Source: Mustelus asterias (taxonomy: Eukaryota). Taken from it: a stretch of DNA of 64,000 nt. The stretch spans positions 65,224,001-65,288,000 of the forward strand of contig NC_135822.1 in NCBI RefSeq assembly GCF_964213995.1. Reading direction: 5' to 3'. A program made the translations under genes and the position numbers. Below, one piece after another: positions 1-64,000 of this stretch (position 1 is the stretch's first letter; each line of letters begins with the position of its first letter). The notes below the pieces were generated by a model. The model did not search any database. It was not told the origin of the DNA and saw only the letters and a list, made by a program, of their open reading frames with translations.

Positions 1-100
1 CCTCTTTGACCAAGCTTTTGGTCATCTGCACCAATATTGCTTTATCTGTCAATTTTTGCTTCATAATGTTTTGGGTTCAAGGCACCCACTAAATGCATTC
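1..100 (+). mobile_element. L2-type LINE 3' remnant
   Basis: cctctttgaccaagcttttggtcatctg; the reverse complement recurs near 61950-62020 and 55700-55750. Confidence 0.5.
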
Positions 101-324
101 CTTTGACAGGCTCAGCAAAAATAATTAAAGCTCAATGCCACTCTCTGATGGATTCTTCGAACACTGAGCGAAGGAAATGGAGATTAAACTACAAATCAAA
201 TCAACATTTGTCCCCTTGTTCCAACTGGTGTACAGTTTACATCCCTCTCTGGTGAGTGGGGGAGTTTTTTTCCATCTCATTTGTGGTGACATCATCTTTT
301 AAATAGTTTTAAAGTTTAGTTTTA

Positions 325-490
325 ACGTTCTTAAAGTTTAAAGTTTATTTATTAGAGTCACAAGTAAGCTTACATTAACAGTGCAATGAAGTCACTGTGA
401 AAACCCCCTAGTCGCCACACTCCGGCGCCTGTTCGGGTACACTGGGAGAATTTAGCATGGCCAATGCACCTATCCAGCACGTCTTTCAGA
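325..490 (-). mobile_element. V-SINE 3' fragment (same tail as 41084-41365)
   Basis: Reverse complement of the ...cccgaacaggcgccgga...cttgtgactaataaa-(aaacttt)n tail seen at 41266-41365. Confidence 0.75.
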
Positions 491-875
491 TTAGTCGTAT
501 TTGTAATTAAATAGTTTTTCCCTTACAGGTTACAAGATCACACGACAGGCTCGGATGATGGACGCCATTCTGATCCCACCTTTGCAGAATATCAGTCACA
601 CTGGTTTCCCAATCCAACATTAGGTCGGTAACAACCTCTACACGTGTAAGGAATTGGGGTCTGTTGTCTGTATTATGCAGTGACAGCCATGCTTTTAATA
701 GTGACAATGTTAGATGATAAGGGTAATCAACATGGTCTTGCACCGCTGCCGTTCAGTGTCAATTCCACTCAATTGCCTTCAGAATAGTGAGTTTGGAAGA
801 CATTTGGAGGGTCTTCTGCAATGCTCTTTTGGAGGGTCATTGATCACATAGATTAAAGGGCAACAATGTTTTTAC

Positions 876-931
876 CTGCTTGGTCACAGAATCGATGAGT
901 CGCACGTACAGGTCTTGTTCCGTCCGCATAC
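876..931 (-). CDS. EBF2: EBF2 coding exon 4
   Basis: 56 bp, gcgcag acceptor and gtaaaa donor; encodes (G)MRTEQDLYVRLIDSVTKQ. Exon 5 was not found in 1-875, so the gene continues beyond the window. Confidence 0.93.
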
Positions 932-1812
932 CTGCGCAAAAGCAACACGTTAGCCACAAGAAACCTTCTGTTTTTTTTCAATCACTTGCAACTGATTTGA
1001 CAGAAAACGGGTCGCAGATGTGGACGATCACAGAGGATATTGAATAATTCCAGACGTTTTAAGCTCTGTTCTCCTGTCGCGGAACCAGATCTTTCTGAAA
1101 TTGCTGCCGTACTTACTGTCACCAATTTATTCACTAGCCCCGCAGTCGTTCAGAATATAACTTTCCTATCCCATGCGGCAGATTATATGCTGTATAAGGT
1201 CTCATTCATTATGGATTTATAAAAGCAATGAAGTAACTAGTTTAAACTGACTACACGGTGCATGCAGCCTTTGGCAGAAAAAGGCAGCGGCTGTGAACAG
1301 AGGATCGTATTGACGAATGGCTCTGTTTTGCTCCAGTCCATTTCCAGGGTGGCCTCAATTTTGGATAGAAGTAAATTACAAACCCGTGAAGCTAACGGGG
1401 AATCGCCGCTAGTTTAATGGGTGGACAGCAGGTTGCTGGCTTTTTGAAACCCGCCTGTCCACATCAAGTCAACGGCTCGGTCCCGATTTTAACTCCGTGC
1501 AAAGTGGATGGGTTTACAACAAGTTTAAATTTCGCCCGACCGGTCACCGCATTTGACACCAATTGAAGGATTGGGGAGAATTTAAAATAGTTCAGCCTCA
1601 TAGTTTTAAAACTCGTTTAACTCAGTAACCAGTGAGATGTCAACTGGTTTGTGCCATTTGCTGCATTTTGTGTATTTATAATTGGGTGTAGTTTTGCGAA
1701 AGTGTAAGCAGTGTCCACCCCACCCCCCCAGACATTTTGCGGTGTCGCTGACTGGAAGAGACAGATGAACTCGTAGCCCCGGCTCATAGCGGGACATTCA
1801 GGACGGACTTAC

Positions 1813-1876
1813 CATTGCTGTAGAGTAGCTGCAGCTTGTAATGTGTCCCGTTGTTAGTTTTGTCGTTTCCCGGCTC
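1813..1876 (-). CDS. EBF2: EBF2 coding exon 3
   Basis: 64 bp, ttccag acceptor and gtaagt donor; encodes [21 protein letters not shown](G); [12 protein letters not shown] is the EBF2-type variant. Confidence 0.93.
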
Positions 1877-3120
1877 CTGGAAGAGAGATTTCGCACCATT
1901 CAGAGATTAATTTCTCCCTGACCTGTTATTTCTCGACGGCGGGCGCGGGGGGGGGGGGGGGGAGATCGTCGCCGTTACAAAGATAATGCGGGAGCAACTA
2001 GCTCCATTGGATTAATGTCCGAAAATCGACTTTAAGCCTCAGAGTTTAGTCCCCGAATGACTCCCGCCCCGGGAGGGGCTCTTGGAATCAACAGAGGACA
2101 TTCAAAGTCTCATTTCTGTAAGGCGCTGGTATTCATTTATTGAAAAAAAATGTATTCCATTAAAATTAGGTTTGAACTGACGCGAAATCGACCAAAACGA
2201 GCAGCGGTGGATTTCTACTGAAAGATGACATTAATTTATAGTTATAACTTTCAGAATGACAAAAGAGAATTTGATCTATTACACCGGATATATTCACAGC
2301 AAATGCCCAGAGCTGAGCATTGAAACTCTTACTTTTTATCAACCAATGTCAACAGGTCATGTTCTTTGCAAAATAAAACCTTCCATCAGATATCTCAGAA
2401 ACAAGACAGAATATCCTTGTTGACGCCAGCAGGTGAAAGATTATTTATAATTGCCCGACTTCACCTCCTTCATCTCCCCGACCGATTCTGGACGCTTCGT
2501 CCCCAGGTCAATCTCAAACTGGGTTTGAGTTGTGCAACGATCACTCCCCGCAGCTGAGTTTCCGCGAACCGGGTATATTCCCAGCCCGGGATTCACGCTC
2601 CATTCCCCCTGAAAGGCTGGCAAACAAGGAGCGGAGTCAGACTTTGTGATCTGAGGATTGCACAGTTGAAGACTGGTCGATAAGGTGTAAAATGCAGCCT
2701 TGTGGTGCTGCGGACGGGGTGGAGGGCTGACAGAAAGCTCCGACTGAACCATGGTCACCCGGAGGCAGTTGTTGCCGCTTCTAAACTTCGATTCAATGTT
2801 ATTTACTGAACACTTCTGAGTCTCCCGGCTTCATCGCAATTAAGCTTTGGGACGGTGAGGCTATGTTACTAAAATATCTGAAAGGTTTGGCACCTAAAAG
2901 GGACATTTATTGGACTGAAATGTTATGATTTAATCCAGGTTTTGGTGTGGGGTCAGTAAATCTGGAGTGTATCGGTGGTTTGTTTCAGGAGATTGAAAGG
3001 CGGAAGGTGTTTAGGCTGTCGGTCATTCAGCTCGCTTCTTAATTAAAAGCAAACTTCCTACACATAGTCACCATGATGGGCCAACACCAGTTATTGTTAT
3101 TTTTTTTGTCGCTCAGGTTA

Positions 3121-3456
<336 letters not shown>

Positions 3457-5252
3457 TCAGCTGGAAATATCCCTAAACCGCATGCCAACTTTATTTCAAG
3501 ATTCAAGGTGGGCCATTCTGTTCAACATCAGTGCAAAGGAGGGAAACAATGTGCGGGGCATTCGGCAACTTTGAAGAACTATAAAGACCATCGGATGAGC
3601 TAAAATAATAAATAGAGGTGACACAGAAACGAATGACAGCCCTGCCAGAATTTGGATTTCCAAATGATTCAATTGAGTTTGTGTGTCTTTGTGTTTCACG
3701 CACTGGTAACTTAATTATTTCAACTTTAAATACTTCCATTCTGGCGCTTTTATTCAGCACCGTTGGGTGAAGGCTGTTCTTTCGCAAATATAGAATTGCA
3801 GTCATTTTATGTGAAATAGTTGTTAGGTCGGAGGACAGGGAATCTACCTGCGCAACCGGCAAGTGTTTTGAAAAATAATAATGCTTAAGATATGACGAGG
3901 AGATAGATGGTCTTCATATTCGTAAGAGGCGCCTCTGGAAGAAGAGGGGGTGTCAGAAAAAAAGAACTTTTCTATCTAAAAATGCAGCTAGGCAACATAG
4001 TTAAATATAAGAATATTGGGATAAGAAATATCCAGTCAGAACATAATTGAGAGTCAGGCTGGAATGGAGAGGGTTATGGAGGGGAGATGGTGTGAGAATT
4101 TCGATAGCCCTGTTCATGGCTAAAAGCAGTCAGCAATTCTTTTGCGGTGACTTAAATTGGAGGAAACCTAGTCGCTCAGAGAACATTTGGCGAGTGGGGT
4201 AAATAATTCTACATCATTCTACAGACAGGACGGGCACCGATGGCTGACTTCCTGTTCTCTGTCTCGTGTGATTGGGTTTTATTAAGAGATTATTTTCATT
4301 TTTCAAAAAATTGAGTTCACGTGAGAAATGGAGCAGTTGGGGGAAAATGAGTGCAAGGATCCTGATTCAATCCCATTTCAAATTTTGGATTCTGAAGGTT
4401 AAAAAATCAAATTTTGACATGCCTTTTAAAATGTTAGTGAAGGTCTTAAGATTTTTGCATAATTTTCTTCATAAATAATAATGGATAACATTGTTGCTGT
4501 AAAGTGCGGGTGGTTGTTTCAGATTGAGTGTGGACATAATTATCTCTTCAGTGTAGACAGTTCATTTCAGGTTGTCAGTTGTACGACCGTCTCAGGTGTG
4601 TGTGTCCTTAAAATATTATCGATGGACTTTGATATGCTTAATTCCTGCTCTACACCCGGGAGGGGTGTTCACCAAACCTGAGCTAAAGATTCCAGCCCAA
4701 CGATTCTGAGAAAAAGATTGATTTGTCATTTCATATTTGCCTTTTGCCTTGGTCTTTCCTCGACTGTTCGGTAAACATTGACCGTCCCATTTTAACCCGT
4801 TATTTAACATATACTGGTACAATGTTTACATATCATTAGAAATCTCTCACAGTACAACTGGGGATGATGACAGCAGTACCACAGGGACAAATGGAAGTGC
4901 CGCTTTCTCGTTTCACAAAATTGATTTCTCCCCCACAACCGCCTCCCTCCCTCGACACCCCCCCCCCATCAACCCCCACCCCCCCCCCCCACCCCGCCCC
5001 CCTCCACACACACTCACACAGCCCGGTCCCTAAGCAACTTCTGGTCGGCTGAATTTAAAATGTCGAGACGGAAAGGAAATGAATTACTTTCGTTTTGCTT
5101 CTTGATTTGTGTTAACGGGACTCTGCCGTTTTTAAGCGCTGGGAAAGCGGGTGGGTGTGAGGTTGCAATGCGGTTGTCACGCTAGCCAAAGATTATGTCT
5201 ACTGATAAGCAGCCTGTCGTGTAGTTCTAGTTTAGTTTGTCCTTTACTGTAC

Positions 5253-5386
5253 CTCTGTGCCGCTACATTGGCGGCCACCACCCCAACGGTCCGGACCCAA
5301 GATCGAACAGCGTCCATTCCGCTCCCAGTCGATTTGTCCTTGATATCAGCCCCTCCTCTAGGTAAGTGCTCCTGAATCCCAAACAT
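5253..5386 (-). CDS. EBF2: EBF2 (COE family) coding exon 1
   Basis: ATG at 5386; encodes [44 protein letters not shown](S), close to the EBF2 N-terminus (RSWVR.VGVV.ANVAAQ); 134 bp, followed by a GT donor (gtacag) at 5252-5251. Confidence 0.9.
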
Positions 5387-6050
5387 TTAAGGTAAGAGTT
5401 AAGAATTAATACTTTTTTTAATCTAAAAAAAGGACGATTGCAGAATTCTTCAAGAGTAGAAAATCCCAGAACAGAAAGCGCAGCGTTTCTTTCACACTGT
5501 TCAAGTTTCACAGATTTGGTTAGAAGTTGTTCTAAAAAGATCTCCAATGCCACAGAGTTCGCTGAGGCGGTTAGCAGTGAAGTTTTTTTTAGAGATTTAT
5601 CCTCCTCTGGGTGCTGTCATCCTTCAAGCAGAAAACCATCGAGGAATCGATCACGGGCTAACAAGCTTCATCTGCCTGCCGAAGACGGGAGAGACATTGA
5701 TCCGCACACAAACACACACACACAAACAGTGAATGTCCTTAATCCAGGGCGGTGGAAATGCAGAGATGAGGGGCCTCGGAGTCTCTCACCGGCTCTGACA
5801 TCTATAGCTCCATTCCGCAATGTCCTGACTCTAATGAATGATTCCCTGTGCGGGAGGGCCGAAGCAGTAACTGACAGCTCCGAGGGCGTGTAGGAGGCGT
5901 TCCTGCTACATTTATGCTTTCTGAATCAGTGTTGGCCATTTTCAGATTGGATAAAGTATGTGATTTATGCACGCCTTTCTCCCAGCTGTCACCAATAGGA
6001 AGCGTATTATTACCATAATGTAGGGATGGAATGTGGAAAGTCAGTTAAAA
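5387..6050 (-). promoter_or_regulatory. EBF2 5'UTR / proximal promoter region
   Basis: Unique, repeat-free, CpG-containing sequence directly upstream of the ATG; TGATTTAT (5961-5968), CAGCTGTCAC (5983-5992), TGACAGCT (5872-5879), CCAAT-like boxes. The TSS cannot be fixed from sequence. Confidence 0.6.
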
Positions 6051-6169
6051 CAGTCTTAATCCAAAGATTCACGCAGATTGATCTAGTGTTTGTGGTGTTA
6101 TAATCCATTGTGTGCGCGTGTCTGTTGGGGAGGTCATGCACTCTCAATCCATCAATTCCATTCTCGTTC

Positions 6170-7290
6170 ATTACTTGTCTTTCTGTCTCAGTTCCTTCCT
6201 TTCAACCTCTATTCCTGTCACTTTGACTAGCCGTGTTACTGTGTCTGTCCCTGTCACTCTAGCTGCATTCATGTCTCCATCAGCAATACTGTCTCTGTCC
6301 CTTTCACTCTCTGCGTCCCTGTCACCCTTATCTGTGTCACTATTTCTCTTTCTCTTTTTCCTGTCGCTCTGTGTTACTTTCTCTGTCTCACTCCATGACT
6401 CCACCTCTATCTCTTGTCACTGTCTCTCTCTGTCTCTGTCACTCTATCTGTGTCACTGTCTGTCTCTGACCCTGTCACTTGTCTGTATAACTCTCTTTCT
6501 CTTCGTGTCACACATTCTCTCTCTCCCTGTCACTCTATCCGTGTCACTGCCTGTCTCTGATCCTGTCACTTATCTGTATAGCTCTCTCTCTGTTCCTGCC
6601 ACTCTCTCTCGTCACTCTACCTGTGTCACTGTGTCTCTATCCCTCTCAGTCCATCTGTGTCATTGTCTCTGCCTCTGTCTTTTGTTATTTCCTTCTGACT
6701 CTGTCACTCTGTGTCTATCTGTGTTATTCCCTATCTCTATCTCTGTTCCGGTCTGTGTTATACTCTCTCCCTGTCCTTCATTCTATCGGTGTCACTGTCT
6801 CTCTCTGTCACAGTCTGTGTTATGGTCTGACTCTCTCTCTCTCCCTCTGTGTGTGTTCCTGCTACTCTCTATCTCTCACACTCTTTGTCACTTTATCTGT
6901 GTCATTGTCCCTGGCTTCAGTTGTTTCCTCTGTCTTGTCCGTATCTATATGTATTACTTTTTCTCTTTCTGTCCGTCACTGTCTATCTGTTTCTCTTTCA
7001 CTGTCTGTCTCCCTCTCTGTGTGTGTGGCACTGTCTCTCTCCGTCATTGTCACTCTCCTTGTGTCACTGTCTTTAGTTGTTTTTATATTCGGATCTATCA
7101 TTGTCAATATCTTCCTTTCTGTTCCTACCCCGCCCAACGTATTATCACTGACCCTCTTTTCTGGCCACCGTCCCTTATTTTGTCTTTGTGACTGCCCCGT
7201 CTCTCTTTCTCTCTGCCTCTCACTCTCTTTCTGTTCCCGTCTCTGTCCTCTTTCGTTTCTGTCTCATTCAGTGACACTCACTCTCATGGT
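6170..7290. repeat. ~1.1-kb pyrimidine-rich degenerate microsatellite (TC/TG, recurring CTGTCACT-like units)
   Basis: Low-complexity tctctgtcactc-type repeats; source of spurious S/L/C-rich ORFs. Confidence 0.9.
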
Positions 7291-10200
7291 AGTTAGCACT
7301 GCATCCAGATTTATACTCGTCGATCTTTTCTTCCTCCTTCTCCTGGGGTAGCTTCTCCGTTGGGTTTAGTTGCTCTCAATCTTGTAATTCAATCCCCTTT
7401 TCACCGTGATGCCTCTCTGATTCTTTGATTGATTCGAAATCCATTAAGTTGAGGCGTGCAACACAAAACTTTGACCCGGTTGGGTTGTGAAAAACGACTT
7501 CAGTCTGACATTAAACTCCTTTCACCTCGCGCGGTATACTGACCCTCAGCTGTCACTGAACTACTCCAGAAAATCAAATGTAGTCTAAGAAAAACAATGT
7601 TAAGAATTATTTTCGAAGTTTCGATGAAAACAACCTCTGCCCAGAACATGTAAGAAACTATTGAGGGGACGTGATTATTCTAAATCCCTTTCCGCCCAAA
7701 ACACTAATTTTAATCTTTATTAATACATATTAAACATTATATTTCTCAGAGATCGGATCGACCATCTGATAATGTCATAGATTTAGGTTCAGTGATTACA
7801 GATAATTTATAGTCATTGAAAACAGCCAATAAATATCAGGGTCATGTTCTTCAGTATTGTTATGAACTTCTATGATAATATGGGACATGAATCATTGTGA
7901 CCTGTTGGAAAGTTATCAGTCAGACAATGAAGTTGACCAGTCTGATAAACATTTTATCGGAAAGCACTTTTCAGATATACGACCCTTCCGGTCGTTTTCT
8001 AAACATGTTGGGGACGAGAAACAAACCGGGGAGAAATTCTCCGCCTTCGAGAAGGGGGCTTGTTTCGATGTGTAATCGTTTCATGGTCCAGTTGGAGCAT
8101 TTAGCAAGCGGCCGGCTCAGTGTCTGTTTTCAATGTTAGGTTTGTTTCTCAAGGGAAGGAAGTAGGTTGGCAACAGCAGCAGAATCGTTAGTCAGGAGGC
8201 TCTGAGACCTCGGGGAGGGCATGGGCCGGGGCACGATGGAATTGAGTGAGAGGTGGTGGGCATGGGACGTGGATAATCCAAAAATTGAACCTGGGGATCT
8301 ACAGAGTTAGGATCAAGTAACCAGGGCACCAGTCCGTTTCCATCCAATGTATTTATTCTCCTCCCTCCCCAGGATGTATTCATTGCATCATGTTTTGAAG
8401 ACTGTTCGTCAACATTTGAATATAACTGTTGCACCGGGGAAGTGACTTTATTATCCACACTGTTTGTTGGGCCGTTTCTCTTGCTGTTCGCTTTTGAACA
8501 CGGAACGGTAGACGTTCACAGACAGGGGGACGCTTGGTATGCAAACAGATTTAGTGACAAACAATGAAACTCCGCTCACAGACCATCTGCCGGAGCGACC
8601 CTCAGCTGTCACCCAGATCCCTTAAAGGGGCAGATCCAGCTGATATTTTTTATCGGAAGTTAAACAAATTGGATACAAGAATACGGTTACCCTGGAATAG
8701 CACAGGGAACAACGAACGTCTTTTTAAAAAATATGTATCGGAAGATACACCTACAGTAAACGCCAGGGCGTTATCATCACCATATATTTAACTATAATTT
8801 TTCTTTAAGTTTCATTCATCTTTATGGAAACAAATTAATGATAATTCAGCTGTATAATAAATTAAATCGGGGAGACATAACAGAGAATCACCAAAAGTGT
8901 TTTATTTTGGCCTCCTGACTTACATATTATAATAGTCACTGGACAGACTTAAGGGTTTATCCGGTGCATTTTTTTTATTCATCTTCGTTTTCAACTCACA
9001 ATGTTCCCCGGTAAAACAGAGGAATGTCAAGGGCGAGATAATGGGCTCTCGGCCCGTTATTCTCCCTAAAGCCTAACACACAAACGTGGCGCCAATGATT
9101 TGGCTTTTTCACCTGGAGAATCATCACGAACACCTCACCTTATTTCAGTAAATAACATCAATGTTTGAAAGCTGCTTTTCAGCCATTTAAATTGTTGCCC
9201 TTTGTCCACCTCAGAGAACTGCGATTTTAATATTTTGTTTGGGGAAAATATAACGCAGCTCTTGTTATGAAAATGAATTTACCTGGCAGCGTAAAAATCG
9301 GAGAAGTATTTCGATTAACGAAAATAAACTCTGATTACCGGATTAAACGATGATTTTTTTTGGCACCGAAATATGTAATGTGTGATATTTGAAATCCTAA
9401 TCATTCCAGCTCCAATTACTCATCTAATGTCTTGATTTATTATAATTCGATGGTTTCGCTGAACGGTTCCGTGTTGCCTTGATTCAGATATTATTTTACA
9501 ATGGTTCCGTTGTGTCTGGCTGATGGAGACAATAATGTTTGTGAGAGCAAGCATTGGAGTGAAGTCCAATAACGGGACAGCTGCCGGCAAGCGGCGAATA
9601 ATCTGCTCGAAAGTAATCAGTTGAGTTTAGCCATTGTTTAAATAATAGTTAAAATGCCGCGATCTGAAGGCGGTTTTCAATTGGGATTTGTCTGTTTGGG
9701 CCGTGGGTGTGGAGAATGCTAATTGACGCCCTCTCCTCTCCATCCCCTTCCCGCCCGTATTGAAATCTTTCCGTTGCTGCATAGTGTGAGGCCCAAGGAC
9801 AATAGGAAGGCGTGTGCCAGAGCCCCAGGTCTAAAGGGAGCCGTCTGTCTGCGGGGCCACAGCCCGGGGACAGCGGACATTCAGCCGGGTCAGAACCCTG
9901 GCCGGGCCCAGCCAGCTGCCACGGGGAAACTGTGCAAAGACCTGGATAACAATGATCCAGACCAGATATTATATATCATTATAGTAAAGGTTCGAGATAT
10001 CGACTTTAAACAAATATCGCCGTCCTTTGAAACTTAGAAAATAGCCTCAACTTTTCCCACAGTATCTTAATATGATCGATATTTATATCACACATACTTA
10101 TCTTTTATATGCGCCTGTGTGCATGTCTTTCTTTACAAAACATGTTCCGACGCCATCACGCTGTTTTCTTACAACCTTTCAACCTTCCCCTTTTTATTCT

Positions 10201-12939
10201 AAATTCTGCAGACTTTGAAAACGCAAGCTTGCTGTTGACCCGTCAAGGCTTGATCTTAAGTTTTACTCGTTTCCCACAACTTTGGTGATGTTCTGCGCCG
10301 AAGGACTGGTCCTTCGGCCAGTCCTGTCAATTATCTATGACATGGGTGATTGAGGAATTAACATTATATCGCGTGTTTGATAACTGCACGGATATGCGGT
10401 GTGGCTTTATGTGGCACAGGATTAAGTGAAGTATCCAACAGTTTGCTGAAACGGATGATCATTAAATCTATCAGATCGAAATGCTCATTCAACATTGGAG
10501 ACAAGGAACCTGTCACACGACACATCGCGCGGACAGATGCGCAGATCATTAAAATGGATTAAACAGATACAAGTTTACACAAGTACCCGTGTCGCGCCCG
10601 ACAGTTGCTTGTGATTTTTCATTCAGTGTAGATTAACATGACAATAATGATTTTCACAATTGACACGGGGAGATATACCGCGCAGCGCCCCCCAGTCAGA
10701 CTGTGTGACACTCACTCAAAGAGTTTTAGTTTCTTTTTCCATTGACGGACTCGTCGATCTGTACCCCTCGCCCCACCACCTCCAACCCTCCCCACCCCCG
10801 CGCCGTAAAAAAAACCAAATGTAATGGTTAACGAATCTAACCTGATTTTTAAAATCTTAACTTGCATTAAGTCCGTTTCGTTTCTCGTGTCAACCCATCC
10901 TGGCCGTCCCGCAAGATTTCCAGACACTTTGCTGAGGCCGGTCCTGCCAGGTCTTGTGAAACCAAGAGGAGAAATTAAGGATACTCAAAATGGTAAAGAG
11001 CGTTATCCGATCGCACACAGGATCAACAATATTGTGTGAAACCGAAGCCTTGGTTTTTATACAGCATTTTTGGGCCACATTTTTGGACGGAATGAATCCT
11101 AAAGTACAATTATTCTAATCTGATAAAGTGTCCTGCTGATATTTTTTATTTTGTTCCGACAGTGGACTTGTATATAAAATGCACATTTTTTTGGAACCAA
11201 GGATTTACTTTAAGTTTCACATTACATGCGATGAACAGACGGTAGGCGGTGGTGGGTTTTTTTGGAGGGGAGGGGGGGATAAATAGATTGATTGAATTAT
11301 TCCTCCTCAATAATCGTTATGTATTTACATGCACTCTCACAATTAGCAGGCAGCAGTTTATATCCCATAAGAAACGCTGAATATTAAAACTGTGAGGGAT
11401 AATTGGACCTCCTGCTGTTCCTGATACGATTATGTCACAGCCTGGGGCGAAGTTTCATCACACACAGTTTTTGAACTCACTGCATCCATCGGTCCGATGG
11501 GGTATTTATTTATCCGGCGCGTATCAATTATTCGTAAAATATGTGCAGTGCTGGCTGCAAAGTTTTCAAAACGACCCCCCCCCCTCCACACACACACACA
11601 AGCGCGCACATCGCCCCCTCATCTTTGAGAAGGATATAGACGGCAAACATCCTGATCACAGTCCTTACAACCCACACTTACCCAAGTTCTCCTCCGTCCG
11701 GAGAAAAATCCCAGTTAATGTAATTAGCTGCGACCAATTTAACGCCATGCCCTCATTTTATATAAATAAAAGGCATTTATTTGCTCGTTCGATTTTTTTA
11801 AGGACGGGGGGTGGGGGGGGGGGTGTCCTGTGCGCTTTCTAGTTGTGAATTCAACCGAGGCTGTTATTAATTTTCTGTCTCACTGTATATACGCATTGGA
11901 ATAATTTTCCGGTTTGTTATGGTTCACGTTATCGATATCACTCACCGTTATTGACACTCCCTTTAAGATCCCTCTTCCCAAATTATTTTTGTCAATTTCG
12001 GGTACATTTCACTTCCCCCATCGCCCCCTCCATATACACCACCCACTCCCACTCCACCCCCCTCCCCTCCGCAATTTGAGTTGATTTCAATATTGACACC
12101 AGTCGCAATAAAACAAGTTTAACAGCTAAACTATCTATGAAATAGTAACACAACAGAACTCCGCTCCCGCCCCGAATACCGCTTTAATTATGAGATCAAG
12201 AAAGATTGAGACGGAATTTGAAACATTGAAGAAACACTAAAATTTCCTTGATAGAGACAGATACACGAATTCATTGATAGGCAGCCAGAAAGACACAAGA
12301 GAGTGGCTCATACATTAATAAATAGATACATAAGAATACACACCTGCAGCCCAGGCAGTATGTTGAGTTTTCTGAACTCAGTGCTCTGAAGTGCAGTGAT
12401 TTAGCGCCAGTCTTATGAGTGCATCCACTTCACTGACTTTTCCCGGCGCTTTTTGCAGGCAAGATTACACCATGGGTTAACTCTGCCCTCAAATCAAAGT
12501 CAACTCGCGTCTCGGCTCCTTTGTTCAGCAGATGTTGCACCTCCTGAAACCCACAGGAGGCGTTTGAAAATAGCACCGAGCTTACTGAGGACGAAGAGCG
12601 CCACGCCGTGGCAGTGATCTGTGTGTCCGTCTTCTTTTTTTTAAGCAGCTTCTCCCTCCCGTCAATCTTCTCTCTCCTGGTTTTGCATGGGATGCTTCTC
12701 GCCGTGTGTTGCCCTCAACCCAATGGGTGTTATTCTTCACATGCGAGCTTGGCCGGAGAGTTTCAGCAGCTCTTCCAGATTACTGCACGGCTCAGTGCTG
12801 TTCCCATATTGCAAGAGTTTTCTGATTGGCGTTTATTTTCAGAGTTCGCGCATGCAACTTAGAATTGCACGCAGAGGAACTTTGCCAGCCAGGCATGTAC
12901 CCCTGGCATTCACAGATGCTGCCTTTCATCAGGGAAGAG

Positions 12940-13035
12940 AGACTTGCACTTTCCAGCTCTTACACGACCTGGGTATGTCCCAAAGCGCTTGACAGCCAAA
13001 AATACTTCAAAAGCGTTGTCGCTTTTGTTGTCACA
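12940..13035 (-). mobile_element. Deu-SINE / L2-like 3' tail fragment
   Basis: acttgcact...gtcccaaagcgcttgacagccaa...; same tail as 54020-54120 and, reverse-complemented, 55500-55588. Confidence 0.6.
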
Positions 13036-13230
13036 AGAATACTGATAATTTTTCTTCACTGAATTAGGGATATTGAGGCATAGATCTGGCAAGCTTGCAG
13101 CACAGTAGACCATTCAGCCCATTGTGTTTATGCTGGCTCTTTGAAAGACCAATTGAACAATCCGAAACTACCCCAACTGAGATCGTGGTCAGCTGCCTCA
13201 GTAGAGACAGGAAACCAAATCTGATCAGGT

Positions 13231-13426
13231 ACCAAAAGAGAAAATGCTGGAAAATCTCAGCAGGTCTGGCAGCATCTGTAAGGAGAGAAAAGCTTTGACA
13301 AAGGGTCACCTGGACTCGAAACGTCAGCTCTTTTCTCTCCTTACAGATGCTGCCAGACCTGCTAAGATTTTCCACCATTTTCCCCTTTGGTTTCAGATTC
13401 CAGCATCCACAGTAATTTGCTTTTAT
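13231..13426 (+). mobile_element. Penelope-like non-autonomous insertion (family C), fold-back with central hammerhead-like motif
   Basis: Inverted arms 13231-13291 / 13331-13391 plus ~35-nt tail; centre agct-TTGACAA-agggtcacctggactc-GAAACGTC-agct; imperfect TSD atctga(ta)tcaggta at 13219 and 13425. Confidence 0.75.
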
Positions 13427-14632
13427 CTGATATCAGGTATGAATTGCACCAGGACACATAGTTACACCACAGAAAATTTGTTCATATAAGTTTATTTTCT
13501 GACTCTTTTTTGAGGCTTACATTGTTTCAGCACTTCACAATGGCACTATATCCCAAAGTGCCTCACAGCCAATTTACGCACAGGTAGATCCCACAAACAG
13601 TAATAATGGTTGTTACTATGTGGCTAGAGACCAGTAACGTTTTGTTTCAAGTAGATGAAATTTACTTACTAAGAGAATAAAGCCACAAGATTCCATGGTT
13701 TCAAATGAACAGCAGAAGCTTTATGATACAAGAGTCAACAAAGCAAAAAGTCACTATTCTACCTTATACTCCAACATCCAGAATTTACATGATGTAAACA
13801 TGAATCAACAGGCAATCTGGTCAAACCCAAAGCACAAACTACACACCAGAGATGGCAATCACGATCAAGACAGTTCCTACAAAGTTCTCAGCAACCAAAC
13901 TAGATGTCAGTGATCACTGTGAGTCACAAAAAAATATTTAAACCCTATCTTCCTCACAAGGAATTTCAGCTAATCTCTTTCAAAGAAATAGCCACTGATT
14001 TCTTAACAGCAGCTCCAACTCAGCCTGGAAGCACTCTTACTTATTCTACCTGCAATGAACTGTCAAGCAATTGTATTCCAGCTCAGATTGCCCCAATGAC
14101 TGCTTGCTGCCCAGCCGTACAGTCACTTTGTCTGAAACTGTGTCCCATGGTATTTGCCAGGCTGCACTGTGGAGTCTATACTCAGGCACAATTCCAGCTC
14201 CTCAGGTGCGCTGCTGCCAGTGACTGCTCTGGGGTTCTTTGATCCCCAACTGCCAGCTTCACTGAACACCTATTGCCCTGGACTATTCAAGTGCTCCAGC
14301 TGCACAATGCTAACCCTATTCCTCTGCTCCTGATGAACTGTCACAGGGGCTCATTTTGCACCTAAACCCCCAGTCACCTGAGCAAGTTTTACATAAAGTC
14401 ATGCATTTGTTTTGCATCCTTCTGAGAGAGCACACAGGACTCAGTTTAACATCCTATCCAAAAATGAAACAGCAGTTCCTGCAGTGCAGACCACGTTTCA
14501 TGGTCAGGTTTTCATACTATCTCCCATTCAGGTGCATTGCTGCTTCAAGACATATGGCTACAATTTAAAGATACCAGTTTGCTCACAGTGTCCAACCAAG
14601 TGCCACAGACACCAGTGAAAGTGCTGTCAACT

Positions 14633-15286
14633 TGTGATGATACTGTGTCTTTAATAAATGTATTTTTCTCATATTTCTTGTAAAGGATATGTTTAAAAAT
14701 TAGCTCTCTTTTACATGGTGTCGATTTGTCTGCATGAGGCAGCTCATATGCTGAGAATACTAGCTAATGATTGATTTTAACTTAGGTGTATTTGTTTTAA
14801 TCTGCGCGAATGCATTTTTGTTTATTTTGGTTTTTTCCTTGGGGTTTCAGAAGGGTTTTGATTAGGTTGATTGATGGAGGCAGAGACATGTGATTGGGCG
14901 GAGCTAAGCTTACAGGGAAAACACAAAGTTCTCTTTTATTTTTCAACAGTCAGATTCTGCCTGGTCCTGAAAGAAGCAAGAGGTCTCTCTCTCTCTCTCT
15001 CTCTTTCTCTCTGTAGAGGCTGCTGTTTGGGACTGTCAGAAGGCAGGTGTCTCTCTCTCTCACACACACACACACACACTCCAGAGGTGTTCAAAGGGTC
15101 TAGGATTGTTAACAAGTACAAGCACATGAGTCTGTGGGTTGCTCACTATTTGAAGAGGAGTTTAAGTATATAAGAGGAATATTACCTGAATTGGAACTAA
15201 TAGAGACAGGGTTAGCAGTTAAGAATTGTATCTTGTTATGTTTAAGTATTTCAATTGGTTAAAATTAAGATAATTCATTTGTTACA
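14633..15286. mobile_element. Probable LTR-like remnant with internal (CT)n/(CA)n tracts
   Basis: Starts TGTGATG, ends ...TTACA, AT-rich with a GC box (gggcggagc); no internal ORF and no clear TSD. Confidence 0.35.
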
Positions 15287-15312
15287 GCACAACCCAGTGT
15301 GGCAGGCAGCAG

Positions 15313-15888
15313 TAATATAAACAGAAAATGCTGAAAAAGCTCAGCAGGTCTGGCAGCATATGTGGAGAGAGAAACAGAGTTAACATTTCAAGTCTGCATG
15401 ACTCTTCTTCAGAGCCAAAGAGAGGGAGGAATGTGATGGATTTGATATTGTTTTAGAGGGAGTGGAGCAAGTGGAGCAAAATAGGTCAGTGATAGGTGTG
15501 AGACATTGCTGGGAGACATTGCACAAAGGTGTCTCCCAGCAATCCAAGACAAAGGAAGTGTTAATGGCAGTGTTAAAGACTATATGTAGATGGTGCTAAT
15601 AGTGGCAGAAAGGTAAGATAGCAGAACGTGTTAATAGGAAAACAAAGATCAATGCTCAGTGAAAGCAAAACGTAAGAACAAGTGGCAGATGGCCCTGTGG
15701 GGTGGGGTGGGGGTGAGTGGTGGGGCAGCGGTTAAATTGGGACAAAAAGAAGCTGGAGGAGAAAGTTTACAGTCTAAAGTTGTTGAACTCAATGATGACT
15801 CCAAAAGGTTGTAATGTGCTGAATCAAAAGATGTGTTCCTCATCCTCGTTTTTTCAGATTTCCAGCATCCACAGTATTTTGCTTTTAT
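15313..15888 (-). mobile_element. Older Penelope-like insertion (family C-related): inverted 3' segment plus direct tail
   Basis: aaaacagaaaatgctgaaaaagctcagcaggtctggcagcat... matches the 13231 arm; minus-strand CTGAAGA-agagtcatgcagactt-GAAATGTT motif; plus-strand tail cagatttccagcatccacagtattttgcttttat at ~15855-15888. Confidence 0.65.
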
Positions 15889-15899
15889 TATGGCAGACA

Positions 15900-16230
15900 T
15901 CAGTGACTGATTTTCTCATGTAATGACCAGATCATCTGTTTTTTTTCAATGATGTTGGGTTGAAGGATAACTATTAACCAGTACACCATTGATTATTCCC
16001 TCAGTGTTCAAAATAATGTCATGCAATCTTATTTACATTCTCCTGAGAGAGCACACAGGATTCAGTTTAACAGCTTATCCAAAAAATAAACAGCAGTTCC
16101 CACAGTGCAGCATTCATTGCTGCTATGAAATGACAACCTAAATTTGTGCTCAAGTCTCCAGAGTAGGACAAACTTGCATTTTCTGAATCAGAAGCATAGA
16201 ATGCTACCCACTGAGCCACAGCTGACACTA
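15900..16230 (-). mobile_element. Deu-domain SINE (SacSINE1/AmnSINE-like), degraded
   Basis: taatgaccagatcatctg...gagagagcacacagg...ctacccactgagcca (reverse complement of a tRNA-like head); similar to 54020-54460. Confidence 0.6.
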
Positions 16231-16899
16231 GAGTGTTTATAGACCTCAGTGCTTATATGTGCAAAATTGGAACTCACCAGGTTTATTAGATTGCCAAATG
16301 TACTCATTCTCTAACTGTCTTTGTCCCTCCCCTGTGAAAAGCAGTTGGCCGAGGTCACGAACTCTGCGTCTGGGGCAGCAAATTCTTTCCTGCCCAATGC
16401 ATGTTCTTTTAGTCCCAATACCAATATAATCCAAACCTGACGAAAACACTGTTCTGTCTCTTGTCAAAATACACACTTTGGATTATTATTCAGTTGCTTT
16501 GGGGCAAATGAGAATTTACAAGTTGATTTTAGTTACTTGCATGTGTCTGATTGCTGTGCAAGTTCGAATTTGCAATTCCAAATGGAATTAAGAGATTTGA
16601 CTGGTAAAAACTGGTTGAAAAATGAAAATAGGAGCCTCAAAAAATATGAGGTGGAGTGCTCACTCACAGAATGTCTCATGTCATCCTATTTTTATCTGGG
16701 GTTCATAACCTGTCAATGTTGACTGTCTATGGGGGGAGAATGTGCAATGGGAAAGGTGCTGGAGACTCTTCATACCCGTGGAACTAAACCCAGCAAGACT
16801 CAGTGCTTCCAAGGAAGGAGAAGGGAAAGGCAGAACAAATTATAAACGACACAAGCAGAAGTGAAGTGCAAGCAAAGAAAAACAGCCATTGTTCTCTGG

Positions 16900-17060
16900 T
16901 CATGTTCACATTACTGTTTGTGAGATCTTGCAGTGCACAAATTGGCTGCCATGTTTCCCACATTACAACAGTGAGCAGATTTCAAAAAGCACTTCAATGG
17001 CTGTAAAATGCATTGGGACACCCTGGGATTGTGAAAAGCACTTCCGAAATACAAGTCAAG
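16900..17060 (+). mobile_element. Deu-domain SINE 3' part
   Basis: ctgtttgtgagatcttgcagtgcacaaattggctgcc...cattacaacagtga matches 55450-55588. Confidence 0.65.
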
Positions 17061-18518
17061 ATGACTCAACGCTTCATAAATGAAGGAATGATGAGAGACC
17101 TCTTGTATGATAATAATCACTTCAACATATTGTTTTTTGTAGAATCTTAAACCTTTATTCATGCTTCCCACAGAAGTTTCCTTTCCTTATAACAAGTACA
17201 CTTCCGACAAACTTAATCATGATGCTTTGCACAACATATCATCAGGGAATAATGAACTCTTGAACTAGTAGTTCTGGAACTCTGCAAACTGGTGGAAAAC
17301 ACCACATTACAAATCATGTGTCACACACTAAAGATTGCAAACTGAATTTTATTAATAAGCTAAATTCCACAGAAAACTGAATCAGCATCTGTTCCAAAGC
17401 AAAATGGGTTGTTCTCTTCAGAACTCTACTCTGAAGCCTGGTGAAAATCTTTGGGTAAAGAATAAACCTCACCCTGTTCCTGCCATCCCAGATTTTGAAG
17501 ATTGGTACAGTAAAATCAGCAACTGCAAAATGTTTCTCCATTCATTGATTTTCAATGGGACAATGAAAGATTGAAAAACTTAATGAATGGGCAACCGTCC
17601 CATTTCAGAATATTCCCCGCCAGAACATACTGAGAGAAACATAAACTTAGACCTGAGCACTCTCAATAATCAAACAGGATTTGACTTAAATTTGACTTCT
17701 GCCCCCTTCTATTGCCCCCATCTTTCTTGATGGGACAAGCAATCCAGGTGATTGCTCTGATCCTTCTTGGCACAGCCAAAACAGATGCATTATCTGCTGC
17801 ACTCAAGATACAAAACAAACCCCTTGACAATGAACAAATGGAAACATCAAAAAACATACAAATTGTTATTCTAAGTACCAAATACACATAAAAATATCAG
17901 GTTGATAGAAGCTTCTTTAGCATTTAAACCCCAAGCTGTCATGTAAATAATACTCTTATTGATGATTATTTTCTGTGGGCTCCAGTTTGGACTGAAGATT
18001 TGTTGTATCAGTAGGGTGAATATGGGGCTGAGTACAGTTATTGCCTTAACAGTGATGTAAGAGAACACATGAGCTGCACCAAGGGTCAGTTGAGTGTTGG
18101 GCAAAGCTGTGTCCACCAGCAAGTATGGAGACAGTCCCTAGCTTGTACCCTTTACTCTACAGTCACTCTCCAAGTCAGTAAAGGCTTACAGTGAACTTAT
18201 ATGTGACTACATAGATTTCTTCAGACCGACAGAACTGTAACCAACACACAATAACTTACGTTATGCTGGAAAACCCAAGGCTAGAATTTTACACTTCCCA
18301 CCTCCTCCTCCAACCATCCCCCAACGAGTTCTGAGGCAGGGGAAGTGTAAAATAGCAAGAGTGGAATTCCCTCCTTTTTCCCACCCAACCCAACCTGGTC
18401 GCTGGAGCAGGCAGGAAGCCTGCCCTTGCCCCACTTAAGGCACTTAAGTGGCCACTTAATGGGCACTGAAGGGCTATCTCCTGCCCAGCCTCAATTTTCA
18501 GGCTGATGGGCAGATGAT

Positions 18519-20327
18519 GTGGCAAGAGTGAAAGTTGGACCCTTGGAGGACGAGACGGGGGATTTAATAGTGGGAAATGAGGAAATGGCTGAAACTTTAA
18601 ATAAGTTTTTTGTGTCGGTCTTCACGGTGGAAGACACAAATAGTTTACCGAATATTAACGATAGAGGGTTGGTAGGAGGAGAGGTACTCAATACAATTAA
18701 TGTTACCAAGGAGGCAGTGCTTGGTAGACTAATGGGACTGAAGGTGGACAAGTCCCCGGGCCCAGATGGAATGCATCCCAGGGTACTGAAAGAAATGTCA
18801 GAGGTAATAGCGGAAGCGTTAGTGGTTATTTATCAAAATTCGTTGGATTCTGGGGTAATGCCGGCAGATTGGAAAATGGCTAATGTTTAAAAAAGGAAAT
18901 AAGACAAAAGGCGGGTAACTACAGGCCGGTTAGCTTAACGTCTGTAGTTGGGAAAATGCTGGAATCCATCATTCAAGAAGAAATAGCAGGCCATCTGGAT
19001 AAGAATGGTTCGATTAATCAGCAGCATGGATTCATGAGGGGAAAGTCGTGCTTGACGAACTTGTTGGAGTTTTATGAAGATGTGACTAGTGCGGTTGACG
19101 GAGGGGAACCGGTGGATGCGGTGTTTTTGGATTTCCAAAAGACGTTTGATAAGGTGCCTCACAAAAGGTTGCTGAAGAAGATTGGGTCACACGGAGTTGG
19201 GGGTAGGGTGTTAGCGTGGATTGGGGATTGGCTATCCGACAGGAAGCAGAGAGTCGGAATAAATGGGTGCTTTTCTGGTTGGCAGATGGTAACTAGTGGC
19301 GTGCCACAGGGATCGGAACTGGGGCCTCAACTATTTACCATTTATATAGACGATCTGGAGGAGGGGACTGAGTGTAGGGTAACTAAGTTTGCAGACAACA
19401 CAAAGATAAGTGGAAAAGTGAATCGTGTGGAGGGCGTAGAAGGTTTACAGAGAGATTTGGACAGGCTGAGTGAGTGGGCGAGGATCTGGCAGATGGAGTA
19501 TAACGTTGACAAATGCGAGGTTATTCACTTTGGAGGAAATAATAGCAAATTGGATTATTATCTAAATGGAAAAAATTACAACATGCTACTGTGCAAAGGG
19601 ACCTGGGGGTCCTTGTGCATGAGACGCAAAAACCCAGTCTGCAGGTGCAACAGGTGACAAAGAAGACAAATGGGATGTTGGCCTATATCGCAAGGGGGAT
19701 AGAATATAAAAGCAGAGATGTCTTGCTGCATCTGTACAGGGCATTGGTGAGGCTGCAGCTGGAATACTGTGTGCAGTATTGGTCCCCTTATTTGCGGAAG
19801 GATGTATTGGCCTTGGAGGGAGTGCAGAGAATGTTCACCAGGTTGATACGAGAGATGAGGGGTGTTGATTATGAGGAGTGACTGAGCAGATTGGGTTTGT
19901 GCTCGTTGGAATTTAGAAGGCTGAGGGAGGATCTTATAGAGACCTATAAGATAATGAAGGGGCTGGATAGGGTAGAGGTGGAGAGATTCTTTCCACTTAG
20001 AAAGGAACCTAGAACTAGAGGGCACAGCCTCAAAATAAAGGGGGGTCGGTTTAGGACAGAGTTGAGGAGGAACTTCTTCTCTCAGAGGGTGGTGAATCTC
20101 TGGAATTTTCTGCCCACTGAAGTGGTGGAGGCTACCTCGTTGAATATGTTTAAATCACGGATAGATGGATTCCTGATCGGTAAGGGAATTAGGGGTTATA
20201 GGGATCAGGCGGGTAAGTGGAACTGATCCACTTCAGATCAGCCATGATCTTATTGAATGGTGGGGCAGGCTCGAGGGGCTAGATGGCCTACTCCTGCTCC
20301 TATTTCTTATGTTCTTATGTTCTTATG
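18519..20327 (+). mobile_element. CR1 LINE, 5'-truncated, disrupted ORF2 (RT)
   Basis: KSPGPDG, YRPVSLTS, QHGF, DFQKTFD, SGVPQGS, FADN motifs with frameshifts and stops; (ttcttatg)n tail. Confidence 0.95.
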
Positions 20328-21537
20328 ATAAATGGTGATGGAAAGCCAAAATTGAACTAAGTTCTATTGTCAGTGGGATTGATGGTGTCCTCCCCCTTCT
20401 GGTCTAATGTCCAGTGACCTGTAGACTTCCCTCACCATTCCATCCCTCCCCCATCCAAGCTATGCCCTGAGACACCAACTGTCCTCTTGTGACCCGTTAG
20501 GCCTTCCCTACAGCACCTATACCCCGCCACTCGCATTTGCATCATTTCTTGGCACTTACTTCCAGACAGTTAGCTGCAGTGCCTCTTCTGGCCACTGCAC
20601 CACTGTTCTTGGAATAATTAAAGGGCTGCCAACCAATCTGAATGACCAGCTGTTCTTCCTGGTGACAGGCACAAGTCCCACCTTTTGCCAATCAATGCAT
20701 GCCACAGCATGAAATGGCATTGGAGCTACTGGCCGAGTCCCAGCCATCCTGAGAATTCTGACCCCAAAACCTCACAGAAAATGGCAAAAGAAAGTAAAAA
20801 GCTTGAAGAATAAATACAAGAAAACAATCTGACATGAAAATAAATTCCAGAAGCACAGGTGCAGAGGAAAGATCACCAAGAAAAAGCTCCAAAGAAAGTC
20901 ATGGAAGCTGAAGGCAGAGGTTTAAGATTCCTTGCTGTAGCATAAGTCTTCATTGCATTTTGGAAGTTCAGCTTCAAATCCCAGAGCACAGGGTCAGCAG
21001 ACTGGGTACAGGTGAGCTAAATCTTTTCAGGTTCCAGACTACAGAAAGTCCCAAGAAATCTTTAAAATTTTCAGAATCAGAAATGCAATTTGAATAAAGT
21101 CATTCCTAAAAATCCAATCCTGGAGGCGGTGCTTTAGCTCACTCTGAAAGAAAAATAATTAATTGAATACTCCCAGAGAATTGCGACTTTTAAAATCCAG
21201 CTAAAGCACAAGCCAGAATTTGACAAATCTGTGACTTTGAACACAAACACTGACGAAAAGAACTCTGCGGCAGCCATTCCAGCCAGCCCCATTGTTAAAA
21301 ATCTTTTCAAGCTGAGTGTAATTACCATTATAGCAAAACTCACCAAGGCAAGCAGGCATGGAAAAGTTTGGTGTCCTTGAGAAAATCAGTTCTACACTAC
21401 CAGAGTACATCAAGTCGAAGGAGAAAATAAGAAAAAGTCCAGATGAATACCTTTTGATTCTAGTCTGGTGAACTTGTAGATGAAGACATCATAATGCAAA
21501 GCTTCAATGAAATATCAAAAGCTTTTGACAAATATTT

Positions 21538-22906
21538 TAGAAACATAGAAACATAGAAAAACTACAGCACAAACAGGCCCTTTGGCCCCACAAGTTGTGC
21601 CGAACATATCCCTACCTTCTAGGCCTACCTATAACCCTCCAAACTATTAAGTCCCATGCACTCATCCAGGAGTCTCTTAAAAGTCCCTATTGAGTTTGCC
21701 TCCACCACCACTGACGGCAGCCGATTCCACTCGCCCACCACCCTCTGTGTGAAAAACTTCCCCCTAACATTTCCCCTGTACCTACCCCCCAGCACCTTAA
21801 ACCTGTGTCTTCTCGTAGCAGCCATTTCCACCCTGGGAAAAAACCTCTGAGAGTCCACCCGATCTATGCCTCTCAACATCTTATATACCTCTATTAGGTC
21901 TCCTCTCATCCTACGTCTCTCCAAGGAGAAAAGACCGAGCTCCCTCAGCCTATCCTCATAAGGCATGCCACTCAATCCAGGCAACATCCTTGTAAATCTC
22001 CTCTGCACCCTTTCAATCTTTTCCACATCCTTCCTGTAATGAGGTGACCAGAACTGAGCACAGTACTCCAAGTGGGGTCTGACGAGGGTCTTATATAGCT
22101 GCATCATTATCTCCGGACTCCTAAACTCAATCCCTTGATTGATAAAGGCCAGCACACCATATGCCTTCTTAACCACCTCCTCCACCTGCGGGGCCAATTT
22201 TGGAGTCCTATGGACCCGGACCCCAAGGTCCTTCTGATCCTCTGCAGTACTCCTTCATCCCATTTGACCTGCCAAAATGGACCACTACGCATTTATCTGG
22301 GTTGAAGTCCATCTGCCACTTGTCCGCCCAGTCTTGCATCCTATCTATGTCCCTCTGTAACTTCTGACATCCCTCCAGACTATCCACAACCCCACCAACC
22401 TTCGTGTCATTGGCAAACTTACCAACCCATCCCTCCACTTCCTCATCCAGGTCATTTATGAAAATGACAAATAGCAAGGGTCCCAGAACAGATCCCTGGG
22501 GCACACCACTGGTGACTGACCTCCATTTAGAAAAAGACCCATCTATACACACTCTCTGCCTCCTCCTTTGGGCAAGCCAGTTCTGGATCCACCGGGCAGC
22601 AGCACCTTGGATCCCATGCCCTCTCGCTTTTTCTCGAAGCCTTGCATGTGGGACCTTATCGAACGCCTTGCTAAAATCCATATAAACCACATCTACCGTT
22701 TTCCCTTCGTCAATGTGTTTAGTCACATTTTCGAAGAACTCCACCAGGCTCGTAAGGCACAATCTGCCTTTGACAAAGCCGTGCTGAGTATTCTTGAGCA
22801 TACTAAACCTCTCTAAATGCTCATAAATCCTGTCCCTCAGGATCTTCTCCATCAGCTTACCAACCACTGAGGTTAGACTCACCGGTCGTTAATTTCCTGG
22901 GCTATC
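21538..22906 (-). mobile_element. CR1 LINE, 5'-truncated
   Basis: ORFs 22208-22882 and 21625-22197 carry RT and C-terminal CR1 motifs (RPHLEYC, RGDLIE); (ctatgttt)n tail at the left end; small internal deletion near 22245. Confidence 0.95.
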
Positions 22907-24137
22907 TTCTTAAATTTGTGGAACAGAGAGCTTAAAAGAGTGATAGAAATCCCTCAGTAAAATTATGAAAGAGAAAAAGACATTACCCAAGCAAAACACA
23001 TGAGGGCGCCAGAGAGGCAAATAACTAAAAAGTCTTGAAAATGTGGCTGCGATTCTCCCCAGTTGGGACGCTTCTCCCACATGATAAATGCTAATTTATT
23101 CATGTTGGATAAATCGTTGGCCAGCTCCACTATACCGAGACTGGGCCACCTTTTTTAAAGGGCAACCTGGTCTCCATGCTTGTTTACCGCACTCCTGCAA
23201 AGAAAAATGGCGTCCCAAGCTGACCAGGGGAGTACCACCAACCCTTGACCAAAGAGGGGCATCCCCCGCCACCCCCCCCCCCACTCCACGCAGACATGAG
23301 GGTGACCTGACCTGAACCCCCTCACTCAGCCTCCCCTTCCCACTCAGACTCCCCATTCAGCCCCCCTTCCCCCTCAGATAACCCATTCAGGCCCCCTCCC
23401 CACTTAAACCTCCCACTCAGACTCCTTCCCCCTCAGGCTCCCCATTCAGCCCCCCAGACTCCTGCAGCCTTCCTTCAGGCCAAACATCTTGGCAGTGCCA
23501 ACAGTGCACTGCCCCCACACTGTGGTATTGACACCCAGGCCTGGCGCATTGGGCCCTGAGGAGGCTTGAGAAGATAGGTCCAGTGGCCATTTGCCCCTCT
23601 GCTGCTGCCAGGCTGCAGAGGAAGGGCCCCTCAAGGGTTCTGGCTAGGCTCAGGCTTGAGGAAAAGGTTTGACCTCGCCATTCTCTGCCAGGATGGGGTT
23701 GTCGTGGCTCCCCTGCCCCTTCTCGCCCTGGCAAACCTGTAGATCACCCCAGGCATGGTGATTTCAGGCAGCCCTAAGATCAATTTCTGCACTCCTGCCT
23801 GTCACCTGTGGAAATTCTGAAGTGGCCAAGTGACTTTAACCTCCTTGCCCCCAGATCACCTGGCAGGAATTTAAATCATTGCAGCACTCCATTCTCCTTT
23901 CTCCCTGTCAGAAGCTGCAAGTGAGATCAGACCACTTGAAGTCCTCTGACAAACTGGAGATGTCAATCGCACCTGGGGCAGGGGAGGAGGGGGGTGGGCA
24001 GTTTCCAGTCAGCCCAGCTGTGCATTCAGCCCCAATGTATGTACACAGCTTCGATTTGATATTGCTGTAACTTCCCAGCAAACTGAAATAATTGAAACCC
24101 TCCTCCATTGCACTTGAAGCCTTTGATCTGTAACAAG

Positions 24138-24432
24138 TCATAGAGTCATAGACATCTATAGCATGGAAACAGGCCTTTGGCCCAACTTGTCGATGCTGCC
24201 CTTTTTTAACCACTAATTTAGTCCCAATTGCCTGCGTTAGACCCATATCCCTCGATACCCATCTTACCCATGTAACTGTCTAAATTCTTTTTAAAAGACC
24301 AATTGTACCCGCCTCTACGACGACCTCTGGCAGTTTGTTCCAGACACCACCCTCTGCGTGAAATAATTGCCCCTCTGGACACTTTTGTCTCTCCCCCTCA
24401 CCTTAAACCTATGCCCTCGAGTTTTAGACTCA
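24138..24432 (-). mobile_element. CR1 3' fragment
   Basis: Same subfamily as 32666-33370 (catggaaacaggcc...cccatcttacccatgtaactg). Confidence 0.8.
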
Positions 24433-24992
24433 ATGTGCAGTGCCTCATCAAAGATTTAGCTGTCAGATCAAGGGAATTCTATCATCATCCAGCCACCTAT
24501 ATTTGTTTTGGTTTTCCTTTGCGGTTGACTGCACCCCAAGTACCCCTGATTGCAGTGTAAACTTGTGAGGACTTGCACCAAAACCCGTTCGATGCAGATT
24601 GCGCTGGAGAGGCAGGTGAATAGCGAGGGCCATTTGACATGGGCTGCAAGCCCGCTAATTATATTTAAATCTGAGTTTTTTAATGCACATTGGGTTCCCG
24701 CCTGCTGCAGCCAGAAACCTGGCCTGCAGCATGGCCTCGGACGGTCGCAATGGGTTTGCCACCCGGCGCGAAACCGACTTTCCCATCGACTCCCGATTCT
24801 CCGGGCCGTCACAAATCACAATCGGGGCTAGTGGGGCCGAGAAAATCCACCCCACCCATATTTTTTTAGGCAACCAGCGGCACAGTACCAGAACTGCAAC
24901 AGCAGTGTGGAGCAAACAGCTGAATGTGAATGAAGGAAAGTTATCTGATGAAATCCAAAATTAACAAACCCAAATAAGGTTGGGATTTTAAA

Positions 24993-26390
24993 AAATTCAT
25001 TCATGGGATGTGGGCATCGCTGACTGGGCCAGCATGAATTGGGGGTAGGGTGTTAGCGTGGATTGGGGATTGGCTATCCGACAGGAAGCAGAGAGTCGGA
25101 ATAAATGGGTGCTTTTCTGGTTGGCAGATGGTAACTAGTGGCGTGCCGCACGGATCGGTACTGGGGCCTCAACTATTTACCATTTATATAGATGATCGGG
25201 AGGAGGGGACTGAGTGTAGGGTAACAAAGTTTGCAGACGACACAAAGATAAGTGGAAAAGTGAATCGTGTGGAGGGCGTAGAAGGTCTGCAGAGAGATTT
25301 GGACAGGCTGAGTGAGTGGGCGAGGATCTGGCAGATGGAGTATAACGTTGACAAATGCGAGGTTATTCACTTTGGAAGAAATAATAGCAAATTGGATTAT
25401 TATCTAAATGGAAAGAAATTACGACATGCTACTGTGCAAAGGGACCTGGGGGTCCTTGTGCATGAGACGCAAAAACCCAGTCTGCAGGTGCAACAGGTGA
25501 TCAAGAAGGCAAATGGGATGTTGACCTATATCGCAAGGGGGATAGAATATAAAAGCAGAGATGTCTTGCTGCATCTATACAGGGCATTGGTGAGGCCGCA
25601 GCTGGAATACTGTGTGCAGTATTGGTCCCCTTATTTGCGGAAGGATATATTGGCCTTGGAGGGAGTGCAGAGAAGGTTCACCATGTTGATACGAGAGATG
25701 AGGGGTGTTGATTATGAGGAGAGACTGAGCAGATTGGGTTTGTATTCGTTGGAATTTAGAAGGCTGAGGGGGGATCTTATAGAGACCTATAAGATAATGA
25801 AGGGGCTGGATAGGGTAGAGGTGGAGAGATTCTTTCCACTTAGAAAGGAACCTAGAACTAGAGGGCACAGCCTCAAAATAAAGGGGGGTCGGTTTAGGAC
25901 AGAATTGAGGAGGAACTTCTTCTCTCAGAGGGTGGTGAATCTCTGGAATTCTCTGCCCACTGAAGTGGTGGAGGCTACCTCGTTGAATATGTTTAAATCA
26001 CGGATAGATGGCTTCCTGATTGGTAAGGGAATTAGGGGTGATAGGGATCAGGCGGGTAAGTGGAACTGATCCACTTCAGATCGGCCATGATCTTATTGAA
26101 TGGCGGGGCAGGCTCGAGGGGCTAGATGGCCTACTCCCGCTCCTATTTCTTATGTTCTTATGTTCTTATGAATTGCCCACCCCTAAAGAGCCCTTGAGAA
26201 GGTGGTGATGGGACATCTTCTTGAACCATGGTGCTGTTCGGAAGTGAGTTCCAGAGTTTTGACCCAGCGTCAGTGAAGGAATGGTCAGGATGATGTGTGA
26301 CTTGGAGGGGAACTTGTGAATAGTGGTGTTCCCATGTGTCTTCTGCCCTTGTCCTTCAAGGTGGTCGTGGCTGTGGGTTTGGAAGGTGAC
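24993..26390 (-). mobile_element. Older LINE 3' end split by the 25042 CR1
   Basis: gggatgtgggcatcgctg...ccagcat resumes after the CR1 as tgcccacc...cccttgagaaggtggtg; plus-strand relative at 51260-51430. Confidence 0.6.
25042..26167 (+). mobile_element. Young CR1 LINE, 5'-truncated, open 339-aa ORF2 C-terminus
   Basis: FADD motif; near-identical to 19199-20327; 8-bp TSD ATGAATTG at 25034-25041 and 26168-26175. Confidence 0.95.
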
Positions 26391-26768
26391 CACTGTCTCC
26401 TATTTTATATATTTACATTTTTAATGATGTTTTATAATCCCTGAAGTTAAAGAGATGGACGAAAGGGGGTTAAAAGTTGAGTGATTGTGGAAAAAAGACA
26501 TATTGGAAAATGTTACTGTTGCTTAGCGATAGCAGTCAAATGACAGAGGCATAGACAAAAGGTGGAAAAAAACGTTCAGTGTGTGTCAGAGAGAGAGGAC
26601 AGAAATTTTAAGCCCACTGATAAGCAAGGATACAGGCTTTTGGGGGACCACCTTTGACTGAATAATCAGTTTGAGATCTCAGTGAAGTTATCAGTTTAGC
26701 AGACGTGTGACGACAAGACTGAATTGAGGGAACTTTTGTTTGCTCTGCAGTTGAAGGAACAGTACTTT

Positions 26769-26888
26769 TGGGGTGTGGTTTATGGGGTGTGGTTTATGGG
26801 GTGTGGTTTATGGGGTGTGGTTTATGGGGTGTGGTTTATGGGGTGTTGTTTATGGGGTGTGGTTTATGGGGTGTGGTTTATGGGGTGT
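26769..26888. repeat. 14-bp minisatellite (TATGGGGTGTGGTT)~8.5
   Basis: Direct tandem copies, one variant unit (ggggtgttgttt). Confidence 0.95.
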
Positions 26889-27477
26889 GCCAGTGAGAGA
26901 TACAACTTGGGTGAGAAGCATCAAGTAAATGCTGAAGAATCCTCCAGAAGAAAACTGTTTCAAACTGTGCCAAACGAGAAGCCTTTGTGTCAAGCTCGTG
27001 GTAACTTTGGGAGGCAAGGGATGAGATTGCAGAGCCTTTGGCTTTGATCTTTGGGTCCTCGCTGTCCACGGGGATGGTGCCAGAGGACTGGAGAATGGCG
27101 AATGTTGTTCCTCTGTTTAAGAAAGGGAATAGAAATGACCCTGGTAATTATAGACCGGTTAGTCTTACTTCGGTGGTTGGTAAGTTGATGGAAAAGGTCC
27201 TTAGGGATGGGATTTACAACCATTTATAAAGATGCGGATTAATCCGGGATAGTCAGCACGGATTCGTGAAGGGCAAGTCGTGCCTCACAAATTTGATCGA
27301 ATTTTTTGAGGAGGTAACCAAGTGTGTTGATGAAGGTAGGGCAGTTGATGTCATATACATGGATTTTAGTAAGGCGTTTGATAAGGTCCCCCATGGTCGG
27401 CTTATGATGAAAGTGAAGAGGTGTGGGATAGAGGGAAAGTTGGCCGATTGGATAGGTAACTGGCTATCTGATCGAAG

Positions 27478-27735
27478 TCATGATGTGGAGATGCCGGCGT
27501 TGGACTGGGGTAAACACAGTAAGAAGTCTCACAACACCAGGTTAAAGTCCAACAGGTTTATTTGGTAGCAAATACCATAAGCTTTCGGAGCACTGTTCCT
27601 TCGTCAGATGGAGTGGAAATGTGCTCTCAAACATTCCACTCCATCTGTCGAAGGAGCAGTGCTCCGAAAGCTTATGGTATTTGCTACCAAGTAAACCTGT
27701 TGGACTTTAACCTGGTGTTGTGAGACTTCTTACTG
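27478..27735 (-). mobile_element. Penelope-like palindromic mini-element (family A)
   Basis: ~39-nt tail 27478-27516, inverted arms 27517-~27622 / ~27631-27735; perfect 13-bp TSD TATCTGATCGAAG at 27465-27477 and 27736-27748. Confidence 0.9.
27575..27611 (-). ncRNA. Minimal hammerhead ribozyme motif (family A)
   Basis: ccat-CTGACGA-aggaacagtgctcc-GAAAGCTT-atgg; the mirror copy at 27641-27677 has a CTGTCGA core mutation. Confidence 0.65.
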
Positions 27736-29549
27736 TATCTGATCGAAGACAGAGGGTGGTGGTGGATGGAAAATTTTCGGATTGGAGGCAGGTTGCTAGC
27801 GGAGTGCCACAGGGATCAGTGCTTGGTCCTCTGCTCTTTGTGATTTTTATTAATGACTTAGAGGAGGGGACTGAAGGGTGGATCAGTAAATTTGCTGATG
27901 ACACCAAGATTGGTGGAGTAGTGGATGAGGTGGAGGGCTGTTGTAGGCTGCAAAGAGACATAGATAGGATGCAAAGCTGGGCTGAAAAATGGCAAATGGA
28001 GTTTAACCCTGATAAATGTGAGGTGATTCATTTTGGTAGGACTAATTTAAATGTGGATTACAGGGTCAAAGGTAGGGTTCTGAAGACTGTGGAGGAACAG
28101 AGAGATCTTGGGGTCCATATCCACAGATCTCTAAAGGTTGCCACTCAAGTGGACAGAGCTGTGAAGAAGGCCTATAGTGTGTAGGCTTTTATTAACAGGG
28201 GGTTGGAGTTTACGAGCCATGGGGTTATGCTGCAACTGTACAGAACCTTGGTGAGACCACATTTGGAATATTGTGTGCAGTTCTGGTCACCTCACTATAA
28301 GAAGGATGTGGAAGCGCTGGAAAGAGTGCAGAGGAGATTTACCAGGATGCTGCCTGGTTTGGAGGGTAGGTCTTATGAGGAAAGGTTGAGGGTGCTCGGG
28401 CTGTTCTCTCTGGAGCGGAGGAGGCTGAGGGGAGACTTAATAGAGGTTTATAAACTGATGAAGGGGATAGATAGAGTGAACGTTCAAAGACTATTTCCTC
28501 AGGTGGATGGAGCTATTACAAGGGGGCATAACTATAGGGTTCATGGGGGTGGGAGATATAGGAAGGATATCAGAGGTAGGTTCTTTACGCAGAGAGTGGT
28601 TGGGGTGTGGAATGGAACATTTAAGCGGTTATTGGATAGGCACATGGAGCACACCATGATGATAGGGAGTGGGATAGCTTGATCTTGGTTTCAGATAAAG
28701 CTCAGCACAACATCGTGGGCCGAAGGGCCTGTTCTGTGCTGTACTGTTCTGTGTTCTATGTTCTAACTCTTCAGAAGCTCATGTGTCTGTAAGGTGTTGC
28801 TGGGGTAAAGAAATAGTGTGAATCTGAGTCATCTTCTTGTGTTTGTATTGAGATCTTTCCAACACATTTATGTCTGGTGTAATATGGCTAATTTTTCTTG
28901 TTTAATTAATACTTTATTCTTTGTGTGATGAGTTCACGAGTAGACTCCTGTGAATTTGTTCAGTAACTTTCCTCCATGGCTTATCTAAAAAAAGTTAGGA
29001 TCTCTCACACCAGGTTTCACTCTGGAATCTGACGTCCAGTTTGAACATCAGCTGGGATTGTCACAGTCAGACAGCGAGAACTAAATACTTCAGAAAGCCA
29101 AAAGGAGTATAGATTGAGAAGGTGTGAAATCAAAAAAAGGAAATTAGAAAAGCAAATTGGGGCAAGAATCAATATTGGCAAATAAAATCAAGGAGAACCC
29201 AAAGATATTTTATTAATACATGAAGAGTAAGAGGATAACTAAGGTAGGACCTATAAAAGACCAAATAGGTGGAGGATGTGGGTATGGTGCTTAATGAATA
29301 CTTTGCATCTGTCTTCACAAAAGAAGGGGACAATGCAGACATTGTATATTCAGAGGAATGTGAAGTATTGGATGTGATAAACATAGGGAGAGAAGAAGTA
29401 TGAAGGGCATTAACATTCTCGAAAGTAGATAAATCATGAGAGCCGGATGAAATGTACCACAACTTGAGTACTGTGTGGTGTTAAAATAAGGTAAGAAGTT
29501 TAACAACACCAGGTTAAAGTCCAACAGGTTTATTTGGTAGCAAAAGCCA

Positions 29550-29586
29550 CACAAGCTTTCGGAGCTCCAAGCCCCTTCTTCAGGTG
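29550..29586 (-). ncRNA. Minimal hammerhead ribozyme motif (mirror copy)
   Basis: Reverse complement of 30892-30928. Confidence 0.7.
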
Positions 29587-29795
29587 AGTGGGAATTCTGT
29601 TCACAAACAGAGCATATAAAGACACAAACTCAATTTACATGAATAATGGTTGGAATGCGAATACTTACAACTAATCAAGTCTTTAAGAAACAAAACAATG
29701 TGAGTGGAGAGAGCATCAAGACAGGCTAAAAAGATGTGTATTGTTTGCAGACAAGACAGCCAGTGAAACTCTGCAGGTCTAGGCAACTGTGGGGG

Positions 29796-30234
29796 TTACA
29801 AATAGTGTGACATGAACCCAATATCCCGGTTGAGGCCGTCCTCGTGTGTGCGGAACTTGGCTATCAGTTTCTGCTCAGCGACTCTGCGCTGTCGTGTGTC
29901 GCGAAGGCCGCCTTGGAGAACGCTTACCCGAATATCAGAGGCCGAATGCCCGTGACCGCTGAAGTGCTCCCCAACAGGAAGAGAACAGTCTTGCCTGGTG
30001 ATTGTCGAGCGGTGTTCATTCATCCGTTGTCGCAGCGTCTGCATAGTTTCCCCAATGTACCATGCCTCGGGACATCCTTTCTTGCAGCGTATCAGGTAGA
30101 CAACGTTGGCCGAATTGCAAGAGTATGTACCGTGTACCTGGTGGATGGTGTTCTCACGTGAGATGATGGCATCTGTGTCGATGATCCGGCACGTCTTGCA
30201 GAGGTTGCTGTGGCAGGGTTGTGTGGTGTCATGG
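29796..30234 (-). pseudogene. GIY-YIG endonuclease C-terminal fragment of a Penelope-like ORF (left arm, frame open)
   Basis: PCHSNLCKTC Cys-rich linker, NVVYLIRC, WYIGET, RMNEH, EHF, AEQKLI, GLN motifs; no RT domain and no native start. Confidence 0.9.
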
Positions 30235-30244
30235 TCACTGTTCT

Positions 30245-30682
30245 CCATGACACCACACAACCCTGCCACAGCAACCTCTGCAAGACGTGCCGGATCATCG
30301 ACATAGATGCCATCATCTCACGTGAGAACACCATCCACCAGGTACACGGTACACACTCTTGCAATTCGGCCAACGTTGTCTACCTGATACGCTGCAAGAA
30401 AGATGTCCCGAGGCATGGTACATTGGGGAAACTATGCAGACGCTGCGACAACGGATGAATGAACACCGCTCGACAATCACCAGGCAAGACTGTTCTCTTC
30501 CTGTTGGGGAGCACTTCAGCGGTCACGGGCATTCGGCCTCTGATATTCGGGTAAGCGTTCTCCAAGGCGGCCTTCGCGACACACGACAGCACAGAGTCGC
30601 TGAGCAGAAACTGATAGCCAAGTTCCGCACACACGAGGACGGCCTCAACCGGGATATTGGGTTCATGTCACACTATTTGTAA
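30245..30682 (+). pseudogene. GIY-YIG fragment (right arm), frameshifted
   Basis: Mirror of the left arm with a 1-nt deletion near 30403 (aagaaagatgtcc vs aagaaaggatgtcc). Confidence 0.9.
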
Positions 30683-30891
30683 CCCCCACAGTTGCCTAGA
30701 CCTGCAGAGTTTCACTGGCTGTCTTGTCTGGAGACAATATACATCTTTTTAGTCTGTCTTGATGCTCTCTCCACTCACATTGTTTTGTTTCTTAAAGACT
30801 TGATTAGTTGTAAGTATTCGCATTCCAACCATTATTCATGTAAATTGAGTTTGTGTCTTTATATGCTCTGTTTGTGAACAGAATTCCCATT

Positions 30892-30928
30892 CACCTGAAG
30901 AAGGGGCTTGGAGCTCCGAAAGCTTGTG
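30892..30928 (+). ncRNA. Minimal hammerhead ribozyme motif
   Basis: cac-CTGAAGA-a-GGGGCT tgg AGCTCC-GAAAGCTT-gtg: helix I cac/gtg, core, helix II, palindromic AGCT helix III. Confidence 0.7.
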
Positions 30929-31778
30929 TGGCTTTTGCTACCAAATAAACCTGTTGGACTTTAACCTGGTGTTGTTAAACGTCTTACTGTGTTTACCCCA
31001 GTCAACGCCGGCATCTCCACATCGTGTTAAAATAAGTCAGGAAGGAAATTGTGGAGGGTCTGACCATTATTTTCCAATCCTCATTGGATACAAATGAGGT
31101 GCCGGAGGTTTGGAGAACTGCTAATGTTGCACCTTTGCTTAATAAGGGAGTGAGAGATAGACCAAATAATTACAAGCCAGTCTGTCTGACCTTGGTAGTG
31201 GACGAATTATTGGAATCAATTCTGAGGGACAGGATAAACCGTCACTCAGAAAGGCATGGATTAATCAAGGACAGTCTGCATGGACTTGTTAAGATAAGGT
31301 TGTGTCTGACTAATTTGGTTGAATTTTTTGAGGAAGTAACAAGAGGATTGATGAGGTTAGTGCAGTTGATGCAGTTTACGTCAATTTTAGCAAGGCTTTT
31401 GACCAATGTCCCACGTGGCAGACTGGTTAAAGAAATAAAATCCATGGGATCCTGGGAAATGCAGCAAGCTGGATACAAAATTGGCTCGGTGGAGGAACCA
31501 AAGGATAATTGGTGATGAATGTTTTTGTCACTGGGAGGCTGTTTCCAATGGGTTCCGTAGGACTCAGCACTGGGTCTCCTGCTTTTCATGGGAAATATTA
31601 ATGATTTAGAGATAAATGTCAGGGGAATGATTAATACATTTGCAGATGACACAAAATTGGCTGCATGGTTGACAGCGAGGAGGATTGTTGTAGATTACAG
31701 GAAGATAGCAATGGGCTGGTCGGGTGGGCAGAAAAGTGGCAAATGGAATTCAACCCAGAACAGTGTGAGGTGATGCAT

Positions 31779-31950
31779 CCAAAGACATGCAAGTTAGATG
31801 GATTGACCATGCTAAATTGTCCTTTTGTGTCCAAAGTTATGTAGGTAAGGGGATTTGCGGGGCAAATACTTTAGGTTACTGGAATAGGTTCTGGATGGGA
31901 TGCTCTGTCAGAGAGTCGGTGCAGACTCGATAGGCTGAATGGCCTTATGT
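31779..31950 (+). mobile_element. HE1-like V-SINE 3' half
   Basis: ccaaagacatgcaagttag...ccatgctaaattg...ggtgcagactcgat; matches 45505-45690. Confidence 0.7.
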
Positions 31951-32299
31951 GAGATATTAATTCTTGGGATAGCTGAGAATTTCAAGTGCTCAAAATAACA
32001 GTTCTGGAAAGTCAGGGCCTGAAGACAAGACAGAGGTATTTGAAATCTGCTTCGACAACATAAAGTTTCAGTTCAAATATGGAAAGGGTCCCTCACACAG
32101 GCGTGTGTTATTTTTAAAAAGTAATTATCAAAACAAAATTTCCACTACGAGGATAAATGAAGACAATTCTTCAAATTCGGGGACAGAAATCTCACTGGCA
32201 GCAGTTTGCAGAAGTTGTGCACAGGATCTGTCTGGATGGATTTCTGCTGTTCTGATGATGAAAGGAGGGGAAATGCAGAGGGAAAGTGGGGGGAACGTT

Positions 32300-32402
32300 T
32301 GTTCGGGGCGGAACCAGTCACTGTGGCTGTTGGAGCGGGGCCGGAAGCTGATGGAGTACGGAACGGAAGCAGGCATTGAGGGGTGATGGAGGCTGTGGGC
32401 AG
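32300..32402 (+). promoter_or_regulatory. TMEM230 promoter and probable non-coding exon 1
   Basis: Local CpG cluster, GC box ggggcgg (~32305), ETS-type CCGGAAG (32341) and CGGAAG (32364), donor cag|gtaacc at 32402/32403. Confidence 0.65.
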
Positions 32403-32665
32403 GTAACCGGAGCCGCAGGTTTAATGGCGTGAAGAGCGGATATCTTTGTGGATCAGAGTATCAGATGGTGTTCTGTTGCGCAGATGTGTCAGTGAGGATG
32501 TAGCTGGTAAATCCAGGGTGCATTTTGGCAAAGAGTCCATATCGCTGGGCTGGCGTCAGGCAACATGATGGCCAAAGATCATTGTGGAAGGGCCCAATTA
32601 GTTTAGTTTTTTCTGAGGAAAGGGAAAGTTACCACTTCTTTCGTCCACTGCCGTCCCCGGTCTGT

Positions 32666-33370
32666 GTAGAGTCGTAGAGATTTATAGCATGGAAACAGGC
32701 CCTCCGGCCCAACTTGTCCATGCTGCCCTTTTTTTTCAAACCCCTAAACTAATCCCAATTGCCCGCATTTGGCCCATATCCCTCTATACCCATCTTACCC
32801 ATGTAACTGTCTTTTTAAAAGATAAAATTGTACCCGCCTCTACTACTACTTCTGGCAGCTTGTTCCAGACATTCACCACCCTGTGTGTGAAAAAATTGCA
32901 GTAAGAAGTTTTAACAACACCAGGTCCTGAACACTCATCGGAAGAAGGAGCTTAAGGCTCCGAAAGCTTGTGGCTTTTGCTACCAAATAAACCTGTTGGA
33001 CTTTAACCTGGTGTTGTTAAACTTCTTACTGTGTTTACCCCAGTCCAACGCCGGCATCTCCACATAATGAAAAAATTGCCCCTTTGGACACTTTTATATC
33101 TCTCCCCTCTCATCTTAAACCTATGCCCTCTAGTTTTAGACTCCCCTCCCTTTGGGAAAAGATATCGACTATCTAGCTGATCTGTGCCCCTCATTATTTT
33201 GTAGACCTCTATAAGATCACCCCTCAGCCTTCGACGCTCCAGAGAAAAAAAGTCCCAGTCTATCCAGCCTCTCCTTATAACTCAAACCATCAAGTCTCGG
33301 TAGCATCCACGTAAATCTTTTCTGCACTCTTTCTAGTTTAATAATATCCTTACTAGTTTAATAATATCCT
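32666..33370 (-). mobile_element. CR1 3' fragment in TMEM230 intron 1, interrupted
   Basis: RGHRFK, RGNFF..RVV motifs on the minus strand. Confidence 0.85.
32900..33067 (+). mobile_element. Penelope-like mini-element (family B) with short inverted 5' arm
   Basis: 26-nt inverted arm, then direct 3' end with tail; 12-bp TSD TGAAAAAATTGC at 32888-32899 and 33068-33079. Confidence 0.85.
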
Positions 33371-33921
33371 GTGTGTGACTCCCCTTCAGAGAAAGCGCTG
33401 AAACCTCTCGACACTGAACATTGAAAGATTTCTTACCCTGGCTGCCTCAAAAAGCTTAACTATGCTTTGGTTTTGTTGGCTTTTTTTCTGATGTTCAGCC
33501 TTCACCAGGAATTTGGATGCTGGTGAGCTGGAGTGTAGAATAGCAATGTAACTCGATGCTACTCTGTTCAGTCTAGATAAGTATTACTTTCTAATGTATA
33601 AGGTTGGATTTATTATGCACTCTCCAAGAATTTGCAACCAGTGTGAGGTAGCTTTCTTGAGCTGGTCTTATTCCTTGGTCAAAAGTGGTCTTTTTTTTTT
33701 GTGCCCATTTTGCTTGGATATTTATCGAAGAACGTTTTTGTGTTGATGTCCAAATGTCTGTACAATGTAGCTTTGTCTTTTACTTGATTGTAGTGGGGGA
33801 ATGATTAGATTGTTCATGTGCTGCAGGTCTATGTATTTGCTATGTATTGTTCAGTGTCCATGTACAGTCTTGATAAATTAATTGTTTTATTATCTTGTTC
33901 CAGTTGTTGACGAGCTATGTT

Positions 33922-34020
33922 ATGATGCCTTCCCGTAACAACGCTGCTGCTGGGGGTTCCAGCAGCAAAGTGAAATACTCAAAACTTGCAGACAGTGATG
34001 AGGGTTATATCGATCTGCAG
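33922..34020 (+). CDS. TMEM230: TMEM230 first coding exon
   Basis: [33 protein letters not shown]; acceptor cag ending 33903, donor gttagt at 34021. Confidence 0.95.
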
Positions 34021-34756
34021 GTTAGTTCCTGACAATTACACTAAGTGTATGCAGCATATAGAAGTAATCATAAGTTCCTAGTTCATTTCATCTGGTAACT
34101 AGTTAAACAATTTTTTCACACTCTATGGTCATTGGCCAAGGCTTTAGTTGTCATTCTGACTCCTGCTTTACATTGAGGTAGTTGACCTTGACCAGAGCCA
34201 CCATTAGCCTTTGCAATGTAGGTTTAAGTAAGAATCCGTTTTGGTGCTACCTTGTTGCACAGTGCATCCTATTCTCGGTGAACATCAGATCTAAGGAGGA
34301 TTTATAGTGTTTGTGAGGGGCTTGACAGTTAAATAACCTGCCCACACTCAACTGGGCTTGGTGACGAAGAATGAAAATTTAAATGAGGTCCAGGAGCTGA
34401 ACCCCAGCAACAGTTAATATGTTCATATGAGGAGGGGGTATACCATGTATTCAGAGAGGGAAAGAAGATTATAAAGGCAGAAATTAGGCAGCAGGTGAAA
34501 GAAAGGCTTACATTTATCTCGTACCTTTCACAACCTTACGATGGATCCAAGCTACAACCAGTCAAGTAATTCTGAAGAGCAGTCATAAATATTAATTACG
34601 TTTTGGAAAATTTGTGGTTTATTTTTATTCAGTTGTGGGACATGGATGTTGTTGGCTGGCCAACATTTATTGCCCACCCAAACAATTTACATTTATGTGG
34701 TGCCTTTCTGATAATAAACCATGTAAGGTTATCAAATAATTTTCCTTTACCTGCAG

Positions 34757-34879
34757 TTTAAGAAACTTCCGACGAAAATTCCATATAAGGCAATTGCACT
34801 TGCAACCATCTTGTTTCTGATTGGCTCGTTGTTGATTACCATTGGTGCTCTCCTGTTGACTGGATACATCAACAGTTCG
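34757..34879 (+). CDS. TMEM230: TMEM230 second coding exon (TM1)
   Basis: [41 protein letters not shown]; ctgcag acceptor, gtaagt donor, phase 0. Confidence 0.96.
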
Positions 34880-35335
34880 GTAAGTTGCACACTGCTCCAC
34901 AGTCTCGGTTTTCAACTCTGTTCCCATTGAGAGAGACCGAATACTATACTTAGATGTTACAGTTCCTTTAAAGATAACTCTATTCTGTCTTAACTTCATG
35001 CACCTTTACTATTGCATCTCTGCAACAAGTTCCCTTTCCGAATCGTGTCTGGGATAAAATTGCTGGATTCAGGACAGTTCTGGCCTTCAAGCGTATGCCC
35101 ATTGGGAGCTGGATTATGACAGTCTAAATTTAGTTCATATAGGCTCTTTAAAGCAAGCAGAGGGAGACTTTCACTGCCATCAGCGTAGTCTGGATTTCGT
35201 ATCGCATCCAGTCAATTAAAAGGCCACCATCTACCTCAGTGGACAGTTATCTGTGCAAATCCTCTGTTTTACTGGACCAAGTATCTTACTTTTACAAAAG
35301 AAAACTAGTTATTCCATTTCTCTTTTCTCTTCCAG

Positions 35336-35476
35336 TACAGTGATACAACCTGGCCGGTGCTGATCATCGGGATCCTGGTTTTTCTTCCCGGCTTTTACCA
35401 TCTCCGGATTGCGTATTACGCCTCAAGAGGATACAGAGGCTACTCCTATGACGACATCCCAGACTTTGATGACTGA
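35336..35476 (+). CDS. TMEM230: TMEM230 last coding exon (TM2, stop)
   Basis: [46 protein letters not shown]; 33+41+46 = 120 aa in total. Confidence 0.97.
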
Positions 35477-35943
35477 AAACTGTTCTCTTCCTTTGGCTGA
35501 TTGCTGCATGCAGTCTGCTCCGAGGCTGTCTGTGATGGACAGAAAAAGAGAACTCACATTCCTAAAGGCTAGATTGAACCAAATGGAATTCCAGCTCTAT
35601 GACAATACTGCGGTTAATAAGGGTTAGCTTCACTCCCCTGCCAATCCCATATATATTTGCGACCTTCTGACTGATTTGGATATTTCCAAATACAAGTGTT
35701 GAAGTGTTTTCAAAGTACTTCTCCCTTTCTGCTAAAATCAGTTGACACAAATATGGCTATTATGAGCTGGTGTGTTTCCTTTGCACCAGGCGAGCTCGCA
35801 ACCAGAATCAAGTTTTCGCAGCACCAAGACTCCCGGATCACTCCCAATCAGTGAGAGCAAAGCACGGAAATCCAAAATTTAGTTTTCCTCATTTTGGAGA
35901 CACATATTGAAACTATCCAACCGTATTTTTATTAACTGTTTCA

Positions 35944-35949
35944 AATAAA
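35944..35949 (+). terminator. Candidate proximal poly(A) signal of TMEM230
   Basis: AATAAA ~470 nt after the stop, followed by a gtgttttctt T-rich element. Confidence 0.45.
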
Positions 35950-37283
35950 TGAGATGGAGTACTTATACTAAGTGTTTTCTTGGGCTGTCATGTACTAAGG
36001 AATAGGTTATGTTTGAGCCTGATCAGGTGTTTTCTTTTGTAGTTAAGCCTCTGCGTTATGTTCCACTGAATTGCATTTTAAGCACCCTCATTATGAAAGG
36101 GAGGTCTGTCATTGACATTACAAAACTTTGCAGGAATTTTCCAGTTTTGTTTCTAGGATTTCAGTAGTGAGATGATTGTTGGCTGAAATTTTTGTACTGT
36201 GTCCACTTGAAGTATGAAAGACCCTTCCAAACCTGAGATGTGTCGGGACAGTGAAGTGCTGGTGGATGCACACAAAATATTTTGCACAGCATAGAAGTGT
36301 GTCGACTCAGTGAACTTTTCTATTTTGTCTTCATCCTGAATTTCCAGTTTTCTGGGCTTGAAAGGCAGATAATGGGATAATGTGTTATATTTACACAAAG
36401 CTTCAAAATCAGTTGGGGAAAATGAATTGAAACGGGTCCTGCTTCATTGGTAGCCCATTCACTCGGGTCTCAGGCTGATTTACATGCAAATGCTGTGATG
36501 GATTTTATTTTGTGATTTGAAAAGTGTAAGTATGATAAACTTCACATATAAGCCTTGGATGCCTTAAAATCAAGTGACGTTGCAATATAGGCCTGTAAAT
36601 TTCATTTGAGGTTTTCCGTTCAAGCAGTCTTCATGTTGCAAAACAAAATCCCTTCAATGTCAGTCTGTAATTGGATTGGGTCTTCTGTTGACCTGCCCTC
36701 CCCCATTCCTGGTTTGACTTGTTGGTTTCACACTTACTGCAAACTCATATTTGCTACTAACAATCTATCGGATAGAGGAATCAAGTCCGTATGTACCAGG
36801 ATGTTGAAATGCCTAGGGTCATCCTAGCTGCCTGTCTGCACTTAGACTTAAGATAGCAGATAGAACATGAACACTGGTGGGAACCGGCTAGCTTTTACGC
36901 CCACAGTCTTTCTGCCAGAGACTGGTCCCAAAGCTTTCTTGGGTTTTGCATAATGTGGGCACTGGTGTCAACCCTTTTATCCTGCAGATCTTCCGCTAAC
37001 TGCCATTTGTGGCAGCGCTTTCGCATGAAAGGATACAAAAGTTGAACATGTTTGTGTTCAGTTTGGAATTGAGCTTGGCTACCATTTTCCTTCTGTCGAA
37101 GAAGAATGTCAGCAGGTGATATTATTCAAGGCAGAGATAGACAGGCTTCTGATAGATAAGGGAGTCAAGGATTATGGGGAGAAGAAGATAAAGTGGAGTT
37201 GACACCACAGCCAGATCAGTCATGATCTTATTGAATGGTGGAGCTCAAAGGACTGAATGTGGCCTCCTGTGTGTAAGTTCCTA

Positions 37284-37533
37284 GTAAGAAGTCTCACAAC
37301 ACCAGGTTAAAGTCCAACAGGTTTATTTGGTAGCAAATACCATAAGCTTTCGGAGCGCTGCTCATTCGTCAGATGGAGTGGTTATCTGTTCTCAAACAGT
37401 GCAAACAGACACAGAAATCAAATTACAGAATACTGATTAGAATGCAAATCTCTACAGCCAGCCAGGTCATAAATGTACAGACAATGTGGGTGGAGGGAGC
37501 ATTCAACACAGGTTAAAGAGTTGTGTATTGTCC
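37284..37533 (-). mobile_element. Penelope-like single-arm insertion (family A), no tail
   Basis: 12-bp TSD TGTAAGTTCCTA at 37272-37283 and 37534-37545; hammerhead-like motif at 37340-37376 (minus). Confidence 0.85.
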
Positions 37534-37933
37534 TGTAAGTTCCTATACAAGGTGGGGCTTATTCTGTTGCAAGATGACGTTTCTTGATGAGGAACAATGC
37601 ACAGAAGTAGACTAGGGACAGTCTGAAGTGATGCATTTCTTGTTTGATTTGTCACTGATCCCTTTGTTCACTCTTACTTTCTCTCCCTATGTTTAACATC
37701 TCAATTGAAATTACCCAATCAACAGAGGTGGATCAGCCTCCTGGTGCTGCTGTGGTAATCCTATTGAATGATGATCAGTTTCTTCTCTATATTTTAATCT
37801 ATTAAACAGTGCAGTATTGAGCATGATCAGTGATGCTGATTTGAAGGGATTTTCTGTAAAAGGATTTGTTGGCATTGGGCAAAAAATATTATTTTAGTTG
37901 TTTTACATTGTGCGAGCAGTGCATGATGCACTA

Positions 37934-37939
37934 AATAAA
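37934..37939 (+). terminator. Candidate distal poly(A) signal of TMEM230
   Basis: AATAAA with a GT/T-rich downstream element (tgtgtatgatttgttttcc). Confidence 0.5.
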
Positions 37940-38315
37940 ATATTAAATGTCTGACTGATATATTATGTGTATGATTTGTTTTCCTTCAATTATCTTCTCT
38001 CCTTTTCTGAAGGTGAGGATTCTTGCTAGCGTCAGTTCCATCAGCATCCTCCAGTACGTGGCTGCTCTTCGTGTGAGTCTAGATGTTGAGTATTAACAGG
38101 TTATTCCACTGAGGGGTCAGGGAGGGGTTGGGTGTCTAACAGCTGATTCATACTAAGTTGACACATGAATGTTTTTGCCCAGGAGCAAGGATGGAAATTC
38201 TAGCTGATCAGGGTTTTCCCTCACGTGGGACAAAGGAAACTGATAGTTGTAATATCGTTGCCACTCAAATTTCAATCAACAAACTCCAAATAGATCAGAG
38301 ATGAACAAACCAGGA

Positions 38316-38670
38316 ATCATATATATAACAGGTTATACCTGTCAGGGAAGATTGAATAGACTCAGGCTCTTTTCTCTGTCGAAGAGAAGAATCAAGGTTG
38401 ATCGGATGTATGTCAATAAAATTATGAAAAGCCTTGGCAGATTGGACTGAAAGAAGCTGATTGTACATAGCTGGCATGACCAAAGCTCAGGGCCACAAAT
38501 ATAAGACAGTCATAAATAAATCCAACCTGGAATGCAGGAGAAGAAAATACCCAGACAGTGGTTAGAATGTGGAACTTGCAACCACAGGAAGTGGTTGATG
38601 TGAATAGTATTGATGTGTTTCAGGGGAAGTGAGACAAACACAAGATGGAGAAAGGAATAGAAGAATGTGC
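38316..38670 (+). mobile_element. Old CR1 3' fragment
   Basis: gaagattgaatagactcaggctcttttctctg...gtggttagaatgtggaac, degraded. Confidence 0.65.
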
Positions 38671-39429
38671 TCTTAGACTAGAGGAAATAGCTGTCTTAAG
38701 AACTAATGCCTGATTTTTTTGTGTTATACCGTGTCCTCCCTATCTATTTCTGAAGAAGCTCATTTGTGTGGCGGTATAGCTCCATGTACACTGATGTACC
38801 ATGACTACCTCATTCAAGTGACCATACTTTGCATGCGAGCATATCAAAATTGTTCTTTGGTAGATAACCAACCTGTATTCGCCAGCACGTTTAGATGTAA
38901 TTCTATTTCCATTCAATATCCATTCACTTAGCGGAAGTGGCTGAATTGTGGAATCCCTCAGCTAATTTTCCTTCCCCCTGCCCCCACTGATCCTGAGCTC
39001 AGGGGCACTAAAGTAGATCTGACACTCCTCACTGAAACAGCACCTTTTATGTGTGTATAGATACATGTTAAAGGCACTCCATATCATAAGTGTTTATATA
39101 ATATGGAGCACATTTAATATAGTAAGATGTTTCAGAGTTTCCCATAAACATTACCAGACAAATTTGATCCCAAACTGCATGAACAGGCCTCTCAGTGCGG
39201 CCAAGCACTCGAGTACTACTAAGTGCTGGGAATTGGGTGAATGAGGGAATCCTAACCTCTTTGCTAAAACTAATTTGGTTTGTATTTAGCATCTAACTGA
39301 AATTTACTGTTTAAATTATAAACTTCACTCACCCATTTACAAGTTCATCACTGGACAGCAGTTGAAGTTATTTAAACAAGGAATCTGGCTTAAAATGTTT
39401 TTTATGTACTTGGAGCTTAGCTAACTCTT

Positions 39430-42400
39430 CAATTTCAGAGCATATAAATTAGGCCTCTCTGTGCGACTTGAACAAGAGTGCTGGGTGACTGAGGGATATC
39501 AGTGAAGAGGGAAAGAGGTGCTCCTTTGCTTTTCTGACATCTTCACCCAATAGGAACTGATTCTTACTCCAGTTCTTGGGAAGAATCTACTTGGTTGGTG
39601 AGTATCTGGTAAGTGGTTATGGTTTATTCTATTCCTGAAGTTTAAAATATACAAACAGTGGGATGGTGAATAAAGTATAAAAGGAAAGTAATTGAATAAA
39701 ATAGTTAATTAAAACACAATGAGGATGGTAGGACAGGTGATGTATCATGGCTGCAGCATGTGGGAGGCCTGAATGCCAGTGTGATGCTGGTCTGTTTGTG
39801 GCTCAAGGAGCTTTGGCTCAGAGTCATTGAGCTAGATATCAATCTGCAGATGCTGTGGTGCAGAGGGTTGGGGCAAGTTACCTGGCCTCCTTGTATCAGG
39901 AGGCAGTTGCACCTCTTTTGATTGGTCAGCGGCCAGAGAAAGGAGGGTGTGACTGCGAATGAGGTAGGTAAGCGCATCCAGATGGCACAAGGGCAGGAGC
40001 CTCAACCTTTGCAATTGATCAATAAGTCTGAGGTTCTTTTAGCTTGTTTGGTTGAGAATGGGGGCTGAAGGGTGGATGAGCTGACTGGCCATGGCACCAT
40101 GGTAGAGGAAGCCATTCAAGTGTAGGGGAGTGTCGTGCTAGTAGGGGACAGTATAGCGAGGAGGATTAACAGTTCCCTGCAGCAAAGCGTGAAGTCCAGA
40201 AGGGTATGTTGCCTGCTGGGAGGTGCCAGGAGTCAGGACATTGAGCCAAGGTTGGAGAGGAGCTTGCAGTGGGAGGGAGAGGGGAAGGATCCAATTGTCA
40301 TGTTCCATTTCGGTACCAACGACATAGGGACAAGGCAGGACAAGGAAAGACATTCTGCATAGTCAGTATAAGGAGCTTGGCACCAACTTTAGAAGAAGAA
40401 CCCCAAAGGTAATAATCTCTTGATTATTACTTGAGCCATGTGCAAATTGGCGAGTAAGATTAGAGAAGTTAATGTGCAGCTCAAAGACTGGTGTGATAGA
40501 GGTGGGTTCCGGCTTGTGTGGCACTGGCACTAATAGGAAAAGTGGGGCATGTACTGTTGAGATGGTCTACACTTCAACTGTGCTGGGGCCACTGTTCCAG
40601 CAAATCACATAATTAGGGAAATAGAGAGGATTTTAAACTAAATAGCAGGGGACAAGAGACTTTCGGGATCTTCCCAAATTTGGGAAGATATAGTAAATCA
40701 AAGAGTAAAGACAAGGCAAGAGAGAAAATTACTAATGTAGGAAATGATAAGCAGACTGACAGAAAGGGTTAGAAGATAAGGCTAGAGATTTTAAAAATGA
40801 CAAGGCAAAACTAAAGGCTCTGTATTTAACATACATAGCATTCAAAATAAAACAGATGAACTGATGGCAATAAATAAATACAATCTGACAGTCATTACAG
40901 AGACATGGTTGCAGGATGACATAGAATGGTACTTGAATATTAAAGAGTATGTGACATTTAGGAAGGACTGGAAGCTAGGCAAAGATGAAGAGGGTGGCTC
41001 TGTTAATTAATAATTAGCATACTCGAGAGGAACAACCTAAGTTCAGGAATCCAGGATGAAGAAGCGGTTTGGGTAGAGATGAGGGTGGCATGGTGGCACA
41101 GTGGTTAGCACTGCTGCCTCACAGCGCCAGGGACCCGAGTTTGATTCCCGGCTTGGGTCTCTGTCTATGTGGAGTTTGCACATTCTCCCTGTGTCTGCGT
41201 GGGTTTCCTCCGGGTGCTCCGGTTCCGTCTCACATTCTAAAGGATGTGCTGGTTAGCTGCATTGACCCGAACAGGCGCCGGACTGTGACAACGAGGGGAA
41301 TTTCACAGTAACTTCATTGCAGTGTTAATGTGAGCCTTACTTGTGACTAATAAATCAACTTTACTTAGAGATGAGAAATGATAAAGGCCATTTGTGGGAG
41401 TGGTGTTGTACAGGCCCCCTAACAATACCCACATGATAGGACGGAGTATACAGAAAGAAATAATGGGAGCTCATCAGAAAGATATTGCAATAGTCATGAG
41501 GGATTTTAAACTCCTTATAGACAGGAGAAATCAAATGGGCGCATGTAGCCTCGGTGAGTTCCTGGAATATTTTTGGGATAGTTTCTTATTCTGGAGCCAG
41601 CCATAGAGCAGGTTTTATGCGACCTGGTATTGTGAGATAGGATTAATTAATGATTTCATAATTAAGATGGTCGAGGTAGTAGCAATCAGAATATAATTTA
41701 ATTTTACATTTGAGGATCTAATACTAGTATTTTAAACTCAAATAATGGCAATTATGGGAACATGGAAGTAAGTTTGCTGATTTGGTTCAGAGAGGTCAGT
41801 GGCACTCATTTATGACGAGATTTCACAATAGATGCATTCAACCAAGAAAGAAAACTTCCAAGGGGTGAACCCACCAATCTTGGTTAACTGAAAAATTTAA
41901 AGGTCGTGTCCAACTTAAAGAAAAGCATATAATTGTGCAAGGATGGGTGGCACTTTGGCCAGAATATAAAAAAACAGCCAGAATGACTGAAGTGTTAGTA
42001 AAGAGGGAAAAATTAGAGCACAAGAGAATGCTAACTAGAAATATAAAAATGGCAAGAATTTCTATAGATATGGACAAACGAAGAGTTAACAAAGTGAGTG
42101 TTGGTTCTCTGGAAATTGAGTCTGGGGAATTAATAATGGAAAATAAGGAGATGGCAGATGAATTGAAGAGTATTTTGCATCAACATTCATCTTCACTTCA
42201 GAGGATACAAGTAACATCCTAAAAATAGCTGTAAATCAGGAAATAGAAGGGAGAAACTCAAGAAAATTACAGTTAGCAATGAAGTCATGCTGAGAAAATA
42301 GTTGGAGCTGCAGGCTCATCATTCTAGTCTTGATGGACTTCATCCTATGGTCTTAAAAATGGCTAGTGATGTAGTTGATGTAGTTGGTTTTAATTTTCCA

Positions 42401-43840
42401 AACTTCCCTAGATTTGAGGAAGGTTCCATTAGATTGAAAAATAGTGAATGTAACTCCTTTATCAAAAAAGGGAGAGAGACAGAAAGCAAGAAACTACAGG
42501 CCAGTTAGCTTAATATGTGTAATAGGGAAAATGTTAGAAGCTATTCGTAAAGATGTTATAGTTGGGAACTTAGAAAAAAATCAAGGTAATCAGGTCTGGT
42601 TTTGTGAAGGGGAAGTCGTATTTAACCAATTTATTGGAGGTATATGAAAAGGTAACATTTGCTGTGGATAAAGGGGAACCGGTGGATGCTCTGTAGTTGA
42701 ATTTTCAGAAGGCATTTGATAAGGTTCCACATGAACTTCATTGTGGAGAATAAAAGCTCATGGTCTAGGGGGTGGCATATTGGAATGAATACAAGAATGG
42801 CTTGCTCTTAGGAAACAGAGGGTAGGCATAAATAAGTCATTTTCTGGTTGACAAGATGGAATGAGTGGTGTACCACAGGCTTCAGTGCTGGGGATTCAAC
42901 TTTATATAATTTACGTAAATAACTTGGATGAAGGGACCAAGGTATGGTTGCTCAATTTACTGATGACAATGTTTGGTCGGAAAGTAAGTTGTGAACAGGA
43001 CACAAGGAGGCTACAAAGATAGGTTAAGTAAGTGAACAAAGATCTGGCAAATAGAGAAGAATGTGAGAAAATGTGAAATTGCCCATTTTGGCAAGAAGAA
43101 TTAAAAAGAAACATTTTATCTAAATGGTGAGAGATGCAGAGGGGTCTGGGTGTCCTTGTGCATGAATGGCAAAAAGTTAGTCTGCAGGTACAGCAAGTAA
43201 TTAGGAAAGCTAATACAATTTTATCATTTTTTGTGAGAAGAATTGAGTAGAAAAGGATATGCTTCAGTTATACAGGGCATTGCTGAGATCACATCTGGAT
43301 TCCTGTGCACACTGCTGGTCTTATTTAAGGAAGGGTGTAAATGCATTGGGAACAGTTCAGAGAAGGTTTACGTGACAAATAGTTGAAATGAGAGGGTTGA
43401 CATATGCTGAATGGTTGGACAGGCTTGGCTTTTTGTTGGAGTTTGGAAGAGTAAGAGGTGACTTGATTGAAAAATATAATATCTTGAGTGGTCTTGACAG
43501 GGTGGATGTGGAAAGGATGATTTGTGGGAGAATCTCGTACTTGGGGTTACTGTTTAAAAATAAGAAGTGGCCCATTTAAGAGAAATGAGGAGAAATGTTT
43601 TCTTTTGAGGATAGTGAGTTTTTTGGAACTTACTCACGCAAAAGGTGGTGGAAGCAGAGTCTTTGAATATTTTTAATGTAGGTAGATTCTTGATAAGCAT
43701 AGGGTGTGAAGCATTATCCAGGATAGGTGGGAATTTGGAGTTGAGGTTACAAACTGATCAGCCATGATCCTGTTGAATGGTGGAGCCGGCTCGAGGGGCT
43801 GAGTAGCCTACTCCTGTCCCTAATTTGTCTCTGTATGTAA
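39430..43840 (+). mobile_element. Near full-length degenerate CR1 (ORF1 esterase + ORF2 APE/RT)
   Basis: ORF1 remnants LVGDSIAR, HFGTNDIG, DGLHFN; APE remnants ITETW, VLYRPP; RT remnants NYRPVSL, FQKAFDKVPH; 3'UTR gatcagccatgatc. Many stops and frameshifts. Confidence 0.85.
41084..41365 (+). mobile_element. tRNA-derived V-SINE, full length
   Basis: A box TGGCACAGTGG, B-box-like gtttgattccc, V-domain gtgtctgcgtgggtttcctccgggtgctccgg; 10-bp TSD TAGAGATGAG at 41074-41083 and 41366-41375. Confidence 0.9.
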
Positions 43841-43842
43841 GA

Positions 43843-44130
43843 TGAGGTAGGTTTTAAGGAGAGTTCAAAAGGAGGAAAGCGAGGGAGGGAATTCAGAGCT
43901 TAGGACCTTGGCAGCTGAAGGCACGGCTGCCAATGGTGATTAAAATCAGGAATGCTTAAGCAGCCAGTGATGAAGGAGTGCAGTGATTTTGGAGGATTAT
44001 AGGCTGGAGGTGGTTACTGACACAGGGAAAGATGAAGCCATGAAGGGATTTGAAACTAAGGGCAGGAATTGTAAAATTGCGATGCTATTTGCGATGGAAG
44101 AGGATGTTGGTGAGTGAGAACAAGGAAAGC
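43843..44130 (-). mobile_element. L2-type LINE 3' fragment
   Basis: gaggtaggttttaagga...ggcagctgaaggcacggctgccaatggtg; similar to 55605-55900. Confidence 0.6.
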
Positions 44131-45384
44131 AGGATTAGGCTATTTATTGAGTTGGACGATCAGCCATGATCGTGATGAATGGCAGAACAGGCTCAAAGGG
44201 CCAAATGGCCTCCTCTTGCTCCTATCTTCTATGCAACAATGACACTTGCTTGTTCTTGAGACCCAATCCTTGTGTTTATCTATTTCTTCAATCTCTCCAA
44301 AGATGGACTAACACTCAACGTGATAAGATTTGAATTATTAATCTGCTGTATTTCACAGTAAGGTGAATGGACAGAATCCAGTAGTTATGACAAGCCCCTC
44401 TCGGTCCAATAGATACACCTAATGTCTTGATTACTGGTGTGAGAAAAATAATGAATGTGCTACACTGCCTGATTTCACTGAGTAATTTTATTTAAAGAGA
44501 TGCTGTAGACTGTGCTGCAGCTTTTGTACCTGTCTTTTCTGGGACATTTCTGCTTCAACAGCTTCTCTCTTCCAGAAACTGGCCTGCAATTTAGGTATCC
44601 ATGCTCTAGGGCTGACAGAGTTAACCAAAGCCTTCCAACACACTCCAGGTGAGCTGTTTAACTCTTACAGAAGCAAGGTATCAAATTGCTTATTCTAGGC
44701 ATTCTGGGAGGAACACCAAAGCCATCATTAGCATCTTAACTTGGGGTCCTGCCATTTTTCTCTTGTAGGAATATGCTACTCTTTCAAACCAGAACATTTA
44801 AAATCAACTTTTTCCAATCCTAATGTGTGGAAAATAACAAGCGGAGTGAATGATAGGAGAAAAAGAAAGACTTTTTTCCATTCCTGGATGACAGTAAAAC
44901 AGCAATCTGTCTTGACCAGTATTCTGGTTGGAAACTTTACACCCTGGAGTATTTGAGCTGTGTGAGATTTCATCATTGTCCAGTGGAAAATCTGCAGAGA
45001 AATATGCAGCAAATATTCTGCCCACTGTTTTCCCTGTTTGCTTGGAGCCACATAGGATGGAGCATGACACAGGATGCCCGTGTAAGTTGTGTTGTAGCCC
45101 AGGAGAGTTTTGTTTATTAGTGTCACAAGTAGGCTTACATCAGCACTGCAATGAAGTTACTGTGAAAATCCTCTCCAGGATGAAGTGGAGCAAAATTTAC
45201 TGCGCTATTGATCAGAGAGTATTTCGGATTGATTGATTTGATATCACTGAACTGCAGCAAACAGGAACCAGCATGAAGGGATGTGTCAAATCAAAACAAA
45301 AATCATCCTATCTACTTGGATCATGACATCCATGTGATGACGAATGATTTCTGCTATTATTTTACACATGTACATATGAAATAT

Positions 45385-45690
45385 GGGGGCAGCACGGTGG
45401 CACAGTGGTTAGCACTGCTGCCTCACAGCTCTAGGGACTTGGGTTTGATTCCTGGCTTGGGTCACTGCGTGGATTTCCTCCAGGAGCTCCGGTTTCCTCC
45501 CACAGTCCAAAGATGTGCAGGTTAGGTGCAATGGCCATGCTAAATCACCCCTTAGTGTCCTGGGATGTGACTGTTAGATGGATTAGCGAGGTAAATATGT
45601 GGGGTTTCGGGGATAGGGCCTGGGTGGGATTGTGGTCGGTGCAGACCCGATGGGCCAAATGGCCTCCTTCTGCACTGTCGGGATTCTATG
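45385..45690 (+). mobile_element. HE1-like V-SINE with CR1-type tail
   Basis: ggcagcacggtggcacagtggttagcactgctgcctcac head; tail gatgggccaaatggcctccttctgcactg...ttctatg. Confidence 0.9.
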
Positions 45691-46081
45691 CAAAGTTGGA
45701 AAAATGTGATGGTGGAAGTGTTGCAGGAAGTAACGTAATAACTTTACATTGGAGAGCTAACTTTGAACAAAATGGTTTCAAGTACCTCGGGTCCAAACTG
45801 GACGATGCTTCCATAGATAGACAACATAAGAGGAAGCAAGGGATAGGGCATGAGGAAAGAAGAAATGGGCTTCATTCAGAAATATTTTCCCTCAAGGGTA
45901 CTTGGATACTAGGAACAGCAGGTCTGAAATTTTCATGTGCCTGAGAGGCACATATTTTCTGATGTGAAGACCAGTCTGAGGGAAATGTGAAAGGGAAGTC
46001 AGCGATCCCCTCGTCTGTCACTGTGTGAAAACAGCCAACGTGCTTCAGAAGAAGGGGCTTTATATCAAATAAGCTCTGTAT

Positions 46082-46393
46082 TCGCTTCTCGGCCTTTTGG
46101 CTAAGATCAAGTGTAGTTATGCGCATGCTGCACTTGGTTGAGGTCATTAGGTTACATTGAAGTTTCATATGAAGCAATTTTTAAAAGCGGTCTCTCGGCC
46201 AAGATGCAAATGAGCTCAAGTCTTGGAGGAGGAATTGCTTTCCCTCCTCCAATCAGCTTGGCTCATGTAGATCAGGCCCAGGACAGGGTAAATGGTCGCT
46301 CGCCCTGTCTTGCCAGACTGGATAGGAAATGTCTCAACTTGTTGAGACTCTGAATTGGACTTGATTTGGTTGAATTGGAAAAGTATTAAAAAA
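46082..46393 (+). mobile_element. U2 snRNA-headed SINE-like element, copy 1
   Basis: 46082-46117 matches U2 nt 2-37 (TCGCTTCTCGGCCTTTTGGCTAAGATCAAGTGTAGT); non-U2 body; A-rich tail; 13-bp TSD AAGCTCTGTATTC at 46071-46083 and 46394-46406. Confidence 0.85.
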
Positions 46394-46579
46394 AAGCTCT
46401 GTATTCCTGGGCTTTCGTCTTGGGAAAGGCCCCCACATTTTGGGAACAGGCGTTGCTCACACAATCTCATCCTGAAATACTGAAAACTATTCTGAAAGAA
46501 AGAGAAAGCTCGGCTGATTATCCAAAGGAATCTGACGTTGCCAGAGACGTTTTGAAAGGGTGACCTTCAATTCCAGACC

Positions 46580-48637
46580 TAGAACCATAGAACCATAGAA
46601 AATTACAGCTCAGAAACAGGCCTTTTGGCCCTTCTTGTCTGTGCCGAACCATTTTATGCCTAGTCCCACTGACCTGCACTTGGACCATATCCCTCCACAC
46701 CCCTCTCATCCATGAACCCGTCCAAGTTTTTCTTAAATGTTAAAAGTGACCCCGCATTTACCACTTTATCCGGCAGCTCATTCCACACTCCCACCACTCT
46801 CTGCGTGAAGAAGCCCCCCCTAATATTCCCTTTAAACTTTTCTCCTTTCTCCCTTAACCCATGCCCTCTGGGTTTTTTTTCCCCTAGCCTCAGCGGAAAA
46901 AGCCTGCTTGCATTCACTCTATCTAAACCCATCAAAATCTTATACACCTCTATCAAATCTCCCCTCAATCTTCTACGCTCCAGGGAATAAAGTCCCAACC
47001 TATTCAATCTCTCTCTGTAACTCAGCTTCTCAAGTCCCGGCAACATCCTTGTGAACCTTCTCTGCACTCTTTCAATCTTATTTACATCCTTCCTGTAACT
47101 AGGTGACCAAAACTGTACACAATACTCCAAATTCGGCCTCACCAATGCCTTATATAACCTTACCATAACACTCCAACTTTTATACTCGATACTCCGATTT
47201 ATAAAGGCCAATGTACCAAAGGCACTCTTTACGACCCTATCCACCTGTGACGTCACTTTTAGGGAACTCTGTACCTGTATTCCCAGATCCCTCTGTTCAA
47301 CTGCACTCTTCAGAGTCCTAACATTTACCCTGTACGTTCTTCTTTGGTTTGTCCTTCCTATGTGCAATATCTCACACTTGTCTGCGTTAAATTCCATTTG
47401 CCATTTTTCAGCCCATTTTTCTAGTTGGTCCAAGCTTTGAAAACCTTCCTCACTGTCCACTACACCTCCAATCTTTGTATCATCAGCAAACTTGCTGATC
47501 CAATTTACCACATTATCATCCAGATCATTGATATAGATGACAAACAACAATGGACCCAACACCGATCCCTGCGGCACACCACTAGTCACAGGCCTCCACT
47601 CAGAGAAGCAATCCTCCACAACCACTCTCTGGCTTCTTCCATTGAGCCAGTGTCTTATCCAATTTACTACCTCCCCATGTATACCCAGCGACTGAACCTT
47701 CCTAACTAACCTCCCATGAGGGACCTTGTCAAAGGCCTTGCTGAAATCCAGGTAGACAACATCCACCGCCTTCCCTTCATCCACTTTCCTGGTAACCTCC
47801 TCGAAAAACTCTAATCGATTGGTCAAACATGACCTACCACGCACAAAGCCATGTTGACTCTCCCTAATAAGTCCCTGTCTATCCAAATATTTGTAGATCC
47901 TATCCCTTATCACACCTTCCAATAACTTGCCCACCACCGACGTCAAACTTACTGGCCTATAATTTCCTGGATTTCTTTTGGAACCTTTTTTAAACAACGG
48001 AACAACATGAGCCACCCTCCAATCATCCGGCACCTCCCCCATGAATACTGACATTTTAAATATGTCTGCCAGGGCCCCTGCAAGTTCAACACTAGCTTCC
48101 CTCAAGGTCCGTGGGAATACCCTGTCCGGTCCTGGGGATTTATCCACTCTGATTTGCCTCAAGACAGCGAGCACCTCCTCCCCTTTAATCTGTAAAGGTT
48201 CCATGGCCTCCCTACCAGTTTGCCCTATTTCCGTAGACTCCATGCCCGTTTCCTCAGTAAATACAGATGCAAAAAAACCATTTAGTATCTCCCCCATCTC
48301 TTTTGGTTCCATACACAGTGTACCACTCTGGTCTTCAAGAGGACCAATTTTATCCCTCACTATCCTTTTGCTCCTAACATACCTATAGAAGCTCTTTGGA
48401 TTTTCCTTCACTCTGTCTGCCAAAGCAACCTCATGTCTTCTTTTAGCCCTCCTGATTTCCCTCTTAAGTAGCTTCTTGCACTTTTTATACTCCTCGAGCA
48501 TCTGATGTGTTCCTTGCTGCCTGTACACTTCATACAACTCTCTCTTCCTCTTAATCAGTGTTACAATCTCCCTCGAGAACCAAGGTTCCTTATTCCTATT
48601 TACTTTGCCTTTAATCCTGACAGGAACATACAAACTC
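46580..48637 (-). mobile_element. Young CR1 LINE, 5'-truncated, 657-codon open ORF2 segment
   Basis: Continuous RT ORF 46660-48633 (KSPGPD, YRPVSLTS, QHGF, DFSKAFD, GVPQGS, FADD); (ctatggtt)n tail. Confidence 0.97.
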
Positions 48638-51023
48638 TTTTATATTATGCTGTTTCAACTTCATTTCGCTTCTGTGTTTACTTGTCCATAATTGTGGATG
48701 CTATTTTTGCCTGTTAAAATGGGATAGCAATATATTCCTCACTATCCAAGCTATTCTACGCGTTCTGTGGTATCATTACAGCACAGATGGTCATATGGTC
48801 CACCGAATCTATACTTTTATTTCATCCTCACCAGCTATCCTGTCTGCTTGCTCCATGTTTGTCAAGCAAAACTATTGACGGGAATGTACTTCAACTTCGT
48901 TTGTCTCACATTCTAATTGTCATCTACGTAATCTTTTCTCCAACGCCTCTTCAGTTATTTTTGGGATTAGTCCAGAACCCTGGTGACATTGAAATAAGAC
49001 GCAGGAGAAAATACTGAACAACAGTCTCAATGTGGAAAACACAAAAAAACAGAAGAACTGGGAGACGAGAAAAGACCAAGGGCCATCCCGCCAGATACAA
49101 AGCTGACGGAGACGTTGACTAATCGTAGCAATCAATCTCGATCAATTAGCCGACAACAGACCCAAAACATGGGCTGAGTTAAACTCCTCATGGTGGCGAG
49201 CTTGGGGAAACGCAGGTCTACAGTCACCACTTACATGTCATGTCTCAAATTACTGATATACTGTATCCCAAAATGTTACTTTCAAGAATGAATTCGCACT
49301 GACTGCGTCCACTGTCTCCCTCCTGTTCTGGATAATGTGATGTGGAGAAGCAGCTTGTTGTGGTCTGTGTTCACTGGTTCCTTTAGAATGTTATGGAGCA
49401 ATCGTATCACCTCTCAACTTTCTAATTCCTGTGAGAACTTGTCCCAGTTACACAATTGCTCATGATTCAATCCCTCTGTGCCCTCAATCGCGAATCAACG
49501 TAAAGGAGAGACAGCGAAGAAGGAAGTGGCCGTAAGGAATTAAACTGAAAGAATGGAGGGGTTGATTAAAGTTCAAGGCAACCGAAGGACAAGGTGCGGC
49601 TCCTCCGGCGGTTCGGCTGGTAATGGCACCTGCCAAATATGGGATCAGCCTATTATTTGTACTATTGTAATTCACAGCCTCCAGCTTTACTGCAATCTGT
49701 GATGGGATGCGGGGGGCGGGGGGGATATTTTTCAGTGTTGATTTATCTGACAAACCATGACTTCATAATTCAGCAATGCATTCCAGGGTATAGACAGACA
49801 GACAACCCTCCACGGAACTCCTGCAGACCACAAAACTATGAAGTAGTCTAAACCTAATCGGCATAATGCATGGACATGGTCTCACTTGAGGGCGTTTGGA
49901 TCATGCGGAGAAACTGAGAATGTTTCACGTTTAACGAGCCCCTTGAGGTCTATTTATCTGCTGTTGTAACATTGTGATATTTCCCTTTTTCTCTCCCTTT
50001 GACAATCATTCTCCCCTCTTGTTCTAAATGTTATGCCTCTTGAAGGGGTGCTCTTCTGCGAATAACCACAGTTCTCCAGTTCCTCACCTAGTGGCTCGAT
50101 TATAGTGATGTTGCCATAATAGCTGACAGCAGTGGGCGCCACAGGCGAGCCAGTCCTCAGTTATTCTTCCGGTACTGACACTGACCAGAAGGACTTTCTG
50201 GACACCGAAGGGAGGTAGATTTGGGACCAGGAAGAGATCAGCCATGATCTGATTGAATGGCGGAGCAGGCTGGAAGGGCTGAATCTGCCTACTTCTGCTC
50301 CTAATTCCTATGTTCCTACTTCTGTGGTGACCGCTCAACGACAAATTCTCTGTCCACAATGCTCCCTCCCTGAATATAACAGATCTCACACCAGCACCTC
50401 AATTGCATTAGAAGCTATTGGGAATTAAATGATGCGAGTTATTAGAATAATGTAATTGGACTAAAGTACGAACAGTTTTCTCTGGACGGAGGTCTATTCC
50501 AAAAGCTGAAGCGAATAAAAGTGATCATTTTTTTAATCATGGCATCAAGTACAAATTAAAACACAATGTCAAGAGTGTCTGGTTAACCATGTCAACTGAA
50601 CCATAAAATCTGCCAGAGAATTGCTGCCATTCTTGACTTCCCTTACAATCAAAGAAGTTTTCAGCTCAGGAGAAGGCCATTTGGCCCAACTCTTTAATGA
50701 AAGCAATCCAAAACTAAAATGCCCTCCCCCACAGCCTTGTATCTTTCTCTCAGTTAAATACTGTCTTTATTCACCTTGCCTAGAAACAATTAAATGGTCT
50801 CTGCCTCGACTCCCTGACAAATTGTTCCATGATTGAACCACCCTCCTGAGCTTTCTTCTCACTCACAATACCAAGTTTTAAATTGATGGACCCTCCTTGC
50901 TTCTGTCTCCAACTGGAGGAAACTGGACTTTCCTGACACAAGATCAAAACGTTCAATGTTTGGGAAAAAAAGCATTTTCTCTCCCCGTGGGGGAAAAGTT
51001 TCTCCTCATAATGCAAGTGTCTT

Positions 51024-51252
51024 CTCCCAACCGACTCAAGAACAGCTTCTTCCCTGCTGCTGTCAGACTTTTGAATGGACTTACCTTGCATTAAGTTGAT
51101 CTTTGTCTACACTCTAGCTATGACTGTAACAACACATTCTGCACTCTTTCATTTCCTTCTCTATGAACGGTATGTTTTGTCTGTATAGTGTGCAAGAAAC
51201 AATACTTTTCACTGTATGTTAATACATGTGACAATAACAAATCAAATCAAAT
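51024..51252 (+). mobile_element. Rex1/Babar-type LINE 3' end
   Basis: Encodes NRLKNSFFPAAVRLLN; (caaat)n tail. Confidence 0.7.
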
Positions 51253-51624
51253 CTGGTATCCTCTTGGACAAAATCCTGGAATTCCCTCCTTAACAGCACT
51301 TTGGGTGCACCTACACCTCAGCATTGCAGTGGTTCGAGAAGGCAGCTCACCACCACCTTCTCAAGAGCAACAAGGGATTGGTAATAGATATTGGCCGAGC
51401 TCGCGACGCCCAGACCTTGTCATTGAATTTTCAAAAAACTTAGGTTCTTTGGTCTCTTTCTATCATAGGGCTGAAAATGTACTTATTGGGTCCACCACCA
51501 ACGCGCAACACATATTTACCACTCACTCTGCCCTTGTGCTTGGTGTCTCAATGTTGACTCTGATGTTTTTTTTGTGGCTTTATTTACCTGAACTCACATT
51601 TGAAGCTTAGGTGTATCTGTTCCA

Positions 51625-52400
51625 GCAGAAAAGTGCAACATGATTCATTTTGGCAGGAAGAAGGTGGAGAGACAGTATAAAATAAAGGGAGAAACTCTCA
51701 AGGAGGTGCAGGAACAAAATGACCTTGTCGCATATGTACGTAAGTCATTGAAGGTGGCAGGAAATGTTGGGGGAATAGTTAATAAAATAAATGGTATTCT
51801 AGGTTTTATTAATAAGGGCATTGAGTAAAAGAGGTTGTGTTAAACTTGTATAAGAAATTAGTTTGGCCTCATCTGGAGTGTTGTGCCCAGTTCTGGGCGC
51901 CATTCTTAAGGAAGGATGTAAAAGCATTAGAGAGAGCACAAATGGAGATTCAAAAGAATGATTCCAAGAATGAAGACCTGTAGCTATGAGGTTACATTGG
52001 AGGTCTGTTTTCCTTGCAGAAAATAAGACTGAGAGGAGACTCGACAGAGGCATTCAAGACCCTGAGAGACGTGTAAATAATGAGAAACTGTTCCCTCTCG
52101 GGAGCACATCAAGAAGTAAAGTGCAGAGATTCAAAATAATCGGCAAAAGGAGCAGAAGTGATGGGAGGAGAAATGTGTTCACCCAAAGGGTGGTTGGAGT
52201 CTGGAACAAACTTCCTGAGAGAATCGTGGAGGCACGTTTGATCCAAGTGTTCCAAAGGGTTTTGGATTGCTATCTGAAAAGAAAGAATGTGAGGTTATGG
52301 GAATAAGACAGGGGAGTGGGACTAGGTAGAATGCTCTTTTGGCAAGCCTGTGCAGACTCGATTGGCCAAAGGGCCGCCTTCTGCACTGCAAAGGTTCTGC
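51625..52400 (+). mobile_element. Degenerate CR1 3' portion
   Basis: IHFGRK, ILGFINKGIE, FTQRVVGVWN motifs. Confidence 0.85.
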
Positions 52401-52429
52401 GATTCCTCAATGATCCTCAGCATCTTTGG

Positions 52430-52705
52430 ATTCATAGAATCCCTACAGTGCAGAAGGAGGCCATTTGGCCCATCGAGTCTGCACCAACAGCAATCCCACC
52501 CAGGCCCTATCTCTGAAACCCCACATATCTACTGTGCCAATCCCCCCAATCTACACATCCTAGACACTAAGGGGCAATTTAGCACAGCTAATCAACCTAA
52601 CTTGTACATCTTTGGACTGTGGGAGGAAACCGGAGCACCCGGAGGAAACTCACGCAGACACGGGGAGAACGTGCAAACTCCACACAGACAGTGACCCGAG
52701 CCAGG
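52430..52705 (-). mobile_element. HE1-like V-SINE lacking most of the head
   Basis: ggaggaaaccggagcacccggaggaaac...gcagacacggggagaacgtgcaaactccacacagacagtgaccc. Confidence 0.85.
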
Positions 52706-53029
52706 CATCCATCTATTCCTCATTTCCGTCCAATGATGCTTGACCTTATATTCTCTGCATTGTTACAGCTGCCATCCATTGACCTGATCTGCAGATTTGT
52801 CTCTGCTCCTCACTGAACTCCTCCTCAATGTGTAGCAGAACTGGCACAGGAGTTGGACATATAAGCCCCTGGTGCCATTCAATTAGATTATAGTTAGTCT
52901 GTGATCTAACTCTACAGACTATAATTTGGCAGCAACTGTGGGAAATTGAAAACTGTAAGATTAAAAAAAGAGTTAGAATAAGTGATTACTCAGTGTCTCA
53001 CATCATTTCATTGTCAATTAAGTACCTTC

Positions 53030-53260
53030 TAAATGTCCTCACTGTTGTAGGAAACATGGCAGCCAATTTAAGCACAGCAAGTTTGCAAAATCAGCAATGT
53101 GATCCTGTCCAGGTACTCTTTGATTGGTGGATAAATATTGGCCAGGTGACGGGGGCAAAACCTTCCCTGCTCTTCTTCAAAATAGTACCAGGGGATCTTT
53201 TATGTCCACTGAGAAGACAGATGGGGCCTCAATTTAACACCTCATCCAAAAGAGGTTATG
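53030..53260 (-). mobile_element. Deu-domain SINE fragment
   Basis: ggaaacatggcagccaattt...ataaatattggccagg...ggatcttttatgtccac. Confidence 0.7.
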
Positions 53261-54019
53261 TTAGGAGGCACTCTTGTCAGCTTTGGGCTGAACTCCATCA
53301 CTGCAGGTGGAGGGAACTCCACATCTGATCTTTGGTACCTGATCTGGGTGGCCCCATGTTGAAGCTGAAATAGAAAGCATAGCATTCTCTCATCTTGAAC
53401 CTCCGCCAGCTTGAGATCAACATTAATTTTCTAAAAATGAACATATTTTTGAGTGTTCTATCATTTGCAGCCTGGGTCCAATAATAAATTATTTCGATGG
53501 CTTTAAGAATTGATGCAGTTCAGATGGTTCTCCCCTATAAATGTGCATTTCTGAAAATCTGAATTTCAACTGTCGAAGGAGAGCTAAAGAAAATATGCTG
53601 AAATATATGGTCACTCTCCCTGCAAATTGCCATGAAACTCACATTTCAGACAAGTATCTGAAATGCAACTGTGGAACGGAACAACCTTCTTTGCAACAAG
53701 GGTAAACATTTGTCAATTTTGGAAACCTGAAATAAAAAGAAAAATATGCAGCATAGATATTGATAAGAAAAACTTGGGCAAGAGATCCTTCGGAATCTGA
53801 AGCTCCCTTTTCCATTTTCTGAAACTGATTGACCTGCAATGGATTCCTAACATTCCTAACTTTTCATTGCTGGCAACAGTGTTCCTGTATCTTTCAGACT
53901 CTTTAAAGGTAGAACTTACCTGGCCACAGTGAAAGCTGGTTTTCCAAACCATGCTGTTATTGATATAATGTCTGGGTTTGCCATTAACGTTACGTCAGCA
54001 GATGCCACTCATTCTAAAG

Positions 54020-54460
54020 GAAAGAACTTGCACCTGTATAACATTGTTCTCAACCTTAGGATACCCCAACGTGTTTTATAGCCAAAAAATACTTTTGAAA
54101 TGAAGTCTCTGTTATAATGTAAGAAATACAACAGCAATTTGTGCACAGCAAGCTCTCATAACAGCAATTAAATAAATGACCAGATAATCTGTGTTAGTGG
54201 TTGATTAAGAGATAAATATTGACCAAACCATTGGAAGAAAAATCTTGCCATTCTTTTAAAAGTGGCCTGGGATCTTTTCCATCCAGCCAAGAAGAAAAAT
54301 GGGACCTCCATTGAACATCTCATCCAATAGATAGCACCTCCTGCACTCCCTCAGTCCTGCAGTGAAGTGTCAACTTAAATTATGTGCTCATGTCCCTGGA
54401 GTTGGGTCTGGACCCATAATTTTTGGATGTGCGATTGGCAGCATTGAGTTTAGGCTGCCA
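54020..54460 (-). mobile_element. Deu-domain SINE, near full length
   Basis: Tail aaagaacttgcac..., body aatgaccagataatctg...gggatcttttccatcca, head-side gcactccctcagt. Confidence 0.7.
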
Positions 54461-54669
54461 TCTGCAAATCGTTACTATGGGGAAGCCCCCTGCCCACCCG
54501 AACATGTATGCTTTCCATCATGCACAACATGAAGTCCTCTGCAGTTAAATAGCCTCCGGCCGCACACTCAACACTCAAAGAATGGCCACTTGTGCATTTT
54601 GAATTTGCATCACAGTCCTTCCATTTTACAGCAAAATTAAATGGTGGCGGGGTGAGGGGAAGTAGAACT

Positions 54670-54978
54670 TTTAAAATAAGTTATATCCAATCAAATCCAA
54701 TCAAAGTCCAATTCAAGGTCTCAACCAGCGAGATGTTACAGATCCAAGCTGACAAGACAGGCTGCTCTCTTCCTGTCTTGGGCTTGATCTGCATGATCCA
54801 AACTGATAGGAGCAGGCATTGCACCCCTCCAGTGCTTGATTTCATTTGCATCTTAGCCAAAAGGCCTAGATGCAGTTTTTAAAAAATGCTTCAAATGAAA
54901 CCCCAGTGAAACCTTATTGACTTCTATCAAGTGCAGGACAGCAAAACTACACTTGATCTTAGCCAAAAGGCCGAGAAG
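54670..54978 (-). mobile_element. U2 snRNA-headed SINE-like element, copy 2
   Basis: 54946-54978 is the reverse complement of U2 nt 5-37; body collinear with copy 1; imperfect TSD ggggaagtagaact (54656-54669) / ggggaggtagaact (54983-54996). Confidence 0.85.
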
Positions 54979-54997
54979 TAAGGGGGAGGTAGAACTA

Positions 54998-55114
54998 AGA
55001 GAGAAAATGGTGGAAAATCTCAGCAGGTCTGGCAACATCTGTAAGGAGAGAAAAGAGCTGACGTTTCGAGTCCAGATGACCCTTTGTCAAAGCTAAAAGC
55101 TTTGTCAAAGCAAA
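54998..55114 (-). mobile_element. Penelope-like single-arm insertion (family C)
   Basis: Reverse complement of 13291-13385 including the hammerhead-like motif; imperfect 13-bp TSD at 54985-54997 and 55115-55127. Confidence 0.75.
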
Positions 55115-55179
55115 GAAGGTGGAACTAGTCTGGCTGAAGTGACAGCTCAGAAGAGAGTCCCACGTAACATCGTGTCAGG

Positions 55180-55588
55180 TATGGTTCAGTGGACAGCACG
55201 CTCACCTTTCAGTGAAAAAGTTGTTATTTTAGTGCTCCTTGAATATAAAAATCTAGGTTGACACTTAAGTGTAGTATAATGAAAGGCTGCATTTTTGATG
55301 AGGGGATAAACTAAGGTCCCGTCTGCCCTTTCAGCTCGACCTAAAAGATCTCGTTGTCATATTTTGAAAGAGAGCTGGGGAGTTATCCAGAGTATCCTGT
55401 GCAACACGTTTTGCTCAATCAACATCACTAAAGCACATTACTTGGTCATTATCATGTTGCTGTTTGTGGGAACTTGCTGTTCACAAATTGGCTGTCGCAT
55501 TTCCGACATTATAACTGTTCAGAAGTGTTTCATTGTCTATAAAGCCCTTTGGCATTGTGAAAGGTGCTAAATAAATGCAGGTCTTTCT
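55180..55588 (+). mobile_element. Deu-domain SINE, near full length
   Basis: tRNA-like head tggttcagtgg, Deu-like body ggtcccgtctgccc...taaaagatc...tcaatcaacatcactaaa...gctgtttgtggga, tail ataaatgcaggtctttc. Confidence 0.75.
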
Positions 55589-55897
55589 GTGGGTGGTTAA
55601 GAACATCAACTTGCATTTATGTGGTGCTTTTAGAGTAGTAAAACATCCCAAGGGGCTTTGATGCAGCAAACAGAATTTGATGCTGAGGTTCAGAAGGAGA
55701 TTATTTGGACAGATGACCAGGGTGGGTTTTAAAGAGGGTCTTCAAGTGAGGGAGAAAGAGGGCTAAAGAGTCGGAAAGGTTCAAGAAGGAAATTCCAGAG
55801 TTCAAGGCATGGGCAAACTGAAGAGGCGGCAGCCAATGGTGGAGCAATTAAAACTGACAGCAGGCAAGCAATGAAAATGAGAGGAGTGCTGAGATTG

Positions 55898-56558
55898 CAG
55901 AAAACAAAGAATAAAGTACACGACAGCACAGGAACAGGCCCTTCGGCCCACCAAGTTTGTGCTGACAGATGCCTCTCTGATCTCATTTTTTTGTCCATAC
56001 ATCCCTCTATATCCCTGCCTATATATATATGCCTCTATTCCCTGCCTATTCATGTATCTACAGTAAGAAGTTTAACAACACCAGGTTAAAGTCCAACAGG
56101 TTTATTTGGTAGCAAAAGCCACACAAGCTTTCGAGGCTCTGAGCCCCTTCTTCAGGTGAGTGGGAATTCATGTATCTATCCAGATGCCTCTTGAAACGTT
56201 GTAATAGAATTTGCTTCCACCACCTCCTCTGGCAGCGCATTCCAGGCATTTACCACTCTGTGTGTGAAAATCTTGCCCCTTGCATCTCTTTTAAACTTTC
56301 CCTCTTTCACTCTCAACCTATGCCGCCTAGTAATTGACCCTTCGACCCTGGGAAATAGAGTCTGACGATCCACTCTATACAAGCCTGTCATAATCTTGTA
56401 AACCTCTATCAGGTTCCCCCCTCATCCTCCGAGGTTCCAATGAAAACAATCCAAGTTTGTTCAACCTGTCTTCATTGTTCATATCCTCCAACTCCAGGCA
56501 ACATCCAAGTCATCTCTTCTACATCCTTTCCAATGCATCAAGATCCTTCCGGTCGAGT

Positions 56559-56593
<35 letters not shown>

Positions 56594-56610
56594 CTGAACC
56601 AAAGTATTCT
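55898..56610 (-). mobile_element. CR1 3' fragment, interrupted
   Basis: FTHRVVNAWNALPEEVVEA motif; tail ggccgaagggcctgttcctgtgctgt. Confidence 0.85.
56061..56165 (-). mobile_element. Penelope-like single-arm insertion (family B)
   Basis: 13-bp TSD ATTCATGTATCTA at 56048-56060 and 56166-56178; motif cac-CTGAAGA-aggggctcagagcctc-GAAAGCTT-gtg on the minus strand. Confidence 0.85.
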
Positions 56611-56819
56611 GCAGAGGATTGGAGGAGATCCCAAAGACGGGAGGAATTGGATGAGAATTTTTAAAATGACGAATGGATGTGGGTCAATGAGCGAGAGGGT
56701 AAGCGGGACTTGAAAATTTGGGGCAGCAAAGGCGGGAGGGAGCTGAGAAAGAGAGGCTGGTGCTAATGCAGCAATGTTGCCTCTGAGTGGATACAGTGGC
56801 TGTGCTTGCTGCCAGTCTG

Positions 56820-57072
56820 TGCCTGTGGCTCCGCCTCCCTCGCTCCTACTCCCCCCCCTTCCCAGGGCGGTGACGTAATCGGAAGATGGCCGGGGCGGGC
56901 GCGCCGCCATTTTGAAGGGCTCGGAGAGCGGGGGAGGGCACAGCAGCGCTATCCGAAGCCAATCCGCCGCCATCCTCTAGCCAGCGCAGCCCGGCCTGTC
57001 CGCCTGCAGCTCCGGCCACATCCTTGGGCACTGCGCTAACGCCTGCTACCTCCATTTCCAGCCGCTACCGCC
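56820..57072 (+). promoter_or_regulatory. PPP2R2A CpG-island promoter / 5'UTR
   Basis: CpG-dense; GC boxes; TGACGTAA (56871); CGGAAG; YY1-type AAGATGGC (56883) and CCGCCATTTT (56904); CCAAT (56959); Kozak ccgccATGG. Confidence 0.85.
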
Positions 57073-57079
57073 ATGGCAG
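57073..57079 (+). CDS. PPP2R2A: PPP2R2A coding exon 1 (7 nt)
   Basis: ATGGCAG|gtgaga; a 7-nt first coding exon is typical of PPP2R2A/PPP2R2D. Confidence 0.88.
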
Positions 57080-57530
57080 GTGAGAATTCAAGCAGGGGGT
57101 GAAAAAAAAGGAAGGCAAGCGGGAGTGAAGGCTCCCCCTCGCTTCCCCATCAGTCCCTTTGGTCCTGGATTTGTTTTTAAATATAAAGCCTATTTCCTCC
57201 CCCCCCCCCCCCCCCCCCCATTCCCCCTTTCCTTCAAGGCCTGGCGACTTGAATGCTAAACTCATTCCTCCACAGAGTGAAGGAAAAGGGCAGAGAAGCA
57301 ACTTGGGAGGGACCAAAGCCTTCAACAGTATACATAATAATTTACAATTCCTGGAGTTCAGTCTGTTTAATTATTTTTTACATTAATCAGAGCCAGTCTG
57401 AGGCTGGAAAGATCTTTCAGTGTCTCACCAGCTACAACCACCCCCCTCTCCACACCCTCTAATGTATGTGTAGTTTTATTTTTTTTAAATATTCAATGCA
57501 TATTAATTTTTTTCCTCTCCATTCATTCAG

Positions 57531-57608
57531 GAGTTGGAAGTGGTGGCAATGATATTCAGTGGTGTTTCTCTCAGGTGAAAGGGGCGATAGACGATGATGT
57601 TGCAGAAG
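57531..57608 (+). CDS. PPP2R2A: PPP2R2A coding exon 2
   Basis: 78 bp, attcag acceptor, gtaaaa donor; spliced product MAGVGSGGNDIQWCFSQVKGAIDDDVAE; NDIQW and adjacency to EBF2 favour the alpha paralog. Exon 3 not seen in the window. Confidence 0.9.
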
Positions 57609-59989
57609 GTAAAAAAAAGAACAAAATATTTATATTTCCTCTCTTTGCCCTCCTGCCCCCAAATCCCAGGCTTCCATTGCTTTCTGCACTGGTGTTTCAT
57701 GGTTTTGTTGGAAGATTGAAGTGACTGTTGCAGTTTTCTTGGTGAATTTTTCTGTCTGCAATTCCCAAATTTTGATGATTGCAAGTGAGGTTCAACAGAT
57801 GCACCAAATGAATTACTTGGAAATGAATCTAAATGCACCCTGAAACGTGTTTTTTTTATATGCATGAGGAAGGCTGGATGTGTTGGTTGAGGGTGGGAGG
57901 AAGTACATTATTCAGCAGCTAAATATGAATCAGATTTATGTTGTCGGCATTAAGCATAGCTGAGGGATATAAATTCATCATAAATATAAATTTTTGAATG
58001 GTTTGTGATTTGTACTTAGTAGTTGAACGATATGAAATACAGTAGGCCTTCAGCTGAAGAAGCTGAACTGAAGTGAAACATCTCTTGACTAGAATGTTTC
58101 CTGTCGTGGACCCAAGGTGTGTTTTTTTTGCCTGACAGTACTCACACTTTCAATTTGCACAGGTTGAGTTAATTGAAATAGTGAAATTCTGATTAGTGAA
58201 AAGCAACAGGATATTTGTTGCATTTTGCTGTCCCTTAGATTTTTCTGTCTGGCAAGGTAGTTTATTAAAAATAACTGAAGAGTAAGTGGAGATCTTGAAC
58301 TTGGGTTCTCATGGACTTGTTACAAGGATTCAGCTGGATCTCCAAGCTGATGTATTGGATGAATAAATTGTAAGTTTCAGCCTAGAGTATTGGTTATAAC
58401 TACTGGACTGTGTGTGGATTATTTGGTTTCTGCACACACCAGGCACTGTCCTTCCAATTTCAGTTGAACGTAATGATGTGTTGTGGAACTGTAGTTGCTT
58501 TGAACCCTAAGATGCATCTCCATTCTGGGTTACTATTTTTCCAACTTGGGCTGTGTCAGTGGGCATTTTGTGTGATGCCAGGCTGAAGCCCTGGTGATTG
58601 CAGATATCATTTGGGCTGGTAGTAATTTAAAATGCATTGCACAGCCCACACAGAGGCTTAAGTATGTGAACAAGAAATAAGCTTGCTGATGACACTGGTT
58701 TCAACCTGTCAGTAGGGCTTCATGTGGTGCCTGGAGTGGATGGAGTTCCTTGAAAAAAAGAGGCTCCTGTTAAATTGATCTCTTGAACTGAGTATGAAAC
58801 ACTCCCAAATTCATGGGTGAATGTGGTGAGGCCTCATTCTGATTCTATCTCCTCTGCAAATATACCACAATGTTTATTGCCTTTGGTGTTTGAAGTGACG
58901 GGCAAAGTTCAAACTTAGCATCAGTTTTGATGGAGAGCAATTTTTGCAGTGCACTGGAAGGAAGGGTGGATGCAGGTGACATGTTTAACAATACAAATTT
59001 TCTATTCAGCACTGTACCTGTGTCAAGCAGGAATGCATGCTTAAGTCCTGGGCTGGCACGCAACTGAGCGCTAAGTGTGACTGACTGAACCAAGTGTTAG
59101 AGTTAATATTAGGAAAGTACTGTGTACTTAGTCCAGATTTCAATGCCTGGTACAAGGCTGTTTGTGGTTAGAGTACAGCTGTTAATTTGCATTTATTGAT
59201 ATGTACATACATCCGGCTTATTTATGTGCTGGGACACCAGTGTTTTAATCTTGGGGCTGCCAGAAGGGTTCTGATAAAGGTGACCCTTTGGCCTACTTGA
59301 TCATCTTTTACTTCCAGAACACCAACCCTACAATCTGGCTATTATCCTGCTGTTTCTTAAATAGGTCATCTGTTTTGGCTGTCATTATCCATCCAAACAA
59401 CCTGTTTCGCTGTTGATTATCTGTTGTAATGAAGCATCTTTTTGGTTAGCAGTGAGTGCTATGTACACAAATGCATTATAAGAGGAAATAAACATACTGA
59501 CACCGGTACCTCTTAATGCTGGGTAATATTTTAAGTCATCTCTTCACACTACTGCTGCCATTAGTGACAGACCTGCACCTACCAGCAGTTTGAGAGAACT
59601 TGCATGGAGCCTTGAAGTCTTCAAAGAAGTGAAACTAATGATGGGCAGTTCAATTAAACTGAAATACAAACAATTTGTGCGTTTAATCCTTGCACTTACT
59701 TGAAATCTTACAGTGCACAGTGCCCAAAACGTGCAGTTGGAAGGAGTACCTTTGGCTTGCCTTTATGGGCCCTGCACTCTGATCTGCAAAGTGAGCTTCA
59801 ATTATATTGAAGAGATTAGATTAACTGTTCCAATGCAAAGACGGCAAAATGATCAGCATTGCTGGGTGTGTTTATCACCTTCGGGTATCTTGTAGGATTG
59901 TTGTAATTGAACGCTGTCAGTATGTGATTTCACCATGTTATTTAGGAGGTGGTTTGGGACCCTAAACATTGCGCTGAAATATTGGTGCT

Positions 59990-60280
59990 TTGTTGATTTA
60001 ATTTATTATTGTAACATATGATGGAAAAAACATTGTTTCGTGCTATATAGACAAAGCATACTGTTCATAGAGTACATAGGGGAGAAGGAAAGGAGAGAGT
60101 GCAGAATGTAGTGTTACAGTCACAGCTAGGGTGTCGAGAAAGATCAACTTAATATAAGGTAGGTCCATTCAAAAGTCTGATGGCAGCAGGGAAGAAGCTG
60201 TTCTTGAGTCAGTTGGGACGTGATCTCAGACTTTTGTATTTTGTCCTCAACAGAAGAAGGTGGAAGAGAGTATGTCGGGT
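59990..60280 (-). mobile_element. Rex1/Babar-type LINE 3' end
   Basis: Reverse complement of 51024-51252 (gtccattcaaaagtctga...gggaagaagctgttcttgagtc). Confidence 0.7.
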
Positions 60281-60859
60281 TGAGCTATGCTGCATATTCT
60301 TGCATAGTTTTGCCCAGTGTTTAGTTGTGATGCTACTCACTCGTAGCAGCGCTGTCTGAGTCTGAAAAGTGATGGTTTTGTATCAACTCTGAACTGTTTG
60401 GTGCAACTCTAGAAACAAGGCCCAACCAGACTCTGGACTGAAACAGAATGGGATTTACTGGAGATGATAGTCTCGTACCACTTTAGTCTGATACCACGTG
60501 GAGTGAAAATAAAACGCTGCCAGGCCTGGGTTATGAAGTGCTCAGGGATCTGATCGCCAGGTTAACTCACCTAAACACAAGGTGAATGTTTGCAGAGCAG
60601 GAACTTGTTGCTGCTCATTTTTTAAACCTGGGTGTACCATGCAATGCACCTCTCCCTACCAGGTAAGACTGTGCTAATAATTGTACGGGAGGTTGGCAGT
60701 GGGCTGCTTTCATTTGGTTGAAACCCAAACTGCAGTTACCCATACCCTTGCAATGACAACTGTTGAAGATTGGCAATGAGTGTAACTGTAACAATGGCAA
60801 CAGTTTGTGCCTGAGTTGTTAAACTTTATAGCTTCACAAAGATGTTAGTGGTATCGACT

Positions 60860-61300
60860 GGGTAAATACCCAACTTGGCACGATGCTATACATTCAGATC
60901 AAGAAGTTTCCATGTTCAGTACTTGGCCTGTGTGAATGAGCTAACTGGACTGAGCTGATGCAGATTGCCTCAGTGACCCTGGGTTCAGGAAGGGAAACTA
61001 AACTTAGTCAGGGTTCTAGCTGCTGCTCGTTATTGAGTGACCTGTATTGGAAAGAGTTTGCATGTATTCTGAAAGAGAACAAGATTGAGCTTGGCTGTGA
61101 ATGGGAATGGAAGGATATGGACTCCGTAAGTGCATACGGTTTTAGTTTAGGCAGGCATCAGGCTTGGTGGGCCGAAGGGCCTGTTCCTGTGCTGTACTGT
61201 TCTTTGTGATGGCACCTGCAGTGAAATCATGCCTGACAATTGCTCTTGGGGCTCACATGAAGGGATGCTCCTTGGCAGAGCGGTAGTTCTTGTGGCAAGG
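60860..61300 (+). mobile_element. Old SINE-like repeat with a nested CR1 tail (~61100-61205)
   Basis: Related pieces at 62660-62990 (+) and 38020-38290 (-); tgtgaatg / tgtgatg flank the nested CR1 tail. Confidence 0.5.
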
Positions 61301-62424
61301 TATTACAATAACAGTCATAACTTTCAAAATGGAATATGTTTGGACAGACCGGCATATTTAAAATAAAATGACATTGACTTTAGGATATTTAAACTATCCC
61401 ATGTCGTCGTCCTCCATTCTCTAGTGGGGGTGTAACAGTCTCCTTGCACTGCTGTTAATTGTATGCTGGGTTGTAGTTGGTTTCAGTATAGTTGTCCCAT
61501 TATAGCTTTTCTGCATTGGTGGAGTGTTACCTGCATACTTATGATGGCGTGTCCTGTGCTGGCTGTCAAAGGAATTGTTTACTCGCTTGGTTGCTCCCTC
61601 TTAACAATACGACATTCAAGTTTGTGCTGTACCAGGACTGCTGGCACAGAGACTTGTGACAATTACGTGATATACTGGATCATAGAGGGCTTGACCTGTT
61701 TTACTTACATTTGAGGAAGTTCCTCTGACTTTATGATTCAAGTTGCAGTGTTGTCTGTGTATCCTTATTTTGTCTGTTGTAAATCCACCATTGTCTTAAT
61801 GGAATTGATCAAGCAGTTCTTCAATGCCAACTTGTTGAAGTTGTTGTGGAGAATTTTTGTGACTGAGGTTGTTTGAAGCAAAGGGGTTCTGCATCAACGG
61901 ATTCAAGTTAGATTTATAAACAAAATGTGGCACATGAAGGAAATATGAAGTCAGATGACCAAATGCTTGGTCAAAGAATTCAGTTTAAGGCGCGTTTTAA
62001 AGGAAGAAAGCAAGGTGTAAAATGTCCATGTCAAAGCTAAATCTTGTTGTGAAATTTGGAGATTGAAATGTGTGAAGATAGGTCTGGCCTGACTGAAACA
62101 TATGTTGCGTTAAATCACGCTCTCCGTAATTTTCATACTTTGCCAATTTGTGGAACATGTCCAGCATCATGCATTCGATCCTTGGGTTGAGTATGCAGAG
62201 AATCTTTTGCTCACAAACACTGAATTGCTGGCCGGCTCCCCTCTTACTGGTGGTGACACCAATTTGAGGGATGAGTTCTTAATATTGCACCAGGAATGTA
62301 TTGCACCACATTCAGTCATATTGGCTAAAAAATAATCTTTACCCAACCGTGGATACTAAATAAACCCAATTACAACATTGCTTTGGAAGTCCCAATAAGT
62401 AAATGGGATGGAATAAATATCCCA

Positions 62425-62445
62425 GTCTCTCTCTCTCTCTTGCGC

Positions 62446-62485
<40 letters not shown>

Positions 62486-62498
62486 CCCCCCCCCCCCC
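62425..62498. repeat. (TC)n microsatellite followed by poly-C
   Basis: Direct reading. Confidence 0.95.
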
Positions 62499-62730
62499 GA
62501 CTGACAGTGGCATGTTATAAACATATTGTTGTGTCTGGTTGTTCCAGGATAACAATCTGGTACTTGTCCCACTCACCTGTTGAGTACATTTTTAACTGTC
62601 ATCCTTCTACCTTGTGCATTGGTAATACTTGGAAAAAGATTCATCTTCCCCAGATGAGAGTGTGCAGTACATTATGCGACACAGACTAGAATTGTCCCAA
62701 GTTCAGTCTGTGCTGAGTTTATTATCCTTA

Positions 62731-62894
62731 ATGATGTGGAGATGCCGGCGTTGGACTGGGGTGAACACAGTAAGAAGTCTCACAACACTAGGTTAAAGTC
62801 CAACAGGTTTATTTGGTAGCAAATACCAGTTACATTGGTATTTGCTACCAAATAAACCTGTTGGACTTTAACCTGGTGTTGTGAGACTTCTTAC
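62731..62894 (-). mobile_element. Penelope-like palindromic mini-element (family A), 164 bp
   Basis: Tail plus ~59-bp inverted arms that stop just short of the hammerhead motif; 13-bp TSD TTTATTATCCTTA at 62718-62730 and 62895-62907. Confidence 0.9.
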
Positions 62895-63512
62895 TTTATT
62901 ATCCTTAGCCAGGGTAGCAGTTAGGGTGCCGCAGTTGGCCTCAACTTCTCTGGTGTAGGGAGGTATCATATCTCTGATTGATCATGCCCCTAATTACTAC
63001 CAAGCACCTTGTGTGTGTGGGTTTGGTTCTGTTTTAGTTGCTGTGGGGAGGAGGTTCTTCCATGGACGTTGATTTGGGGGAACAAAAAGAACGCCTTCTT
63101 GCATTGGGATTCCAAAATCCACCCTATGATGTAAACTGGGCAGGTTCCATTGTACAAGAAGCCAAGGAAAAATAAAAACACCTGTATTTTAAATTGTGTG
63201 CGATATTAAGGATTAAAGTTGGGCAGGGCTCACAGCTGTTTCTACTCGGTCTTGCAGTAAGAATATAGTATCTCTCCCTGATGAGTGAATTAGAAAAAAT
63301 ATTAGCTTTTGGTCAAACTCATGATGATGCTTCACTGGGGGAAAATGTCCCAAACCAAAGGTAAATAAATAGCAATTTTGTGCTGAAGGTTTTTTCTCCG
63401 CCTTTTCCTCCCTCCCTTTTAAAATGCTTGTTCCTCCCTGGGGTGTGTTTCACAGGTGCGAGTGTTTTTCTGAGTGATAATTCTTCTCCTTAATTGTTCG
63501 GTGTCTTGTGAA

Positions 63513-64000
63513 CCTCAGAAATAGGGGCAGGAATCGGCCAGTGTGCCCATTAAGCCTGTTGTGCAATTCAATAAAATCAGTGACCTGATTGTGGTCTTAA
63601 CTCCACTCTCCTGCTCCTCCTCAGGCCTCCCTTGTTGACCAAAGATTTGTCTCGCTCAGCCTTGAATATATTCCACAAACCAGCCACCGCTGTTCCCCAG
63701 GGAAGGGAATTTCAAAGAAATTCCTCCTCGTCTCTCCCCTTAAATGTGCGACTCCTTTATTTTGAAAAAGTTCCAGCTTTCCCCACAAGGGGCATTGCCC
63801 ATTGAGCATTAACCCTGTCAAGCGCCCTCAGCATTTTATTTTTTAGTAAGATCACCTCTGCTGCTCCTTGACTCCAGTGAGTTCCAGCTCAATCTTTCCT
63901 CTTAAGACCACCCATTCATCCCAGGAATTGGTTTGCTGAACCTTCTTTGAAATGCTTCAGTACAAACCTACCCATAAGGAGGCAAAATCTGTACAAGGTA
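63513..64000 (-). mobile_element. Degenerate CR1 3' portion, runs off the window
   Basis: agaaataggggcagga tail; agccttgaatatatt, taagatcacctct, cccattcatcccagga motifs. Confidence 0.75.

Follow-up and report, generated by a model that had tools for sequence, protein, structure and literature searches.

In this study, we found the hammerhead motifs of a Mustelus asterias locus to be minimal type I hammerheads that sit in the pLTRs of Penelope-like elements (PLEs) with an endonuclease; hammerheads of this class have been published (PMC4209133). Our overall reading, in which we place considerable confidence, is that these ribozymes likely cleave only as dimers or together with the PLE protein, and that most genomic copies likely stem from uncut RNA. 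The ribozymes themselves are ordinary for PLEs, and their pairing with Penelope ends is already known. Their role in the PLE cycle is still an open question (PMC8557442), and a genome with more than 120,000 ends of young elements lets that role be addressed by counts. The window, i.e. the whole 64-kb stretch of DNA analyzed, lies on contig C22 of the 3.68-Gb assembly (GCF_964213995.1, NC_135822.1, 65,224,001-65,288,000).

All eight hammerhead motifs listed in a preliminary description of the window were found in their places and read as it had described, and its assignment to PLE-borne minimal type I hammerheads is upheld, with the cut predicted after H17 (PMC4209133). Two motifs had been overlooked, a C-related sister with a C3-G8 core (Table 1) and a decayed B-type motif on the + strand (~32933-32972). 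A strict descriptor, which required an intact core, ≥4 bp in helix II, a self-complementary tetramer in helix III, any nucleotide but G at H17 and ≥3 bp in helix I, matched five places in the window, namely three B and two C copies, and none in any of 200 dinucleotide shuffles of the window. Individual A copies had been said to carry single mutations; in fact each of the three is damaged by one substitution (helix II mismatch at 27575, core position 6 at 27641, G10.1 at 37340), and all three fail the descriptor. An Rfam search for hammerheads returned no family match at E ≤ 1. Rfam matches of microRNA type in the window are hairpin look-alikes that score under the gathering threshold.

Table 1 Hammerhead motifs, PLE insertions and associated features, in window coordinates
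Feature	Position	Strand	Basis
Minimal hammerhead A1, helix II mismatch	27575-27611	-	Motif reading, descriptor
Minimal hammerhead A1, core position 6 mutated, predicted dead	27641-27677	+	Motif reading, descriptor
Minimal hammerhead A1, G10.1 mutated	37340-37376	-	Motif reading, descriptor
Minimal hammerhead B, intact	29550-29586	-	Motif reading, descriptor
Minimal hammerhead B, intact; predicted cut after 30925	30892-30928	+	Motif reading, descriptor
Minimal hammerhead B, intact	56122-56158	-	Motif reading, descriptor
Minimal hammerhead C, U3-A8 core	13291-13329	+	Motif reading, descriptor
Minimal hammerhead C, U3-A8 core	55056-55094	-	Motif reading, descriptor
C-related sister hammerhead, canonical C3-G8 core	15378-15416	-	Motif reading, alignment
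Palindromic PLE insertion, A1, without TATA box; two pLTR ends placed head to head; tails: long on left, short on right; 13-bp target-site duplication	27478..27736	.	
Subfamily B palindrome, young PLE insertion; ~98% complementarity between arms; tails: short on left, long on right; 12-bp target-site duplication	29484..31026	.	
C-terminal part of PLE ORF: cysteine linker C-x4-C-x2-C and GIY-YIG endonuclease	29796..30317	-	Pfam PF01541, translation
TATA-like box of B pLTR	30860..30865	+	Sequence; 5′-end pile-up in TATA-bearing subfamilies
~35-nt PLE "tail"	30991..31026	+	In full-length tandem units, tail end = ORF start codon
Short B-type pLTR insertion, decayed hammerhead, 27-nt inverted stub; 12-bp target-site duplication	32899..33068	+	
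Simple 5′-truncated A1 copy (hammerhead 37340-37376); 11-bp target-site duplication	37283..37532	-	
Simple short B copy (intact hammerhead 56122-56158); 13-bp target-site duplication	56060..56169	-	
A1 palindrome without hammerhead; both arms start ~1 nt 3′ of predicted cut; 13-bp target-site duplication	62731..62897	.	
Family C palindrome (hammerhead 13291-13329, +), U3-A8; 8-bp target-site duplication	13231..13428	.	
Family C copy (hammerhead 55056-55094)	54994..55110	-	
C-related sister-family copy (hammerhead 15378-15416)	15319..15419	-	

The preliminary description had distinguished three families, A, B and C. We found A and B to be subfamilies of one lineage, since pLTR, tail and ORF end are common to both, the A subfamilies having the same ORF end as B. 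Exact genome matches number 120,214 for a 38-nt piece of the common A/B tail and 9,680 for a 31-nt piece of C. The A/B ORF matches PF01541 in the window (E 5.5e-5; 23.8 bits against a cut-off of 22.6) and PF00078 (RT) in two longer B copies (L093, L094), and the frames end in the same C-terminus. In the B protein, a C-x4-C-x2-C linker precedes GIY-YIG, corresponding to the CX2-5CxxC linker of the Neptune and Nematis clades as defined in PMC8557442; this motif points to Neptune or Nematis, not Poseidon. As for family C, two long copies have upstream frames that align with the end of the B endonuclease (39% over 64 aa, E 2e-6, and 36% over 47 aa), and a Pfam search of these same frames returned no family match.

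Structurally, A and B have the features of endonuclease-bearing PLEs: tandem units forming pLTRs, an inverted 5′-truncated copy, a 30-40 nt tail and target-site duplications of 11-13 bp. Across the window such duplications measure 8-13 bp in seven of the eight insertions examined, the copy at 55.0 kb having given 6 nt only. The A1 palindrome at 27478..27736 sits within a LINE-type RT gene, and in the C palindrome at 13231..13428 the right arm begins at helix I and the left arm just 3′ of the cut position. Contig C4 holds a head-to-tail array of three B units spaced at 2,991 bp; in every unit an intact hammerhead, all on one strand, lies ~130 nt before the ORF start codon, which is the arrangement required for a dimer. 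Non-LTR retrozymes (bioRxiv 10.64898/2026.07.22.740005) likewise have a type I hammerhead, are PLE-related and include one reported chondrichthyan case, and the supplements of that work may list chondrichthyan motifs. They are, however, short non-coding units in head-to-tail arrays, whereas we found ORF-bearing PLEs and their truncated ends: the window copies are single or inverted, and the C4 tandem, at 2,991 bp, is coding.

To describe copies beyond the window, we sampled loci at which the tail matches exactly; for C these came from the first 14 Mb of contig C1 and for A/B from its first 2.9 Mb, and 764 kb of contiguous C22 around the window was added. This yielded 159 C-type and 248 A/B arms, or about 1% (C) and 0.1% (A/B) of copies; forty loci picked by length (L001-L030, L091-L100) were excluded from all 5′-end and junction counts.

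The fold of the ribozyme was examined in an alignment of 12 copies, chosen by coordinate and not one per subfamily, which omits a subfamily with U at position 7 and C at 17. Standard pairs occupy 91.6% of its cells (shuffled mean 72.5; slid controls 32-43%), and nine of the twelve pairs vary on both sides. Pairing is far above the slid controls; as the 12 copies stem from few master lineages, this covariation represents a handful of independent events. In helix I, the inner three pairs form in 33 of 36 cells, and the outermost pair is weak, with 6 of 11 cells unpaired. The reading of helix III as a loopless self-complementary tetramer is confirmed, each of its two pairs forming in 11 of 12 copies, with a both-side change between A/B and C. 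In all 12 copies the 3-8 pair is C-G or U-A, and an extra A between 9 and 10.1 is invariant. The 10.1-11.1 pair is G-C in ten and G-U in two, and it is broken in the 37340 copy, which lies outside the 12.

The family C core (UUGACAA) had been regarded as non-canonical. It is instead a double change that preserves the 3-8 pair and not a defect: among 114 of the 159 C-type arms, positions 3 and 8 are U3-A8 in 92, C3-G8 in six (one a chance match), an unpaired C3-A8 in six and other combinations in ten. The same swap has been published for Schistosoma PLEs (PMC4209133), while a search of titles and abstracts found no paper on U3A8 hammerheads. The natural C3-G8/U3-A8 sister pair offers a ready-made test of core compensation. 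A motif could be read in 186 of the 248 A/B arms. In these, H17 is U in 108, A in 53, C in 25 and never G, position 7 varies freely, and helix I opens with a C-G pair in 111 arms and a U-A pair in 60. Within family C the core decays like neighboring sequence, as expected of dead copies. Between lineages, changes preserve the fold and features of catalysis are retained, which we take as signs of selection on the master elements.

To place the 5′ ends of copies, reference-anchored extension was used, all-against-all extension being confounded by palindromes. The counting windows were fixed once the family C pattern had been seen, and a palindrome contributes two arms that depend on each other. 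Of 158 family C arms, 43 have their 5′ end precisely on the opening nucleotide of helix I, 30 nt downstream of the TATA box; 69 begin within 4 nt of the helix I start, compared with two at the cut. Restricted to non-inverted C copies, the 4-nt helix I window takes 12 of 40 ends (p 4e-7), and the cut none of 57; with one count per insertion, 53 of 106 in the first C sample have an arm starting at helix I. A self-complementary tetramer is present at the C start, a feature that can favor junctions there. In A/B, nearby ends lie 3-9 nt before C3 in 25 of 59 cases for TATA-bearing subfamilies versus 3 of 39 for TATA-less ones (Fisher p 2e-4). The nucleotide before the start is A in 20 cases, C in 13 and G in 9, with no clear extra cap-derived G. 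For the B pLTR, +30 from the TATA-like box falls at ~30890, five nucleotides before C3, the predicted transcription start. A TATA box and initiator have been noted in the pLTR of a rotifer PLE (PMC3846280), and the promoter of D. virilis Penelope is described as internal and TATA-less (PMC2377424).

Since the ends pile up at helix I and not at the cut, and the TATA-less subfamilies are without a peak, the pile-up would mark transcription start on an uncut template, and most copies likely derive from uncut RNA. Against this weigh the post hoc windows, the dependence between arms, the missing cap signature, the splice-acceptor-like sequence at the C peak and the slight A/B excess at the cut. Circles that had been cut and religated would give the same sequence as uncut RNA in copies reaching past the start site. 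That copies start at the predicted transcription start and not at the cut lends in vivo support to the uncut RNA template found in vitro.

The pile-up could also be a 3′ splice site, the intron ending at helix I and the copied RNA having been spliced or cut by splicing. Consistent with this, the family C peak coincides with a pyrimidine tract and AG, and the intron end of D. virilis Penelope maps to the 5′ end of helix I (PMC4209133). Nevertheless, we judge it improbable: the non-inverted copies have no upstream exon in common, the target-site duplication abuts the start in several of them (read by eye), and the A/B peak tracks the TATA box, not an AG. The sole candidate, an 18-nt "exon", is confined to three related loci and one unrelated place, and on these grounds a spliced first exon for family C was rejected. 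A similarly low probability attaches to the hammerhead cleaving in vivo such that cut RNA or religated circles, as proposed in PMC4209133, are the main templates and the helix I ends are microhomology artefacts of joining. The palindrome at 62731-62897, both of whose arms start 1 nt beyond the cut, would suit this, as would four of 41 C palindromes in which one arm begins on the cut or immediately after it and a slight A/B excess of ends within 1 nt of the cut (8 versus ~3.3 expected, p 0.02 uncorrected). The four C junctions, however, may equally be explained by a cDNA that ended at helix I and snapped back through helix I, uncut, and among non-inverted C copies some start at helix I (12 of 40) and none at the cut (0 of 57).

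How the motif would cleave bears on the earlier view that two same-strand copies are needed. In its favor, helix III requires two copies in order to form (PMC4209133). There may nevertheless be a route other than a second RNA copy, since the hammerhead of the Anolis carolinensis Poseidon element PAc cleaved in vitro only with PLE protein present (PMC11167929). In our predictions, whole A palindromes fold on either strand as one long hairpin that sequesters the motif, so that cleavage silence is plausible there; the predicted fold of the 13.2-kb C palindrome leaves the motif open, on an extended helix I. The palindromic inserts had been called probably silent, which may well hold for cleavage but is less apt for their copying, as some were likely copied again or converted (see below). 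Minimum-energy dimers pair by helices I and II and not by helix III, so that, against our reading, the active dimer is not the predicted ground state; thermodynamic folding is unable to score the dimeric active form. Dimeric cleavage was reportedly the subject of a 2017 paper in RNA Biology.

From these data, the following cycle can be proposed. In TATA-bearing subfamilies transcription from the pLTR promoter would begin on the 5′ strand of helix I, 4-9 nt ahead of C3, such that the ribozyme forms the first ~40 nt of the transcript. Reverse transcription would be primed at two tail sites 60-100 nt downstream, one per target strand, cDNA synthesis would pass through the uncut hammerhead up to the RNA 5′ end, and the two cDNA ends would join head to head. 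Selection on the ribozyme would be confined to master elements, in whose tandem read-through RNA two same-strand motifs would lie ~3 kb apart and slow cleavage could cut the RNA down to one unit and take off its cap. The dispersed copies, single or palindromic, would decay neutrally. That the motif no longer cleaves and is retained as a structural or protein-binding leader, or as a mere passenger, seems very unlikely given the catalytic features kept across lineages (the 3-8 pair, H17 never G in 186 arms, a free position 7), even though metazoan minimal hammerheads have low activity in vitro (PMC4209133), Naiad PLEs spread without hammerheads (PMC8557442) and catalytic mutants left in vitro insertion unaffected (PMC11167929).

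Overall, the ribozymes are in line with the PLE hammerheads of PMC4209133, which are likewise type I, without loop 3, self-complementary at 15.2-16.2, with an extra nucleotide between 9 and 10.1, G10.1-C11.1, a short helix I and a U3-A8 variant, and which mostly occur as single copies or opposite-strand pairs. Helix II has 5-6 bp here versus 7-8 bp in Schistosoma PLEs (PMC4209133). Minimal PLE hammerheads have been reported in fish Xena, Poseidon and Neptune elements (PMC4209133); cartilaginous fish are not named in the text of that paper, whose supplementary figures may list chondrichthyan motifs. Among titles and abstracts we found none on shark retrotransposon hammerheads, PMC6155905 being a paper that mentions shark. 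The in vitro work on PAc (Frangieh et al. 2024, PMC11167929) identified two internal RT start sites, with both target strands cut and extended. Our reading agrees with it in the two start sites bounding a 30-40 nt tail, the extension of both target strands, uncut RNA as main substrate and the lack of RNA ends at the cut. In contrast, the PAc ORF starts in stem II, whereas the B start codon lies ~130 nt after C3, and our 5′-end census and the tail rule described below are genomic counts.

That rule concerns the palindromes, of which 116 of 126 have one long and one short tail (74 of 81 in A/B, 42 of 45 in C). It is compatible with priming from both known RT start sites, each used on a different target strand, and also with a single cDNA folding back after stopping short of its start. 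Five rare junctions, chosen for recurring in the C1 sample, are found again in separate insertions, each with different flanking sequence, at distances from 1.8 kb to 3.3 Mb. One carries an 18-nt junction insert present on C1 at 7.68, 7.84 and 10.99 Mb and in no other element genome-wide. Another has three of its 17 genome matches within 107 kb; a third has two of its 3 matches 1.8 kb apart, identical over 93 nt and with the long tail on opposite arms. Both matches of a fourth lie 1.12 Mb apart and differ at subfamily sites beside the junction, and the best match of the fifth is 3.0 Mb away. With about 1% (C) or 0.1% (A/B) of copies sampled, such triples and kilobase spacing are not expected by chance. 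Segmental duplication was rejected as their source, because the sequences flanking L211-213, like those flanking L215-217, could not be aligned across the insertion sites. L215 and L216 have ~45 nt of a common repeat, on one side only. Against strict locality, as does the divergence within the 1.12-Mb pair, speak two window junctions tested without selection for recurrence, whose best matches lie on other chromosomes (97% on C4 and 97% on C3), and the fact that the 12 scored C22 palindromes had no sister within 764 kb.

Because rare junctions are common to separate insertions, some palindromes were likely copied again or converted, likely often nearby. This recurrence is compatible with ectopic gene conversion as well as with retrotransposition from tethered nascent RNA. 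More speculatively, and in our view rather doubtfully, PLEs might reverse-transcribe nascent, uncut, chromatin-tethered RNA by twin priming, with palindromes serving as templates and daughters landing preferentially near their source. If true, such local hopping would explain both intron retention in PLEs and a hammerhead without genomic footprint. Local re-copying would be unusual for a retrotransposon; local hopping has been described for cut-and-paste DNA transposons (PMC12477816), and titles and abstracts gave no paper on local hopping or twin priming of PLEs. The inverted insertions otherwise resemble those known for endonuclease-bearing PLEs (PMC3846280; PMC8557442), with a head-to-head 5′-truncated copy, one-sided tail, junction palindrome, pLTR TATA and initiator-like motifs, and target-site duplication. 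The recurrence of rare junctions among neighbors, seen here, is absent from the relevant passages of these two papers. Whereas PMC3846280 favors self-priming on an antisense template, our data are compatible with a sense RNA ending at the start site and being primed twice.

The Penelope-like lineage comprising subfamilies A and B is younger than the separate family C and can nest within it, since A/B palindromes (head-to-head pairs of 5'-truncated arms) have inserted inside family C elements at two loci (L064 and L073) on contig C1 of the source genome, G000. Within this lineage, the three tandem subfamily B units on contig C4 (L297-L299; G000 C4:69471800-69478732) all carry the same break in the N-terminal reading frame.

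In the palindrome at window 62731-62897, both arms begin 1 nt past the predicted hammerhead cut and are joined by 7 nt; it is the best local candidate for templating by cut RNA. Certain rare junctions occur in more than one separate palindromic insertion on C1, spaced from 1.8 kb to 3.3 Mb apart (L211-L213; L215-L217; L057/L058; L167/L204; L152/L164). On another chromosome, G000 C3:139073050-139073114 matches the subfamily B palindrome of window 29484-31026 at 97%, spanning its whole junction.

Other repeats of the window are listed below. The LINE-type copies at 18.9-20.3 kb and 24.7-26.2 kb, 5,843 bp apart, are 95-96% alike. The U2-headed repeat, of which seven copies or fragments were found in the fetched DNA searched, contains a second, partial U2 piece internally and resembles crocodilian SINEU (PMC4494074).

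Additional repeats in the window
Feature	Position	Strand	Remark
CT-rich low-complexity tract	6200-7250		
LINE-type RT copy	18880-20310		PF00078
LINE-type RT copy	21620-22900		PF00078
LINE-type RT copy	25020-26150		PF00078
14-bp tandem repeat	26752-26891		
LINE-type RT copy	27000-28760		PF00078; interrupted by A palindrome
U2-headed repeat	46081-46278	+	starts with first ~37 nt of U2 snRNA
LINE-type RT copy	46660-48640		PF00078
U2-headed repeat	54772-54982	-	starts with first ~37 nt of U2 snRNA

Follow-up and report, generated by a model that had tools for sequence, protein, structure and literature searches.

In LINE-1 twin priming, both target ends prime reverse transcription and the two cDNAs are joined by microhomology inside one target duplication (TSD); the second primer pairs with a more 5' part of the RNA, which leaves the two parts of the insert without overlap. 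Among EN+ Penelope-like elements, complex insertions have been described in which an inverted, 5'-truncated copy lies head-to-head beside the 5' end of the element, a tail of 30-40 bp is found at one end and one TSD surrounds the unit (PMC3846280; PMC8557442). The protein of an anole Penelope-like element, PAc (Poseidon from Anolis), nicks and extends both strands and begins reverse transcription at two positions, one at each boundary of the tail; a dimeric form is predicted for it (PMC11167929). In its main text, the PAc study (PMC11167929) draws no connection from two-strand priming to inverted arms, and in the passages covered of the papers on complex insertions (PMC3846280; PMC8557442) neither tail pairing nor arm haplotypes nor junctions are counted.

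The insertion described here lies within a 64,000-nt stretch of DNA from Mustelus asterias, referred to below as the window. Like the product of LINE-1 twin priming, it has one TSD and a microhomology joint, and both target ends are proposed to have primed; unlike in LINE-1, both cDNAs would have begun at the 3' end and copied the same sequence, which gives a palindrome. Its layout has already been published for EN+ Penelope-like elements (PMC3846280; PMC8557442), from which it differs in that both arms are truncated near the same point, making the whole insert palindromic, and in that the TSDs of its family are 11-15 bp long, compared with 8-10 bp in the rotifer examples. It also resembles PAc in several respects: two start sites for reverse transcription, observed in PAc and proposed here, bound the tail; extension of both strands, observed in PAc, is proposed here; and the targets of PAc are AT-rich, the TSDs here averaging 35% GC. 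The pLTR of PAc contains a hammerhead, and a candidate minimal motif can be read in the arms here. The putative start sites of the present element are at the ATG and 36 nt ahead of it, those of PAc 111-118 nt into the ORF, and PAc belongs to a different clade (PMC11167929). The locus itself is of little weight; the genome-wide set of such insertions matters more.

Structure of the insertion and its target site

We found two near-identical inverted arms, in which 29491-30234 (744 nt, element on the minus strand) is matched by the 743 nt of the tailed arm on the plus strand (Table 1). Alignment of the reverse complement of 29491-30234 with 30245-31023 gave nine substitutions and one 1-nt gap, placed at 30077/30402, thus reproducing the ten or so differences, one of them a frameshift, of the original prediction; the alignment also agreed with it in limiting the 36-nt tail to the right arm. 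As had been claimed as well, one 13-bp TSD, GTGTTAAAATAAG, brackets the whole insert. Both copies of this repeat were found, within an old CR1-like LINE. Of four other CR1-like copies compared, three (L053-L055) align collinearly with the flanks and contain the corresponding 13-mer once, the fourth (L052) being alignable only further out. Because the 13-mer occurs once in collinear CR1-like copies, the repeat is a target duplication. Directly left of the TSD, at 29459-29477, about 14 nt extend beyond the other CR1-like copies; a contig from sequencing run X13 has the same stretch ungapped.

Table 1. Features of the insertion and of its surroundings (positions are those of the window)
Feature	Position	Strand	Evidence
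EBF/COE transcription factor exon, transcribed away from TMEM230	3121-3456	-	PF16422, E 1.5e-28
Host CR1-like LINE left of insert; aligned stretch 77-83% identical to other copies	29250-29477	+	
TSD, left copy, CR1-like LINE sequence	29478-29490	+	Duplication and comparison with other LINE copies
Arm without tail: 3' end of a 5'-truncated Penelope-like element (Cys linker, intact GIY-YIG frame, 3' UTR/pLTR)	29491-30246	-	
Mirror copy of candidate minimal hammerhead motif	29550-29586	-	Read by eye
"10-nt spacer", part of tail-less arm	30235-30244		
CC, 2-nt microhomology common to both arms	30245-30246		
Tailed arm: same element 3' end; endonuclease frame shifted by 1-nt deletion at about 30402	30245-30987	+	
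Candidate minimal type I hammerhead motif, right arm	30892-30928	+	Read by eye
36-nt tail; in full-length copies joins ORF start codon directly	30988-31023	+	L036, L249
TSD, right copy	31024-31036	+	
Host CR1-like LINE, back in register right of insert	31037-31300	+	
Putative TMEM230 non-coding first exon	near 32340-32402	+	
Likely TMEM230 coding exon	33922-34020	+	Splice signals and human sequence
Likely TMEM230 coding exon	34757-34879	+	Splice signals and human sequence
Likely TMEM230 coding exon	35337-35476	+	Pfam PF05915 at 35351-35467

The palindrome at 29478-31036 was confirmed to be real. Unique contigs from sequencing runs X1 and X2 matched both outer junctions without difference, reaching 21-22 nt into the element, a length below the 31-nt bridging threshold, and come from one sample that is possibly the assembly's own source. 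In a search for the empty site, the X13 contig, which covers 29370-29499 with seven differences (four of them listed), was compatible both with absence and with presence of the insert, and X3, X5 and X11 gave no contig over the junction; no allele with a single arm within this TSD was seen in these runs.

At the centre, the antisense strand of the parent element reads GTCATGG TCACTGTTCT CC TGAAGG, and the window tracks the parent through the 10 nt and the CC, then turns to the sense strand at CCATGACACC. The 10-nt spacer of the original prediction is therefore present but not foreign to the element, since the parent sequence continues through it. Specifically, the left, tail-less arm extends 12 nt further 5' than the right arm, and its last 2 nt (CC) overlap the start of the right arm, so that the joint carries 2 nt of microhomology. 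Since those 10 nt belong to the element sequence of the tail-less arm, fold-back of a single cDNA alone cannot produce the insert: had the left arm been made first, its copy would have had no means of gaining the tail, and had the right arm been made first, there would have been no template for the extra 10 nt, so that two priming events are needed in either case.

Identity and coding capacity of the element

The insert is one 5'-truncated Penelope-like retroelement insertion, in agreement with the single event originally proposed, having one TSD, one tailed arm and one tail-less arm. Longer copies in the same genome (L042, L036 and L034) have the single ORF of EN+ Penelope-like elements, in which a reverse transcriptase (RT; Pfam RVT_1, E 1.2e-8) is in frame with the same C-terminal GIY-YIG endonuclease. 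In L036 and L249 the tail continues straight into the ATG and the N-terminus of the ORF; the arms therefore end in a pLTR, the 3' end repeating the sequence ahead of the ORF start. The tail of 30-40 bp at one end, the inverted copy and the single TSD of such elements are likewise present. A non-autonomous DNA transposon or MITE with long TIRs was considered and rejected, as the ends are asymmetric by 36 nt, TSD length ranges over 11-15 bp and the arms, measured from the 3' end, are of freely varying length.

Both arms had been predicted to encode the GIY-YIG domain. This holds for the left arm, in which the endonuclease frame is intact (Pfam GIY-YIG, E 5.5e-5), but not for the right arm, which is frameshifted and of which the downstream piece matches at E 0.011. 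Both arms are without RT and without a start codon for the endonuclease frame, and neither can encode an element protein. The Cys-rich linker, thought from the outset to be typical of Neptune, contains the motif CHSNLCKTC, which fits CX2-5CxxC, and 26 of the top 30 homologues have a matching Cys motif. Since CX2-5CxxC in the RT-EN linker marks both Neptune and Nematis (PMC8557442), the element, judged by the linker motif alone, would fit either clade. The nearest named homologues are shark proteins (84-96% identity), followed by turtle and invertebrate proteins, and carry no clade labels.

In addition, each arm holds one putative hammerhead motif, absent from the original prediction. When read with the descriptor from PMC4209133, the candidate would comprise a CUGAAGA core, an unpaired A, a 6-bp stem II, GAAA, a palindromic AAGCUU and a 3-bp stem I. 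An Rfam search (E<=1) of five other loci returned no hammerhead and three weak unrelated matches.

Abundance of head-to-head pairs in the genome

Sampling large contigs at round coordinates, in 120 stretches of 10 kb each (1.2 Mb of the 3.68-Gb genome), we located 34 head-to-head pairs, 30 of them with a TSD, and no tail-to-tail pairs; in this sample, 56 3' ends out of 124 had no partner. Extrapolation gives about 104,000 pairs in the genome (Poisson range 72,000-146,000), and the three pairs in which both arms exceed 700 bp correspond to about 9,000 genome-wide (1,900-27,000). Other long near-perfect palindromes include L105, L145, L152 and L154, which were fetched by similarity, and L231, from the round-coordinate sample. 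The arm divergence of the window's insert ranks 17th lowest among 39 young events (median 1.27%). With about 100,000 such pairs estimated, any suggestion that the locus is exceptional has to be abandoned: it is unexceptional, and the head-to-head pair is the usual form of the element in this genome. In yeast and mammalian cells, forks stall and chromosomes break at long palindromes with short spacers (PMC7999016), so that their abundance in a shark genome poses the question of how they are tolerated. Median arm divergence was 1.38% in short-spacer palindromes (n=9) and 1.23% in the others (n=30; p 0.76), giving, at low power, no sign that the former are lost faster.

The palindrome in L231 (6116-7199) is 1,049 nt long and 99.5% self-complementary, with a 1-nt loop. 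Both of its arms contain the same extra segment of about 62 nt, and the matches of L082, L240 and L246 break at the same place, the segment probably representing a subfamily with an insertion. At L217:5440-8437, also in the round-coordinate sample, a 3-kb head-to-head insertion has arms of about 1,430 nt with 96% identity. The window contains five more insertions of the same family or an older subfamily (27482-27736, 32899-33065, 62733-62895, 56060-56169 and 37283-37532), of which three are two-armed, one is a single arm with an apparent TSD and one is a further single arm. A second palindromic repeat family, with 76-nt arms 23 nt apart, is present at 13224-13398 and 54993-55094 and gave no blastn match to the Penelope-like element.

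Regularities across copies

The tail is present on one arm and absent from the other in 33 of the 34 pairs of the round-coordinate sample and in 64 of the 67 pairs of a mixed set that overlaps this sample. The three exceptions in the mixed set, namely L051 (the window's own insert, cut by the locus edge) and L006 and L102 (both without a TSD), were left out of the analyses of arm length, haplotype and divergence. Because independence would give at most half, the one-tail rule speaks against an independent choice of start site for each arm. Exact TSDs measure 11-15 bp, with 12-13 bp in 47 of 64, and arm ends cluster at -4 to +4 of the ATG (58 ends) and at -2 to +2 of the second site (37 of 43 ends). 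Either arm can be the longer: in 46 young events this is the tail-less arm 28 times and the tailed arm 18 times.

The inner ends of the arms also follow a pattern. In 11 of the 46 events the arms end within 25 nt of each other, compared with 2.0 expected by permutation; for L188 and L231, two of these 11, the script extended the arms wrongly, and by eye they end within about 2 nt. In the other 35 events the arms end 53-1,668 nt apart. Where no bases were added, 17 of 26 junctions have microhomology of at least 2 nt, versus 15% by chance (p 1e-8), and 20 of 46 junctions have added bases, which in four of them (L010, L024, L037 and L117) were copied from sequence adjoining the cDNA end.

We found that the two arms of an event tend to share family variants. 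Across 14 common variable sites in 43 events, the minor allele is present in both arms 116 times and in one arm 32 times, counts that are biased because similarity to the right arm of the window's insert was the basis on which most long events were selected. Genome searches from L042:5000-5250 and L074:2600-2720, intended to supply long copies free of this selection, gave no matches. Haplotype concordance between arms is 78%, versus 20% when shuffled (maximum 36%), and 76% for events whose arms end more than 25 nt apart; in L261, the arms differ at one of 1,094 nt. These data support derivation of both arms from the same source locus. In three events (L130:1186-2411, L011:549-2250 and L121:861-1812), however, linked family variants differ between the arms, with a 16-nt deletion in one arm of L130, which suggests a second template or later conversion from another copy. 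Linkage between two right-arm variants, considered as a possible sign of a second template, was not found (both in 2, one or the other in 13 and 11, neither in 65).

Rare variants common to both arms number 14, against 288 private differences (18,355 columns, 38 events). Gene conversion between arms, a test for which had accompanied the original prediction, thus looks at most minor and, for this reason, arm-to-arm divergence could be used to date single insertions in the manner of paired LTRs.

Origin of the paired arms

We consider it fairly probable that both ends of a staggered cut primed reverse transcription to make the insert. The evidence in the insert itself consists of the single TSD, the tailed and tail-less arms facing outwards and the 2-nt microhomology joint; a TSD enclosing an insert with both element 3' ends outward is the geometry that we infer for priming by both 3' overhangs. 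The element's GIY-YIG endonuclease would nick the two strands 13 nt apart, leaving two 3' overhangs, each of which would prime the element's RT, one starting at the ATG of the ORF and so gaining the tail, the other starting 36 nt upstream and having none. Both cDNAs would be copied from RNA of one source locus, possibly from one molecule, and would stop early, in this insert 12 nt apart. Their 3' ends would then pair by CC/GG and be filled in by host microhomology-mediated joining, producing arms that would be near-identical at birth and would since have diverged by about 1.3%. As a more tentative extension, which we rate below even chances, an asymmetric RT-endonuclease dimer may hold one RNA and give each start site to one overhang, the cDNAs being joined by polymerase-theta-like repair.

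Some of the data fit double priming less well. The anole evidence concerns Poseidon and not the clade of this element, the anole start sites are 111-118 nt inside the ORF, and equal start sites were seen on both strands, so that strict pairing was not demonstrated in that system (PMC11167929). The 32 one-arm minor alleles and the linked arm differences of L130, L011 and L121 remain to be accommodated, and the 56 unpaired 3' ends among 124 imply that double priming is non-obligatory or that second arms are frequently lost or are so short that they escape notice. The excess of near-equal arm ends (11/46 versus 2.0), to which the window's insert belongs, is accounted for equally well by a hybrid snap-back, a rather unlikely course in which both target ends are primed but a single long cDNA folds at its 3' end (CC/GG stem, 10-nt loop) and copies itself, the new strand being captured by homology to a short second cDNA that is the source of the other end. 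The junction here has precisely the form of a 10-nt loop on a 2-bp stem, the loop of L231 is 1 nt, and the shared haplotypes would not require that two RTs act on one RNA; differences towards the outer ends of the arms would be allowed. Nevertheless, very large loops would be required by the 35 events that end 53-1,668 nt apart and yet are concordant, and second arms of 15-27 nt (L082, L236 and window 32899-32925) read simply as two cDNAs end to end.

Between the fold-back and the twin synthesis offered by the original prediction, the data favour twin synthesis, the longer arm being without the tail and the tailed arm without the 10-nt extension. That one strand simply folded back or primed itself, the tail being left by endonuclease resolution of the intermediate, is improbable: self-priming on the antisense template (PMC3846280) and EN-mediated resolution (PMC8557442) have both been proposed, and the arms do share one source, but self-copying makes the first strand both longer and tailed, whereas the tail is missing from the longer arm of this insert and of 28 of 46 events, and the two ends match the pair of RT start sites that PAc shows in vitro (PMC11167929). 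The great abundance of the family might suggest that the arms were inserted independently, or that one copy later underwent inverted duplication, yet a single TSD surrounds both arms with none at the centre, the one-TSD layout recurs in 30 of 34 sampled pairs, tail-to-tail pairs are absent and a duplication would have no reason to stop at a fixed site 36 nt short, so that we regard this origin as very improbable. It is least credible of all that the structure is an assembly or library fold-back artefact; among the matches listed no contig spans the centre, but the ten arm differences, the one-sided tail, the TSD, the exact outer-junction contigs and the dozens of like structures, each with its own TSD, speak against it.

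Double priming thus remains the preferred reading. In the open-access literature, the scope of our search, we found neither coupled double priming nor shark Penelope palindromes. If coupled double priming is true, about 100,000 head-to-head palindromes, possibly thousands of them with arms over 700 bp, would have accumulated in the shark genome by this route. The one-tail rule, the shared haplotypes and the junction signatures provide sharp predictions for the existing in vitro assay.

Genomic neighbourhood

The insert is a dead intergenic repeat between divergent EBF-like (minus strand) and TMEM230 (plus strand) genes. The predicted position of TMEM230 downstream is upheld by the PF05915 match, the distance from the insert being about 1.3 kb to the putative first exon and 2.9 kb to the probable start codon; the two preceding coding exons in Table 1 are tentatively assigned to TMEM230 from splice signals and the human sequence. 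An SLC23A2-like gene, to be expected beside TMEM230 from human synteny, was looked for near the window and not found. A Pfam scan of 1-32500 covered 138 of the 226 frames of at least 55 aa, leaving out the shortest 76 and the 12 in or beside the insert, and yielded nothing beyond RT fragments, a COE exon and a weak match to Mating_N, a scan in which a small exon could be missed.

RNA of the insert, if made, would fold into a near-complete hairpin, with a predicted energy of -1,530 kcal/mol, an in silico value given without a shuffled comparison at such length. The cruciform and the dsRNA envisaged in the original prediction would be hypothetical properties of an insert that lies between two divergent genes. 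Elsewhere in the window, two RT-bearing LINE stretches (19180-20311 and 25022-26154) lie 5.84 kb apart with 95-97% identity, and a G-rich 14-nt tandem repeat is present in 8.6 copies at 26769-26889.

What the first reader, a model, noticed from the sequence alone, without database searches (positions are those of the whole stretch)
46071..46406. U2 snRNA-headed SINE-like family (two independent copies in 64 kb)
Seen: 46082-46393 (+) and 54670-54978 (-) share one ~310-bp architecture: U2 5' end stopping at nt 37, ~70-nt spacer, a second degenerate U2 head (tctcggcc...aagat / tctaggccttttggctaagat), unique body, (GATTG/GATTT)-like repeats and an A-rich end. Each copy has its own 13-14-bp TSD. 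Two diverged, collinear copies with different TSDs indicate a dispersed family rather than a one-off U2 retrocopy. Established: snRNA-headed SINEs (SINEU) are described in crocodilians, and the Keno and Utopia non-LTR elements insert into U2 genes at about nt 37-38. Inference: this is a shark SINEU-like family, or a non-autonomous derivative of a U2-targeting retrotransposon co-transcribed from a U2 promoter. I cannot check whether it is already catalogued.
Basis: partly seen in the sequence, partly recalled or inferred. Interest (0 to 1): 0.85.

Follow-up and report, generated by a model that had tools for sequence, protein, structure and literature searches.

The report
U2-headed jumping element in an elasmobranch
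Two separately inserted copies of a short mobile element in a shark or ray genome begin with the first 37 letters of the splicing RNA U2 and are predicted to fold that piece away against a complementary stretch, a kind of element so far described only in crocodilians.

Summary
Confirmed. 46082-46393 (+) and 54670-54981 (-) are collinear ~312-nt copies (238 of 299 aligned bases identical), each with its own target-site duplication (13/13 and 13/14) and unrelated flanks. Both start with U2 snRNA and stop at nt 37; U2 nt 5-37 is identical in both (33/33) whereas the rest is 78% identical, so these look like young copies of diverged source elements. New here: the 'spacer' is an anti-head. It pairs with the U2 head as RNA (-36 and -32 kcal/mol; 0 of 2000 shuffles each), with an 11-bp helix over U2 nt 26-36 in both full-length folds. 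The layout is U2 sense, antisense, sense, then a structured body and A-rich end. The host is an elasmobranch, not a crocodilian. No ORF, Pol III promoter, ribozyme or partner LINE was found. Best reading: an independent SINEU-type retroposon mobilised by an L1/Tx1-clade enzyme. The Keno link (nt-37 junction) is plausible but unproven: neither copy has U2 nt 39 onward downstream. Copy number and Repbase/Dfam status could not be checked; eight literature searches found no such family outside crocodilians.

The parts
46071..46083 (+). Copy 1, 5' target-site duplication (last 2 nt shared with U2 nt 2-3)
   Evidence: 13 of 13 identical to 46394-46406
46082..46117 (+). Copy 1, U2 head, nt 2-37
   Evidence: Rfam U2 51.3 bits; identical to the human U2 line
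46127..46153 (+). Copy 1, anti-head: complementary to U2 nt 11-37; core 46128-46138 pairs with 46106-46116 (U2 nt 26-36)
   Evidence: duplex -36 kcal/mol, 0 of 2000 shuffles, 0 of 4919 genomic 69-mers; 20 Watson-Crick and 8 G.U pairs counting the distal helix
46171..46186 (+). Copy 1, 5-nt complement of U2 nt 4-8, then a T5/A4 run closing the 5' domain
   Evidence: paired in the isolated 5' domain (P about 0.8) but only about 0.15 in the full-length fold
46188..46212 (+). Copy 1, second, decayed U2 head; holds an exact octamer-type motif at 46204-46211
   Evidence: 19 of 24 to the first head; motif position
46213..46350 (+). Copy 1, structured body of unknown origin (hairpins 46223-46252, 46279-46312, 46331-46348)
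   Evidence: 94 of 127 identical to copy 2; folding z -4.9; arms
46351..46393 (+). Copy 1, T/G-rich short repeats and A-rich end
   Evidence: 34 of 42 identical to copy 2
46394..46406 (+). Copy 1, 3' target-site duplication
54983..54996 (-). Copy 2, 5' target-site duplication, at the edge of another dispersed repeat (54994-55094)
   Evidence: 13 of 14 identical to 54669-54656; flanking repeat
54946..54978 (-). Copy 2, U2 head, nt 5-37 (54982-54979 are decayed U2 nt 1-4 or extra bases)
   Evidence: Rfam U2 46.5 bits; 33 of 33 identical to copy 1
54912..54936 (-). Copy 2, anti-head; core 54936-54926 pairs with U2 nt 26-36
   Evidence: duplex -32.3 kcal/mol, 0 of 2000 shuffles; DNA-level alignment to the reverse complement of the head 3 of 2000; 6 of 4919 genomic 69-mers
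54843..54873 (-). Copy 2, second U2 head (U2 nt 4-33), folding as an extended stem-loop I; octamer-type motif at 54851-54844
   Evidence: 27 of 30 with one insertion; inverted repeat I7
54715..54842 (-). Copy 2, structured body (hairpin 54780-54753)
   Evidence: folding z -3.5
54670..54714 (-). Copy 2, T/G-rich short repeats and short A-rich end
54656..54669 (-). Copy 2, 3' target-site duplication

Best explanation
A non-autonomous ~312-nt retroposon family of the SINEU type that arose independently in elasmobranchs. Shown: shared U2-headed unit, separate insertions with TSDs, no coding capacity, no Pol III promoter, anti-head complementarity. Inferred: (1) the unit formed by an inverted triplication of the U2 5' end (sense, antisense, sense) on a structured body, probably the 3' end of an L1/Tx1-clade element; (2) several source copies are transcribed by Pol II from promoters outside the element, since T-runs at element positions 14 and 96-98 would stop Pol III; (3) an L1/Tx1-clade ORF2 copies the RNA by target-primed reverse transcription from the A-rich end, giving 13-14-bp TSDs, with a mild preference for sites starting AG-pyrimidine-TCT; (4) the first head stays exact because it is refreshed from cellular U2 by homologous template switching and/or selected; (5) the anti-head locks the branch-point-binding stretch of U2 in a helix, which keeps the RNA out of snRNP assembly and from competing in splicing.
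For: Distinct TSDs and unrelated flanks. Head 33/33 against 204/263 elsewhere, Fisher p 8e-4; one mismatch in 27 TSD positions, p 0.01 if each copy had aged 11%: young copies of diverged sources. No headless body among the window's matches. No A box in either copy, a B-box match in 1 of 2 (0.08 expected per copy), internal T-runs in both, as Kojima reports for SINEU (PMC4494074). Head/anti-head duplex beats 2000 of 2000 shuffles in both copies and is strand-biased (-36.0 v -13.9; -32.3 v -20.4); transitions favour G.U-keeping changes 7:1 in copy 1 (p 0.035). The 11-bp helix has P about 1 in both full-length folds. Crocodilian SINEU-1E/F also carry two U2 pieces, SINEU-2 heads were replaced by recombination with U1, and Tx1-11_Crp carries a U2 head (PMC4494074). 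TSD length fits L1-type insertion (peak 14-16 bp in PMC2912911 passages).
Against: Only two copies were seen; copy number is an extrapolation. No L1/Tx1 fragment was recognised in the window (242 reading frames scanned; RT hits were CR1-like), so the partner is not identified. The A-tail of copy 2 is only 3-4 nt. No pair changes on both sides between the copies (0 of 45; 6 one-sided, on a structure derived from these same two sequences). At DNA level the anti-head of copy 1 is not significant (540 of 2000; 160 of 2000). In the full-length fold of copy 2 U2 nt 7-25 keeps its own stem-loop and only nt 26-36 pair with the anti-head. An inverted duplication would pair by origin alone, without selection. 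No transcript evidence.
Confidence: 0.5

Rival explanations
1. An ORF-less partner of a U2-targeting Tx1 element (Keno type). Source copies sit inside real U2 genes after nt 37, are transcribed from the U2 promoter with a fresh U2 1-37 leader, sequester that leader with the anti-head, and shed dispersed copies when an L1/Tx1 enzyme primes on the A-rich end.
For: Junction at nt 37 in both copies equals the Keno site as cited in PMC6136364 (passages, second-hand from Kojima and Fujiwara 2004). It explains the exact first head next to a decayed second head and supplies a promoter. Both TSDs begin AG-Y-TCT-R, 7 of 12 identical (4.2% of random A-starting pairs) and 11 of 12 by purine/pyrimidine (0.3% jointly), resembling U2 nt 35-42 without nt 38. 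Crocodilian Tx1-Mar, the proposed SINEU partner, clusters with Keno (PMC4494074).
Against: Neither copy is followed by U2 nt 39 onward, which a transcript from a U2 gene would carry. The TSDs start about 3-4 nt before the Keno/Utopia nick position, and the similarity test was chosen after seeing the data. Keno's junction implies no TSD. No octamer or recalled PSE core within 300 nt upstream of either copy. ORF-less bipartite derivatives were reported only from RTE, Ingi, Vingi and R2 as of PMC5786205 (passages). Truncated snRNA retrocopies cluster in single-stranded stretches anyway (PMC4476161 section 8; the U2 positions are in a figure not seen). The second head ends near nt 33, not 37.
Confidence: 0.28
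2. Independent chimeric retrocopies: a headless SINE or LINE 3' end (anti-head, old head, body) picked up U2 1-37 by template switch each time.
For: Accounts for exact heads on diverged bodies; snRNA/LINE chimeras and repeated 5' additions are documented (PMC4476161 passages; PMC4494074).
Against: 2 of 2 bodies in the window carry the head at the same base; SINEU-2 additions vary by up to 22 nt (PMC4494074); the spacer is complementary to a head that this model says is usually absent.
Confidence: 0.12
3. Processed pseudogenes of a few host genes for a structured U2-variant RNA, not a self-propagating family.
For: Strong folding (z -5.2 and -4.7); a T-run lies near the position of the U2 Sm site; exact head.
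Against: No U2 similarity beyond nt 37; the T-run fails the recalled Sm consensus; the branch-point-binding stretch is sequestered; two retrocopies 8 kb apart from 22%-diverged parents imply high copy number.
Confidence: 0.08
4. One old insertion duplicated with its surroundings, or chance.
For: The copies are only 8.3 kb apart.
Against: Different TSDs; the only flank matches are distant from the insertion points (43 bp at 77%, in CR1 ends); homology E 5e-47.
Confidence: 0.02

Closest known systems
SINEU-1 (crocodilians; especially the two-U2-piece subfamilies 1E and 1F; Kojima 2015, PMC4494074)
   Same: Short U2-derived 5' head, repeated U2 pieces, unique 3' body with no known LINE partner, A-rich end, internal T-runs, no recognisable promoter, under 500 bp.
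   Different: Elasmobranch host (the paper found none outside crocodilians); an antisense U2 segment pairing with the head is not mentioned in the text read; junction fixed at nt 37; copies look young with intact 13-14-bp TSDs; no sign of insertion into one target transposon. Sequence homology could not be tested (figure and supplements not available).
SINEU-3 (crocodilians)
   Same: Short (32-bp) U2 5' piece; its reported TSD also starts with AG followed by a pyrimidine-rich stretch.
   Different: SINEU-3 is an internally deleted U2 gene with 83 bp of mid-U2; this element has no U2 beyond nt 37.
Keno (Tx1 clade, U2-specific)
   Same: Break in U2 after nt 37.
   Different: No ORFs; not followed by U2 nt 39 onward; 13-14-bp TSDs; dispersed sites.
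Utopia (NeSL clade, U2-specific; PMC4640811)
   Same: U2 target region; weakly specific families insert at U2-like sites whose 3' flank starts TCT.
   Different: 5' junction at nt 38 or with 20-bp TSD; off-target TSDs rarely seen; no chondrichthyan in its Table 1; no ORF here.
3'-truncated and chimeric snRNA retrocopies made by L1 (PMC4476161, PMC5322556)
   Same: U2 5' fragment, TSD, non-LTR hallmarks.
   Different: Those are one-off events; here a 275-nt body and junction are shared by diverged copies.

Membership tests
SINEU class | 5' head derived from U1 or U2 snRNA | tested here: met
SINEU class | Short (<500 bp) and non-coding | tested here: met
   312 nt; frames over the elements gave no Pfam match
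SINEU class | 3' poly(A) tail | tested here: inconclusive
   about 6-8 A in copy 1, 3-4 A in copy 2
SINEU class | Shared structure across copies, not a sum of independent chimeras | tested here: inconclusive
   met in 2 of 2 copies and no headless body in 64 kb; genome not available
SINEU class | No Pol III promoter; internal oligo-T | tested here: met
   (recalled A- and B-box consensus; one chance-level B-box match in copy 2); no tRNA
SINEU class | High copy number | not testable with these tools
   extrapolation only: 400-88,000 per Gb from one further copy in 63 kb
Crocodilian SINEU-1/2/3 | Crocodilian host | tested here: not met
   neighbouring CR1 ORF2 is 85% identical to a stingray protein and 38-53% to the bird and turtle rows; other fragments 78-80% to a catshark protein
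Crocodilian SINEU-1/2/3 | Homology to their consensus; Mariner-N4_AMi target preference | not testable with these tools
   supplements not held; no Repbase or Dfam
Keno or its derivative | 5' junction after U2 nt 37 | tested here: met
   site from PMC6136364 passages
Keno or its derivative | 3' flank is U2 from nt 39 | tested here: not met
   only a short TCT-containing resemblance, offset from the junction
Keno or its derivative | Ends homologous to Keno UTRs | not testable with these tools
   original paper not held; no Keno sequence in the supplement searched
Utopia or its derivative | 5' junction at nt 38 or 20-bp TSD; 3' junction directly at TCT; TSD rare off-target | tested here: not met
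Functional U2 snRNA gene | U2 beyond nt 37, Sm site, upstream DSE/PSE | tested here: not met
   (Sm and PSE core recalled)
Ribozyme-led site-specific elements (R2 type) | [quoted passage not shown] | tested here: not met
   no ribozyme family at E<=10 in either copy; both copies keep the U2 leader

The most novel reading that the evidence does not exclude
A promoter-borrowing SINE: an ORF-less element that parks inside U2 genes at the Keno site, is transcribed by the U2 promoter, neutralises the U2 1-37 leader with its own antisense strand, and seeds thousands of dispersed copies. It would be the first ORF-less partner of a U2-targeting Tx1 element and a direct answer to how snRNA-headed SINEs are transcribed.
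Probability: 0.25. Interest if true: 0.8.

Novelty: new variant of a known kind. Interest (0 to 1): 0.57.

Why it matters
snRNA-headed SINEs are known from one lineage and their transcription is an open question (PMC4494074). A second, apparently younger family in cartilaginous fishes would show the design evolved more than once. Its intact TSDs, fixed junction and anti-head make the question testable: one genome search tells whether source copies lie in U2 genes, and a deep alignment tells whether hiding the branch-point-binding stretch is under selection.

Tried and rejected
More copies or headless bodies in the window: none; blastn and nhmmer gave only the two copies and their own palindromic echoes. 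Two scans of the GTDB genome collection for body motifs, in case of host contamination: 0 and 0. Spacer as an older copy of the tail (dimer model): not significant, 288, 88, 332 and 122 of 1000 shuffles. A third U2-like piece in the body: not significant, 1407 and 612 of 3000. U6, guide-RNA, tRNA, SRP or ribozyme origin of spacer or body: no credible Rfam match at E<=10 (6 and 4 rows, only U2 near its cut-off), no tRNA. Pol III promoter: rejected. L1/Tx1 partner in the window: none recognised in 242 frames; frames under 65 aa were not scanned. Shared target repeat: only copy 2 abuts a dispersed repeat. The protein atlas did not resolve the host below phylum. Compensatory changes: none two-sided with two sequences. 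Unchecked: the host genome, Repbase, Dfam, RNA-seq, and the metagenome and viral contig collections; SINEU supplements and Kojima and Fujiwara 2004 could bear on homology and on the Keno junction.

Full report
Observation. The two copies lie at 46082-46393 (+) and 54670-54981 (-). They align end to end with 238 identical of 299 aligned bases; BLAST gives E 5e-47. The homology does not depend on U2: spacer and body score 73 and 133 against best-of-1000 shuffles of 34 and 32. Rfam finds U2 at both places and nothing else in the window at gathering score; the match is confined to the 5' end and stops at nt 37. Copy 1 has an exact 13-bp TSD, copy 2 a 14-bp TSD with one mismatch; random zone pairs do as well in 2 and 4 of 1000 trials. 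The flanks share nothing at the insertion points. No further copy and no headless body exists in the window.

Host and setting. The CR1-type ORF next to copy 1 (46663-48639, minus) has as its closest named relative a stingray protein (85% over 60% of the query), then a catshark protein (60%); the bird and turtle rows are 38-53% (best 120 of 7838 listed; three rows labelled as bacteria at 63-72% look like contamination, and unnamed rows were not used). Other CR1 fragments reach 78-80% to the catshark protein (five named proteins used). The host is therefore an elasmobranch; shark or ray is not settled. The window is repeat-rich; one EBF/COE exon lies at about 3145-3306 on the minus strand, so both copies are more than 42 kb to its 5' side.

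Head versus body. U2 nt 5-37 is identical in the two copies (33 of 33) and to the human U2 line, while the rest is 204 of 263 identical (Fisher p 8e-4). TSD halves differ at 1 of 27 positions, unlikely (p 0.01) if each copy had aged by half the pairwise divergence, though TSD finding favours good matches. The inference is two young insertions from source elements that had already diverged by about 22%, which is what a propagating family with subfamilies gives and what a duplicated one-off retrocopy does not.

The spacer is an anti-head. It pairs with the U2 head as RNA at -36.0 and -32.3 kcal/mol (the head of copy 1 was used for both); 0 of 2000 dinucleotide shuffles reach this in either copy, and 0 and 6 of 4919 genomic 69-mers do. 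An 11-bp helix over U2 nt 26-36, which covers most of the branch-point-binding stretch (nt 33-38, recalled), has probability about 1 in both full-length folds; pairing extends to nt 11-22 in copy 1, whereas full-length copy 2 keeps stem-loop I. The pairing is much stronger on the element strand than on the opposite strand (-13.9, -20.4), and transitions keep G.U pairs 7:1 in copy 1 and 2:0 in copy 2 (p 0.035 for copy 1; the copies are not independent). Against: the DNA-level match is not significant in copy 1 (540 and 160 of 2000), and none of 45 pairs changes on both sides between the copies (structure derived from the same two sequences). So complementarity is shown; selection on it is suggested only. 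After a T/A run comes the second U2 head (27 of 30 in copy 2, 19 of 24 in copy 1). The order sense, antisense, sense suggests one inverted triplication of the U2 5' end (inference). The body folds well (z -4.9, -3.5) and matches no Rfam family.

Transcription and mobilisation. No A box, one chance-level B box, and T-runs in the head and spacer argue against Pol III (consensus motifs recalled). No octamer or PSE core lies within 300 nt upstream of either copy. An exact octamer-type motif inside the second head is shared by both copies (3% of random 312-nt windows hold one, counting these copies); it was noticed after the fact and is only a lead. TSDs of 13-14 bp with an A-rich end fit an L1/Tx1-clade enzyme (established knowledge; PMC2912911 passages) better than the CR1 and Penelope-like elements seen in the window. 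The two TSDs resemble each other (7 of 12, 4.2% by chance; 0.3% with the purine/pyrimidine pattern) and U2 nt 35-42, but start 3-4 nt before the Keno/Utopia nick; with two sites this is weak.

Mechanism. Most likely (0.5) a SINEU-type unit transcribed by Pol II from outside promoters, copied by an L1/Tx1 ORF2, its first head refreshed from U2 RNA or selected, and hidden by the anti-head. Next (0.28) source copies inside U2 genes at the Keno site, which explains the junction, the exact head and the promoter, but not the missing U2 3' part or the TSDs. Independent chimeras (0.12), retrocopies of a host RNA gene (0.08) and duplication (0.02) fit less well.

Comparison with the literature. Kojima 2015 (PMC4494074; parts 1-4 of 5 read, figures and supplements not seen) found SINEU only in crocodilians, with repeated U1/U2 additions, oligo-T, no promoter and a Keno-related partner. 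Kojima and Jurka 2015 (PMC4640811; parts 1-3 of 5, supplement 1 part 1 of 8 plus a term search, supplement 4 part 1 of 2) place the 3' flank of Utopia and Keno at U2 nt 39. The Keno nt-37 site comes from passages of PMC6136364; Kojima and Fujiwara 2004 was not seen. Passages only: PMC4758252, PMC5499810, PMC5381603, PMC5322556, PMC2912911, PMC5786205, PMC7245038, PMC13019295 and bioRxiv 10.1101/2025.02.02.635956; passages and section 8 of PMC4476161. Eight searches (listings of at most 30 papers read) showed no snRNA-headed SINE in cartilaginous fishes. This does not cover Repbase Reports, Dfam or subscription journals, where it may be catalogued.

Verdict. Real, and it works like a SINEU; it is not a member of the crocodilian families by host, and homology could not be tested. 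The anti-head and the fixed Keno-site junction make it a new variant of a known kind. Interest 0.57, limited by two copies and unchecked repeat libraries.

Noticed in passing
window 3145-3306 (-): Exon of an EBF/COE transcription factor gene (Pfam COE1_DBD positions 29-82, E 1.5e-28); the only host gene piece recognised in the window.
   Followed up: partly
window 46660-48639 (-): Young CR1-type LINE with an unbroken 659-aa RT frame, 190 bp from the 3' end of copy 1 and in the opposite orientation.
   Followed up: partly
window 19194-20328 and 25036-26171: Two CR1 fragments 97% identical over 1136 bp: recent activity.
   Followed up: no
window 13231-13382, 15319-15419, 54994-55094: Short dispersed repeat, arranged as an inverted pair at 13231-13382; copy 2 inserted at the edge of one. 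Penelope-like by recall only.
   Followed up: partly
window 27478-27738, 29485-29744, 30733-31033, 32932-33076, 37283-37532, 56059-56169, 62731-62899: Second family of short repeats, often as inverted or tandem partial copies; a GIY-YIG frame at 29799-30317 suggests Penelope termini.
   Followed up: no
window 46204-46211 (+) and 54851-54844 (-): Exact octamer-type motif inside the second U2 head of both copies, made by changes from U2; the octamer is the core of snRNA enhancers (recalled). CCAAT-type words also recur in the tails (2 and 3).
   Followed up: partly
window 40126-40359 (+): Weak GDSL-like match (E 3e-4, below cut-off), possibly a CR1/L2 ORF1 esterase remnant.
   Followed up: no
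window 51025-51250 and 59993-60218; 45465-45690 and 52433-52657: Two further ~230-bp dispersed repeat pairs (78% and 85% identical), unidentified.
   Followed up: no
window 6082-7351 (+): Long open frames in a pyrimidine-rich low-complexity stretch, no Pfam match.
   Followed up: no
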